From assembly GCA_030390025.1 (NCBI GenBank), contig CM059431.1, positions 130,760,001-130,824,000 of the forward strand: 64,000 nucleotides of DNA, read 5' to 3'. The position numbers and the translations under genes were made by a program. Of the stretch, positions 1-64,000 are shown in pieces. Under the pieces are notes generated by a model. It was given only the letters and a program-made list of their open reading frames with translations. It ran no database searches and was not told where the DNA came from. The DNA is from Squalus acanthias. Lineage: Eukaryota. The first letter of the stretch is position 1; every line of letters begins with the position of its first letter.

Positions 1-975
1 ATTATTCTGTTGTTCAGGACAAACAGCCCTCGCCTTAAGCATATACAAATATTTCATGAAGCCAGATGCCCTTTACTAGCTAGGATAGTCTGGAGTTTCA
101 AACTAAGCATATGATTTATGAGAGTTTCACTTGGATACCTCAGCCTTGTCGTAATGTTCACGGTACTTTCAACACATTTAGTCATAGATGATGAAAAGAA
201 AATGCCAAAATTCAGTCATTATTTCTTATGTCAACTAATATCTTCCAGAAACCACTTAAAACTATTTCCCAAACTGTGAGCATTTTACTGAGTTAAAAAA
301 TGTGAAAAAAATTGATTAATAACATTCAGTTGGAGAATGAAACCCAAGATAAATAGATGCAGACTAGTTCAAGCACCACAGTGTTTATAGGCAGGGTGGG
401 TTCTGTTAAGTGAAGGGGGGGAAAAAAAGTTAAGTAAATTTATTTTTAGTTTCCGGATTACAGCCAGGATTTCTGAAAGAAAAGCCAAATTTCCTTTTAG
501 TAGAAAGCAAGCTGTAAATATTGCACATAATATTTATATACTGAGAAAATTCTTGTCTTAAACCACTTATTTTATTGCAATAGGGTAATCTATTTTCATT
601 TCTGAAACTAGCTTGCTTGCACAGCTAACCCTCCATGTGGTCAAGTTCTCACCCTCTTTGACAGTTTACTGTGTATTGAATTATTACTGTGGGAAAATGG
701 CCAGTTGTGAGTATGACCTTTTTGGTTACTTGAGGGAACCAAGAAGATGTTCTCAGTTAAAATACATGTTGCAATTCAATCTGATTCTGCCCAAGCCTAT
801 CCACTACAGAATCAGATTTGAGAGGTTAAAGTTATTATTTGCGCGCTAAAATTGAAGGAAAATCTGTAAACTTCGCTCAGCATCAAGTTCTCAGCCCCAT
901 AAATTGTTCAATCTATTTTAACGAAAGCCAAGCTTGTCCAAGCCAGGCAAAAGCAGCAAAGTTTGGATTAGGTGT

Positions 976-1063
976 CAAATGTTTTGTCTTAAAATACTCC
1001 TGTGCTGCACCTTGGGATGTTTTACTACGTTAAAGGCGCTATATAAATACAAGTTGTTGTTGT
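976..1063 (+). mobile_element. L2 LINE 3' terminal fragment with (TTG)n tail
   Basis: Ends AAAGGCGCTATATAAATACAAG(TTG)n; nearly identical to the 3' ends at 7089-7312 (minus) and 38680-38777. Confidence 0.8.
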
Positions 1064-1965
1064 TGTAATATATGTCGGTAGAACAAATGAAGGACAGAGA
1101 CACAATGGCCCAGAAATTGGAGTTCGATGGTTGCCGCGGGGGTAAGGATCCCCCGCGATATCGCACTCCGCGCCTGCCTTTATGGTTCTGGCCCACACGA
1201 ACTTCAGTTCCTGGGCCTCTCCCTGGTGCCGGCGCGCAGTGTGTGCGTGTCCCAGAGGTGCAGTTAGTTCGATGCTACCTCTGGGATCACGTGGGCCAGT
1301 TAGAGCCAATGGCAGCACACCATCTTTCATTCATAGTTTTGACAGCAAGAGCTGTCAAAACTATGAATACAACAAGCCCCCAAAAGAACAGCTAAACCTC
1401 AATTAAATTTTTAAAAAAACCATCACATTAATAAAATAACTATAGTTAAATAAATTAACCACTTTAAACAAAAATTTAAATTTTTGAAAAAATTTAAATT
1501 CTTTTTAAAAGTTATAAAAATAAACTTACCTTTCTTCAAAGTCTCTAAAAAGATAAACCTGTTGAAAAAAATTTAAAATAATACTTAATTAACTACTTAC
1601 CTTGTTAAAAGGGGGTCTTATGCCTGCTTTCTTTATGTGTAAAATCTTCAACACTTACCTGCGCGTTCAAACCTGAAAAAAAAACTAAGTGTGCTGTGTG
1701 CGCGCAACCTGTAGCGCGCACGCTGTTCACTTAGGAACCGCCCCCTTTGCCATACACGAAGTGCCGGTTTCCCGTGCATGCACAGTGCATGCAGGAAACT
1801 GGCACATCGGGACCTAATACGCGAGAGTACACAGTGCGTACTCTCCCGCATTAGGTCTAATTTTCGGGCCATTGAGTTGCTAACTCGTGCTTGCTTTATT
1901 AGGCCAGAGCGAACTGAGCATGCTCACACTAAACCATGTGACAAACGATGTGATAATACATTACA
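1064..1965 (-). repeat. Gypsy 3' LTR (1064-1106 + ~1871-1965), split by a MITE
   Basis: Aligns by eye to 7937-8046 + 9553-9578; minus-strand AATAAA at ~1895-1900; adjacent to the PPT. Confidence 0.9.
1107..1870. mobile_element. Non-autonomous DNA transposon (MITE, probably PIF/Harbinger-type)
   Basis: TIRs GGCCCAGAAATT / AATTTTCGGGCC; interrupts the LTR; GC-rich arms and AT-rich centre; inverted homolog at 58031-58794. Confidence 0.85.
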
Positions 1966-1979
1966 CTGCTTTCCCCCTT
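1966..1979 (-). promoter_or_regulatory. Polypurine tract of the Gypsy element
   Basis: Minus strand reads AAGGGGGAAAGCAG immediately before the TGTAATG start of the 3' LTR. Confidence 0.85.
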
Positions 1980-2917
1980 AAAAAAAAATGTACATATTCC
2001 CCTCAAATGTAACAAAACTATGGTCCCACCTTTCCCAGCATTACATGTACCACATAACAAAAACTCCTGGCTTTGTTTCTTTTAAATGAACTACAAATCC
2101 AGTTTAATAACAGGCTTGCAGAGCCTTCCTGATGTCCTTACAGAAGGTTTTGGTGCTGAACCAATTTTCGGGCTTTTTGTTTTGGTTCCAAACTCAAAGA
2201 TGATCCTGTTTCTATCTCAGACTTGTTTGAACCTAGTACTTCAGTTACTGAAGTCTGAATTGAGACAAACTCCTGTATGTGTTCATGATCAAGTGGTTGA
2301 CGATCATGTCTTGGTTCATCTCTAGCAGGGATCATTTGATCTACATGAACACTTTGGATTTTGTCACCAAGTTCAACCAAATATCTCTTGGTTCCACCAA
2401 CCTCTACTATGGTGTATACATCCCACTTGTGTGAATTCAACTTTCCAGGGGGACTGAGAACACGAACACACTTGTTTTGTTTGAAACAGCGTTCCTTCTG
2501 ATTGGTGTCATAATAACATTTCTGACTCAACTGTTTCTGTTCAACACTTGAGGCCAAATTCGGTTGAACAAGACTCAATCGTGTTCTCCAGCTCCTCTTC
2601 ATCAAGAGTTCTGCTGGGGTATATCCATTTGTAGTGTGCGGAGTAGTTATTTACTTCAGCAAGAAATTTGCCAAATGTTGCTTCATGCTTCACTATTCTG
2701 ACTGACCTTTCAGCTGCTCCGTTTGAAGCTGGATGATATGGTGGAACGAGAGTGTGTTTGATACCGTTCCATTTCATGAACTCTTGGAATAGAGCAGAAC
2801 GAAACTGAGGGCCATCGTCAGAAACAAGCTCTTCAGGTAAGCCATGACATGCAAAGATAGACCTCAACTCATCTATGGTACATTCAGTTGTAGGATTTGA
2901 ACCCATGTGTTTCACTT

Positions 2918-4277
2918 ACATAAGAAATAGGAGCAGGAATAGGCCACTTGGCCCCTCGAGCCTGCTCTGCCATTCAATAAGATCATGGCTGATCTTGGGC
3001 TCAAAGCCTCTTCTCTGCCCACTCCCCATAACCCTTCACTCCCTTATCTTTCAAAAATCTGTCTATCTCCACCTTAAATGTATTTAATGACCCAGCCTCC
3101 ACGGCTCCCTGGGGCAGAGAATTCCACAGATTTACGACCCTCTGAGAGAAGAAATTCCTCCTCATCTCAGTTCTAAAAGAGCGACCCTTTATTCTGAAAC
3201 TATGCCCCCGAGTTCTAGATTTCCCCACGAGGGGAAACATCCTCTCTGCATCTACCTTGTCGAGCCCCCTCGGTATCTTATATGTTTCAATAAGATCACC
3301 TCTCATTCTTCTAAATTCCAATGAGTATAGGCCCAACCTGCTCAACCTTTCTTCATAAGTCAACCCCCTCATCTCGGGAATCAACCGAGTGAATCGTCTC
3401 TGAACTGCCTCCAATGCAAGTATATCCTTCCTTAAATAAGGAGACCAAAACTGTACGCAGTACTCAAGGTGTGGTCTCACCAATACCCTGTACAGTTGTA
3501 GCAGGAATTCCCTGCTTTTATACTCCAACACCCTTGCAATAAAGGCCAACATTCCATTTGCCTTTTTGATTACTTGCTGTACCTGCATGCTAACTATTTG
3601 TGTTTCATGCACAAGGACCCCCTGGTCCTCTGAACTGTAGCATTTTGTAATCTCTCTCCATTTAAATAATAATTTGCTTTTTTATTTTTCCTGCCAAAGT
3701 GGATAACCTCGCACTTTCCCACATTATACTCCATCTGCAAAATGTTTGCCCACTCACTTAGCCTGTCTATATCCCTTTGCAGATTCTTTGAGTCCTCTGC
3801 ACAACTCAACATCTTTGTATCATCCGCAAACTTAGCTACATTACACTCGGTCCCTTCATCCAAGTCATTAATATAGATTGTAAATAGTTGAGGCCCCAGC
3901 ACCGATCCCTGTGGCACCCCTCTAGTTACCATTTGTCAACCGGAAAATGACCCATTTATCCCGACTCTCTGCTTTCTGTTAGTTAGGCAATTCTCTATCC
4001 ATGCTAATATATTACCCCAACTCCGTGAGCTCTTATCTTATGCAGTAACCTTTTATGTGGCACCTTATCGAATGCCTTCTGAAAATCCAAATACACCACA
4101 TCCACTGGCTCACCCTTATCCACCCTGCTCGTTACATCCTCAAAGAACTCCAGCAAATTTGTTAAACATGATTTCCCTTTCATAAAACCATGCTGACTCT
4201 GCTTGACTGCATTATGATTTTCCAAATGCCCTGCTGCTGCTTCCTTAATGAAGGACTCCAGCATTTTCCCAATGACA
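2918..4277 (-). mobile_element. 5'-truncated CR1 LINE inserted in the Gypsy integrase
   Basis: RT motifs [47 protein letters not shown] duplicated at 2913-2917 and 4278-4282; removing the insert restores integrase WIEVKHM. Confidence 0.95.
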
Positions 4278-7088
4278 CACTTCAATCCACTTTGAGTGAC
4301 TATCTACAAGTACCAGGAAATAATCATTTGCTTTCTCACAGAAGTCTACATGTACTCTCTGAAAAGGTTTACTTGGCCATGACCAGGGTTGTAGTGGAGT
4401 TTTACGTGGTTTGTTTCTGTAATTTTGGCAAACGCTGCATTTGCTGACAAGTGATTCAAGATCACTGTCCAATCCAGGCCAGTAAACAAAGCTTCTTGCA
4501 ATTTATTTCATACTGACGATCCCTGGATGTTCAGTATGAAGTTCGGCCAGAATTCTATCTCTCGAAGAAGTAGGTACCACCACTCTGTTTCCCCACTTGA
4601 TACAACCTTGCTCACAAGACAATTCAGTCCAACGGTTATGGAATGGTTTCAATTCTGTGTCCATACACTGATCAGTCCATCCATTCAAGGTGTTTTCATA
4701 AACTTTCTTCGGTACTTACTCCTTTTGAGTCTCATCTGCAATCTCAGTTGCATTCACGGGAAAGTCTTTGTCAACTGCACCTAGCGTGAAAATAGAACCT
4801 TCACTTCCAACACGAGTCCTTATGTGGCAATCTGGACAAGGCAGCTGTGATTGTGTTCTGCTTTGAAGTGCGATATTCAATCGTGCAGTCATATTGTAAC
4901 AACAACACTGCCCAACGTCGCATTCTTGTTGCAGCCATTGCAGGGATGGCAGATTTGGGCCCCAATATTGCTAGGAGCGGTTTGTGATCGGTTATCAGGG
5001 TAAACTTTTTGCTGAATCAGGAACTGTTGGAATTTCTTGATTCCAAACACTATGGCGAGTGCTTCCTTTTCAGTCTGCACGTAGTTACTTTCGCTCTTTG
5101 TGAGGGGTCACGATGCGAACGCGATTGGTTTCTCTTGGCCGTCATCCATTACGTGGCTTATGACAGCTCCCACACCGTAGCTAGAAGCATCACATGCTAA
5201 CTTAAGCTCACATTCTATGTCATAGTGCACAAGTAGAGCATCGCTAGAGAGACTTCCCTTACAAGCATCGTAAGCTTCCTATTGCGCTTTTGTCCACTTC
5301 CACTGGACATCCTTCTTGAGGAGATTGTGCAATGGAGCTAACATGGTCGCTAACTCAGGTAAGAAACGTGTGTAGTACTGGACCATTCCAAGGAAAGATC
5401 TTAACTCAGACACATTCTGTGGCTTTGGAGCATTAATTACAGCATCAACCTTTTCCTTAACTAGTTGCAAGCAATTTGCATCAACTTTCAGACCAAGATA
5501 CACAACCTCGGGCTGCACAAAAGCACATTTGCTCCTTTTCAATTTGACGTTGTGGGCAATCAACCTTTGAAGTACTATATCCAACACTTCTAGATTTTCT
5601 TCCTTGCTGCTTGTTGCGATCAGCACATCGTCTTGATTGTATAGCAATTTGGAACTCCTTGCAAAATCTTATCCATCGTAGCCTGGATGATTTTGGGGGA
5701 GGACTTTACACCATACGGTAGCTTGGTGTATGAGTACAGTCCCTTGTGTGTGTTGATAGTGAGATACTTTTGACTCTTTGTCAACATTCAGCTGAGCGTA
5801 AGCGTGCGACAGGTCAAGCTTGGAGAAAACCTTTGACCCAGAGAGTGCTGCGTACAAATCTTGTGATATAGGTAAGGGGTAATACTCATCGTCAACTGCT
5901 TGGTTGATAGTAACTTTGTAGTCACCGCACAAGCGTACAGTTTTGTCTGCTTTGGGCACTACCACAATTGGGGTAGCCCATTCACTTTTGTCAGTTTTAC
6001 TAGCACTCTGTTCTCTCTCAGCTTCGCTAGCTCTTCCTCCACCTGACTTTTCAACGCATAGGGGACCGACTTTGCCTTACAATAGACAGGCTTCGCATTG
6101 GACCTAATGCGGATATGCACATCATACCCAGTGATGCCCTCATAACTGTCTGTGAACATGCATTTGTACCTGTTCAGCATTGTGTCGAGTCACTTTTTTG
6201 AAGCATCTACACTGAAGATGTTTTCCCAGTCTAGTTTTAACTTTCTCAACCAGTCTTTGCCCATGAGGGTTGGCCTGTTGTTGGAGCTCACTACAATAAT
6301 AGGCAGCTTTACTAACTGGCCATTGTGCTGAACTGTACATTCCATTTGTCTACAGGTCTCTAGGATTTCTCTGGAGTAGGTTTTTAACTCTAGCTCTTTG
6401 TAAGTGGTATTTGATTAAACTTACTCTCATATGTGTCCTTACTCATGAAAGAGCAGTCCGCCACCGTGTCGATACACATATCAATATATTGCTTGTTGAT
6501 CAAAAGTTTTCTACAGAAGTCTTTCTCATGACTGCTAGCATTGCCGCTAGTGGCATAGATACTGTAGGTGCCTAGTTCTTCAAGATCAGGTGTGTTCACT
6601 TCAATATTGTAAAATCTTCCCTTTTGTTGTCACTGCTTTGCATTGCCTCTAGGATGGTTCTTACTTCCTGCTTTAGATCTAGCTCTGCAAGCTGTTGAAA
6701 TATGGCCTTGCTTCTGGCAGTGAAAATACTTCGCATTTCTGTATTGGCAGGACTGTGGTGAGTGATTTCTATTACAGTGATAACAATTCACTGAACTGCT
6801 CTCACCGACATGTTTTTGACCCGGTCGCACAGCTTTAGGTTTGGTGGTGGCTTTGTGACTGGAGACCTCAGCTGCACTAGTCACTTGAGTTGGCGGCGCT
6901 CCCCAGCATTCTTAGATGCCATCTCCATAGATAGGGCAATTTTGCATGCTATGTCAAACATTAGGTTCGGAGTATTCAGTAACATGGACTGTGTGTGCTC
7001 ATTCACCATTCCACACACAAACTTATCTCACAACACACGATCCAAAAATGTGCAGAAGTTACAATGCAAAGACAGGTTCTTAAGAGCT

Positions 7089-7312
7089 ACAACAACAACA
7101 ACTTGTATTTATATAGCGCCGTTAACGTAGTAAAACGTCCCAAGGCGCTGCACAGGAGTATTTTAAGACAACAAATTTGACACCAATCCACATAAGGATA
7201 AATTAGGGCAGGTGACCAAAAGCTTGGTCAAAGAGGTAGGTTTTAAGGAGCGTCTTAAAGGAGGAAAGAGAGGTAGCGAGGCGGAGAGGTTTAGGCAGGG
7301 AATTCCAGAGCT
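7089..7312 (-). mobile_element. L2 LINE 3' fragment inserted in Gypsy gag
   Basis: (AAC)n tail at 7089; homologous to ~38545-38777; AGAGCT at both junctions. Confidence 0.85.
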
Positions 7313-7916
7313 CACTGTACTCACTGATGGTTTCGCTTTGTTTTTGGTTTCTGATACCAAACTTATATGCTATTTCTAACGGCTTTGGGTCGAAATGGTC
7401 CTAGAGTTTCTCGACAATGTCTTCAAACAACACATCCTTCACTTTTCATGACGCGAGTAGGTTTGTCAACATTCCGTAGACATCTGGCCCGATCTCTGTT
7501 AGAAAAACTGCTTTCTTCCGTTCACGAATTATTTTATTTTGAGCTTGAATATTCTCATCTGCATCTTCGGTCTCAATAATGTTACTGGCCTTAAAAAACA
7601 TCTCCATCCACTCAATGTAAGAACTGAATGGTTCGTGAGCTCAGTCATACAAGCCGAGGCTTCCGATGAATCCTGTAGGTGTGGCCATGATTGTCCCGAT
7701 CCCGTTGAACTGTGACTCAGCCGCTATCTGTGCGAATCAATGTCGCTGTTGCTGTGTATACATACATGCAAAGACGAAGCACAGACGATTCTGCATGAGC
7801 ATTAACGGTAAAACATCGCAAAAATTCAGTTTAGGTGTCACAAATTCACCTTAAACTTGTCCACTCGAAGGTTGAACACTGTGTCCTTCCAGGATCCCTA
7901 AAAATGGCTTTTGGAT

Positions 7917-7933
7917 TCCCATCCTCATCGCCA
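7917..7933 (-). promoter_or_regulatory. Primer-binding site complementary to the tRNA-Ser(GCT) 3' end
   Basis: Plus strand TCCCATCCTCATCGCCA vs recalled vertebrate tRNA-Ser-GCT 3' end TCCCATCCTCGTCG-CCA (1 mismatch); 3 nt from the LTR edge. Confidence 0.8.
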
Positions 7934-7936
7934 AAA

Positions 7937-9578
7937 TGTAATATATGTGGGTAGAACAAATGAAGGAGACAGACACAATGAGTTGCTAGTCCAAGTGCTT
8001 GCTTTATTAGGCCAGACGAACTGAGCATGCTCATACTAAACCATGTAGCAGAGGCCCTGGCCATCATTTTCCAATCCTCTCTGGCTTCAGGTGTGGTGCC
8101 GGAGGACTGCTAATGTGGTACCCTTGTTTAAAAAGGGAGAAAAGGATAGACCGATTAATTACAGGCCAGTCAGCCTAACCTCGGTGGTGGGAAAATTATT
8201 GGAAAGAATTCTGAAGGACAGGATAAATCTTCATTTAGAAAGACACGGATCAATCAAGGATAGTCAGCACGGATTTGTTAAGGGAAGGTCATGTCTGACA
8301 AACTTGATTAAATTTTTTGAGGAGGTAACAAGGAGGGTAGATGAGGGTAGTGCGTTTGATGTAGTGTATATGGACTTTCGCAAGGCTTTTGATAAGGTTC
8401 CACATGGCAGACTGGTCACAACGTTAAAAGCCCATGGGATCCAGGGCAAAGTGTCAAGTTGGATTCAAAACTGGATCGGAGGCAGGAAGCAGAGGGTAAT
8501 GGTTGATGGGTGTTTTTGTGACTGGAAGGCTGTTTCCAGTGGGGTTCTGCAGGGCTCAGTACTAGGTCCCTTGCTTTTTGTGGTATATATCAATGATCTA
8601 GACTTGAATATAGGGGGTATGATTAAGAAGTTTACAGATGATACTACGATCGGCTGTGTGGTTGATACTGAAGAAGGAAGCTGTAGACTGCAGGAAGATA
8701 TCAATAAATTGGTCAGGTGGGCAGAACAGTGGCAAATGGAATTCAATCCGGAGAAGTGTGAGGTAATGCATTTGGGGAGGGCTAACAAGGAAAGGGAATA
8801 CACATTAAATGGTAGGACACTGAGTAGCGTAGAGGAACAAAGGGACCTTGGAGTGCATGTCCACAGATCCCTGAAGGTAGCAGGCCAGGTAGATAAGGTG
8901 GTTAAGAAGGCATACGGAATGCTTGCCTTTATTAGCCGTGACATAGAATACAAGAGCAGGGGGGTTATGCTTCAACTGTATAAAACACTAGTTAGGCCTC
9001 AGCTAGAGTACTGCATGCAGTTCTGGTCACCACATTACAGGAAATATGAGATTGCACGAGAGAGGGTACAGAGGAGATTTACAAGGATGTTGCTGAGAGT
9101 AGAGAATCTTAGCTATGAGGAAAGACTGGATAGGCTGGTTTTGTTTTCCTTGGAACAGAGGAGGCTGAGAGGAGACCTTATTGAGGTGTATAAAATTATG
9201 AGGGGCCTAGATAAAGTGGATGGAAAGGACCCATTTCCCTTAGCAGAGGGGTCAAAAATCAGGGGGCACAGATTTCAAGTAATTGGTGGAAGGTTTAGAG
9301 GGGATTTGAGGGGAAATTTCTTCACCCAGAGGGCTGTGGGGGTCTGGAACTCACTGCCTGAAAGGGTGGTAGAGGCAGAAACTCTAACCACATTTAAAAA
9401 GTACATGGGTGTGCACTTGGGATGCTGTAACCTGCAGGGCTACGGACCAAGAGCTGGGAAGTGGGATTAGGCTGGATAGCTCTTTGTTGGCTGGCACGGA
9501 CACGATGGGCCAAAATGGCCTCCTTCCGTGCTGTAACTTTCTATGATTCTATGACAAACCATGTGATAATACCTTACA
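7937..9578 (-). repeat. Gypsy 5' LTR (7937-8046 + 9553-9578), split by a CR1
   Basis: AAACCATGT|GACAAACCATGTGATAATACCTTACA rejoins to match the other LTR once the CR1 is removed. Confidence 0.9.
8047..9552 (+). mobile_element. 5'-truncated CR1 LINE; RT ORF 8091-9470 still open
   Basis: 459-aa ORF with NYRPVSL, QHGF, QGSVLGP, KFTDD; 3' UTR GGGCCAAAATGGCC and tail CTATGATTCTATG. Confidence 0.95.
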
Positions 9579-9930
9579 GTGTGGCCTTGTTCAAATCATT
9601 GCAATCTGGATTAATTTGAGTATCTATCTGGATTTTTCGACCGATAGCTGTAATAATATAAAACTTCTCCTGCTATATTTTATTTATTTAATTTTTAAAC
9701 CATTAAATCTGATGTTTATTTGTTGCATTTAGTTACTATTCTCCACAGATGAATTATCCTAATAACGTATTGGGGGAAAAATTCAATAGCTCCCGTTGCT
9801 TCCGATTCAGGCACCACAGCAACTTTGTGCTGCCTGCTAATTTGCATGATTGCTGCTCGCAGCCAGCGCTAAACACATTGTGGAGTGGCTGCATGCCTCA
9901 GCAGGGGACCCAAGTATATGCAAGGCCAGC

Positions 9931-10020
9931 ACCACTTAAAGCTAGCCTACACTACTTAAAGCTAGCCTGCACCACTTAAAGCTAGCCTACACTACTTAAA
10001 GCTAGCCTGCACCTCTTAAA
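9931..10020 (+). repeat. 20-bp tandem repeat, 4.5 units in alternating A/B form
   Basis: ACCACTTAAAGCTAGCCTAC / ACTACTTAAAGCTAGCCTGC twice, then a partial unit. Confidence 0.95.
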
Positions 10021-10076
10021 GGGGAGGTGCATTCTGGCTGGAGCAGGTGCTGGAACTGTTTGTGGAAGAGAGTCTG

Positions 10077-11380
10077 AGCAGGAAGAAGAGTAAATCATGG
10101 CATAACCGGAGAGAGTGTGCTCCAAGGTTCTCTGATCCTACACTGGAGGCCTTGGTGCAGGAGCGGGAGAGAGGACTTCTATCCACAGGGGGCCAGGAGG
10201 CCCTTCAGGCAAACTCTGCGAAGGCAGTGGAGCAGATAGCTGTGGCGGTCAGTGCCAGGAGTTAAGCCCTGAGGACATGGATGTAGCTGAAGATGATGTA
10301 AGCATGCTCCTCTTGCTTTCCATCTCCCCCCTCACCATAACCCTACCCATGTGCCTTTCTCCTATCAGATACCCAAGAACCGCACACAGGCCAGGCAGTG
10401 GTGGAAGAGCAAGAGGTGGAACAGCAGGAAGACAGTGATGAAGAAGAAACACCATCACTCGCAGCCACCAGCTCAGATACTGACACTGCTCTTACTTTAA
10501 AGCATAGCTTAGAGGCTGGATCCGTACGTGGTGAGACACCGGGCACGAATGGCCTGCAGCCAGGGCAGAATACAAGGGTAGCGCAGGTGCCAGCTCGCCG
10601 TAGGGTGAGATCACACATGGGTTCAGCTGCAGAGGACTCAGATGAGCACTTCAATGGGGTGGACAACAGAAGAAGGCTGATGGGTATGCACAATGAAATG
10701 CTTGGTGCATTAGCAGGCCTGCCAGAAAGCCTGAGTGCAATGTCAAGGAGCATGGAGGAGTCCAGCACCAACTTGGCACAGGGCTTTGATCAGATCTTGG
10801 AGCCCGCATGGAAGTGGTGTCCAACTCCATTAGCACACTTGTGGACCCAACCATGATGCAACGTCTGATGACCGATGTCTCAGCTTCCATTGCAGCACAA
10901 GCAGAAGCCATCCAACGTCTGGGTACTGCCGTGGAAGTTCAGACTGCTCTCATGCAAGATCAGCTTGCTGCCACCCAAGCTCAGACTGCTGCCATCATGG
11001 TTGCAGTTACCAGTGTGGAAAGGGGCTTGCAGGGTGTTACAGCAGTCCAGCAATCAGCCCTCCAACAGATTACTAGCATTGCTGAGGCGCTGCCCCGGGG
11101 GAGTGGCAGTGGCTCCATGGAGCACGAAACTGCTGTCTTCTCTCAGGATGAGCGCTTTCGTCCTCCCACCCCTGCCATTCCACCAGTGCCCTTGCTGTTG
11201 TCTGTCAGCCAGTCAGCCCATGCCGAGATGATGCAGTCTGAAGCCGGGGGCCTTCTCAGCCCAGAGCTGCTTGAGGACATCTTCCAAGGCCATCTGCAGT
11301 CTCCTCCCCTCCCCCGAAAGTCAGCAGCCTTCCACCAGCCATGCTGCAGCCACTGGGGTAGCACTGCGAAGGAGCACTAG
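10077..11380 (+). pseudogene. Harbinger Myb/SANT-like DNA-binding protein remnant
   Basis: RECAPRFSDPTLEALVQE...EQIAVAVSARS, then acidic and coiled-coil-like segments; candidate GT-AG intron 10298-10368; frameshifted. Confidence 0.75.
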
Positions 11381-11639
11381 GACCTGCAAAGGCACATGGA
11401 AGACAGGCACTAAGGAAATGCACAGGGTGATTAGTTGATGTTTATATGTGATATGGCATGGTTTGATTTAGAAATTTGGTTTGGAATGTCTATTTTGTGT
11501 TGGCATTTATTTTTGTATTGTGGCCAAACAGACGCTGTGATAGTCAGTAACAGAAGGGAGGTAAGGATTGTGGGAGTGTTGGTGAATGAAGAAATTGGGT
11601 TTGTATTTACTGGTTATAGAAGTCAGATGAGTCAGTCAC

Positions 11640-12650
11640 AGACAGCTGGCCAGAAAGGGGCTGTCTAGGTTGCCTCCTCCCTTCCTCTTCCTCCTCCTCC
11701 TCCTCCTGCTCCTCAGTTGGTTGCCGTATAACTGGGGGCAAGGGCTGTGCCCACATGATGGTGAGGTTGTGCAGCATGCATCAGACCACCACGAATCTTG
11801 ATACCTGCTCTGCCGAGTACTGCAGGGCTCCTGCAGAGTGGTCTATCACATTCGCATGGCAATATGGCATTCGTTGTATGCTTGCTGCCCACATGTGCGT
11901 GGGTTGCGCACCAGAATAATCAGCTATGTCATCAGCAGATAGCCCTTGTGGCCCAGTAGTCACCTTTGGTTTGCTGTGGTGGCTCAAATGCAGATGGCAC
12001 AGCGGACTGCCACAGAATGAAGGCATCATGACTGCTGCCAGGATAACGGGCATTTACCTGCATGATTCGTTCCCTATGGTCGCACGCCAGCTGGGCGTTG
12101 AGGGAGTTGAATCCCTTTTGGTTGCCATACATCTCAGAGTTTAAATGCAGCGCCCACAAAAAGACATGCATGCAATCAATGGAAGCCTGCAAACCTCGCA
12201 AAGCCGCGTGCTGGTTCCGCCTGCTGCTTTCTGGCCAGAGAGAATGAAATGTATTCAGCTCTCTTCAAATACAGGGCGTCAATCACCTCCCTTATACAAC
12301 AGTGGACAGCAAACTGGGAGATGTTGCAAATATCTCCTGCTCCAGCCTGGAAGGTGCCCGACGCCTAAGAGTTCATGGCCACCATAACCTTCACAGCCAC
12401 TGACAATGCGGTCGGTCCTCGCCCTGCTCTGAGGTTGCAGTTCTGGCTGCAGCAGGTGGCAGATTTCAGTGAGGACGTCCATGGTGAAGCACATATGTCT
12501 GACACACTGTGGATATGGCCTCCTGCTGAGAGCCCTTCTCCCGCTCCTCCTCCTTCCTCTTCCAGCAGCTTATCCTGCTCTGTGTCACTTCTACTCATTC
12601 TTCCTGTCATGCAGCAGGCCAAGGGGAATGCTTGCTGCTGCACCCATGTC
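11640..12650 (-). pseudogene. Harbinger DDE transposase (HARBI1-like) remnant
   Basis: ASIDCMHV, KGFNSLNAQLACD, VNARYPGSSHDAFIL; several frameshifts. Confidence 0.9.
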
Positions 12651-13266
12651 TCGGAGCAAGTGGTTTGTGCAGAAGCATTGAAGTCAGGACAAAGTCCTTC
12701 AGCAGGTGCCACACCACCCCCTGTAGACTTTAGCAACTTTTAAGAACTCTAGAAACCACCAAACACTTCTACAAACGCAGCAGCAGCCAGTAGAAATCAA
12801 TCAGCAACTAACCTGTAGGAGGTGATGATCCCTTTAATTGGTCCTGGTCGGGGTTCCTTCCTGCTGCTGAACACGTGTTCAGCTTTTCATGTTTAAGAGA
12901 AGGCGTTAGCTGGAGCGTTGAGCTCCAAAATGGCAGCGCCGGCATCAAATCAGCGTTACACGCTGATTATCATCATGTTCTGCCTACTCTGCATACTTCT
13001 ATCTGCCCGCACTAACGCCCTCGCCAAGATGGCGTCCAAAATGATACTCATAGGGCCGAAACAGCGGGTGCTAAGGAACCAGATTTTGCGGCTATTATCT
13101 TCTCCAGAACCTTCTATCCAATATTAACATCCTGAAAAGAAAACAGAAGATAGAGATGAAGGATAATTCAAATGTTTAATGTATAGTTTATTATTTTTGA
13201 TACAGCAAAACATGTTACTGTCACTTACTGGTTTTTCTCATTTTCAGCAAATTTCCTGTTATAATT

Positions 13267-13744
13267 CAAAAAGGAAAAAAAAAAGAAAGACTTGCGTTTA
13301 TATAGCGCCTTTCATGACCTCAGGACTTCCCAAAGCGCTTTACAGCTAATTAAGTACTTTTGAAGTGTAGTCACTGTTATAATGTAGGAAACGTGGCAGC
13401 TAATTTGCGCTCAGCAAGCTCCCACAAACAGCCAGTGATAATGACCAGATAATCTGTTATCGTTATGTTGATTGAGGGATAAATATTGCCAGGACACCGG
13501 GGATAACTCCCCGGCTCATCTTCCAAAAAGTGCCATGTGATCTTTTACGTCCACCTGAGAGAGCAGACGGGGCCTCGGTTTAACGCCTCATCCGAAAGAC
13601 GGCACCTCCGACAGTGCAGCACTCCCTCAGCACTGCACTGGGAGTGTCAGCCTAGCTTTATGTGCTCAAGTCTCTGGAGTGGGACTTGAACCCACAACCT
13701 TCCGACTCAGAGGCGAGGGTGCTACCCACTGAGCCACAGCTGAC
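13267..13744 (-). mobile_element. Full-length tRNA-derived Deu-domain SINE (SacSINE1/AmnSINE1-like)
   Basis: Head TGGCTCAGTGG...GGTTCAAGTCCC; core GGAGGTGCCGTCTTTCGGATGAG...CAGGTGGACGTAAAAGATC; L2-like tail; ATAATT at both flanks (13261-13266, 13745-13750). Confidence 0.9.
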
Positions 13745-14428
13745 ATAATTATTAAAGTAAATGCTCTTGATGGCTGTGAAGCATTAATTCCATTAATAGG
13801 AACAAAAATTACAATTTTTTGCACGAATATAGCCTCATAAAATGCAGCTTAAGCATTATAAAATATAGAAAAGGTTAATTTTCCATTAGATGAATCAGAC
13901 GATGTCCAAAACAAATAACCCCACAATATACCAAACCATCTGCAGAACTGCTATCACGGAAGCAACATTACAAACCAGTCTGGAACAGATTTAGGCAATT
14001 TTTTCACATGTTCCAGCTGTAACCTTGCACTATGTTGTCATGTAAAATTGTTTCCAAATTATCAAGTACAAATTATGGGATGCTTATTACAGTGAACTGG
14101 ATGATATGTATGGCAACACAATTATATAAGCAATGGCTTATTCAAGCTGAAGATAGTGCAACTTTACCACAGTTATAGTATCCATGAACATACAGCTATG
14201 AAAAAATCTGTCGGGTTCCATATGTAACAATTATTAGAGCAGTCTTATACTAGGGAACAATGGTTGTCTCTCAATCCAGTGCAATGAACGAAATGGAAGC
14301 CCCTCCCTAAAGTCCAACATTCTATGGTATGATATACTCCTTTGTGAACTACTGGCTTCCCATATAAGGCCAAAAGCTTTTGAAAATGCCATGCTCATTC
14401 TGCAACACTGCAGTACTTTGCATCTTTT

Positions 14429-14521
14429 GGCTCACCACCACCTTCTCAAGGGCAACTAGGGATGGGCAATAAATGCTGGCCTTGCCAGCGACACCCACAT
14501 CCCATGAACGAATAAAAAAAA
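14429..14521 (+). mobile_element. 3' end fragment of LINE family B
   Basis: CACCACCACCTTCTCAAGGGCAACTAGGGATGGGCAATAAATGCTGGCC...GAATAAAAAAA, matching the 3' end at 23792-23880. Confidence 0.85.
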
Positions 14522-14983
14522 GTACAAGAAAATACATTCATATTTAATTTGTGTTATAATAGTAACCCCATAGTATTTGCCTGTCGTCCCTAACAAACCC
14601 ACTCCAAACCAAAAATACTCTCTGAGCCCCCTCAAACTGAATTAAAACTAAAACTTTAGAACCATTGTGCCCTTTATTTTAGATATAGCATAATATCAAT
14701 AATGGTTAGTTTGGGGATGACTTGACCTAACACTAGCTGTGAGCCAAATTGATACAGCGCTGCACTGTAAACAAATCCTGGTTCCCCAGTGCCCACTGTT
14801 AAAGGGTCTGTGCTCTGTAAAGTCACTTTTTTTGTGATAATGTCGTTGTGTCACCTCTTGCATGTAATATTATTTCTGATTGTAGTAAAATAACTAGAAA
14901 TGTCCACATTGCAACAAATAGAGTGATTACATAGTGGCGGATTCTTGTCTGGCAGTGAGTAATTTTTGCCCAGAAACAATCAT

Positions 14984-15820
14984 GGGGGTTGAAATTGGTT
15001 TGTGAGATATTAGTAACAAACGCATTAACACATACTTATAAAATGACAATGTCCAAATCTTTATGAAGATGTTATCCCATTACTTATAACATATTGCGTG
15101 ATTTAAACTCCCTGGTGAACAAATGGCGCTCACCATTATTTACGCGTAAATGGTACAGCAACTTCAGGCAAGGTGCAGATGCGCGGTTAAATGTGAATAT
15201 CCAAAAGTTGCTGTCCGAGTTGCGCCACTCCGCCATTAGCTTCACAAAAACGGCATTGCGTTGTCTGGCTCACCATTGGCATGCACTGAATGGCCTGAAG
15301 TTGCTGTATTTGCACAGTAAATACGAACTAAACCCGCCGCAGATATTTAGGGCTAGCGATTACAAGCGTAAGTACCCTTTTAACTATGTGATAAGTATTA
15401 AAGATTGCCAATCAACCTCTCTGGCACCGAAGATTAAATATTATAACTGTGAAGTCTCATTACTTCAGGTTTTGAATTTTTCAGGCAGGTTTTAAAAATG
15501 TCAAATTTTAATTATACCTTTTTATCTTTACCTTTCTGTCTCTTTTTTTCTCTCTCTCTCAATCCAATCTTTCTTTCCCTCTTTATTTCTCTTTCTGTAC
15601 CTAATTTGACATTGAATTCACCTTCCTTCTCAGTCCTTGCTGTGTTTATTTCCCAATCCTTAAATCTCATTTGTTAAAGAGATGCCCTGTTTCCCTAACT
15701 GCACCGTTACCAGCTCACACTTTCAGCAACTTTGTGGGCAAAAATATTTTGAGTTGAAGGGTGCAGGGGCAAGTCTAACTAACTGCGGTTAGATGCCCTT
15801 GCTACAGCAAAATCTTGCCC
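14984..15820. mobile_element. Possible old non-autonomous Harbinger-type element
   Basis: Ends GGGGGTTGAAATTGG and GCAAAATCTTGCCC resemble the other MITE termini; no clean TSD. Confidence 0.35.
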
Positions 15821-16018
15821 TATATTTTTATGGAACCAGTTACAGGTGATATCCCCTTTCAAGATTCTTTGGCCATTGTTCACGGAAAGCATCTAGGTAT
15901 GAGTTACCTTCAAATTTGTTTTGAGTTACAGGGGTTAGTATTTCAGAATAATCTGACATTGGCTCATGGATCTGAAATCACGCATAAGCTGGCTAATATC
16001 CTAAATGAAGTTGATTTT

Positions 16019-17936
16019 AAGAACATAAGAAATAGGAGCAGGAGTAGGCCATTCGGCCCTTCGAGCCTGCTCCGCCATTCAATGAGATCATGGCTGATCT
16101 TCTGCCTCAACTCCATTCACCGGCCCTATCGCCATATCCCTTGATGCCCTTACTAGTCAGAAATCTATCGACTTCTGTTTTGAATATACCCAATGACTGA
16201 GCCTCCACAGCCCTCTGGGGTAGAGAATTCCAAAGATTCACCACCCTGTGTGTGAAGAAATTTCTTCTCATCTCAGTCCTGAATGGCCTACCCTTTATCT
16301 CGAGGCTGTGGCCCCTGGTTCTAGATTCCCCAGCCAAGGGAAACATTCTCCCAGCACCCATCCTATCAAGCCCTGTATTAATTTTGTATGCTTCAATGAG
16401 ATCCCCTCTCATTCTTCTGAATTCAAGAGAATACAGGCCTAGTTTACTCAATCTCTTCTCATACGACAGTCCCGCCATCCCAGGAATCAATCTCGTGAAC
16501 CTTCGTTGCACTCCCTCTATGGCAAGTATATCCTTCCTTAGGTAAGGAGACCAAAATTGTACGCAGTACTCCAGGTGTGGTCTCACCAAGGCCCTATATA
16601 ATTGGAGTAAGACTTCTTTACTCCTGTACTCAAATCCTCTTGTAATGAAGGCCAGCATACCATTTGCCTTCCTAATGGCTTGCTGCACCTGCACATTCAC
16701 TTTCAGTGACTCATGTACAAGGACACCCAGGTCCCTTTGAGCATCTGCATTCCCCAATCTTTCACCATTTAGGAAATACTCTGCCTTTCTGTTTTTTCTA
16801 CCAAAGTGGATAACTTCACATTTATCCACATTATATTCCATCTGCCATGTTCTCGCCCACTCACTGAGCCTGTCGAGATCCCTTTTGAAGCCTCTTCACA
16901 TCCTTTTCGCAACTGACACTGCCACCTAGCTTTGTATCATCAGCAAATTTGGAAATGTTACATTTAGTCCCCTCATCCAAATCATTGATATAGATTGTGA
17001 ATAGCTGGGGCCCAAGCACCGATCCTTGCGGTACCCCACTAGTCACAGCCTGCCATCCTGAAGAAGACCCGTTTATCCCTACTATTTGTTTTCTGTCTGT
17101 TAACCAATTCTCAACCCATACTAGTATATTACCCCCAATTCCATGTGCCCTAATTTTGTTCACCAACCTCTTGTGTGCGACCTTATCGAAGGCCTTCTGA
17201 AAATCCAGATACACCACATCTACCGGTTCCCCTTTGTCTACTCCACTAGTTACATCCTCAAAGAACTCCAATAGGTTTGTCAAACAGGATTTCCATTTCA
17301 TAAATCCATGTTGACTCTGCCCAATCTTACTATTAGTTTCTAAGTGCCCAGTTATTGCATCCTTTATAATAGATTCCAGCATTTTCCCAACTACTGATGT
17401 GAGGCTAACAGGTCTGTAGTTCCCCGTTTTCTCTCTCCCTCCTTTCTTAAATAGCGGGGTTACATTTGCTATCCTCCAATCTGCAGGAACCATTCCAGAA
17501 TCTATAGAATTTTGGAAGATGACAACCAATGCATCCACTATTCCAATGGCCACCTCTTTCAAAACCCTAGGATGTAGGTCATCCGATCCTTGGGATTTAT
17601 CGACTTTTAGTCCCATTAATTTTGCTAGTACTGTTTTTTTACTAATTATAATTTCTTTAAGTTCCTCATTCTCGTCACACCCTTGGTTTTCTCGTATTTC
17701 TGGGAGGTTTTTTGTGTCTTCCTCCTTGATGACTGAAACAAAGTATTTATTTAATTTCTCAGCCATTTCCTCATTCCCCATTATAAATTCTCCCATCTCT
17801 GACTGTAAAGGACCTACATTTACCTTCGCCAGTCTTTTCCTTTTCACATACCTATAGAAGCTTTTACAATCTGTTTTTATATTTTTCGCTAGTTTGTGCT
17901 CATATTCCATTTTCCCTTTCTTTATCAATTTCTTGA
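16019..17936 (-). mobile_element. 5'-truncated CR1 LINE
   Basis: RT ORFs 16861-17928 and 16107-16841 separated by one frameshift; tail TTCTTATGTTCTT. Confidence 0.95.
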
Positions 17937-18007
17937 TAAATCATAGATTTTCCAAGAGGCCAAACAATAAGCAATTTAGTGGCTTGACTCCATAATAAAT
18001 AAACACT

Positions 18008-18430
18008 TTGGAGTACAGAAGCTTAACAGGAGATTTGATACAGGTGTTTAAAATTGTGAAGGATTTAGATAGAGTAAATAAAGAGAAGCTGTTTCCAATG
18101 GTTGAAGGGCCGATAACGAGAGGGCACAGATTTAAGCGGATTGGCAAAAGAACCAGAGGCGACATGAGGAAAATCTTTTTTACTCAATAAGTGGTTAGGA
18201 TTTGAAATGCACTGCCTGATAGGGTGGTGGATACAGATTCAATAGTAGCCTTCAAAAAAGAATTGGATAAATACTTGAAGGAGAAAAAATTGCAGGGATA
18301 TGGGGAAAGAGCGGAGGAGTGGGACTAACTGGATTGCTCGTCGAAAGAACTGATGCAGACTCAATGGGCTGAATGGCCTCCTTCTGTGCTGTACTATTCT
18401 ATGATTCTGTGATACTACTATTCTGTGATT
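18008..18430 (+). mobile_element. CR1 3' fragment
   Basis: GDLIQVFKI...TRGHRFK; GGGCTGAATGGCC; ATTCTATG-type tail. Confidence 0.85.
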
Positions 18431-18721
18431 TGCACTCATTGTGTTGGGAGGGTTTTGATCACTTCCTGACTGAATAAACAGAAATAAAGTTGAATGCAGA
18501 CACCGTGGAATCTGTTTTTTGGCAGTAGGGCTGCACAGATGGTCAGACAGCAAAAGGCTGCAAAGGGAGACTGGTTCTGCCCCAGGACCGTGGCACAGAA
18601 TTTCTGTATAATTTAAATAAGATGATACACCAAAATGGTACAATTTCACAAGTTCTTTCTTGTTTCATTTCATGAATATAAATTGTACCAATTCAATGAA
18701 GCAACTGGGAATCATATCTGC

Positions 18722-20205
18722 AATAAAAACAGGAAATGCTGGAAATACTCAGAAGGTTAGGCAGCATCTGTGGAGAGAGAAACAGAGTTAACGTTTCAGG
18801 CCGATAACCTTTCGTCACAACTGGAAAAAGTTAGCGATGTAACAGATTTTAAGCAAATGCAGGGGCAGGGAAATGGGGGCTGGAGGGGAGGAAGGAAAGA
18901 ACAAAAGGGGAAGGTCTGTGCTAGGATGGAAGGCAGAAGTGATTAAATGACAAAAGGGATGATGGTGCAAAGCAAAAGGGGTACAAGTGGGACAAGTTAC
19001 GAAACAAATGATGGGTCTAGATAAGATGTAAATGGCACCAGCAGAATCATTCCCAGCACCTGCTGTCTGAAGAAATGGGAACAGTGGTTATGATCTGAAA
19101 TTGTTGAACTCAATATTGAGTCTGGAAAGTTGTAAAGTAGCTAATTGAAAAATGAGGTGCCGTTGAGCTTCATTGGAACAGTGTATGAGGCTGAAGACAG
19201 AGAGATCAGAGTAAGAGTGGGACGAAGCATTAAAATGGAAAGCGACCGGAAGCTTAGGGTCACGCTTGCAGACTGAACGGAGGTATTCAGCAAAACGATC
19301 ACCCAGTTTCCTCTTTCCATTGTCCAGAGGAGACCGCATCATGATCAGTGAAAGAAGTACAAGTAAATCGCTGTTTCACGTGGAAGGAATGTTTGTGGCC
19401 CTGGATGGTGGGAAGTGAGGAGGTGAAAGGACAGGTGTTGCATCTCCTGCGCAAGCACTGGAAGGTGCTGTGAGAAGGGGAGTCAGTGTTGGGGCTGATT
19501 GAAGAGTGTATCAGGGTGTCACAGAGCGAAGGGTCCCTTCGGAATGCTGAGAGGGGAGGGCAAAATGTGTTTGGTGGTAGCATCACGCTGGAGATGGCAG
19601 AGGATGATCCATTGAATGTGGAGGCTGGGGGGGTGGAAGATGAGGACAAGGGGAACTCTATCGTGATTCTGGGAGGGAGGGGAAGGGGTGAGGGCAGAAG
19701 TGCCGGAAATGAGACGGACACGGTCAAGGGCCCTGTCAACCATTGTGATGAGGAATCCTCGGCTGAGGAAAAAGGAAGATATGTAACGTATGCACTGATG
19801 TGCAAGGTGGCATCGCCCGAACAGATGCAACAGAGATGGAGAAACTGGGAGAATTAAATAGAGTCCTTACAGGAAGTGGAGTGGGAGGAAATGTAACCAA
19901 AGTAGCTGTGGGAGTCGGTAGGCTTATAGTAGATTGGTCGACTACCTATCCCCAGAAATGAAGATAGAAAAGTCGAGGAAGGGAAGAATCAGAGATTGAC
20001 CATGTGTAGGCAAGGGAGGAGTTGAAATTGGAAGCAAAGTTGATGCAATTTTCTAGTTTGGGCGAGAGCAGGAAGCGGAACCAATACAGTCATCAATGTA
20101 TCGGAAAAAGAAGTGAGAGAGGGGACCCGATTAGGAATGGAACCCACATCCCATGAAAAGTCAGGCATAGTTGGGACCCATACGGGTTCCCATAGTGCCA
20201 TATCT
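18722..20205 (-). mobile_element. Penelope-like retroelement, 5'-truncated (RT + GIY-YIG-like endonuclease + 3' terminal repeat)
   Basis: Minus strand reads GTMGTRMGPNYA (~20160-20200) and FFRYIDDCIG (~20080-20110); C-terminal RKLGDRFAEYLRSV...PVAFHFN; terminal segment homologous to 60315-60450. Confidence 0.9.
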
Positions 20206-21369
20206 GTTACTCTGTGCATTTAACCTTACTGTGGAATAAAGCAGCTTGCAATTCAAACCAAACGTTGCCTTATCGAATGTTAGCTTGGCCCATCTTTTGG
20301 ACAGATTGAAGGAGCACATGTTTGTAAGACATGGAGATCACATCCAGATCACAAGGGAGTTTCATTGTTACACTTCAGGTCCCACTACTGTAAACTTCCA
20401 TTACCATACAACTAGATATAGGACAATGGGAGCTAACTCTCGTAAAATTAAGGTGCTCAGACTGCTTCTGAGATCAACTGATGTTACTGAAATTGAGAAG
20501 GTATCTACAGCAGACCTGAATTTGTAACTGGTGATTTTGTTCAGATTGTCCACCAATTATCAGGAACTACAAATAAGAATCCATCTTTCTGCGAATGTGC
20601 ACGAGCTACCAGTAATTCTGTCATCATGTTAAGAACACATAGGTCTGGAAATAGTGGGAAAATGGGTCAATAAGGCCTATCGTCACCTTCCAGCCTGACC
20701 TTAATTTTCCTCCTGTCACTGGAACAGCTGCCAACCTCACCTTTCCTGCCTGTCACATGTAAATGATGGTGGAGAGGTGGGGCCCAGCAAGTCACCAATG
20801 CCTTCCACTAAGGAACTGCCAGGAGGAGGTAGTGGTCGTACATGGGGAGCAACAGGATGTCCCTTTTGGTGGGACAAGACCAAATCATGGGCACCTCTGC
20901 CTCCCCAAAAGTTTAGTCTGAAGTTTAACATTAAAAATGTCCTTTGACCTTTGGGGCTGCTTCTTTGGGTGGCCTAAGTTTTCATGAACAGTAGAGGTGG
21001 GCTACCATTTGTTAGTGGGAATTTGCACTGGGAGCTGGCCATTTACATAGAGAATAGGCCAGAGGTCATGGCGGAGTTGAGGCAATAGGCAGAAGGCCTG
21101 CTCCAACCCTCCTGGAGTGCGAAAAACAAAATCCAAGTCATTGTTTGTGTACAGCTTTGGAATGGCTGCTGTCTAAGTCAATTTCTTAATGAAATATATT
21201 AAATCTAGTGGATTAATGTGGAAAGGAGTTTCATTACACGCATGTTCATGAGTTTAATGTTGAAAGATTTGTCGCCAGCTGTTGATTATTGTGGAATGTC
21301 CTGACATCTTGTACATCATCAAGCCAGTAAACCTAGTAACTATTTCAAATCAAATCTGTTAGCTTAGAA

Positions 21370-21780
21370 TAGCAGCTATATTTTTTCCTGCCAGGTTATC
21401 TTTCCTCGCTTCCTCTCCTGAGGGCATTGACTCCTTCCTGGTATGTGGTTCCACATTTCTTCACTGAAGTTACCAATGTTCATGTGTAAGCCTTAATAGT
21501 GAGTATTGGCAGGCTATTTGACTGCAGAAGTAATACAGCTGTGCTTGATTCTATTCTCACCCATCATCCATGTACACACCCAGACTTCCAGCAGGAAATT
21601 GGGAACCCTAGGTGACTTTCCTGTTCCTCAATCAAGGTTGCTGAGATCAGTGTCCAGCCCCCATACTGCCCTGGCTGATTTTAACTAACTCAGCATGGAT
21701 CCGGGAATGAATCTGGGAACTTCCTGGTCTGTATGGCTCAATTATACAGACAATAAATTCGCCAAGCCACTGAGGAAGTA
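21370..21780 (-). mobile_element. Possible degraded tRNA-derived SINE
   Basis: Minus strand CTCAGTGG near 21775 and B-box-like AGATTCATTCCCGG near 21702-21715; otherwise unresolved. Confidence 0.3.
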
Positions 21781-22059
21781 GCAACTAATTTTCAGGATTT
21801 GCCATCACCATGTAAATACAAGCAGAGAATTTTTGTTCAGCAAATTCTATTGAATTAATTCTTCAAGTTCACCAATCTATGTTGATGACACTATTTTACT
21901 AGCACGTTTCATAATCAAGCCCTCTGATTTTAGGATTAAACTCAATGATTACCACCCGAAAGAAGAATTCCAAAACTAAGTTTAACACTAATAAAACCCA
22001 GAAATGTCAATGTCAGCCTATGGAATTCTGTTGTAATGATACATACGTGCAACTATCTT

Positions 22060-23046
22060 TTCAAATCCCTTCACTCCAGTTTCTTCCCCGATTACAGCAA
22101 AAAGACTGCTCTCACCAAAGTCACCAAAATATCCTCTATGACTTCTACCATGGCACATTAACACTTCTTGTCCTGCTTGACCTCTCCACGCCATTCAATA
22201 CAATCGATCACACTATTCACCGTCTCTGCTTTCTCTTATTTCGAGCTGCTCTTGCGTAGTTCCACTCATATCTGTCTCATTGCAGGCAGCACATCTACAG
22301 CAATGGCTTCTCCTCCAATTCATCCACAATTGCCTCTAGACTTCCTCAAGAATCCATCCTTGGTTACTTCTTCTTCCTTACCTATTACTATTTGGTGATA
22401 TCATCCATAGCTTCCACATATATGCTGCTGACATACAGCTCTACCCCTCCACCACATCCTCAACTCCACAACCACTTCTATGCTGTCAAACTGCGTGTTC
22501 GACATGAAAAGTAATGGATTCACCACTAGATTCAATTTCTGTAATGCCATCCTTGATGGTTTCCTGTCCTCCACTCTTCATAAACTCCAAACAATCTGAA
22601 GCTCTGCCACCCGAATCCTATCCACATTAATCCCCATTCACCTATTATACCCCTACTTGTTGACCTACACCAGCTGCCTATTCCCCAATTGATTCGATTT
22701 AAAATCCTTATACTCATCTATAAATATCACCTTGTTTCACCTCACCCTTCTGCAACTTTCTGCAACCTTGAATCCCTCCAGTCTCTGACTTTGGTCTCCT
22801 ATGCATCCACCCTTCCCTTTGCTCCACCTTCAGTGTTGGAGTCTTCAGCTTCCTCTTTGGCATTCCCTCCTTAATCCCCTCCACTTCTCTATCTCCCTCC
22901 TTACCTTTTAAAAGCCTTCTCAAATCATTCTTCTTTGACCAAATCTACTCACCCCTAGGCAAAGACTTAATGCTGACTCATTTTCTCCTCGGTGAAGCAT
23001 CATGGGATGTACTTTAAAGACACTATGGAAATGCAAGCTGATGTTC
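22060..23046 (+). mobile_element. Highly degraded L2 LINE
   Basis: LLVLLDLSTPFNTIDH, HIYAADIQLY, RFKILILIYK; tail GACACTATGGAAATGCAAGCTG. Confidence 0.75.
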
Positions 23047-23093
23047 TTAAGTATTTGTTCCTAATGTTGCACAGTTCAATTTCAAGACACCAA

Positions 23094-23790
23094 GGGCTGG
23101 ATTTTGTGGGGGGTCAGCAGGACTAATCGGTGGCGGGTTGGGTGGGAAAGTGCTTTTTTTTCCCCAGCAGGTTGGGACCCCGCTGTGAATCTGCCGCCAC
23201 ACGCCTTTACCAAATGTCAGATCTGTCAGCGCTACGCAGACCTGACATGCAGCAGCGGGGGAGGCAATTAAAATCATTAGTGGCTTGTTTACAGCCACTT
23301 CTCAATGGTCTTTTTTCTAGCTTTTTGGATTTGACAGGTCGCCCACTAGTTTCCCGCTGTGCCTCGACCTCATCTGTGAAGCTGAGGCGGGAGGTTTCTG
23401 GTCATTGAATCAGCTGATGAGTTGACAGCTGCAAATGTCAAGTCAAAGCTCCCAGCTGATTGAGATATGTTCCATTAACCACTAGCTTCTCTAAACTGCA
23501 TTTCCACTACAGATTCAGGATGCTGCAAGTCTTTACACAAGTCTCCATCCAGTCTGACCTCATTAACTCTCCCACCATTGACAGATCGCTTCTGTCATCT
23601 CTACTTCACCTGTCATTTATTCCATCAGCATGGGTGTCCTTTATGCTCTCTCACCTTGGTCCACAGAATCCCACCATGATCAGCCCCAACGCCAGCAGCA
23701 CCAGGCACACCAGCAGCCCCAACAGCAACACAAAACTTCTCCGCAATCAACTGATGCTGCACAGGACACAGGGCATCAGCACCCGACCAC
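23094..23790 (+). mobile_element. Nuclease-side part of Harbinger family 2 element, truncated at LINE B
   Basis: Starts GGGCTGGATTTTG; 23540-23790 is clearly homologous to 51480-51737. Confidence 0.8.
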
Positions 23791-23791
23791 A

Positions 23792-26700
23792 TTTTTTTAT
23801 TCGTTTATGGGATGTGGGCATCACTGGCAAGGCCAGCATTTATTGCCCATCCCTAATTGCCCTTGAGAAGGTGGTGGTGAGCCGCCTTCTTGAACCGCTG
23901 CAGTCCGTGTGGTGAAGGTACTCCCACAGTGCTGTTAGGGAGGGAGTTCCAGGATTTTGACCAGGCGATGATGAAGAATCGGCAATATACTTCTAAGTCA
24001 GAATGGTGTGTGACTTGGAGAGGAACTTGGAGGTGGTGGTGTTCCCATGTGCCTGCTGCCCTTGTCCTTCTAGGTGGAAGAGGTCGCGGGTTTGGGAGGT
24101 GCTGCCGAAGAAGCCTTGGCGAGTTGCTGCAGTGCATCTTGTAGATGGTACACTCTGCAGCCACGGTACGCCAGTGGTGGAGGCACTGAATGTTTAAGGT
24201 GGTCAATGGGGTGCCAATCAAGCGGGCTGCTTTGTCCTGTATGGTGTCGAGCTTGTTGAGTGTTGTTGGAGCTGCACTCATCCAAGCAAGTGGAGAGTAT
24301 TTCATCACACTCCTTACTTGTGCCTTGTAGATGGTAGAAAGGCTTTGGAGAGTCAGGAGGTGAGACACTCGCCGCAGAATACCTAGCCTCTGACCTGCTC
24401 TTGTTGCCACAGTATTTATGTGGCTGGTCCAGTTAATTTTCTTGTCAATGGTGACCCCCAGGATGTTGATGGTGGGGGATTCAGCGATGGTAATGCCATT
24501 GAATGTCAAGGGGCGGTGGTTAGACTCTCGCTTGTTGGAGATAGTCATTGCCTGGCACTTCTGTGGCGCAAATGTTACCTGCCACTTATCAGCCCAAGCC
24601 TAAACATCGTCCAGGTCTTGTTGCATGCAGGCATGGACTCCTTCATTATCTGAGGAGTTGTGAATGGCGCTGAACACTGTGCAGTCATCAGCGAACATCC
24701 CCATTTCTGACCTTATGTTGGAGGGAAGGTCATTGATGAAGCAGCTGAAGATAGTTGTGCCTAGGACACTGCCCTGAGGAACTCCTGCAGAGATGTCCTG
24801 GGGCTGTGATGATTGACCTTCAATCACCACAACCATCTTCCTTTGTGCTAGGTATGACTCCAGCCAGTGGAGAGTTTCCCCCCCGATTCCCATTGACTTC
24901 AGTTTTACTAGGGCTCCTTGATGCCACACTCGGTCAAATGCTGCCTTGATGTCAAGGGCAGTCACTCTCACTTCACCTCTGGAATTCAGCTCCTTTGTCC
25001 ATGTTTGGACCAAGGCTGTAATGAGGTTGGGTGCAGAGTCGTCTTGGCCGAATGGGCATCAGTGAGCAGGTTATTGGTGAGTAAGTGCCGCTTGATAGCA
25101 CTGTCAATGACACTTTCCATTACTTTGCTGATGATTGAGAGTAGACTGATGGGGCGGTAATTGGCCAGATTGGATTTTTCCTTCTTTTTGTGGACAGGAC
25201 ATACCTGGGCAGTTTTCTACATTGTCGGATAGATGCCAGTGTTGTAGCTGCACTGGAACAGCTTGGCTAGAGGCATGGCTAGTTCTGGAGCACAAGTCTT
25301 CAGCATGATAGCCGGGATGTTGTCAGGGCCCATAGCCTTTGCTGTATCCAGTGCACTCAGCCGTTTCTTGATATCATGTGGAGTGAATCGAATTGGCTGA
25401 AGACTGGCTTCTGTGATGGTGTGGACCTCAGGAGGAGGCCGATATGGATCATCCACTTGGCACTTCTGGTTGAAGATGGTTGCAAACGCTTCAGCCTTGT
25501 CTTTTGCACTCGCGTGCTGGGCTTCACCATCATTGAGGATGGGGATATTCATGGAGCCTCCTCCTCCTGTTAGTTGTTTAATGGTACACCACCATTCACG
25601 ACTGGATGTGGCAGGACTGCAGAGCTTTGATCTGATCCGTTGATTGTGGGATCGCTTAGCCCTGTCTATAGCATGCTGCTTCCGCTTTTTAGCATGCATG
25701 TAGTACTGTGTTGCAGCTTCCCCAGGTTGGCACCTCATTTTTAGGTATGCCTGGTGCTGCTCCTGGCATGCTCTTCTACACTCCTTATTGAACCATGGTT
25801 GCTCCCCTGGCTTGATGGTAATGTTAGAGGAGGGATATACCAGGCCATGAGGTTACAGATTGTGGTGGAATACAATTCTGCTGCTGCTGATGGCCCACAG
25901 CGCCTCATGGATGCCCAGTTTTGAGCTGCTAGATCTGTTCTGAATCTATCCCATTTAGCACGGTGGTAGTGGCACACAACACGATGGAGGGTATCCTCAG
26001 TGTGAAGACAGGACTTCGTCTCCACAATGACTGTGCGGTGGTTACTGCTACCAATACTGTCATGGACAGATGCATCTGCGACAAGTAGATTGGTGAGGAT
26101 GAGGTCAAGTAGGTTTTTCCCTCGTGTTAGTTTTCTCACCACCTGTCACAGAATCACAGAATCCCCACAATGCAGATGGAGGCCATTTCGGCCCATCGAG
26201 CTGCACCGACACATATCCCACCCTATCCCCGTAACCCCACGTATTTAATCCCCCTAATACTAAGGGTCAATTTTATCATAGCCAAAGCAACCTAACCCGC
26301 ACATCTTTGGACTGTGGGAGGAAACCACAGGCCCAGACTGGCAGGTATGTCCTTCAGGACTCAGCCAGCTCGGTCAGTAGTAGTGCTACCGAGCCACTCT
26401 CGGCGATGGACATTGAAATCCCCCACCCAGAATACATTCTGTGCCCTTGCTACTCTCAGTGCTTCTTCCAAGTGGTGTTCAACTTGGCGGAGTACTGTTT
26501 CATCAGCTGAGGGAGGGCGGTAGGTGGTAATTAGCAGGAAGTTTCCTTGCCCATGCTTTATCTGAAGCCATGAGACCTCATGGTGTCCAGAGTCAATGTT
26601 GAGGACTCCTAGGGCCACTCCTTCCCGACTGTATAGCCACCCCTGGTGGGTCTGTCCTGCTGGTGGGACAGGACATACCCAGGGATGGTGATGGAGGAGT

Positions 26701-27212
26701 TGGGGATATTGGCTGAAAGGTATGATTCTGTGAGTATGACTATGTCAGGCTGTTGCTTGACTAGTCTGTGGGACAGCTCTCCCAATTTTGGCACAAGTCC
26801 CCAGATGTTGGTGAGGAGGACTTTGCAGGGTTGATTGGGCTGGGCGTGTCCGTAGCCGGTGCCGAGTGGTCCGTCCGGTTTCTTTCTTATTATTATTTTG
26901 TTTCATAGCAGTTTTTTACAACTGTGTGTTGCTAGGCCATTTCAGAGGGCAGTTAAGAGTCAACCACATTGCTGTGGGTCAGGAGTCACATATAGGCCAG
27001 ACTAGGTAAGGACGGCAGATTTCCTTCCCTAAAGGACATTAGGGAACCAGATGGGTTTTTACGACAATCCGATAGTTTTATGGTTACCATTACTGATAGC
27101 TTTTTATTCCAGATTTATTTAATTAACTGAATTTAAACTCGCCAGCTGCCATGGTGGGATTTGAACTCACGTCTCCGGATCATTAGTTCAGGCACATTAC
27201 CACTACGCTATC
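23792..27212 (-). mobile_element. LINE family B (APE-RT, CR1/L2-like group, exact clade unresolved), apparently full length
   Basis: [61 protein letters not shown]-terminal HHHLLKGN*; short A tail; frameshifts. Confidence 0.9.
26147..26326 (-). mobile_element. HE1-like V-SINE 3' fragment nested in LINE B
   Basis: Minus strand GGTTTCCTCCCACAGTCCAAAGATGTGCGGGTTAGGTTG (recalled HE1 body) plus CR1-type tail GGGCCGAAATGGCC...TTCTGTGATTCTGTG. Confidence 0.8.
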
Positions 27213-27270
27213 ATTCAGTGAAATTTGAACTACCATCAGTCATTATCACATTGCTGTTTGTGTGTCCTGG

Positions 27271-27598
27271 GGGCAGCCAATTTGCACACAATAAGGTCCC
27301 ACAAACAGCAATGTGATAATGACTAGATAGTCTGTTTTTGTTATGTTGGTTGAGGGATAAATATTTGCCAGGACACTGGGGATAACTCTCCTACTCCTCT
27401 TCGAAATAGTGCACCTGAGAGGGCAGACAGAGGCTCGGTTTAACGTCTCATCTGAAAGACGGCACCTCCGACAGTACAGCACTCCCTCAACACTGCACTG
27501 GAGTGTCAGCCTAGCTTTATGTGCTCAAGTCTCTGGAGTGGGACTATGAACCCACAACCTTCTGACTCAGAGGCGAGTGTGCTACCCACTGAGCCACA
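27271..27598 (-). mobile_element. Deu-domain SINE, 3'-truncated
   Basis: Homologous to 13395-13740, with an internal deletion. Confidence 0.9.
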
Positions 27599-28278
27599 GA
27601 GACACAGCAGAACTGACATTGTTTGGTAGCAAAAAGCATTCAAATGCCAATGGTTTGAGGTACACTTTCCCTTTCATCTATGAAAAGGAGCTTTGACAAA
27701 AAACTTCATTATTTAATTTGCCTTTTTAATAAAGTATTAACAATTTCAAAATGCATGTTGAGCCATAGATGAAGTAACTATTATTAATTGAAAACAGTCT
27801 AAGCCCTTTCATAATCTGTTCGTCGCTTCTGCTTTATGATACATGCTGTTGGCATTAAGTATGGTACAAAAAAAATTATACTTTCCATTATGGCAACCGA
27901 TATTAAGATGGACATTAGATAATGAACCTTGCTTTGGCAAAGGCAGGTATTTGTCCAGAGCACCAGGGACGAATGAACCAGTAAATAAAGGGATGAGTCA
28001 TTGACTTAGCATCTTCTATATAATTTAAAACAAAATGAACCATTGTAATACCAAAAAGTAATTTGTGAAATTCTGTCCCATTATCCCATGTTCATTAACT
28101 TAACCAAAGCATTTTGATTTAGCTGCTTCAAGCAGCAGCACGTTCCCCTCCCCCCCTGAGTGCAACACAGCAGTCAATAACACCACCTTGATAATACATT
28201 TTTTAATTCCTCAAACCATTACCCACTTGTGCTTTGTGGCTTCTGACTAACAAAGGACAAGAAAAATATAAATTAAGT

Positions 28279-28469
28279 GGGGCAGATTTTCCCTTTCATC
28301 TCCTGAACATTACAGCTTTACGGAATGAAAGCACTTTTCGCTATTTTGTGGGAAAGCTGCTCACGATACATGGACAGAAAACCCAAGCAGCTTGTTTCTG
28401 AATTTTGCAGTAAGCACTTCTGCCCCACCGATCTCTTAGGTCCAAATGCTGAAGAGAAAAATTCATCCC
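28279..28469. mobile_element. 191-bp MITE with a 3-bp TSD
   Basis: Imperfect ~22-bp TIRs GGGGCAGATTTTCCCTTTCATC / GCTGAAGAGAAAAATTCATCCC; AGT at both flanks. Confidence 0.55.
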
Positions 28470-29814
28470 AGTGCCTCAAATGCTATTAAATTAATTTTGA
28501 AATAAGATTCCACACTAGGCTTAAACCTCACTGTCAATATCAACACATTGAGAAGTGCTTTTGTACTGCCAATTTTAGTAAACATTGTACTGGTAGCTCT
28601 CCCGATAGCCTAGTGGGTAAAGTTACCACTTGGTGTTATACAATGCCAAATATATGGTTCCCTACTTTATTGTGGAGCTCTGGACCACCAGAGGTTTCTC
28701 AGGTGCTCCAATGCATCCATTGGCAACTGATGAGCCCAGTGCGGGAACCATAGTCCTTTTCGCACTGGTCGCACAATAGAATGACCTGGTTGGAGTCAGT
28801 CAGATGGTGCAGAGAGTACATAGTTTTGCAGATTTCTTCTTTTCTGCTCCACTCCTGTAGGTGTTTCTTTCTGAAGTGAGAAACACCAGCACATGTCATG
28901 CCATGCTCAGTTGTCATTCAGGATGTAACATGCCACGGTTATTTTTCAAACTGTTCTGCTACTACTTTTGCTTATCACAGGAATGCTTGCTGTTTTTCAG
29001 TTTGAATCCTACTGCTTGGCATATAAATGTGTGGCTGCTCCAACAAAGCTCTTGATATCTGCTTTATTGAGTTTTGAATTGCCATTTGATTTAGAGGGTC
29101 TCTGCCTGGCAGGAATGGGGCGATAACGCCTTACAAATTACAGCAAAACTCTTATAGCACTGTTCCCATCGGCATTTTCATACCATTGGTACCACACATT
29201 GAGCAGCCTAACCAGCGGTCCTTAAAGGGACTGCTGCAGCCCGATTAGAAAAAGATAAGTACAAGTTTTGTTGCAGATTTGTATAGGGCCAGGAGGTACA
29301 TGAGTAGTCCTCCTGGCCCCACAAAAATCTTCCACTCTGCTGTAGGCCCCTCCACCCACCCCCCCCCCCCCCCACACCCCACCTTCTGGATTGACTCTGT
29401 GGAGGGGCTGCGGAATTCCCGCTCCCTCAAACTGGCAAGCTTCCTGTGAGCCCTGGATCATCACTTGCAGCTCACCAGTAATAAACAAATGAAGACTCAA
29501 AATGGCTTGGGTCTCTCGGCAAGGACTTCAGATGGCCTGAGGTCCGTCCAAAGTTAAATTTGCCCCTTATAATATCAATCACATTCATTGAGTTTAGAAT
29601 TTGTTGCATTCTTTCCTATGGAGACTGCCTTGTATCCATGCTTTGCAGCTATACAAAAGACATGGGAGCACTACCACATTAGAGACCTTCAGCTTGGTCT
29701 TCAAGGTGATGCTTTGCTGATTCTATACATATTCATGTCATTGTCGATATGGTGAGCTAACCTTGCTGCATACTTGTACTTTGATGAATGAGCTCATCAG
29801 TAGAGAGCAAACAT

Positions 29815-30162
29815 GTTGCATATAGTCATGTAATCGTTAGTGGATTAACAACCCAAATGTGAATTTAAATCTTACCGTGACAAGTTTTGAAATTGAATTC
29901 AATAAATCTGGTAATTTGTGGGCTAGTGCCAAGTAAAAATTGCCATTAACATTGCCAGATTTTTGTAAAAATCTAATTGGTTCATTAATGTACTTAAGGG
30001 AAGGGAACCTGCCACCCCTATCTGGTCTGGTCTACATATGGCCCAGTCTCACCCAATGTGGTTGACTCTTATTGCCCTCTTAGCAAGCCACTGAGTTGTA
30101 GAAATTGTCATGAAGCAAGAAGAATACTGATCAGCACCTTACATACCAAGAACAAATAAAAA
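29815..30162 (+). mobile_element. Degraded SINE sharing the head of LINE B and probably its tail
   Basis: Aligns to the reverse complement of 26915-27210 (AATAAATCTGG, TGGTTC..TAATGT, AGGGAAGG, CAATGTGGTTGACTCTTA); ends ACATACCAAGAACAAATAAAAA. Confidence 0.75.
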
Positions 30163-30745
30163 TAACACATTCCAGGTAGGGGAATTGAGTCATGATGGTT
30201 AACTCTATGTAATCAATTAGAGTATGAAATTTTCATACTGCCATCTGGTACATGATCTCCATTTTCTTCATGCTGACAGTGAGACTGTAGCTCTTTGTGA
30301 CTATAGGTGATGTCTTCTAGGGTGAATGCCTCTGTTCTGCAACCATCTATAAACAACAGTAAGTGAATAAGAGCTTCTGTTACCTGGTGGATCTGCACAA
30401 CCTGTTTTGGTTCAACAACTTGCTGGATGTGCAGTTGCAGATGAAAATTCCTGCTGTAAGACCCTTTGTGGCGTTATCAGCCACAGCAGTGAAAAATAGA
30501 CTAAAAAGCTTGAAGCAAACATGCAACCCTGCTTTATACCTCTTGAAATCCCAAAAGTTTCAGACAGGATCCTATCTGTGTATACACTGCCTAGCATACC
30601 TTTGTGTAATTTTTGAATGACATTGAAGGGCATCCAGATTTTTGTACAAATTGTCATTGATAAAGACAGCTAAAAGTGACGAAGACCTTTGTTTAATCAA
30701 TGAGTACCATATACAGCTCCAAGTTCTGTGTCTCAACACTTCAAC

Positions 30746-31196
30746 GGCTCAGTGGGTAGTACTCTCAACTCTGAGTCAGAAGGTTGTCGATTAAGTCCCA
30801 CTCCAGAGATTTGAGCACAAAATCTAAGCTGACAGTTCAGTGCAGTGCTGATGGAGTATTGGACTGTCGGAGGTGCCGTCGTTCGGATGAGACATTAAGA
30901 CATCTGCCTCCTCAGCTGGACGTAAAAGATCCCATGGCACTATTTTGAAGAAGAGTAGGGGAGTTCTCCCCAGTGCTCTGGCCAATATTTATCCCTCAAT
31001 CAATATCACTAAATAAGATTATCTAGTCATTATCACATTGCTGTTTGTGGGACTTTACTGTGTGCAAATTGGCTGCCCCGATTCCTATATTACAATAGTG
31101 CGTACATTTCAAAAGTATCACATTGGCTGTAAAGTGCTTTGGGACGTCCTGAGGTTGTGAAAGGTGCTATATAAATGCAAGTTCTTTCTTTTCTCT
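30746..31196 (+). mobile_element. Deu-domain SINE
   Basis: GGCTCAGTGGGTAG head through GCTATATAAATGCAAG tail. Confidence 0.9.
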
Positions 31197-31494
31197 TGTG
31201 GCATAAATCATATTGGTTGTGCTGTGCTGGGAATCTACATTGCACATTGGGGTGGGAATTGTCTGCAATGCTCACTATTGGAAGGTTATGGGGCTTTTTA
31301 TGAGATCAGTAACTCTGAAATGCCTTGATAGTTGTCATATTCACATTTCTCACCTTTTGTGCCTGTATTTGGGGATGATAATCATACCTTTGAGATCCTC
31401 AATTCGCTTTCTCCAGATAGTCTGAAAGAGCAAGTGAAGGTGGCAGAGTAGAATGCTACAGTCAGTGTTGTACATTTCTGCTGGGATTCTAATC

Positions 31495-31600
31495 AGCCAA
31501 TGAGATACTTTTGAAATGTAGTCACTATTGTAATGTAGGAATTGGCACAGCCAATTTGCGCACAGTAAGGACCCACAAACAGCAATGTGATAATGACTGA
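31495..31600 (-). mobile_element. Deu-SINE internal fragment
   Basis: Matches ~13344-13445. Confidence 0.75.
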
Positions 31601-32004
31601 TGGTAGCTTAAATTTCACTGTTTTTCATCTGCATCATGGACGTTCCAACCTCATCAAGGGTGGGTGAACATGCCATGTTGGCAACTGTACGATGTAGTAT
31701 GTAGTTGAGGGCCTCATCCCTGATGCTTAATGTTCTCTTGAGTAACTTGTTAAAATGCTCACATCCTATTGCAGGATGTTGCCATCTCAACAGTTCCAAT
31801 GTACCTTGAGCTGTTTCCCATTTTCAAAGTGTTGGAAAAGTTCATGGGTTCCTTTGATCTGCAAATCCATAGATCTCATTTGTTTTCCTGTCCCAACATT
31901 CATTCTGAATGCATTGTAAGTTTGTATCCTCTGACGCAAATCATAGAAATGTGCTGTCTTGCCAATAGAATGCTCATCAACCAACCATTTGTTTAAGACT
32001 CTTA

Positions 32005-32901
32005 GGGGGAAGAATTCAGTTGGTTGCGCCTCCCGTTGGCGCCTTAAGAGGGCGCTAATGGGGCGCACAGCAACTAGCGCCCAGGTGCGATGATGTTTGC
32101 GCCGCTCGCGAAATTAACCAGACATTTTGCGGCGGCGCTAAACACTAACGCCACGATCTCCTGTGCCGGCAGATCGTGACGTCAGTCGAGTGCGCAACGC
32201 CCCGGTAACGCCCCGGAGTGGATATTGAGTGGCGCCCCCTGCCTTACCGCCTGCCGCTAGCAATGACAGGTTGAGGGGAGCGTTTTGCAGTCAGGAAGGG
32301 ACTGGGGGAGCGCTATTTAAAGGCGACCGCTTCCTGCCTTTTTTTGTTGGTGACATTTTTGAACCACGCATTCTGAGAGAGAGAGAGAGAGAGAGACTTC
32401 TGGAGAGATTCAACGCTGTGTGAAGGAGTTTTGGGTACTGAGCAGCACTTTGCAGGTTCATTTTGATTTGCCCTTCCTTGTATCTATTTAGAAGAGACTG
32501 TGGGGGCTGCACTCTGAGCTCTTTTCCTGGTCATCTCCATTGTTCTTTCCAGCAGATTTGATGTACAGGTCTCTCCAGGCCGAGATTCAAGGCTGCAATG
32601 AGCAAGATGTGGATGGAAAGCAAGAGCGACCCTCCCCTTTAAGAACTGGCCGGCGCCATTGTGTCTGTGTTCCATTGCTGACTGACATCACATGAGCTTC
32701 GCCAGCGCTCTGAGTTAGCGCCTCGCTCCTCAGCCTTTGCGCCTTAAGACAGATGTGTAGCGCCTGATTTAGCGCTCCAATCACCTCCAGGGGCGATAAA
32801 AGTCAAGTTTGCAGTCGGAGGCGATAATTAGCGCCAGGCGCTAATCTTTGCGCCCGGCCGATAATTGCGCCCCAAATGGGGTGATACTGAATTTCTCCCC
32901 C
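32005..32901. mobile_element. PIF/Harbinger MITE with TTA TSD
   Basis: TIRs GGGGGAAGAATTCAGT / ACTGAATTTCTCCCCC; TTA at 32002-32004 and 32902-32904. Confidence 0.9.
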
Positions 32902-33728
32902 TTAGTTTTTCAACAAAGATTGTTTTGATTTCAAGTACTGTACTTGAAACAAAAAAGCTTAGATGTAGTGGTGTAAATAGTATATTTAAACATCTTAAAT
33001 TCAGAGCAATTTCAAGCATTGCAGTCTGTTCTGATGTTTGAGTAATGTTGTTGCTCAACTGCACAGTGACATTGAGGTCTTTCAACCATTTGACGTCAAG
33101 ACACTTGATGAAATTTGAGGTGATCAAGCAATGGTGTTACTGAATGATGAACAATAACGTTGAGATGATTAGGGATTGATCTATCCAGCAGTTAGCAATG
33201 GGCATTGCCCTGTCGTTCCTGCTGTCAGGTGGTAATGTGATCCAGCAGACAACAGTGGTCAGAGCAGGGATGCATCCATGTTGTCTTGTACTGACCAGAC
33301 TGGTGAAAGATAGCATTATCAACTTGTGCTCCATGTTCTTGGAAATTAGCAAGTAACCAATGCTGTCAGCATTCCTGAAACTATTTGTTCCAAAGAAATC
33401 TGCCAGGTTGAAGCATCATTACCCACACAAGCATTTAGGTTGATTACCTCTGAGTTGATAATTAGCTTCTGTGTTGATCCAGGTTTCAGTTTCTTGCCTA
33501 TTTCTTCCCTCCCCTCCCCTCCCCTCCCCAACTACACCTTGCTGAGATACAATACCATGGTCTATGGTCATTCTGCAGTACATCACCCAAGTGTCACACA
33601 TACACATGTGCTGGATAGCAATAAAGAAATTCTCATTTTTCCTCTCTAATATAGTTACGATCAAGCCAATTATAATCTCCTTACTGCCACCCCAACTGAG
33701 ATCAACTATCACAACAGATTGGTTCAGT

Positions 33729-34157
33729 TTTGCCTCTGAGTCAGAAGGTTGTGGGTTCAAGTCCCACTCCAGGACTTGAGCACATAATCCAGGCTGACAC
33801 TACAGTGCAGTACTGAGGGAGTGCTGCACTGTTGGAGGTACTGCCTTTCAGATGAGACGTTAAACTGAGGCCCCTCTTGGCCTCTCAGGTGAACGTAAAA
33901 GATCCCATGGCACTGCTCGACGAAGAGCTGGGGAGTCCTCTTGGCATCCCGGCCAATATTTATCCTTCAACCAACACCACTAAAACAGTTTAATTGATCA
34001 TCTCATTGCTGTTTGTGGGACCTTGCTGTGTGCAAATTGGCTGCTGCGTTTCCCTACATTACAACAGTGCCCACATCTCAAAAGTAATTCATTAGATGTG
34101 AAGCACTTTGGGATGCCCTGAGGTCATGAAAGGCACTATAGAAATGCAATATAGTCT
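33729..34157 (+). mobile_element. Deu-domain SINE followed by a CT-rich simple repeat (to ~34262)
   Basis: B-box GGTTCAAGTCCC, Deu core and tail. Confidence 0.9.
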
Positions 34158-35634
34158 TGTTTTATCTCTCTCACTCTCTCTCGCTCCTTTTTCTCTTCTT
34201 TCTTTCTTCCTTTCTTTCTTTTCTTTCCTTTCCTTTCTCTTCCTTTTTTTTCTTTTCTTTTCATCCATACTGTGTGTATGTCGTAGCTGCTTACTGAATA
34301 ACCTTGCTGCTGAACCACTGGGGGAGCCCGCCAGAGTTCAGAGATAAATGAGATGTGTGAGCTGTCAAATTAGTCACAATTAGTAGCAAATTATGGTCCA
34401 TTTTTGTGCAGTTGGCTGTTGCCGTGACAACAGTTTTAATGAGACTGGCCAAATTTATGGCACTCTTGAGAATGTGGAACCTTTCAGCCCATCAATCTGT
34501 TGGTAGGGTGGTGGGTAACCTCTTGCAAGGTGATACTGGTTACTTTGTCCTTGGCTCAGAATAACACCCAGCTGCTTGAATACTGCCCTGTTCTGGAACT
34601 CCCAGGCTCCTGCACGAGGGACTATGAAGTTAGCATCCCACCTGTTGGTTTTCAGTTGCTTGGAGCACTATCTAACTTTAATTTATTTCTGTATACAATT
34701 AATCCAGACTTCATTGTGTGTCCCAGTAGGGAGGAATGTAATGTTTAACATTTAAGATAATAATTGGTCTTTGATAACAATAAAGTGAAAAACTTTAAAA
34801 CTGCATACATTATGACTAGGATCATGAAACACTCATTGTTAAGCAGAATTAGTTCCCTGGCAGCCTTTTTTTATGAAACAAGCTACAGGCTCTTAATTTT
34901 TATGGTTGTACAATCTAACAGTAATCACACCAACTAAAGGTTCATAGTAATAGTTTGTAAGAATCAATGGTTCACAGTAGGTATTTTGTTTCCTTGATTT
35001 ACAGGAATGGTTCAACTGTCCCCAGAGTAAAAAGTGGCGAAAATAGTGGGTCTTTATATAGCTGCCACTAAGTGTGTTGAGTGTGCCGGGGGTGGGGTTA
35101 ACACGGTACTTGGCTCTGTGTCAGATTCTGAATATATGTTTTACCTCCTTCTATGAGGGGGCAAAAGCCTGAAGCAGATTTATAAATTGTGCTATATTTT
35201 CAGTGCTATAAATAAGCCATCTTCTTTTTCTGAATTTGAGAAAAGTAATTACCTTTAATAGTTTAATTTAATGCTGAATCATGCTCAGAGCATTTATGGA
35301 CACAATGGCAATTTGTTTAGCAAAGTGAAAAGTTCACATAAATTAGAAGGAAGGTGTCTTTGAAACACAATAGTTGATTTATTTTTGCAGTGCACTGGGG
35401 CAACTTTGCCCAGTACATCTATTGTGCCTTTACAAAACATGGCTGAAAACTGCTCGAACTCATTAACTGGGGACTATTAATTTGCCATCAGCAAAATAGT
35501 AAAGTGACTTTCATTATTCATCCCTGAGGTGGATACAAACTTAGGTTTCCTACTACTCTACCTCCATCCAATAATTTGTCTTTTACTGTGGGGTAAATTT
35601 TCATCTTCAGCACTCCTACCACAGAGTTTCTTAC

Positions 35635-35902
35635 ACCAGGAGCTAGGCAATTTAGGAGTGAAATCAGGAACCACTTTTTCACATAAAGGGTAGTGGGAAT
35701 CTGGAACTCTTCTCCCAAAAGGTTGCGGATGCTGGGTCAATTGAAATTTTCAAAACAGTTCGATAGATTTTTGTTCAGTAAGAGTATCAGGGGACATGGC
35801 ACAACACTGGGTAAATGAAGTTGAGGTGCAGATCAACCATGATCTAGTTGAATGGTGGAACAGACTCTAGGGGCTGAATGGCCTCTTCCTCTTCCTGTGT
35901 TC
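35635..35902 (+). mobile_element. CR1 3' fragment
   Basis: Degenerate FRSEIR..FFT..VVGIWNSL; GGGCTGAATGGCC. Confidence 0.8.
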
Positions 35903-36280
35903 GTAAATTGAGAATTCAGGTGCACAGACCCCCCCATGAGTTTCCATCCATAAAATTAGCAGAAGATTTGGTTCTTTTTTGCCTTTTTATTCACGTAACT
36001 TCTAAAATAAAATATGTTTACCTGTTTTTTTTTTAAATTATGTGCTCATAGATACTTACTGACATGGGCTTTTGGCAGGAGGATTGAATCTGCCACGGCT
36101 TGAATCAGTAAAAATCCATTTACTTTAAAGTAACTGGTCTTTTCGAGGTGATGTCAGTTATAGCTATTCAATCACTAACATAGAGATAGAGTAGTTTGTT
36201 CTCAAAATAACATATCTGTTTTCAAATGCTACAGCAAAAGAAGAAGCATTGCTTTTGACTTTGCCTGGCTACTCTAAGCT

Positions 36281-36318
36281 TCACCTGAGGAAGGAGCGAT
36301 AGTTCCGAAAGCTTGTGA
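36281..36318 (+). ncRNA. Minimal type I hammerhead ribozyme motif (Penelope-type)
   Basis: UCAC-CUGAGGA-A-GGAGC(GAUA)GUUCC-GAAAG-CUU|GUGA: conserved core, stems I and II pair, palindromic AAGCUU in place of stem III. Confidence 0.75.
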
Positions 36319-36559
36319 TTTCAAATAAAACTGTTGGACTATAACCTGGTGTTGTGCGACCTCTCAATTTTACTCTAAGTGAGGCAGCTACCACCATGAA
36401 TTCTCACTTGCCTCCTTAGTAAGTGGGGGTCATTCTTAGCAGATTGTTCAGTGACAAACATGAGGAACTAATTACCTTGTCTACATAGCACTGAAAAAGC
36501 ACTAGGTCTGGCAAAATGAGATTTTTGAAAATGCATGTTATTTTTTAAATGCAGAAGAA

Positions 36560-36950
36560 AATTAGAACTGTGTGTAGGTTAGTTACTGGCCTTTGGAAGC
36601 TTTGTTCAAATCTAGCCCAGACTGATGGGATAAACCTCCTTTGTCTGTTTGCTGTAAGGGCACTATGTGAAAAGAGCTTAGGCCATCTCAATCCAGTTTC
36701 TGAAGGGCATGGTCTATTGAACAAAGGCGACCCTAACAATTAGCAGTCTCATATAGAGAGGCCACATATGGCTGGTGTGGAAAATGGAAAAAGGTCATAC
36801 TGTCTAGAAATAAAAAGTATTTTTTTAGAGGTTTGGAGCAGAATGAAAGGAACTCAATCTGCGTATAACTATGCTATACCTGATGTAGGATATCTGATGC
36901 TGGCATTGGTGCCTGAAACAGAATATATTCCAATCTCCAACATCTCTTAC
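36560..36950 (+). mobile_element. LF-SINE-like tRNA-derived SINE (diverged)
   Basis: Ordered blocks GTTCAAATCTAGCCCAG, CTATGTGAAAAGAG, TCTCAATCCAGTTTCT, TTAGCAGTCTCATATAGAGAGGCCA, ATGCTATACCTG match my recollection of the LF-SINE consensus. Confidence 0.55.
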
Positions 36951-37769
36951 CTTGATGAGTACAAGAAAATAAACAACAAAACCCTGCAACGTAGAAGTTT
37001 GCAAAAGAAATGATGTTTAGTGGAAAATTCCATTATTGCATTTATAGCCAATAGTCTATCTAGACCTAAATTATACAAAATAGCACTGTTAAATGGTTTA
37101 GCAGTAATGAAAGAACCACGGCCAGTTTGAGGTATTGAGGTCAGATAGCTATTGAAACACTAAGCTTAGAGTGCATAGTGATCTCTTTCACAACACACAT
37201 AAGATCCCAAAGGACTCACAAAACTATTGCTTTCTTTTTATTAATTGTTCTGTTATGCTTCAGTGATGTGTACTACTTGCCTAATACATAAAGTGTCTCA
37301 TTCAGCTTAGAATTTGTTGATGGTTAGTTCAAATTTATGAGTAAATGTGTCTTTGTGTTATTTTTAAGGCAGCACTCCAGTTCAAGAATGTTGTAATGTA
37401 AGTGAATGAGATGGTAATTAGACCTGCCCATGAAAAATTGCAGCTCAGACATGCTGCAATACAACTCAAGGGCATTGCACTAGCTCTTACACATGAAGCA
37501 GATCCTCAATGATACAATAGAAACCAACCACTCTTTGACAGTGTTTTTGTAACAGAATGCTGAGATCTATCTGATGGTATGACGAATATCGAATCAACCA
37601 TGTAGATTTTACACTCAGTTGCACCGGCTGTGCAGAATGGACGCACGAGAGTCGGAAAATTGGGAGAGCAGGCCCTCAGCATGCTTTGTATCTAGTTTCT
37701 ATTGCAGAGCTTTGCCATCTGCTATAAGGACCACTGTAGTTAATCTAAGTTATGTAAAGACAGAACTAG

Positions 37770-37894
37770 GTTAGATGTTCAGAGAATAGTTGACCTGTGG
37801 AATAGTCTGCTGGCTCGTGCAATGAATGCTTATTCACTGAGTTCCTTCAAGTGCGAGCTGGGCCTGTTTCTGGCTGGGATGGAGATCACCTGAT
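37770..37894 (+). mobile_element. Older CR1-group 3' fragment, probably continuing at 45343-45520
   Basis: QRIVDLWNSL..SLSSFKCELGLFL C-terminal ORF2 motif; appears split by the large minus-strand CR1. Confidence 0.55.
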
Positions 37895-38117
37895 AGGAAC
37901 ATAGGAAATGGAATAGGCCATTCAGCCCCTCGAGCCTGTTCTGCCATTCGAAGAGATCATGGCTGATCTGTGATCTAACTCCATATACCTGCCTTTGGCT
38001 CTCTTAATACCTTTGGTTAACAAAAAGCTATCAATCTCCAAATTAAATTTAACAATTGATCAAGCATCAATTGCTGTTTGCGGAAGAGAGTTCCAAACTT
38101 CTACCACCCTTTGTGTG

Positions 38118-38777
38118 ACCGCCTACTTCCACCTCCGTAACATTGCCCGTCTCCGCCCCTGCCTCAGCTGATCCGCTACTGAAACCCTCATCCATGCCTT
38201 TGCTACCTCTAGACTTGACTATTCCAACGCACTCCTGGCTGGCCTCCCGCATTCCACCCTACGTAAACTTGAGGTCATCCAAAACTCGGCTGCCGTGTCC
38301 TAACTCGCCCATCACCCCTGTGCTCGCTGACCTACATAGGCTCCCGGTTAAGCAACGCCTTGATTTAAAAATTCGCATCCTTGTTTTCAAATCCCTTCAT
38401 GGCCTCGCCCCTTCCTATCTCTATAATCTCCTTCAGCCCCACAACCCCCTGAGATATCTGTGCTCCTCTAATTCTGCCCTCTTGAGCATCTCTGATTATA
38501 CTCGCTCAACATTTGGGGGCCGTGCCTTCTGGTGCCTAGGCCCTAAGCTCTGGAATTCCCTGCCTAAACCTGTCCGCCTCGCTACCTCTCTTTCCTCCTT
38601 TAAGATGCTCCTTAAAACCTACCTCTTTGACCAAGCTTTTGGTCACCTGCCCTAATTTCTCCTTATTTGGATCTGTGTCAAATTTTTTGTCTTAAAATAC
38701 TCCTGTGCAGCGCCTTGGAACGTTTTACTACGTTAAAGGCACTATATAAATGCAAGTTGTTGTTGTTGTTGTTGTTG
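38118..38777 (+). mobile_element. 5'-truncated L2 LINE nested in CR1
   Basis: ITPVLADLHRLPVKQRLDLKI..GLAPSYL..GGRAF..KLWNSLP..FKMLLKTYLF; (TTG)n tail. Confidence 0.92.
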
Positions 38778-40212
38778 AAGTGTTTCCTAATTTCACTCCT
38801 GAAAGGTCTGGCTCTAATTTTTAGACTATGCCCCCTAGTGCTAGAATTCCCAGCCAGCAGAAATAATTTCTCTTTATCTACCCTATCTGTTCCCCTTAAT
38901 ATCCTGAAAACTTTGATTAGATCACCCCTTAACCTTCTAAATTCTAGGGAATACAACCCTAGTTTGTGTAATCTCTCCGTGTAACTTAACCCTTGAAGTC
39001 CGGGTATCATTCTGGTAAACCTACGCTGCACTTCCTCCAAGGCCAATATACCCTTCTAAGGTGTGGTGCCCAGAACTGTTCACAGTACTCCAGGTGTGGT
39101 CTAACCAGGGCTTTGTACAGCTGCAGCATAACTTCTGCCCCCTTGTGCTTTAGTTCTCTAGATATAAATGTCAGCATTCTATTAACCTTTTTGATTATTT
39201 TCTGTACCTGTTCATGACATTTTAATGATCTATGTACCTGAACCTCCAAGTCTCTTTGGACATCCACTGTTTTTAGCTTTTTACCATTTAGAAAGAATCC
39301 TGTTCTATCTTTTTTAGGTCCAAAGTGGATGACCTCATATTTGCTTACATTGAAATCCATTTGCCACAGTTTTGCCCATTCACGTAATCTATCAATATCC
39401 CCATGTAATTTTATGCTTTCATCTACACTGCCACCTATCTTTGAGTCATCGGCAAATTTGGATATATGACTTTCTATGCCATCATCTAAGTCATTAATAA
39501 ATATTGTGAATAGTTGAGGCCCCAACACAGATCCCTGCGGGACACCACTAGTCACATCCTGCCAATTTGAGTACCTACCCATTATCGCTACTCTCTGTCT
39601 CCTGCCACTCCGCCAATTTTCTAACCAGGTCAATAATTTGCCTTCAACTCTGTGGGCTTCTACCTTAGATAACACTCTCTTATGTGGGACTTTATCAAAT
39701 GCCTTCTGGAAGTCCATGTAAATAACATCCATAGACAGTCCCCTGTCAACTACTTTAGTCATCTCATCAAAAAATGCAATCAGGTTTGTCAGGCATGACC
39801 TACCTTTTACAAATCCATGCTGGCTCTCTCTGATCAACTGAAAATTTTTGAAGTGTTAGGGCATCTGCAATGTGCTCACCTACTTCCTTTAAAATCCTGG
39901 GATGGAAACCATCTGGTCCTGGGGATTTGTCACTCTTTAGTGCCATTATTTTCTTTATTAATTTTATTTTACCTACGTTAATTTTATTGAGTTCGTGTCC
40001 CCGATTCAATAGTAGTTTTTTTGGGATTTCTGGCATGCTATCCTCTTCTTCTACTGTAAATACTGACACAAAGTAATTATTCAACATGTCCGCCATTTCC
40101 CCATTGTCATTGACAATATCACCACTTTCAGTTTTTAAGGGGCCAACATCGCTCCTGACCACCCTCTTTTTCATAATGTAATTGTAAAAATTCTTCGTAT
40201 TGATTTTGATGT

Positions 40213-40725
40213 TGTGGAAGTGCAGTTATTGACTCGGACAAAATGGCTTGCTGGACACAAAGAGTGATCTAAAATGGCCGACTCTGACTTGTATTGAATA
40301 AAGAAAAAAATCCGTTGTCTGTTTCTCATGAAACTGAATTTAAAGTTTCAGACTATGCTGTCAGCAAAGTCTGCCAGCACAAAGAAACAACAGGCTTAAA
40401 TTGAGATAACCAAGGGCTAGTGAAGTAAACAACCAGGGCCTTGGTGAGAGAAGAACAGATAGACAGACTCCATTATGTTGAAATTAGTTAGTCTCACCGT
40501 AAGGCATTTCTTATGTGTTTTTTTAACTTTTAACTTAGCTTACCTTAAACAACATGTCATGTGATATTATCAGTGTATAAGAATACTCCATTTTATGTGA
40601 TTCGGCAGTCTGTAGTCGTAGCTAATTGGGCTATGGTTGCATTCTCCTTGCAAGTAAAATATAATAAAGAGCCTTCTTTGACGATATTGTTTAAAGAGTC
40701 TTACTCAGAAGTCGAAACTTCGACA
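40213..40725 (+). mobile_element. Solo LTR (513 bp) with ATGT TSD
   Basis: TGTGGAAG...CTTCGACA inverted termini; ATGT at 40209-40212 and 40726-40729; TATAAG ~40576 and AATAAA ~40663; the CR1 rejoins when it is removed. Confidence 0.85.
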
Positions 40726-40776
40726 ATGTCCCTTGCAAGTTTCTTTTCATACTCCCTTTTTGTAGCTCTTACTATC

Positions 40777-42222
40777 TTTTTTAAAATTCATTTATGGGAT
40801 GTGGGCATCGCTGGCAAGGCCAGCATTTATTGCCCATCCCTAATTACCCTTGAGAAGGTGGTGGTGAGCCGCTTTCTTGAACCGCTGCAGTCTGTGTGGT
40901 GAAGGTACTCCCACAGTGCTGTTAGGTAGGGAGTTCCAGGAATTGGACCCAGCGACGATGAAGGATCGGCGATATACTTCTAAGTCAGGATGGTGTGTGA
41001 CTTGGAGGGGAACTTGGAGGTGGTGGTGTTCCCATGCGCCTGCTGCCTTTCTCCTTCTAGCTGGAAGAGGTCACGGGTTTGGGAGGTGCTGCCGAAGAAG
41101 CCTTGGCGAGTTGCTGCAGTGCATCTTGTAGATGGTACACACTGCATCCACGGTACGCCGGTGGTGGAGGGAGTGAATGTTTAAGGTGGTGGATGGGGAG
41201 TCCAATCAAGCAGGCTGCTTTGTCCTGGATGTTGTCGAGCTTCTTGACTGTTGTTGGAGCTGCACTCATCCAGGCAAGTGGAGAGTATTCCATCACACTC
41301 CTTACTTGTGCCTTGCAGATGGTGGAAAAGTTTTGGGGAGTCAGCAGGTGAGACACTCACCGTGGAATGCCCAGCCTCTGACCTGCTCTTGTTGCCACAG
41401 TATTTATGTGGCTGGTCCAGTTAAGTTTCTGGTCAATGGTGACCCCCAGGATGTTGATGGTGGGGGATTTGGCGATAGTAATGCCGTTGAATGTCAAGGG
41501 GCGATGGTTAGACTCTCGCTTGTTGGAGATAGTCATTGCCTGGCACCTCTGTGGCGCGAATGTTACCTGCCACTTATCAGCCCAAGCCTGAATGTCGTCC
41601 AGGTGATGTTGCATGCGGGCATGGACTGCTTCATTATCTGAGAGTTGTGATTGGCACTGAACACTGTGCACTCATCAGTGAGCATTCCCATTTCTGACCT
41701 TATGTTGGAGGGAAGGTCATTGATGAAGCAGCTGAAGATGATTGGGCCTAGGACACTGCCCTGCGGAACTCCTGCAGCGATGTCCTGGGGCTGTGATGAT
41801 TGACCTTAAACCACCACAACCATCTTCCTTTGTGCTAGGTATGACTCCAGCCAGTGGAGAGTTTTCCCTCCGATTCCCATTGACTTCAGTTTTACTAGGG
41901 CTCCTTGATGCCACACTTGGTCAAATGCTGCCTTGATGTCAAGGGCAGTCACTCTCACCTCACCTCTGGAATTCAGCTCCTTTACCCATGTTTGGACCAA
42001 GGCTGTAATGAGGTCAGAGCTGAGTGTTCTTGGCGGAACCCAAACTGAGCATCAGTGAGTAGGTTATTGGTGAGTAAGTGCCGCTTGACAACATTGTCAA
42101 TGACACCTTCCATCACTTTGCTGATGATTGAGAGTAGACTGATGGGACGGTAATTGGCCGGATTGGATTTGTCCAGTTTTTTGTGGACAGGACATACCTG
42201 GGCAGTTTTCTACATTGTCGGA
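40777..42222 (-). mobile_element. 5'-truncated LINE family B copy nested in CR1
   Basis: Closely matches 23792-25230. Confidence 0.92.
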
Positions 42223-44235
42223 TGTTTTGTGACCCTTTGCTGTTCTTCGTATCTTTCCCATTCGTCAGGATCTATGCTATTTTTTGCATTTTTGTATGCC
42301 CTTTCCTTTAGTTTTATGCTGTCCCTTACCTCTTTAGTTCTCCATGGCTGTTTTTTTTTGGCAAGTAAAGCTCTTGCCCCTCAGAGGAATAAACTGATTC
42401 TGTATCATGTTAAATTCTTTTTTAAACATCTCCCACTGATGTTCTGTCATTTTACCCATTAACAGATTTGCCCAATTTACTTCGGACAATCTCTGCCTCA
42501 TCCTATTGAAGTCGGCCTTACCTAAATCTAGAATCTTAGTAGCTGTTTCACGTTTCTCCCTTTTAAACGCTACTTTGAACTCGATCATTTTATGATCGCT
42601 ATTGGATACATGTTCACGCACAGTAACTAAATCTGGCTCATTACTCATTACTAAATCTAATATGGCTTGCCCCCTTGTTGCCTCTAGGACATATTGTTGC
42701 AGAAAACTATCCCGAACACACTCAAGAAATTCACTACCTTTCTGGCAGGTGCTAGTCTGCTTTTCCCAATCAATATGAAAGTTAAAATCCCCCATTAAAA
42801 CCACTCTGCCTTTACTACACGCTTGTCTAATCTCTGCATTTATACAATCTAGCATTTGAGAGCTACTAACAGGGTGCCTATACACAACTCCCACCACAGT
42901 CTTAGATCCTTTCCTATTTCTTAATTCAACCCATAAGGTCTCCACTGACTGCTTACCTCTCTTTAAATCCTCTCTTATAATTGAAGTGATTTCATCCCTA
43001 ATCACTAAGGCTACTCCTCCCCTCTGCCATTTTCCCTATCTGTCCTGTAGACCTTATAACCTGGTATATTTATTTCGCAGTCCTGACTGTTCTGCAGCCA
43101 TGTCTCAGTAATTGCTACCATATCATACCCTCCAATTTGAATTCGTGCCTGCAGTTCATACAATTTATTCCTTATACTCCGTGTGTTTGTATAATGAAAG
43201 CTTATTTGGGCCACAGCTCTGTCCTTCAGCTCTGTTGCTTTATTCACATGATTCTTATTTCTCTTTCCTGGTTTAATCGCTTTACATCTTTTAGTTTTCC
43301 CTTTACCTGTAGCGCCTAAAGTACAATTTCTGACTGCTACTTTACTCTCTTCCCTTTCGTTTGTTTTTGAACAACTATTTGTACTAGTTGTATTGCAATT
43401 TTTCCCTTAGCCCCCCCCCCCCCATTTACTAGTTTAAAGTCCTTGTGACCGCCCTATTTATCCTTTCCGCTAGGACCCTGGTCCCAGACCAGGTCAGGTC
43501 GAGCCCATTCCAACGGGACAGTTCCTTCCTGTCCCAATACCGGTCCACCCCAGTCCAACACCGGCATCTCCGCATCATGACCAATACCCATGAAATGGAA
43601 CCCCTCTTTCCCATACCACTCCTTTAGCCACGTGTTTACTTCCCTGATCAGCTTATCTCTACGCCAATTTGCACGTGGCTCAGGTAATAATCCAGAGATT
43701 ATAACGCTTGAGGTATTATTGTTTAATTTAGCTCCTAGTTCCTGGTACTCCCCAAACAGGACCTCTTGCCTACTCTTCCCTATGTTGTTGGTCCCAACAT
43801 TGACCACAACGACTGGGTTCTCCCCCTCCCTCTCCAATATCCTTTCAAGCCAGTTCGAGATGTCCCTCACCCTGGCACCAGGTAGGCAACATACCATGTG
43901 GGACTCTCGATCTTGCTTACAAAGGATGCTATCTGTCCCCCTAATTATAGAATCCCCTACAACTAGCACATTACGCTTCCTCTCCTCCTCCTCCTGCCCC
44001 CTTAGGACAGCCTCCTGCTCCAAGGTGCCATGGTCCGCATTCTGGCTGTTCTTCTGACAGTCTTTATCCTTATCTTCACAGGTAGCAAGTACATTGTACC
44101 TGTTGGATAGGATCAGTTTCTGTGGATCCTCGTTCCCTTTTTTACCTGGGTTCCCCTTACTCTGCACACTATCGATCACACCAAACCCATTCTGATCCTG
44201 CACCTCTCTATGAGATGTGACTGAAGTCTGGAGCA

Positions 44236-44618
44236 AACATAAGAAATAGGAGCAGGACTAGGCCATTCGGTCCTTCGAGCCTGCTCCGCCATTCAATGAG
44301 ATCATGGCTGATCTTCTGCCTCAATTCCATTCACCAGCCTTATCGCCATATCCCTTGATGCCCTATCGACTTCTGTTTTGAATATACCCAATGCCTGAGC
44401 CTCCACAGCCTTCTGGGGTAGAGAATTCCAAAGATTCACCACCCTCTGTGTGAAGAAATTTCTTCTCATCTCAGTCCTGAATGGCCTACCCTTTATCCTG
44501 AGGCTGTGGCCCCTGGTTCTAGACTCCCCAGCCAAGGGAAACATTCTCCCAGCATCCACCCTATCAAGCCCTGTAATAATTTTGTATGCTTCAATGAGAT
44601 CCCCTCTCATTCTTCTGA
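44236..44618 (-). mobile_element. Short CR1 3' fragment nested in CR1 ORF1
   Basis: Nearly identical to 16022-16420. Confidence 0.92.
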
Positions 44619-45055
44619 CACTGTCCAGATACTCCTCTGCTCCCTTATGTGTCAGACTGTTTCTAACTTGTACTCCAGCTCAATGACCCTGAGCCAGAGA
44701 GACTCGAGGCGGAGACATCTACTGCAGATGTGTTCGCTCGGGACAGTTTCGCTGTCCACAAACTCCCACACACTGCAGTCCAGACACACAACCTGCTCTG
44801 CCATATCTTAGTCTAACTTTATTTTATTTATTTAATTAGTTAAAATCTTTATTCAACGACTATTTATAATTATATTAATTAGTTTAACTTATTAAGTTAT
44901 AAATTTAATAAAGTACGTTATAGATTCCCGCTCCTAGTTTATGCCACTGTCCTAGCTTATAGAGAAAAAGCGCTATTACTCATCCACCAATCGCCTACCT
45001 GCTGTCCTGTGACGGCACTCCTTGTTTTTTGTTGCTGTTGAAATCGTCGGAGGTA

Positions 45056-45342
45056 CCACCTCCTCACTGCTGCTGCCGCTCAGGTCCGCACTGTCCCCAT
45101 CTCTGCTGTTTTATATATTGCCACCTCCTCACTGCTGCTGCCGCTCAGGTCCGCACTGTCCCCATCTCTGCTGTTTTATATATTGCCACCTCCTCACTGC
45201 TGCTGCCGCTCAGGTCCGCACTGTCCCCATCTCTGCTGTTTTATATATTGCCACCTCCTCACTGCTGCTGCCGCTCAGGTCCGCACTGTCCCCATCTCTG
45301 CTGTTTTATATATTGCCACCTCCTCACTGCTGCTGCCACTCA
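45056..45342 (-). repeat. 65-bp perfect tandem repeat, 4.4 units
   Basis: Units start at 45056, 45121, 45186, 45251 and 45316 (partial); the four full units are identical. Confidence 0.97.
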
Positions 45343-47306
45343 AGAGGTAGGTATCATATAACATTAATCGAGGCCAGAGTGGTCTCCTGGACTAGTTTTG
45401 ATCACCTAAGGGGGTCGGAGAGGAATTTCCCAGACTTATTTTCCCTAATTCCTGGGTATTTAAGCTGGTTTTTCACCTCACCCAGAAGATTACATGGCTT
45501 CCAGGTGGAGTGGGGAGTGTATTTACATGTACAGTGGGAGCCCGGTTTAAATATGTTAATTAAGTGTCGCAACTCTCCACAGCGGGACACTCAGACGCCC
45601 CGATATCCGCCGCCGTAAAAAAGGCGCCAGGCATGTGCGCGTGCACAGCGTGTTAGAGACGCATTGCCCCATATTTAAATCTTTAACGCCCCCGATTCTC
45701 TCCCACCCGTCGTGGGGGGTTAATATCGAGGCCATTGTGTTTTTGCTTTCCACTTGTGGCTGTGAACTGGTGAAGGTCTACACATACCAGCAATGTGAAA
45801 ACAGCATTGCTGAATAGGTGGGAAGGTAGTTCAGCCTGCCTGTGGCCAGAACAAAAGATTGGCAAGTGCCACCAGTGGTGTTTTGTCTCCAAAAGGAAGA
45901 GCGGGAAACTATCTTGTGAGGTGGTGTTCATCGTCCCCAGAGGCTGACATGCCATCTCATTCAAATGAGGTATCTGTCACCTCAAGTCCTGCCCTGCTGC
46001 TCATGTGTTACCAGGTCTATTAATGTAACACTGTCACTGAAATTACATTAAAGGATAATTGCCTGTGACATCTCCTGTTTGTGCCTACAGTTTTAACTGT
46101 GCCAAGCTAGTTGCAATGAGAAAGAAGCAAAGAGAGCGTTAAAGAGATGCAAGAAGGATATGGGGAGGAAAGCTGGGCATGTTCAGTCTCCTGTTGGCTG
46201 ATCAGGTGCTAGAGCTGTACTAATAGTGGCTAGGGAAAGGTTCCGTGGTGCAGCTAGTCGCAGTTTAATAAAAAAAGGAAACTGCAGTGTTGGAGACAGG
46301 GATAGGAAACTTTAAAGAAGCAATGTTACCAATGTTATATTCTAATCTTACAGGCCCAGTGTAAATGGATGATGACCCTTTACAAACTTTAAAACTATCA
46401 CTCAACATTATTTTAAAAGTGGAATGGATTAGAAAATTGTTCAGGCACTGCATAATCCCACGGATAGTGTTGATTTTTACTATTATAAATTTATGAATTG
46501 TGTGTGTCAGGAGCGGCAGCTTTAAAGATCGCTGCACAGAACGTTCTAATTCAACTAATAATGGAATCATTTATACCCGACAGTGATTCACAAAAAAAAC
46601 TTTAAGAAATGCCTGTAAAAACCAGCCAGGAAAAAATTGTGTTGCTTTAAGTATCCTGAGATATTCTTTAAAGTGTAGCCAAATTCCACATTCTGAATTT
46701 ATGATTGAAATATGTGTTAAGGTCAGGAGATCAGTTGCACCTGCAAAATAAATACTGTTTTCACTGAATGTTTTATGCATTAAGAGTTCAGCACCAAAGA
46801 AGAATTAAATCTTTGTTTTCCATCCAAGTACTTAAAACAACTATGCTTTCGAACACATTGCATAAACAGATGACTAATGACTTATTTATGATTAAGCAGC
46901 TTTTCTGACAGAATCTCTTTCTGATGTAAGATTATATGAACAGACTTGTCAGAAAGAAATGTAATTAATTGGGAAAAAAATCTCAGGCTTCAAAAAACGA
47001 CAAACAAAAATTTGAAACAAAACAACTTGTCCATCAAGTAGTTTCCAGTGAAAATTACCCAAACTGCTGTGACTGAATGTTTCATGTTAAAAGAGAAGGA
47101 TAATGTAAGGCGAGTACTTCGAATTAATGTAACTTCCCCCTACACTTTTCTTACTCTTAAGTTCAATAGGAAATCTTCAACCCCTAAGCACAGCAAAGAA
47201 AAGCCACAAGAAACATCCATGGCCAGCTTTTCCCCCTGACACAATAAGAATTTCTCAACTCACTGGGAAACAAATAGGTTTTTGAACAAGGCTAGATTGC
47301 AGACAT

Positions 47307-48005
47307 TGGGCTGGATTTTGCCAACCTCGGCGGGTCCGTGGCAGGGCGACGTCGGTGGCGGGTCCCGACCTCGCTGCTGACTCCAGCCTGCTGTCCAAAA
47401 TGATTTTCCCTGATTGGGCTTGTTAAGCCCGCCCAGCACGTTTGCCGGCTAATTGAAGGAAGCGGGTTTGATGATGTCATTTGATGACGCATCATCAGCC
47501 GGTTTCCTTAAACGGACCATGCGCAAATTTACTTTGACAGTTGTGCTGTCAGTGTTCTACAGCATTGAGGTGCTGCAAACACTGACAAGCACTGCACAGA
47601 GGTGCACGGCTGCACCCAGGCTCTCCCATGACTCCCTCCATATGCGTATGGAAGGAGTCACAGCACGCAGGGAGGTTCTCTTCCCTTCCAATGGGCAGAA
47701 GAGACCTCTCCAGGAGATCAACGCAGCCTGGTTGCACATTGCACAGAAGGATACAAGCAGGGATGTCGTAAGGAGGACCAGGCTGCAGTGGCGCAAACCC
47801 TTCAATGATCTCAGTAGATCACGAAACGTTACTGCAAAGTCACACTTAACCTCATCCTGCTGTGCCACTCATCACGTCCCCATCACTCTGCCTTCCCTAC
47901 CCTACTCCTGCACATCCTTACTCACACTAACTTACGTTGCACCTCCACCCATCCCTCTCTATCTACATTATCACTTCCCCATCTCACTTGCCACCCCTCA
48001 CACTC
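47307..48005 (+). mobile_element. Myb-side part of Harbinger family 2 element
   Basis: Starts GGGCTGGATTTTGC; ORF AAPRLSHDSL..REVLFP..AWLHIA..QWRKPFNDL; inverted homolog of 52090-52770. Confidence 0.85.
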
Positions 48006-49520
48006 AGCTGAGTCAACACTTGTAAATTGGGTGACGCTCCTAGAGTATAAGGGTATAAGAGTAAACAGGTCTGCAGAGCACAGAGCGGTCTGCACAGAGC
48101 GGGATTAAAGCGGAGTGGACTTAAACAGAGTGTTTTATTTGGGAATTTGGAAAGAGTGGGAATTTCGGAAAAGAGGGGGAAGGAGTTGCTGCTTTTTGCC
48201 TACACTACTTGTAGTGCTTTGTGTTACAGGTAGATATTTAATTTCAGTACCCATAAATTAATCTAGATCAAGTAAGTATTCAAGAAACTACACTGTAAAC
48301 GAAGTTACCGAATTACAAATTTAATTAAATTTAATTAAATAAAACAAGGTCATATAGGGAGGCAGTGCAGGTGGTGTGCCGCAACTGCAGCATGTGGGAG
48401 TTTGTGGAGAGCATTGTGATCCCGGACAACCACGTTTGCAGTAAGTACCTGCATCTTGAGGAACTTCAGCTCAGAGTTTTTGAGCTGGAGTCTGAGGTGC
48501 AGACATTGCGGGGCATCAGTGATGGGGAGAGTTACCTGGACACTTTGATCCAGGAGGCAGTCACACCCCTTAGGTTAGGTAGTGGTACAGGTCTGGTTAG
48601 TGGTCAGGGACAGGAGGGTGTGACTGCAACTCAGGCAGGTAAGGGGACTCCAGGTGCAGTGCTGGAGGAGCCTCAGCCTTTGCCCTTGTCCAACAGGTAT
48701 GAGGTTCTTGCTGCCTGTGTGGATGAGGGAAAAGCCAGCAGGATGGATGAGCAAACTGACCATGGCACCATGGCGCAGGAGGGCTTTCAAGTGGGGGGAG
48801 TGAAAGGGAATGTAGTTGTGGTAGGGGACCGTATAGTCAGGGGGATAGATACTGTTCTCTGCAGCTGCGACCAAGATTTCCGAAAGGGTGTGTTGCCTAC
48901 CCGGTGCCAGGGTTAAAGACATTTCTCACGGCTGGAGGAGAACTTGGAGTGGGAGGGGGAGGATCCAATTGTCGTGGTCCACGTAGGAACCAATGTAGGT
49001 AGAACTAGGAATGAGGTTCTGCTGAGGGAGTTTGAGGAGCTAGGATCCAAATTAAAAAGCAGAATCTCAAAGGTAATAATCCCTGGATTGTTACCTCAGC
49101 CATGCGCAAATTGGCATAGGGACAGACAGATTAGAGGTTTAAATGCGTGGCTCAAAGAGTGGTGTGGGAGGAAGGGGTTTCAGTTCATGGGGCACTGGTA
49201 CCAGTACTGGGGAAAGAGGGTGCTGTTCCGTTGGGATGTGCTCCACTTAAACCGGGCTGGGACCAGTGTCCTGGCGAACCAAATAACTAAGGCAGTAGGC
49301 AGGGCTTTAAACTAATGAAGAGGGGGTGGGAGGATTCAGGAACGAGTAAATTTAAAAGCAGTGAGAGAAATGTCAAGGCACTAGAGCAGAGTAGAGTTTT
49401 GGGCAAAAATAAGCAGAGCGGGTCAGGAAGGGACAAAGAGAGTAACAAAGGTAATAAGGCATCAGTGACGAAGGTGACATCAGGGAAAAATAGAAATAAG
49501 TCAAAGCTAAAGGCACTATA

Positions 49521-49855
49521 CAGGAAACTTTCGTTTATCCGGCACCCTAATATCCGGAATTCTCGCTTAACCGGCAAAAATCAGGTAAGTTTTATTATAC
49601 AGACAAGACCCCGATTCTGACCTTTCGCCCCCACGAAAGGGGGGGGGTCAACGTTCTTCCGACTCCGACCTGTCGCCGCCACGGAGGAAAAAGCCGGAGT
49701 CTCGTTTACCTTCCCTCTCCGGGTCCCAATTGTTCAGCCTGTGGCCGTGTACGGGGCTCTCGTACCTTGGTAAGTATACCTCTCTGTAATCCGGCACTTT
49801 CGATCAACCGGCACCACGCCGGTCCCGTCGGTGCCGGATAAACGAAAGTTTCCTG
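49521..49855. mobile_element. Tc1/mariner-pogo-type MITE (335 bp) with TA TSD
   Basis: Perfect 26-bp TIR CAGGAAACTTTCGTTTATCCGGCACC; TA at both flanks; removal restores CR1 APE codons ALYLNA. Confidence 0.95.
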
Positions 49856-51025
49856 TATTTGAATGCATGAAGAATTCACAACAAAATAGATCAATTAATA
49901 ACGCAGATAGAAATTAATAGGTTTGATCTAATAGCCATTACGGAGACATGGTTGCAATGTGGCCAAGGTTGGGAACTAAATATTTCAGGATACTTAACTT
50001 TTAGAAGAGATAGGAAAGATGGAAAAGGAGGAGGGGTAGCCCTGATAATAAAGGATGGGATAAAGACAGTAAAGAGAAAGGATCTTAGCTCCGAAAATCA
50101 AGAAGTAGAGTCAGTTTGGGTGCAGCTAAGAAACAGCAAGGGGAAGAAAACATTGGTGGGAGTTGTTTATAGGTCCCCAAACAGTAGTTGTAATGTAGGG
50201 CAGAGTATAAATCAGGAAATTAGAGGTGCATGTAACAAGGGTAATACAGTAATCATGGGGGACTTTAATCTACATATAGACTGGGCAAACAAAATTTGCA
50301 GTAATAGTGTGGAGGATGAATTCATGGAATGTATGCAAGATAGTTTTCCAGATCAGTATGTTGAGGAACCAACTAGGGAACAGGCTATTTTAGATCTAGT
50401 ATTGTGCAATGAGAAAGGGTTAATTAATAACCTTGTAGTAAAGGGGCCTTTAGGGAAGAGTGACCATAATATGATAGAATTTTATATTGAGTTTGAAAGT
50501 GATTTAGTTAAATCCGAAACTAGGGTCTTAAATCTAAACAAAGCAAACTACGTTGGTATGAGGGGCGAGTTGGCTAAGGTAGATTGGGAAACTACATTAA
50601 AAGGTATGATGGTAGAGAAGCAATGGCTAGCATTTAAAGAATTAATACATAATTTACAACAAATATACATTCATTTAAGGCACAAAAACCCCACAGGAAA
50701 AGTGGTCCAACCGTGGCTAACAAGAGAAGTAAAAGAAAGTATTAGTTCAAAGGAAGAGGCTTATAATGTTGCCAAAAAGAATAGTAAGCCTGAGGATTGG
50801 GAGGATTTTAGAATTTAGCAAAGGAGGACCAAGAAATTGATAAAGAAAGGGAAAATAGAATGAGAGTAAACTAGCGAGAGACTTAAAAACAGACTATAAA
50901 AGCTTCTGTAGGTATGTAAAAAAGGAAAAGATTAGCGAAAGTAAATGTGAGTCCCTTACAGACTGAGACAGGAGAAATTATAATGGGGAATAAGGAAATA
51001 GCAGAGAAATTAAACAAATACTTTG

Positions 51026-52770
51026 GGCTGGATTTTGCCAGCGCTCAGAGGGTGCATTCGGAGGCGGGTCAGCTGTCAAAATAGCAAAGATTGACAGCGG
51101 GTAGGAAACCCGTTGCCAACCCACCTCCACGTGAGTCTCCCAGGTGTCGGGTCTATCAGCGGAGAACTGACCCGACACCAAACGGCGGGGGAGACAATTT
51201 AGATAATTAAATGGCTTGTTAACAGCTAATTTAATGCTATTTTGAGCCTACCTTCTAATTTTATGTGCTCACCCACGGTTACCTGCTGCTCGGGGAACAT
51301 GACAGCTCACCCTGTCGTGAGTTGAGTCTGCTTTGATTTATCTGATTAACCTGACAGCTGCATAAGTGGTATAAAGGATACCATGTTGCAGCTGTTCAGT
51401 TTCAGAGCTCAGAAACTGTTGGTTACTGCATTTGTTAGATATATAGAGCTTTCTGTAGCTTGCAAGTGTTTAGCGTCAACTCTCTCTCCAGTGGCACCTC
51501 AATGGAACAACCTCTCTCACCATTGGCGGATTTGCTTATGTCATCTCTCCGTCACCTGACATCTATTACATCAGAATGGGTACGGTTTACACTCTCTCAC
51601 CTTGGTCCTCAGAATCTGACCACGATCAGCCCCAACACCAGCAGCACCAGGCACACCAGCAGCACCAACAACAGCACCAACCTTCTCCGCAATCAACTGA
51701 TGCTGCACAGGACAGAGGGCATCAGCACCCAACCACATTGCTGGCCGGGACGCCAGGGATGGCCTCACCATGGCCAGATTTACTTCACTTGACGCTATAT
51801 ATCCTGGCTGCCGCATGATGCACCAGCTTAGCACCACCCCACACCAACACCATAAAGCATCCCTACAATGCCCAAGCCATTCCTTTCACACTCATCACCA
51901 TTGCAGGGGGTACCGTTATGTCTCACCATTCATTGCAACTCACTAAGCCATTTCCGAAGGTGCACACAAATCTGTTCAAGAGTGCAAAGTGTTGAAAATA
52001 AAGATTTCAATGTTTGACAGCACATTAACAGATACTTTACATGAACATTGGCTTAAGCACACAAGTGCCTACCCTTGTGTGTTGTTAGTTGGTATGAATG
52101 GACGAGGATGAGGGTGAGTGTGAGGGGTGGCTAGTGAGATGGGGAAGTTGGTGTGAGTAAGGATATGCAGGAGTAGGGTAGGGAAGGCAGAGTGATGGGG
52201 ATGTGATGAGTGGCACAGCAGGATGAGGTTGAGTGTGGCTTTGCAGTAACTTTTCGTGGTCTACTGAGATCATTGAAACGTTTGCGCCACTGCAGCCTGG
52301 TCCTCCTTATGACATCCCTGCTTGTGTCCTCCTCAGCTATTTGCAGCCAGGCTGCCTTGGTCTCCTGGGGAGGGCTCTTCCGACCACTGGCAGGGAAGAG
52401 AACCTCCCTGCGTGCTCTGACTTCCTCCACAGGAACATAGAGGGAGTCATCACTGAATTGAGGTGCAGCCCTCTGCCTTTGTGAGCTCATTTTTGGAGTT
52501 GAACAAGCTATCTCAGCAATGGCCGTTTCAAATTCAGGAAGTGGAATGAGGTGGGGCAATGGGCCCTTTAAATAAACCACAAGAGAAGCGTCAGCACTGA
52601 CGTTACCTGACCCGCACTTTCTAATAGGGTTGGGGAACGTGACTGGCGGGCTTAACCAGGCCCATTAATGTAAAATCTTTTTTTGGGCGGGCTTCAGTAG
52701 GCAACAGGAACGTATCCTGACAACAACCTCTCCTGCCCTGAACCCACCTCGGCCAGCGAAATCGCGGCCC
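51026..52770. mobile_element. Complete internally deleted Harbinger family 2 element
   Basis: Termini GGCTGGATTTTGC / GCGAAATCGCGGCCC; TTG at both flanks; CR1 rejoins as TACTTTGTGTCTG; Myb/SANT ORF on minus 52131-52580; nuclease remnant on plus. Confidence 0.9.
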
Positions 52771-53615
52771 TTGTGTCTGTCTTCACGGAAGAAGACGCAA
52801 AGAACCTCCCGGAAATAGTGGAGAACCAAGGATCTAGCGAGAATGAGGAACTGAAAGAAATTAGTATTCGTTAAAAAAAAGTACTGGAGAAATTAATGGG
52901 ACTGAAAGCCGATAAATCCCCTGGACCTGATGGCCTACATCTAGGGTTTTGAAAGAGTTGGCTGCAGAGATAGTGGATGCATTGGTTGTCATTTTCCAAA
53001 ATTCCATAGATTCTAGAACGGTTCCCACGGATTGGAAGGTAGCAAATGTAACACCACTATTTAAGAAAGGAGGGAGAGAGAAAACGGGGAACTACAGACC
53101 AGTTAGCCTGACATCAGTAGTAGGGAAAATGCTAGAATCTATTATTAAGGACGTGGTAACAGGGCACTTAGAAAATAATAATAGGATTGGGCAGAGTCAA
53201 CACGGATTTATGAAAGGAAAATCGTGTTTGACAAATCTGCTAGAGTTTTTTGAGGTTGTAACTAACAGAATAGATAAGGGGGAACCAGTGGATGTGGTGT
53301 ATTTGGATTTTCAGAAGGTATTCAATAAGGTGCCACACAAGAGGTTATTAAACAAAATTAGAGCTCATGGGATTGAGGGTAATATACTAGCATGGATTGA
53401 GGATTGGTTAACGGACAGAAAACAGATAGTAGGAATAAACAGGTCATTTTCGGGTTGGCAGTCTGTAACTAGTGGTGTACCGTAAGGATCAGTGCTTGAG
53501 CCTCAGCTATTCACAATCTACATCAATGATTTGGATGAGGGACCAAATGTAATATATCCAAGTTTGCTGATGATGCAAAGCTAGGTGGGACAGTAAGGTG
53601 TGAGGAGAACACAAA

Positions 53616-54282
53616 GGGGGAAGAATTCGGTTGCTTTGCGCCTCCCGTTAGCACCGTAAGAGGGCGCTAACGGGGCACAAAGCAACTAGCGCCCAGGCGC
53701 GGCGCCGCCAACGCCTCCCACGAAATTCAGCAGGAAGGTAGCAGCGGTGGTAACCGTTAGCGCCACGGGTGCTGCGCCTGCCGGCGATGACATCATCACC
53801 ATGCGCAACGCCCCGCTCCAGCCCCGGCCGCGATCTTCGGTAGCGCCCCCGACTTACCACCGGACGCTGTGTCCGACGGGGTCAGGGGGGCCTACCTGCG
53901 GCCGGGGCGGCACTAATTAAAGGCGAGGTGCCGAGCGGCCATTTTTGTTGCTGGCCGCCTGCCAGCACCTACCTCCGTTGCCGTCCCTGGCCTCCTGAGC
54001 ACCCCCCACCCCCCGCGGAGTGCCGGCTGCGCTCCATGAGCCCGGCACTTCTCTTGAGTGCCGGGTTCTTTTGCCGGCACTCCGATCCTGGTGGCCCAGC
54101 TGGGCCCCGGGTCGCGCTGCGCAAGGCCCTTTAACAAGGGGAGGTAGGCCTGCAATACAGCAGCACGTAGCGCCGCGATATTCCCTTGCAGTGCCCCAAG
54201 AGGGAGGCGGGGCACTTCCAGTAGCGCCCCGCTTCCCTCTTGGGGCGCTACCGATGAATTTCCGCCACGGGGGCGCTAATTT
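53616..54282. mobile_element. GC-rich Harbinger MITE, left part; probable right end at 55113-55153
   Basis: Starts GGGGGAAGAATTCGG like the 32005 element; homologous to 59505-60153; inverse terminus CCAGTTTCACCCCC at 55140-55153. Confidence 0.85.
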
Positions 54283-55369
54283 TAAAAGTGGCAGATGGAG
54301 TATAATGTAGGGAAATGTGAGGTTATTCACTTTGGTAGGAAGCATAGAAAAACAGAATATTTTTTAAATGGTGAGAATCCTTTAAATGTTGGTGTTCAGA
54401 GAGATTTGAGTGTCCTCGTGCAAGATACACAGAAAGCTAGCATGCAGGTACAGCAAGCAATAAGGAAGGCAAATGGCATGTTGGCCTTTATTGCAAGGGG
54501 GTTGGAGTATAAGAGAAAGGAAAACTTGTTCCATTGTACAGGGCCTTGGTGAGACCACACCTGGAGTACTGTGCACAGTTTTGGTCTTCCTATCTAAGGA
54601 AGGATATACTTGCCTTGGAGCCGGTGCAACGAAGGTTCACTAGATTGATTCCTGGTGTGAGAGGGCTGTCCTATGATGAGAGATTGTGTAGAATGGGCCT
54701 ATACTCTCTGGAGTTTAGAAGAATGAGAGGTGATCTCATTGAAACAAGATTCTGAGGGGGATTGACAGGGTAGATGCTGAGAGGTTGTTTCCCCTGGCTG
54801 GAGTGTCTAGAACTAGGGGGCATAGTTTCAGGATAAGGGGTAGGCCATTTAAGACTGAGATGAGGAGGAATTTCTTCATTCAGAGGGTTGTGAATCTTTG
54901 GAATTCTCTGCCCCAGAGGGCTGTGGATGCTGAGTCTTTGAGTATATTCAAGACTGAGATAAATAGATTTTTGGACCTAAGGGAATCAAGGGATATGGAG
55001 ATCGGGCGGGAAAGTGGAGTTGAGGTGGATGATCAGCCATGATCTTATTGAATGGCGGAGCAGGCTCGAGGGGCTGTATGGCCTTCTTCTGCTCCTATTT
55101 CTTATGTTCTTATCGCCCGTTTTGAGCTATCGCCAAAGACCAGTTTCACCCCCAAGGTGTCTGTAGTATTCTTAAATTTGCTGATGACACAAAGCTCTGT
55201 TGATAGGGAATGAGTATAAAGGGAATTGATTATCTTGAGAGAGATATGTAGAGGACTGAGATTTGGCAGATTAATCTTAATATGGATAAATGTACTCTAC
55301 CACATGTATAGAAAGAGGTAAAAGCAGACATCTGATGAATAGCAGCCCCACTTTTGCACGACTAGCAAA

Positions 55370-56640
55370 ATCAGGGTTGGTTTGGGCTGTGGTGTCAGTG
55401 CACCTTCGCCGGCAACTCAGATGCTCGTCCCTCCCCCTAATTTGAATATGTGCCCAGGATGCTTTCTGTATAGCACATCTTGGTACCAGGTGATAACAAT
55501 TCTGTCACGGCAGCATCTCATAAGTTGCTGCAGCTTACCGTTAAAGAGGAAATTGTGGTGATAGCAGAAAAGCTGAGTAATTGTTCAGATTGGCACAAGG
55601 GAGACATGTGGACAAAACTGCTCCTTTTGATGCTAAAGAGTTGGAAGTCCTGGCATAGGAAGGGCACCAAAGGAGTTTGACCCTGTTTGAGGCTGAAAGT
55701 CACCTTCCAGGTGCAAGCTGCATTGAGTGAGATCAGCAACTGAATAAGTGCAGTCACTTGGCTTGTAGTTAACTATAAACAGAAAAGTTTGCTTGTATTA
55801 GGAGAAAGATTAAAGTATGTGGTGGGGCCCATCAAGCATGGCACAAACCGAAATTGTAACTGATGCACCCCTGGGGGTTACCATTTAAAGCATTGCACAA
55901 ACCATTTTTATGCACATTCCTTCATTGTTTCAAAGGTGGGTGGCATCCCTTTCTTACAGTTGGAGGTGGCTGCTGAGGAACAGCAAACAAGTGCTCAGTC
56001 TTCCAGGCCAAGGTGCTCCTCTGCTGTTGGGAACTTTTCAGTTGTGTGAGCAGACATTGTTGCAGATGTTAGCACTGATCCCCCAGTGTTTCATCTCCTT
56101 CAAATAGTGCTGATACCATGGACTGATGCACAATGAAGGCATCATGGTTGCTTTCTTGATGATGGCCAGTGACCTATTAATGATGTTTCTGTGGTCAGAT
56201 ACCATCTGAGCAATAATTGAACACAAACCCTGTCTGTTCATGTAGGTCATGGGGTTGAAATGAGGAGCCCTGATGCTGAAAATGGATTACATTTACTACA
56301 TCCTGTATTTGAAGGAACCCTGCCACCCAGTCAAAGATCTGTGCCCTGTCCACCTGATGCCCTTTTTCACCAGGGAAAGTTATTAAAATGTTTCCCCTTG
56401 CAATCCTAGCATTTGTCACATGCTTGATATATGTGTATACTGTAAGCTGCCTGATGTGGCAGCTGTCCCTTGCAGTCACTTGGAAGAATCTGTGTATTGT
56501 GTACAACTCTGTCAGCCATTCTTGTAAAGCAGAGGTAGTGAATACAGGCCTCTGACATATCTAAGTATGTGTGGAGAGGGACAAAAAAGCATACCTTGGA
56601 TAATGTCAGATGCAAACAAGATGTCTCAGGTATCACAGTA
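55370..56640 (-). pseudogene. Strongly decayed Harbinger transposase remnant
   Basis: AGFLQIQDVV, YMNRQGLCSIIAQMVSDH and an HDAFI-like segment near 56135-56150. Confidence 0.6.
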
Positions 56641-56696
56641 CCTGTATTTGTTTTCCCCTCATGAACTCATTTTTTCCTTCTAAATCATGTGACGCT

Positions 56697-57842
56697 ATAG
56701 AATCATAGAAGTTTATGGCACAGAAGGAGGCCATTCGGCCCATCATGTCTGTGCTGGCTGAAAAAGAGCTATCCAGCCTAATTCCGCTTTCCAGCTCTTG
56801 CTCCGTAGCCTTGTAGGTTACAGCAATTGTAGTGCACATCCAAGTACTTCTAAATATGATGAGAGTTGCTGCCTCTACCACCCTTTCAGGCAGTGAGTTC
56901 CAGACCCCCACCACCCTCTGGGTGAAAACATTTCTCCTCAACTCCCCTCTAATCCTTCTACCAATTACTTTAAATCTATGTCCCCTGGTTATTAACCTCT
57001 GCTAAGGGAAAGAGGTACTTCCTATCCACTCTATCTAGGCCCCTCATAATTTTATACACCTCAATTAAATCTTCCCTCAGCCTCCTCTGTTCCAACAAAA
57101 CTAACCCCAGCTTTCCTCATAGCTAAAATTCTCCAATCCTGGCAACATCCTCGTAAACCTCCTCTGTACTCTCTCTAGTGCAATCACATCTTTCCTGTAA
57201 TGTGGTGACCAGAACTGTACGCAGTACTCTAGCTGTGATCTAACTAGTGTTTTGTACAGTTCTAGCATAATCTCCCTGTTCTTATATTATATGCCTCGGC
57301 TAATAAAGGCAAGTATCCCATATGCCTTCTTAATCACCTTATTTACCTGTCCTGCTACCTTCAGGGATCAATGGACATGCATTCCAAGGTCCCTCTGTTC
57401 CTCTACACTTCTCAGTATCCTACCATTTATTGTGTATTCCCTTGCCTTGTTAGCACTCCCCAAATGCATTACCTCACACTTCTCCAGATTGAATTCCATT
57501 TGCCACTTTTCTGCCCACCTGACCAGTCCATCGATACCTTCCTGCAGTCTATAACTTTCTTCCTCAGTATCAACCACATGACCAATTTTTGTATCATTTG
57601 CAAACTTCTTAATCATGCCCCCTACATTGAAGTCTAAATCATTGATATAGACCACAAAAAGCAAGGGACCTAGTACTGAGCCCTGTGGAACCCCACTGGA
57701 AACAGCCTTCCAGTCACAAAAATGCCCGTTGTCCTTTACCCTTTGCTTCCTGGCACTGAGCCAATTTTGGATCCAACTTGCTACTTTCCCTTGGATCCCA
57801 TGGGCTTTTACTTTTCTGACCAGTCTGCCAGGTGGGACCTTG
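56697..57842 (-). mobile_element. 5'-truncated CR1 (same subfamily as 8047-9552)
   Basis: [27 protein letters not shown]; tail CTATGATTCTAT. Confidence 0.92.
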
Positions 57843-58030
57843 TGAATCCTCAAAGGAATTTCTATCCTCACTACTTTGAAAGGAAAGTATTGGCAGAAAA
57901 GTTGCAAACATGACAGACTTCCCAGCTAAACCAATGTGTTCTGCCTGTGTTAATGCATGGACAAGAATGTCGCAAAATATAATTGCAAGTTGGGGGAAAA
58001 AACATTTTTAACTGCAACACAAATAATAAT

Positions 58031-58794
58031 GGGCCAGAAATTCGGGTCTCCACGGGTGAGTACGCGCTGGGTACTCACCCGTAGACCCAACGAAAGTGCC
58101 GGTTTCGCGCATGCACTGTGCACGCGCTGGAAACCAGAACTTCCGTTCCCCTGAAGGAAGGGGTTCAGAGGTCGAACGCGTGCGCCGGAGAGCAGCATGC
58201 ACGCAGCGTACTTCGGTTTTTTTTTCATGCTTCTCCGTGAGGGTAAGTATGGAGAAGCTGCGCGGGCAAAAAGTAGGCGCAAGGCCTGCTTTTAACAAGG
58301 TAAGTGGTGAATTAAGTACAATTTAAACATTTTTTCAACAGGTTTATCTTTTTTACATACTTTAAAGAAAGGTAAGTTTATTTTTAGCACCGTTAAAAAG
58401 TGTAATTAATTTTTTCAAAAATTTAAATTTTTGTTTAAAGTAGTTAATTTATGTCATTTATAGTTATTTTAAAAATGTGATGTTTTTAAAAAATTTATTT
58501 GAAGTTTTAGTGAGGTTTTGGGGCCGATCTCGATTCATAGATTTGACAGGTCTTCCTGTCACAATCTATGAATGAAGATTCCCTGCTCCGATTGGCTCTC
58601 CATGGCCCACGTGATCCCAGGGGACGCTTCGAACTAACTGCGCCCCTGGGATACGCAAGCACTGCGTGCCGGCAGCTGCAGGAGGCCCAGGAGCCGAATT
58701 CCACGTGGGCCCGAAGCACAACGGCAGGCGCGGTATGTAAGTACGCGCGCGATTCTTGCACCCGCGGGAAGCCGGAGAGCCGAATTTCTGGCCC
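58031..58794. mobile_element. MITE, inverted homolog of 1107-1870
   Basis: Perfect 15-bp TIR GGGCCAGAAATTCGG / CCGAATTTCTGGCCC. Confidence 0.9.
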
Positions 58795-59504
58795 ATTTTA
58801 ATCTCTCTTTTAAGAAGCCCAAAAAACCAGCATCATTCTTGATGCATCTATATAATATAGGCAGAGCTTCACCCAAAGTAATGAAATTCAGTCTGAGACC
58901 TAATTTTACTGAATATTCTTTGTTAATGAAACTCGAGCTTGCCTGCAGACCAGCCTCATTCTGCACTCCCCCAAAATCACAGTGGCACAACACGCAGCCC
59001 ACAGCGAATTTACACCTGTGCTGCCATAAAGCCTATTAAAATTTACCTTAGGGTTTGTGTAGCATTATTATTAAATTTGCTGATAACACAAAGCTACACG
59101 GGCTGGTAATGAAAAAGGAAATTGATTTTAATATGGGTGAATGTAGGCTAATGCATATAGGAAGAGGTAACTGCACATGTGTGTGTATAATCTGAAAGAG
59201 CCCTACTTTAAAGTAGGACACTGCTATTGTGGAAATGTGAGTCAGCCACATCTGCTACTGTTAGTTCAGTAGTAACATGAGCGTAGAAATTGCTATTGAT
59301 GTGCTCTTCAGGGCAACTGTGGAGTTTCTGGGAGAATTTACTCTGGCTGATTTGCACATTATTTTCCTGTTTTCAGTTTGTGTCTAAAATTTTTCTCCCA
59401 TTCAGTGGCTCAGATGTTGAAAAGGGAGCAGCACAAATCTTTTTTGGCCACAGACAGCCAATACCATGTTTATCTCTTCTGGCACCATTTGCCTAAAAGA
59501 AATC

Positions 59505-60153
59505 GGGGGCTAAATTCGGTTGATTTGCGCAAATCAACTAGCGTCTGGGTGCGGCACCGCAAACGCCTCCCGCGAAATTCAGCGGGAGGTTAGCGGCGGC
59601 GCTAACCGTTAGCGCGGCGCTGCTCTGCTGCGATGACGTCATCGCCATGTGCAGCGCTCCGCTCGCGCCCCAGCTGTAATATTAAGTGGCACCCCCCGAC
59701 TTACGGCCGGACGCTATGTCCGCCGAGGTCAGGGGGGCCTACCTGCGGCCAGGGCGGCGCTAGTTAAAGGGGAGGTGGCGGGCGGCCATTTTTATTGCTG
59801 GCCGCCTGCCAGCACCTACCCCCGTTGCCGTCCCCGGCCCCCGTGAAGCCCCCCTGCGGGGTGCTGGCTGCTTTCCGTGAGTCCAGCACTCCTCTTAAGT
59901 GCCGGGCTCGTTTGCCAGCACTCCCGATCACTGGTGGCCCAGCTGGGCACTGGGACGCGCTGCGCCAGGTCCCTCCCCGTTAATAAGAGGGGCCTGCAGT
60001 ACCGCGGCGTGATGTGCCACATCTTCTGGCACTGCAGCACGTAGCGCCGCGATATTGGCTCGCAGCGCCCCAAGAGGGACGTGGGGCGCTTCCAGTAGTG
60101 TCCCTCCTCCCTCTCGAGTCACTACCTGGGAAAATCGACCGCGGGCCGCTAAT
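59505..60153. mobile_element. GC-rich Harbinger MITE lacking an evident right TIR
   Basis: Starts GGGGGCTAAATTCGG; colinear with 53616-54282. Confidence 0.8.
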
Positions 60154-60314
60154 GGTTTTGATGTAGCTCTTTTATTAAGTTAAGTAACAGTTGTTACTGT
60201 TATTGTGTTGTTCCTGTTTCTTCTCAATCAGAGCAGAATAGTGTTTGTTTATCATCTCTGTGCCTGGTTAAATCTAATTTATTTCCAAAATGAACTGACT
60301 CAGTCTCTTACGAT

Positions 60315-60560
60315 AGCAAAATACTGCGGATGCTGGAAATCCGAAATAACAACAGAAAACGCTGGAAAAACTCAGCAGGCCAGGCAGCATCCGTGGAGAG
60401 AGAAAGAGAGTTAACGTTTCAGGTCGATGACCTTTCATCAGAACTGGGAAGAGCCGGAAATCAAATAGATTTAAGGCCAGGGTAAAGCTGGGAAAAGGGG
60501 GAGGGGATAAAGGAACAAAGGGGGAGATGAAGAGACATTAAGAGATATGCAAGGCTAGAG
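60315..60560 (-). mobile_element. Penelope terminal (pLTR-like) fragment
   Basis: Homologous to 18722-18910. Confidence 0.8.
60409..60445 (-). ncRNA. Minimal type I hammerhead ribozyme motif
   Basis: AGUU-CUGAUGA-A-AGGUC(AUC)GACCU-GAAAC-GUU|AACU: intact core, stems I and II pair. Confidence 0.8.
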
Positions 60561-61359
60561 GTGGTGTTAATGTGACAGATTAAGGCTGAATGAAGTGCGA
60601 AATCCACTGGCAGAATGAAGGACAGCTGCAGCTGACTCAGTCTCTTTGTGGGTTCTCATTAGCAGTAGTTACCTCCAGTTCAGGCACCACAAGCTACTAG
60701 TATTAGAAGCTGTAATATTAGATTTCTTATATTTAGAAGCATTTTTTGCATTGGTTTATTGACTGATAATCCATATATTTCATTATCAATGCTACAAAGT
60801 TATGGGTTGTCTCATGGGTTGTGTTTTGAGCAAAATAAATAAACACTTGTCTTCCACAATGTCAAGCTAGCAATAACAATCCGATTCAAGCGATAATGTT
60901 TGCTTTATTGCAAAGGAAACTAGGGCAAAGTTTCAATAATCTGATTGATCAAAATCAGAACATTTTAAACAAACCTTGAACCAGATTACTCAACTTATAA
61001 TTTCCTCAATTGACAGGCAATTTGCCAAGTTTTGAGCCCATCAAACTGATAAAATTTCAATTATTTTGCATGTTTTGGACCTAAATTTGTGCTCATACTT
61101 ACTACTTTGTCATTCTGGTTGCCTAAGCTGACACTCGCATCCATATATTAATGTTTGCATCTCTGTGGTATCACACACATACAGCTATGGAGCTTGGTTC
61201 TTGTACAGGATTTTCAAAGATATATATACAATGCAACCAAGGGCAAACAGGATCATCTCTAAATTAATGTTAAGTAAAGCAGCATTAAATTTCACTCAAA
61301 TTATGGAACGAATGTAGACTTAGATTGTTGAATCAGTCTTCCAGAACAGTTTCCAACTT

Positions 61360-62880
61360 CATAGGATTACAAAGGATTACATAGGATATACGGCACAGAC
61401 ACAGGCCATTCAGCCCAGTCAGTCCATGCCGGCGTTTATGCTCCACTCGAGCCTCCTCCCAACTTTCCTCATCTAAATCTATCAGCATAACCCTCTATTC
61501 CCGTCTCCCTCATATGCTTATCTAGCCTCCCCTTAAATGCATCTATACTATTTGCCTCAACTACTCCCTGTGGTAGCGAGTTCCACATTCTCACCACCCT
61601 CTGGGTAAAGAAGTTTCTTCTGAATTCCTTATTTGATTTGCTGGTGACTATCTTATATTAATGGCCCCTAGTTAGTCTCTTCCCCACAAGTGGAAACACT
61701 CTCTCTGTATCTACTCTATCAAAACCTTTCATAATTTTAAAGACCTCTATTAGGTCATCACTCAGCCTTTTTTTCAAGAGAAACGAGACCCAGCCTGTTC
61801 ATCCTTTCCTGATAGCAGAAATGTGAGGGTATTCCTATCATCCTTGTAAATCTTCTCTGCACCCTCTCCAGTACCTCTATATCCTTTCTATAATATGGTG
61901 ACCAGAATTGTATGCAGTACTCCCAAGTGTGGTCTAACCAAGGTTCGATACAAGTTTAGCATAATTTCATGACTTTTCAATTCTATCCCTCTAGAAATAA
62001 ACCCTAGTGCTTGGTTTGCTTTTGTTATGGCCTTGGTAACCTGTGTCGCTACTTTCAGTGATTTGTGTATTTGTACTCTGAGATCCCTTTGTTCCTCTAC
62101 CCCACCCAGGCTCACCCCCTCCAAGTAATAGGTGACCTCCTTATTATTCCTACCAAAATGTAATAACTCACATTTATCTGTGTTGAAATTTATTTGCCAA
62201 TTATATGCCCATTCTACAAGTTTATTAATGTCCTCCTGTTATTTGTCCTCCTCAGTATTGACTATCCCTCCCAATTTGGTGTCATCCGCAAATTTAGAAA
62301 TTGTGTTTTTGATTCCAAAGTCTAAATCGTTAATATAAATTGTGAACAACAGTAGTCCCAGCACTGATCCTTGTGGAACACCACTACCCACCTGCCACTG
62401 TGAATAGCTACCCTTTACCCCTACTCTCTGCTTTCTGTCTTGAAGCCAGCTGCTACAATCTGTTACTTGTCCCCTGACTCCACATTCTCTGACCTTATTC
62501 ATTAGTCTATTATGTGGTACTTTAGTGAAGACCTTTTGAAAATCTAGATAAATTACATCTACCGCATTACCCTTGTCTACTCTATCTGTTACCGCTTCAA
62601 AAAATTCAATGAGGTTGGTCAAGCAAGACTTTCCCTTTTGAAATCCATGCTGACTATTCATTATTATATTTTTGGCTTCTAGATATTCTTCTATTTTCTC
62701 CTATAGTAGGAATTCCATTATTTTTTCTACCACCGATGTTAAGCTGACTGCTCTATAATTCCCTGGACATGTTCTATCTCCCTTCTTAAATATAGGTATT
62801 ATGTTAGCTATCCGCCAGGGACTGGCACTACACCTTTTTTTAGCGAATTATTAAATATGTGCAGTAATGCCTCTGCTATC
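61360..62880 (-). mobile_element. 5'-truncated CR1 with a (GTAATCCTAT)-type tail
   Basis: [28 protein letters not shown]. Confidence 0.9.
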
Positions 62881-63756
62881 TCTTTGTTTTGTTTATTAAA
62901 TCAGTTGCTTAGCTTGATGACTTAATTTGAAATTGTAGGGTAAATTTTTCACTCCTAAAGCAGAGCCTTGCTCACCCAGAAATCACAGGATATCACACAC
63001 AGCCCATGATTTCCATGGCTACCCATGTGTGATTCCCCGATATGCTTTGCTGTAGGTGTGGCCCTTACCAGATGCATGCAAATGTATGTACTCTCATACA
63101 TAATAAGAACATAAAAAGCATTGACTGAGAAAAGACCAAGGCCATTCTTTCCACAAACCATCTATCACCTGATTTAACAGGAATTCTGCTCAACCCATTT
63201 AACCTCCGAAGGAAAGGATCTGCAAAGTTGTTCTCTCCCTTTCAAAGATAAATTGAGCAAAACTGCTGGATACATATCTCATCTTGCATTACTTACCACT
63301 GGTTGTCTACTCTGGTGTGACATTTCCAAAGTCCCAGCAGTTCAAGAATCATCCTGTTCGACACTGCATTCAATCATCAATATATATACCAATCCTTACT
63401 ACATGCTGAGAACCACTTCTTATGTTCTCAGTTTTACCAATTGAACAACAAATGTTACCTGACCATGGTAAGCACACAGAAGGGGAACATTCCATTACAC
63501 AAGTATGTGGCACAACGTGTTCATGTCATTAAATTGAATATCAGAGAATCCAAACCAAAAATATCTATACCAACATTGAGATTTATAGATAAGGATAGAA
63601 AATCGACTTGGATTTTCACAATTTGCTCATATTTTATTCATGTGACAAATACTTACCAAATATAGATTTTTACATAAGTCCGAACAGAATTCAAGCACAA
63701 CAGAAAAGGATGATAATTACATCAAGATGGTGGCCACAGCTATAGCACACTATCAA

Positions 63757-64000
63757 TCAAAGGAAGATGGTTGTGGTAGTTGAAGGTCAATCATCACAGC
63801 CACAGGACATCGCTGCAGGAGTTCCTCAGGGCAATGTCCTAGGCCCAACCATCTTTAGCTGCTTCATCAATGACCTTCCCTCCAACATAAGGTCAGAAAT
63901 GGGGATGTTCGCTGATGACTGCACAGTGTTCAGTGACATTCATAACTCCTCAGATAATGAAGCAGTCCATGCCCGCATGCAACATGACCTGGACGACATT
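63757..64000 (+). mobile_element. LINE family B RT fragment, cut by the window end
   Basis: Reverse complement of ~24605-24845. Confidence 0.9.

Follow-up and report, generated by a model that had tools for sequence, protein, structure and literature searches.

Zenon LINEs of elasmobranchs are described in PMC13343379, whose supplement holds ten Zenon consensuses, seven from elasmobranchs (five species codes) and three from hagfish and coelacanth. The elasmobranch elements (SquAca_Zenon-1/2/3, CarCar_Zenon-1, RhiTyp_Zenon-1, ScyCan_Zenon-1 and HypSab_Zenon-1) are about 3.3 kb long and have a single APE-RT ORF, an A tail and no ORF1. The absence of an ORF1, which a preliminary description of the locus studied here had taken as unusual, is a published hallmark of these elements, as all Zenon and Rex1 LINEs and many L2 are without it (PMC13343379). 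By the textbook split LINEs are coding and transcribed by Pol II and SINEs are non-coding and transcribed by Pol III; a coding Pol III unit of 3.3 kb would, if true, break this division.

In the window (the whole stretch of 64,000 nt of Squalus acanthias DNA that was analysed) we found a near full-length, decayed elasmobranch Zenon LINE at 27216-23792 on the minus strand, with its 5' end at about 27216. Its parts are collected in Table 1 together with the other copies and the related features of the window.

Table 1. Features of the Zenon element and of its surroundings in the window.
Feature	Position	Strand	Evidence or remark
tRNA-like head	27157..27216	-	boxes and Rfam tRNA 22.5 bits; same head in 7/7 elasmobranch Zenon consensuses
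5' body	26930..27156	-	kept from sharks to a ray; contains AATAAA twice and several ATG triplets ahead of the ORF
A-rich linker, divergent in the window copy	26884..26929	-	666 loose ends at 26929 in X13; depth drop at 26900
Start of the single ORF with APE endonuclease	26328..26883	-	profile match and ATG in most other copies
182-nt insert, a SINE 3' part that arrived later and splits the APE region; presumably HE1/V-SINE-like by name	26146..26327	-	joints 26120/26145 to 26328 in X1 and X13
Remaining ORF, encoding the reverse transcriptase and interrupted by stops and frameshifts	23853..26145	-	profile match, protein tiling
3' end: stem-loop 23853-23809, AATAAA 23801-23796, A7 tail 23798-23792	23792..23853	-	
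First T4 run 3' of the tail, candidate Pol III stop in the flank	23732..23735	-	
Second copy, 5'-truncated, 92% identical	40777..42223	-	sits at an A run inside another LINE
Third piece, from the RT region, cut by the window edge	63752..64000	+	
3'-tail-only piece	14429..14523	+	
Older decayed head, body and linker piece without ORF	29830..30110	+	77% over the body
Harbinger/PIF-like DNA transposon remnant	9781-12264		DDE_Tnp_4, E 3e-10; second-longest T4-free stretch of the window

The ORF of the element gave profile matches to an APE endonuclease (PF14529, E 3e-6) and a reverse transcriptase (PF00078, E 3e-20), and 26809-23865 is tiled by one full APE-RT protein (P0003). The codons of the APE N-terminus LLTNIWGL begin at 26818 (-), 392 nt past the A box of the head, and the frame ends at 23853. 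The longest stop-free frame between the head and the ORF has 42 codons, so no ORF1 fits, and both the short distance (put at about 390 nt) and the lack of room for an ORF1 noted in the preliminary description proved correct. Three in-frame stops, at least three frameshifts and the insert in the APE region damage the window copy, which is dead and not autonomous itself. Ten ATG triplets precede its ORF and two AATAAA signals lie less than 110 nt from its 5' end. The start codon is better seen in other copies, since at 26883 most of them have ATG, the letter of the window copy being differed from in 224,696 of 230,292 depth in run X1 and in 16,321 of 16,516 in run X13. The fold of the 5' region (head and body) was no better than shuffles (z -0.05 and 0.66), which gives no indication of an IRES. 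For the 3' stem-loop z was -1.99 (window copy) and -2.26 (second copy); an equally good fold came from 5 of 200 shuffles. A poly-A tail of the Zenon type is present, as A7 in the window copy and as an A-rich end in the second copy.

No target-site duplication was found around the window copy. Its 3' flank is part of another repeat (23524-23793, with copies at 51461-51739, 47628-47933 and 52145-52450), and the flanks on the two sides are mismatched. By eye, the copy of this repeat at 51-52.5 kb resembles the side of a Harbinger element that carries the Myb-like gene. The 5' flank (27216-27268) is a 53-nt inverted copy, 94% identical, of 31568-31620, which lies 4.3 kb away, and there is a hairpin at 27238-27324. 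The inverted copy and the mismatched 3' flank suggest a rearrangement or a templated patch at the insertion. A second tRNA-headed SINE family, separate from the head of the element and presumably Deu-SINE/SacSINE1-like by name, is found just upstream (27599-27272, minus strand) and again at 13281-13739, 30746-31192 and 33732-34149. A tandem array of nearly perfect repeats, each about 65 nt long, also lies in the window (45056-45342).

The head was reported earlier as a minus-strand pair of boxes, and both are real: an A-box-like TAGCGTAGTGG at 27210-27200 and a B-box-like AGTTCAAATCC at 27167-27157. tRNA-derived SINEs (SINE2) are marked by an internal A box and B box at the 5' end, and the element has both; with 3.2 kb and an APE-RT it is not short and non-coding as a SINE2 is. 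Taken alone the boxes are weak and near chance level. The B-box motif at two mismatches occurs eight times in the window against 6.5 expected by chance, and the Rfam tRNA model gives the head 22.5 bits (E 0.068), below the cut-off of 29 bits. ARAGORN recognised no tRNA in the window or in any of 12 relative loci, but as it misses the real head its silence carries no weight. What makes the boxes convincing is the family, because the same head stands in the elasmobranch Zenon consensuses. Compared by eye with the closest consensus, the window copy is about 21 nt shorter between its boxes, the missing part resembling an anticodon-arm hairpin, and 527 loose ends fall at 27193 in X13. In the consensuses the stretch between the boxes contains a 5-bp stem with a 7-nt loop and then a second hairpin, which may resemble a tRNA-Ser with a long extra arm. 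The B box departs from GGTTCGA in the window copy and in the SquAca consensuses. The boxes are about 52 nt apart in most elasmobranch Zenon consensuses, the usual spacing being given as 30-40 nt (PMC7279448).

The consensuses were compared by eye, unaligned, over their first 400 nt. Over this length all seven elasmobranch Zenon consensuses share one opening, from A box and B box to body and linker, and start 5-10 nt before the A box; the head is absent from all three of the hagfish and coelacanth. An ATG stands at the place of 26883 in six of the seven, SquAca_Zenon-3 being gapped there. SquAca_Zenon-1 is the consensus closest to the window copy, and over these 400 nt the two are nearly identical by eye. 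The tRNA-like head is thus supported as an integral and conserved 5' end of the elasmobranch Zenon family. Of the proposal that the locus is an autonomous SINE-headed LINE, the headed family stands and the autonomy of this particular copy does not. The head forms the shared 5' end in all seven consensuses, and target-site duplications outside it are wanting at the window copy. The Meta-domain of MetaSINEs was considered as an identity for the body and rejected, BivaMeta-SINE1 and BivaMD-SINE1 being unlike it by eye.

The Zenon stretch is partly present in 20 of 24 listed runs, with at least half of its words in 14, from at least five organisms; the family occurs in at least six. Contigs of four runs (X1, X13, X23 and X24) were matched to the stretch at 80% likeness. 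All 30 bins are covered by contigs in both X1 and X13, with a summed contig depth (which is not a copy number) in X1 and X13, respectively, of 360-637k and 310-367k for the APE bins, 434k and 55k for the linker bin, 1227k and 1652k for the body bin and 879k and 596k for the head bin. Because the depth drops to 16k (X1) and 0.4k (X13) at 26900, where the linker of the window copy diverges, these contigs alone do not prove the junction. X23 is sparse (197 reads, none on 26330-26809 or on the last bin) and in X24 coverage is confined to the SINE insert (2 of 30 bins). Searching with the first 97 residues of the ORF returned 150 proteins. Two of these (P0015 and P0019) align to the body DNA and to the APE start, and four (P0016, P0058, P0165 and P0171) begin, by eye, with the translated end of the body. 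The proteins that read from the body into the APE are mostly whale-shark gene models and may be spliced, and so they support the junction weakly. Intact ORFs are rare (0/2313, 1/1419, 3/612, 1/294, 0/59 and 0/396), and ORF-bearing consensuses of 2.9-3.3 kb persist in five species at more than 84% identity. No copies were found in viral contigs and prokaryote genomes, where one 14-mer query gave chance-level matches only.

A tree of the reverse transcriptase (35 rows, three short rows dropped, and containing no labelled Zenon references) places the Zenon copies in a clade of 20 rows (97/99) that is separate from the other LINEs of the window, of which six rows, presumably CR1, form a clade of their own. 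At the next node the sister of the Zenon copies is L003 with P0001-P0004, at a support of only 81/91. The element has neither an esterase ORF1 nor a grouping with elements that have one, by which canonical vertebrate CR1 is recognised. L003 (541-3555) is an intact single-ORF APE-RT element on a metagenome contig, has no ORF1-sized frame and is the closest relative with flanks. No A box was found in the 744 nt upstream of its ORF, in its 5' region of about 300 nt or in a scan of 11 relatives, whose 5' ends may be truncated. As L003, the nearest relative with a flank, is without an A box, the head appears to have been gained in the elasmobranch line.

Pol III stops strongly at runs of four or more T (T4) and moderately at TCTTT (PMC9599045), and a 3.3-kb stretch has to be free of both to serve Pol III as a template. 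In the element no T4 run occurs in the 3239 nt of the sense strand and 20 occur on the antisense strand. Nine other LINE stretches of the window have 37 T4 runs in 8873 nt, from which 13.5 are expected for the element (Poisson 1.4e-6), and each of 16 relatives has 2-17, the count taking 16 of the 20 metagenome relatives and leaving out four with matches below 1 kb. The fragments used as controls are other APE-RT LINEs of the window (CR1-like), at 2918-4288, 8067-9552, 16018-17931, 38785-39867, 42385-43020, 49920-50854, 52771-55112, 56697-57874 and 61553-62826. On neither strand does the window have a longer T4-free stretch than 27635-23735 (3900 nt), which spans exactly the element and the upstream SINE. 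The headless Harbinger-like stretch 12162-9781 (-) is free of T4 for 2381 nt, with 6.2 runs expected, and therefore long T4-free stretches arise in other ways too. The expectation for the element was 4.8 from its own base composition (P 0.008), 5.9 on recoding its protein (P 0.001) and 2.2 under a synonymous shuffle at fixed codon usage (p 0.07). The ratio of observed to expected TT is 0.71 against 0.89-1.28 in all 25 controls and TTT runs stand at 0.39 of expectation against 1.02-1.34. This deficit is specific to TT, pyrimidine tracts and runs of C, G or A being unaffected; TCTTT is absent from the element and near-terminators are rare.

At always-synonymous NNT/NNC sites the share of T falls from 0.46 to 0.31, 0.18 and 0/5 as the resulting run grows from one to four. 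With CpG and TpA contexts removed, T is used at 13 of 67 NNY sites before T versus 53 of 151 before C (p 0.025), and the same test gave p>0.24 in all four control sets; L002 and L003 together showed a mild synonymous trend (p 0.03) before those contexts were removed. By eye, the seven headed consensuses have no TTTT over their first 400 nt, and all three headless ones do. The second copy contains a single internal T4 over 1434 nt. It carries TTTT at 40786-40783 (-), directly before the A tail, which is the layout of a T-plus terminator, although in one copy this may be decay. The window copy does not have the T-plus SINE layout of AATAAA followed by an internal terminator, as it has AATAAA and no T4 or TCTTT. 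These statistics come from one family in one window, whose copies are not independent samples.

A structural link between LINEs and SINEs had been proposed from the head, and it is borne out by short forms, seen in contigs of two organisms, that join the body of the element to its tail. Among the joints listed, six of the 15 best supported link 26929-26937 to 23863-23894, each of these being found in 4-12 contigs of X1 and 9-23 of X13, with two reads in X23. The 3' joint positions among those listed are 23863, 23867, 23883, 23888, 23894, 23903, 23931 and 23948. Some short forms carry linker letters of the LINE, and the 5' breakpoints are imprecise as the linker of the window copy diverges. The depth of the body is 2-5 times that of the APE in X1 and X13. 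No listed contig spans from head to tail; the depth of the head, which exceeds that of the APE, suggests that the short forms carry it, and they would then be about 360-450 nt long. Joined 5' and 3' ends of one LINE, as these forms have in X1, X13 and the two reads of X23, are characteristic of a SIDE of the Persaeus type. Because there are several breakpoints, repeated deletion is favoured over a single ancestral SINE, and we regard it as reasonably likely that the short forms are deletion products of the headed LINE.

Considering the headed family and the coding strand free of T4 at this locus, we lean, if not by much, towards the full 3.3-kb RNA of elasmobranch Zenon being made by Pol III. 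TFIIIC would bind the internal boxes, and Pol III would start where the consensuses do, 5-10 nt ahead of the A box. The purged terminators are the visible signature of the next step, in which Pol III would read through the element and stop at the first T run past the A tail, as in Alu. The weakest step is the third, in which the uncapped RNA would have to be translated through internal initiation beyond several upstream ATGs. The APE-RT protein would then bind the 3' stem-loop and carry out target-primed reverse transcription at A/T runs, which is established LINE biology. Finally, internal deletions joining the body to the tail, as at the joints observed, could yield ready-made tRNA SINEs in one step. 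Initiation and read-through by Pol III are probable when the possibility that the protein comes from other transcripts is counted in. The translation of the same uncapped RNA is more tentative, falling somewhat short of an even chance. Equally tentative is the whole picture: sharks and rays may harbour an autonomous coding retrotransposon with a swapped-in tRNA-gene promoter, Pol III terminators purged from a 2.9-kb frame, uncapped translation and SINEs spawned by single deletions.

Four other explanations have to be weighed against this one. The locus itself, with no target-site duplication, flanks that do not match each other and a different SINE just upstream, could be read as a chance neighbour or a one-off chimera, but this is refuted by the head-body-linker-ATG junction shared by the seven elasmobranch consensuses and by independent protein models that span body to APE, and it retains practically no probability. 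It is also conceivable, if rather unlikely, that the order was the reverse, a tRNA SINE made up of head, body and Zenon tail having existed first and a template switch having passed its 5' part on to the LINE, whichever polymerase was used. Template switching is an accepted route of SINE module exchange (PMC4824008, PMC5786205), and the excess depth of the body and the older head and body piece at 29830-30110 agree with such an origin; the many 3' joint positions and the linker letters of the LINE in some short forms are, however, what repeated deletion from a headed LINE predicts.

The head might instead be a fossil, left by an old SINE capture, with an internal Pol II promoter starting at the same place and the low T content due to U-rich decay signals, splicing or an A/C bias. 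LINEs are described as transcribed by Pol II (PMC10886601) and a strand-biased composition is common in them (10.1101/788562); the p of 0.07 under the synonymous shuffle and the other T4-free stretch of the window point the same way. Nevertheless sharks and a ray alike keep the boxes at the extreme 5' end, the shortage concerns TT in particular and is not seen in the nearest relatives that have no head, and AATAAA occurs twice in the 110 nt next to the 5' end. We consider a fossil head improbable. To the same degree we doubt a split of labour, in which Pol III makes the template RNA and the protein is supplied in trans from capped Pol II read-through transcripts of genic copies. This would account for the head and the purge of T runs without uncapped translation, and it suits the 5' region devoid of structure, the many upstream ATGs and the rarity of intact ORFs, as well as the 39% of whale-shark CR1-Zenon sequence given as lying in introns (10.1101/443036). 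Yet without cis preference the ORF should vanish and the short forms win, and ORF-bearing consensuses persist. Pol III transcription of the full coding element is the reading that we carry forward. If true, it would offer a natural case of translation from a Pol III RNA, and tRNA SINEs would arise in one step, head first and deletion afterwards, which is the reverse of the published model.

The family is already catalogued as sequence (SquAca_Zenon-1, CarCar_Zenon-1 and others), where its head goes unremarked. The word tRNA occurs 0 times in the text, searchable supplement and preprint of PMC13343379, and Pol III is likewise unmentioned in the text and searchable supplement. The family and its lack of an ORF1 are known, and the head, the purge of T runs and the short forms go undescribed in that paper. 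Among the open papers that the searches brought up, none describes a coding LINE driven by Pol III.

Among known systems, the Zenon LINEs of Lepidoptera resemble those of sharks in being ORF1-less, in their size of 3.1-3.7 kb and in having short forms made from their own 5' and 3' ends (PMC6740152). Unlike the headed shark Zenon, their SIDE Persaeus is reported as having neither tRNA similarity nor a Pol III promoter. RTE-1_DAn and the elements related to it are also coding LINEs that hold a tRNA-like sequence, an anatomical precedent for shark Zenon, although they belong to a different clade, RTE (PMC5786205). The SINEs CoeSINE4, SINE2_Gav, SINE2-1_EC and Bov-tA, built on bipartite RTE or Vingi LINEs, combine a tRNA head, a LINE 5' part and a LINE 3' tail, as the short forms of shark Zenon are thought to do (PMC5786205). 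In those SINEs the head is described as added after the deletion, the parent LINE being headless, whereas in shark Zenon the coding LINE itself is headed (PMC5786205). The nearest parallel in transcription is the T-minus retrotransposition of the Alu type, which also has no internal terminator, so that transcription by Pol III would run through the A tail and end in the flank (PMC9599045). Alu, however, is short and non-coding, unlike the coding shark Zenon.
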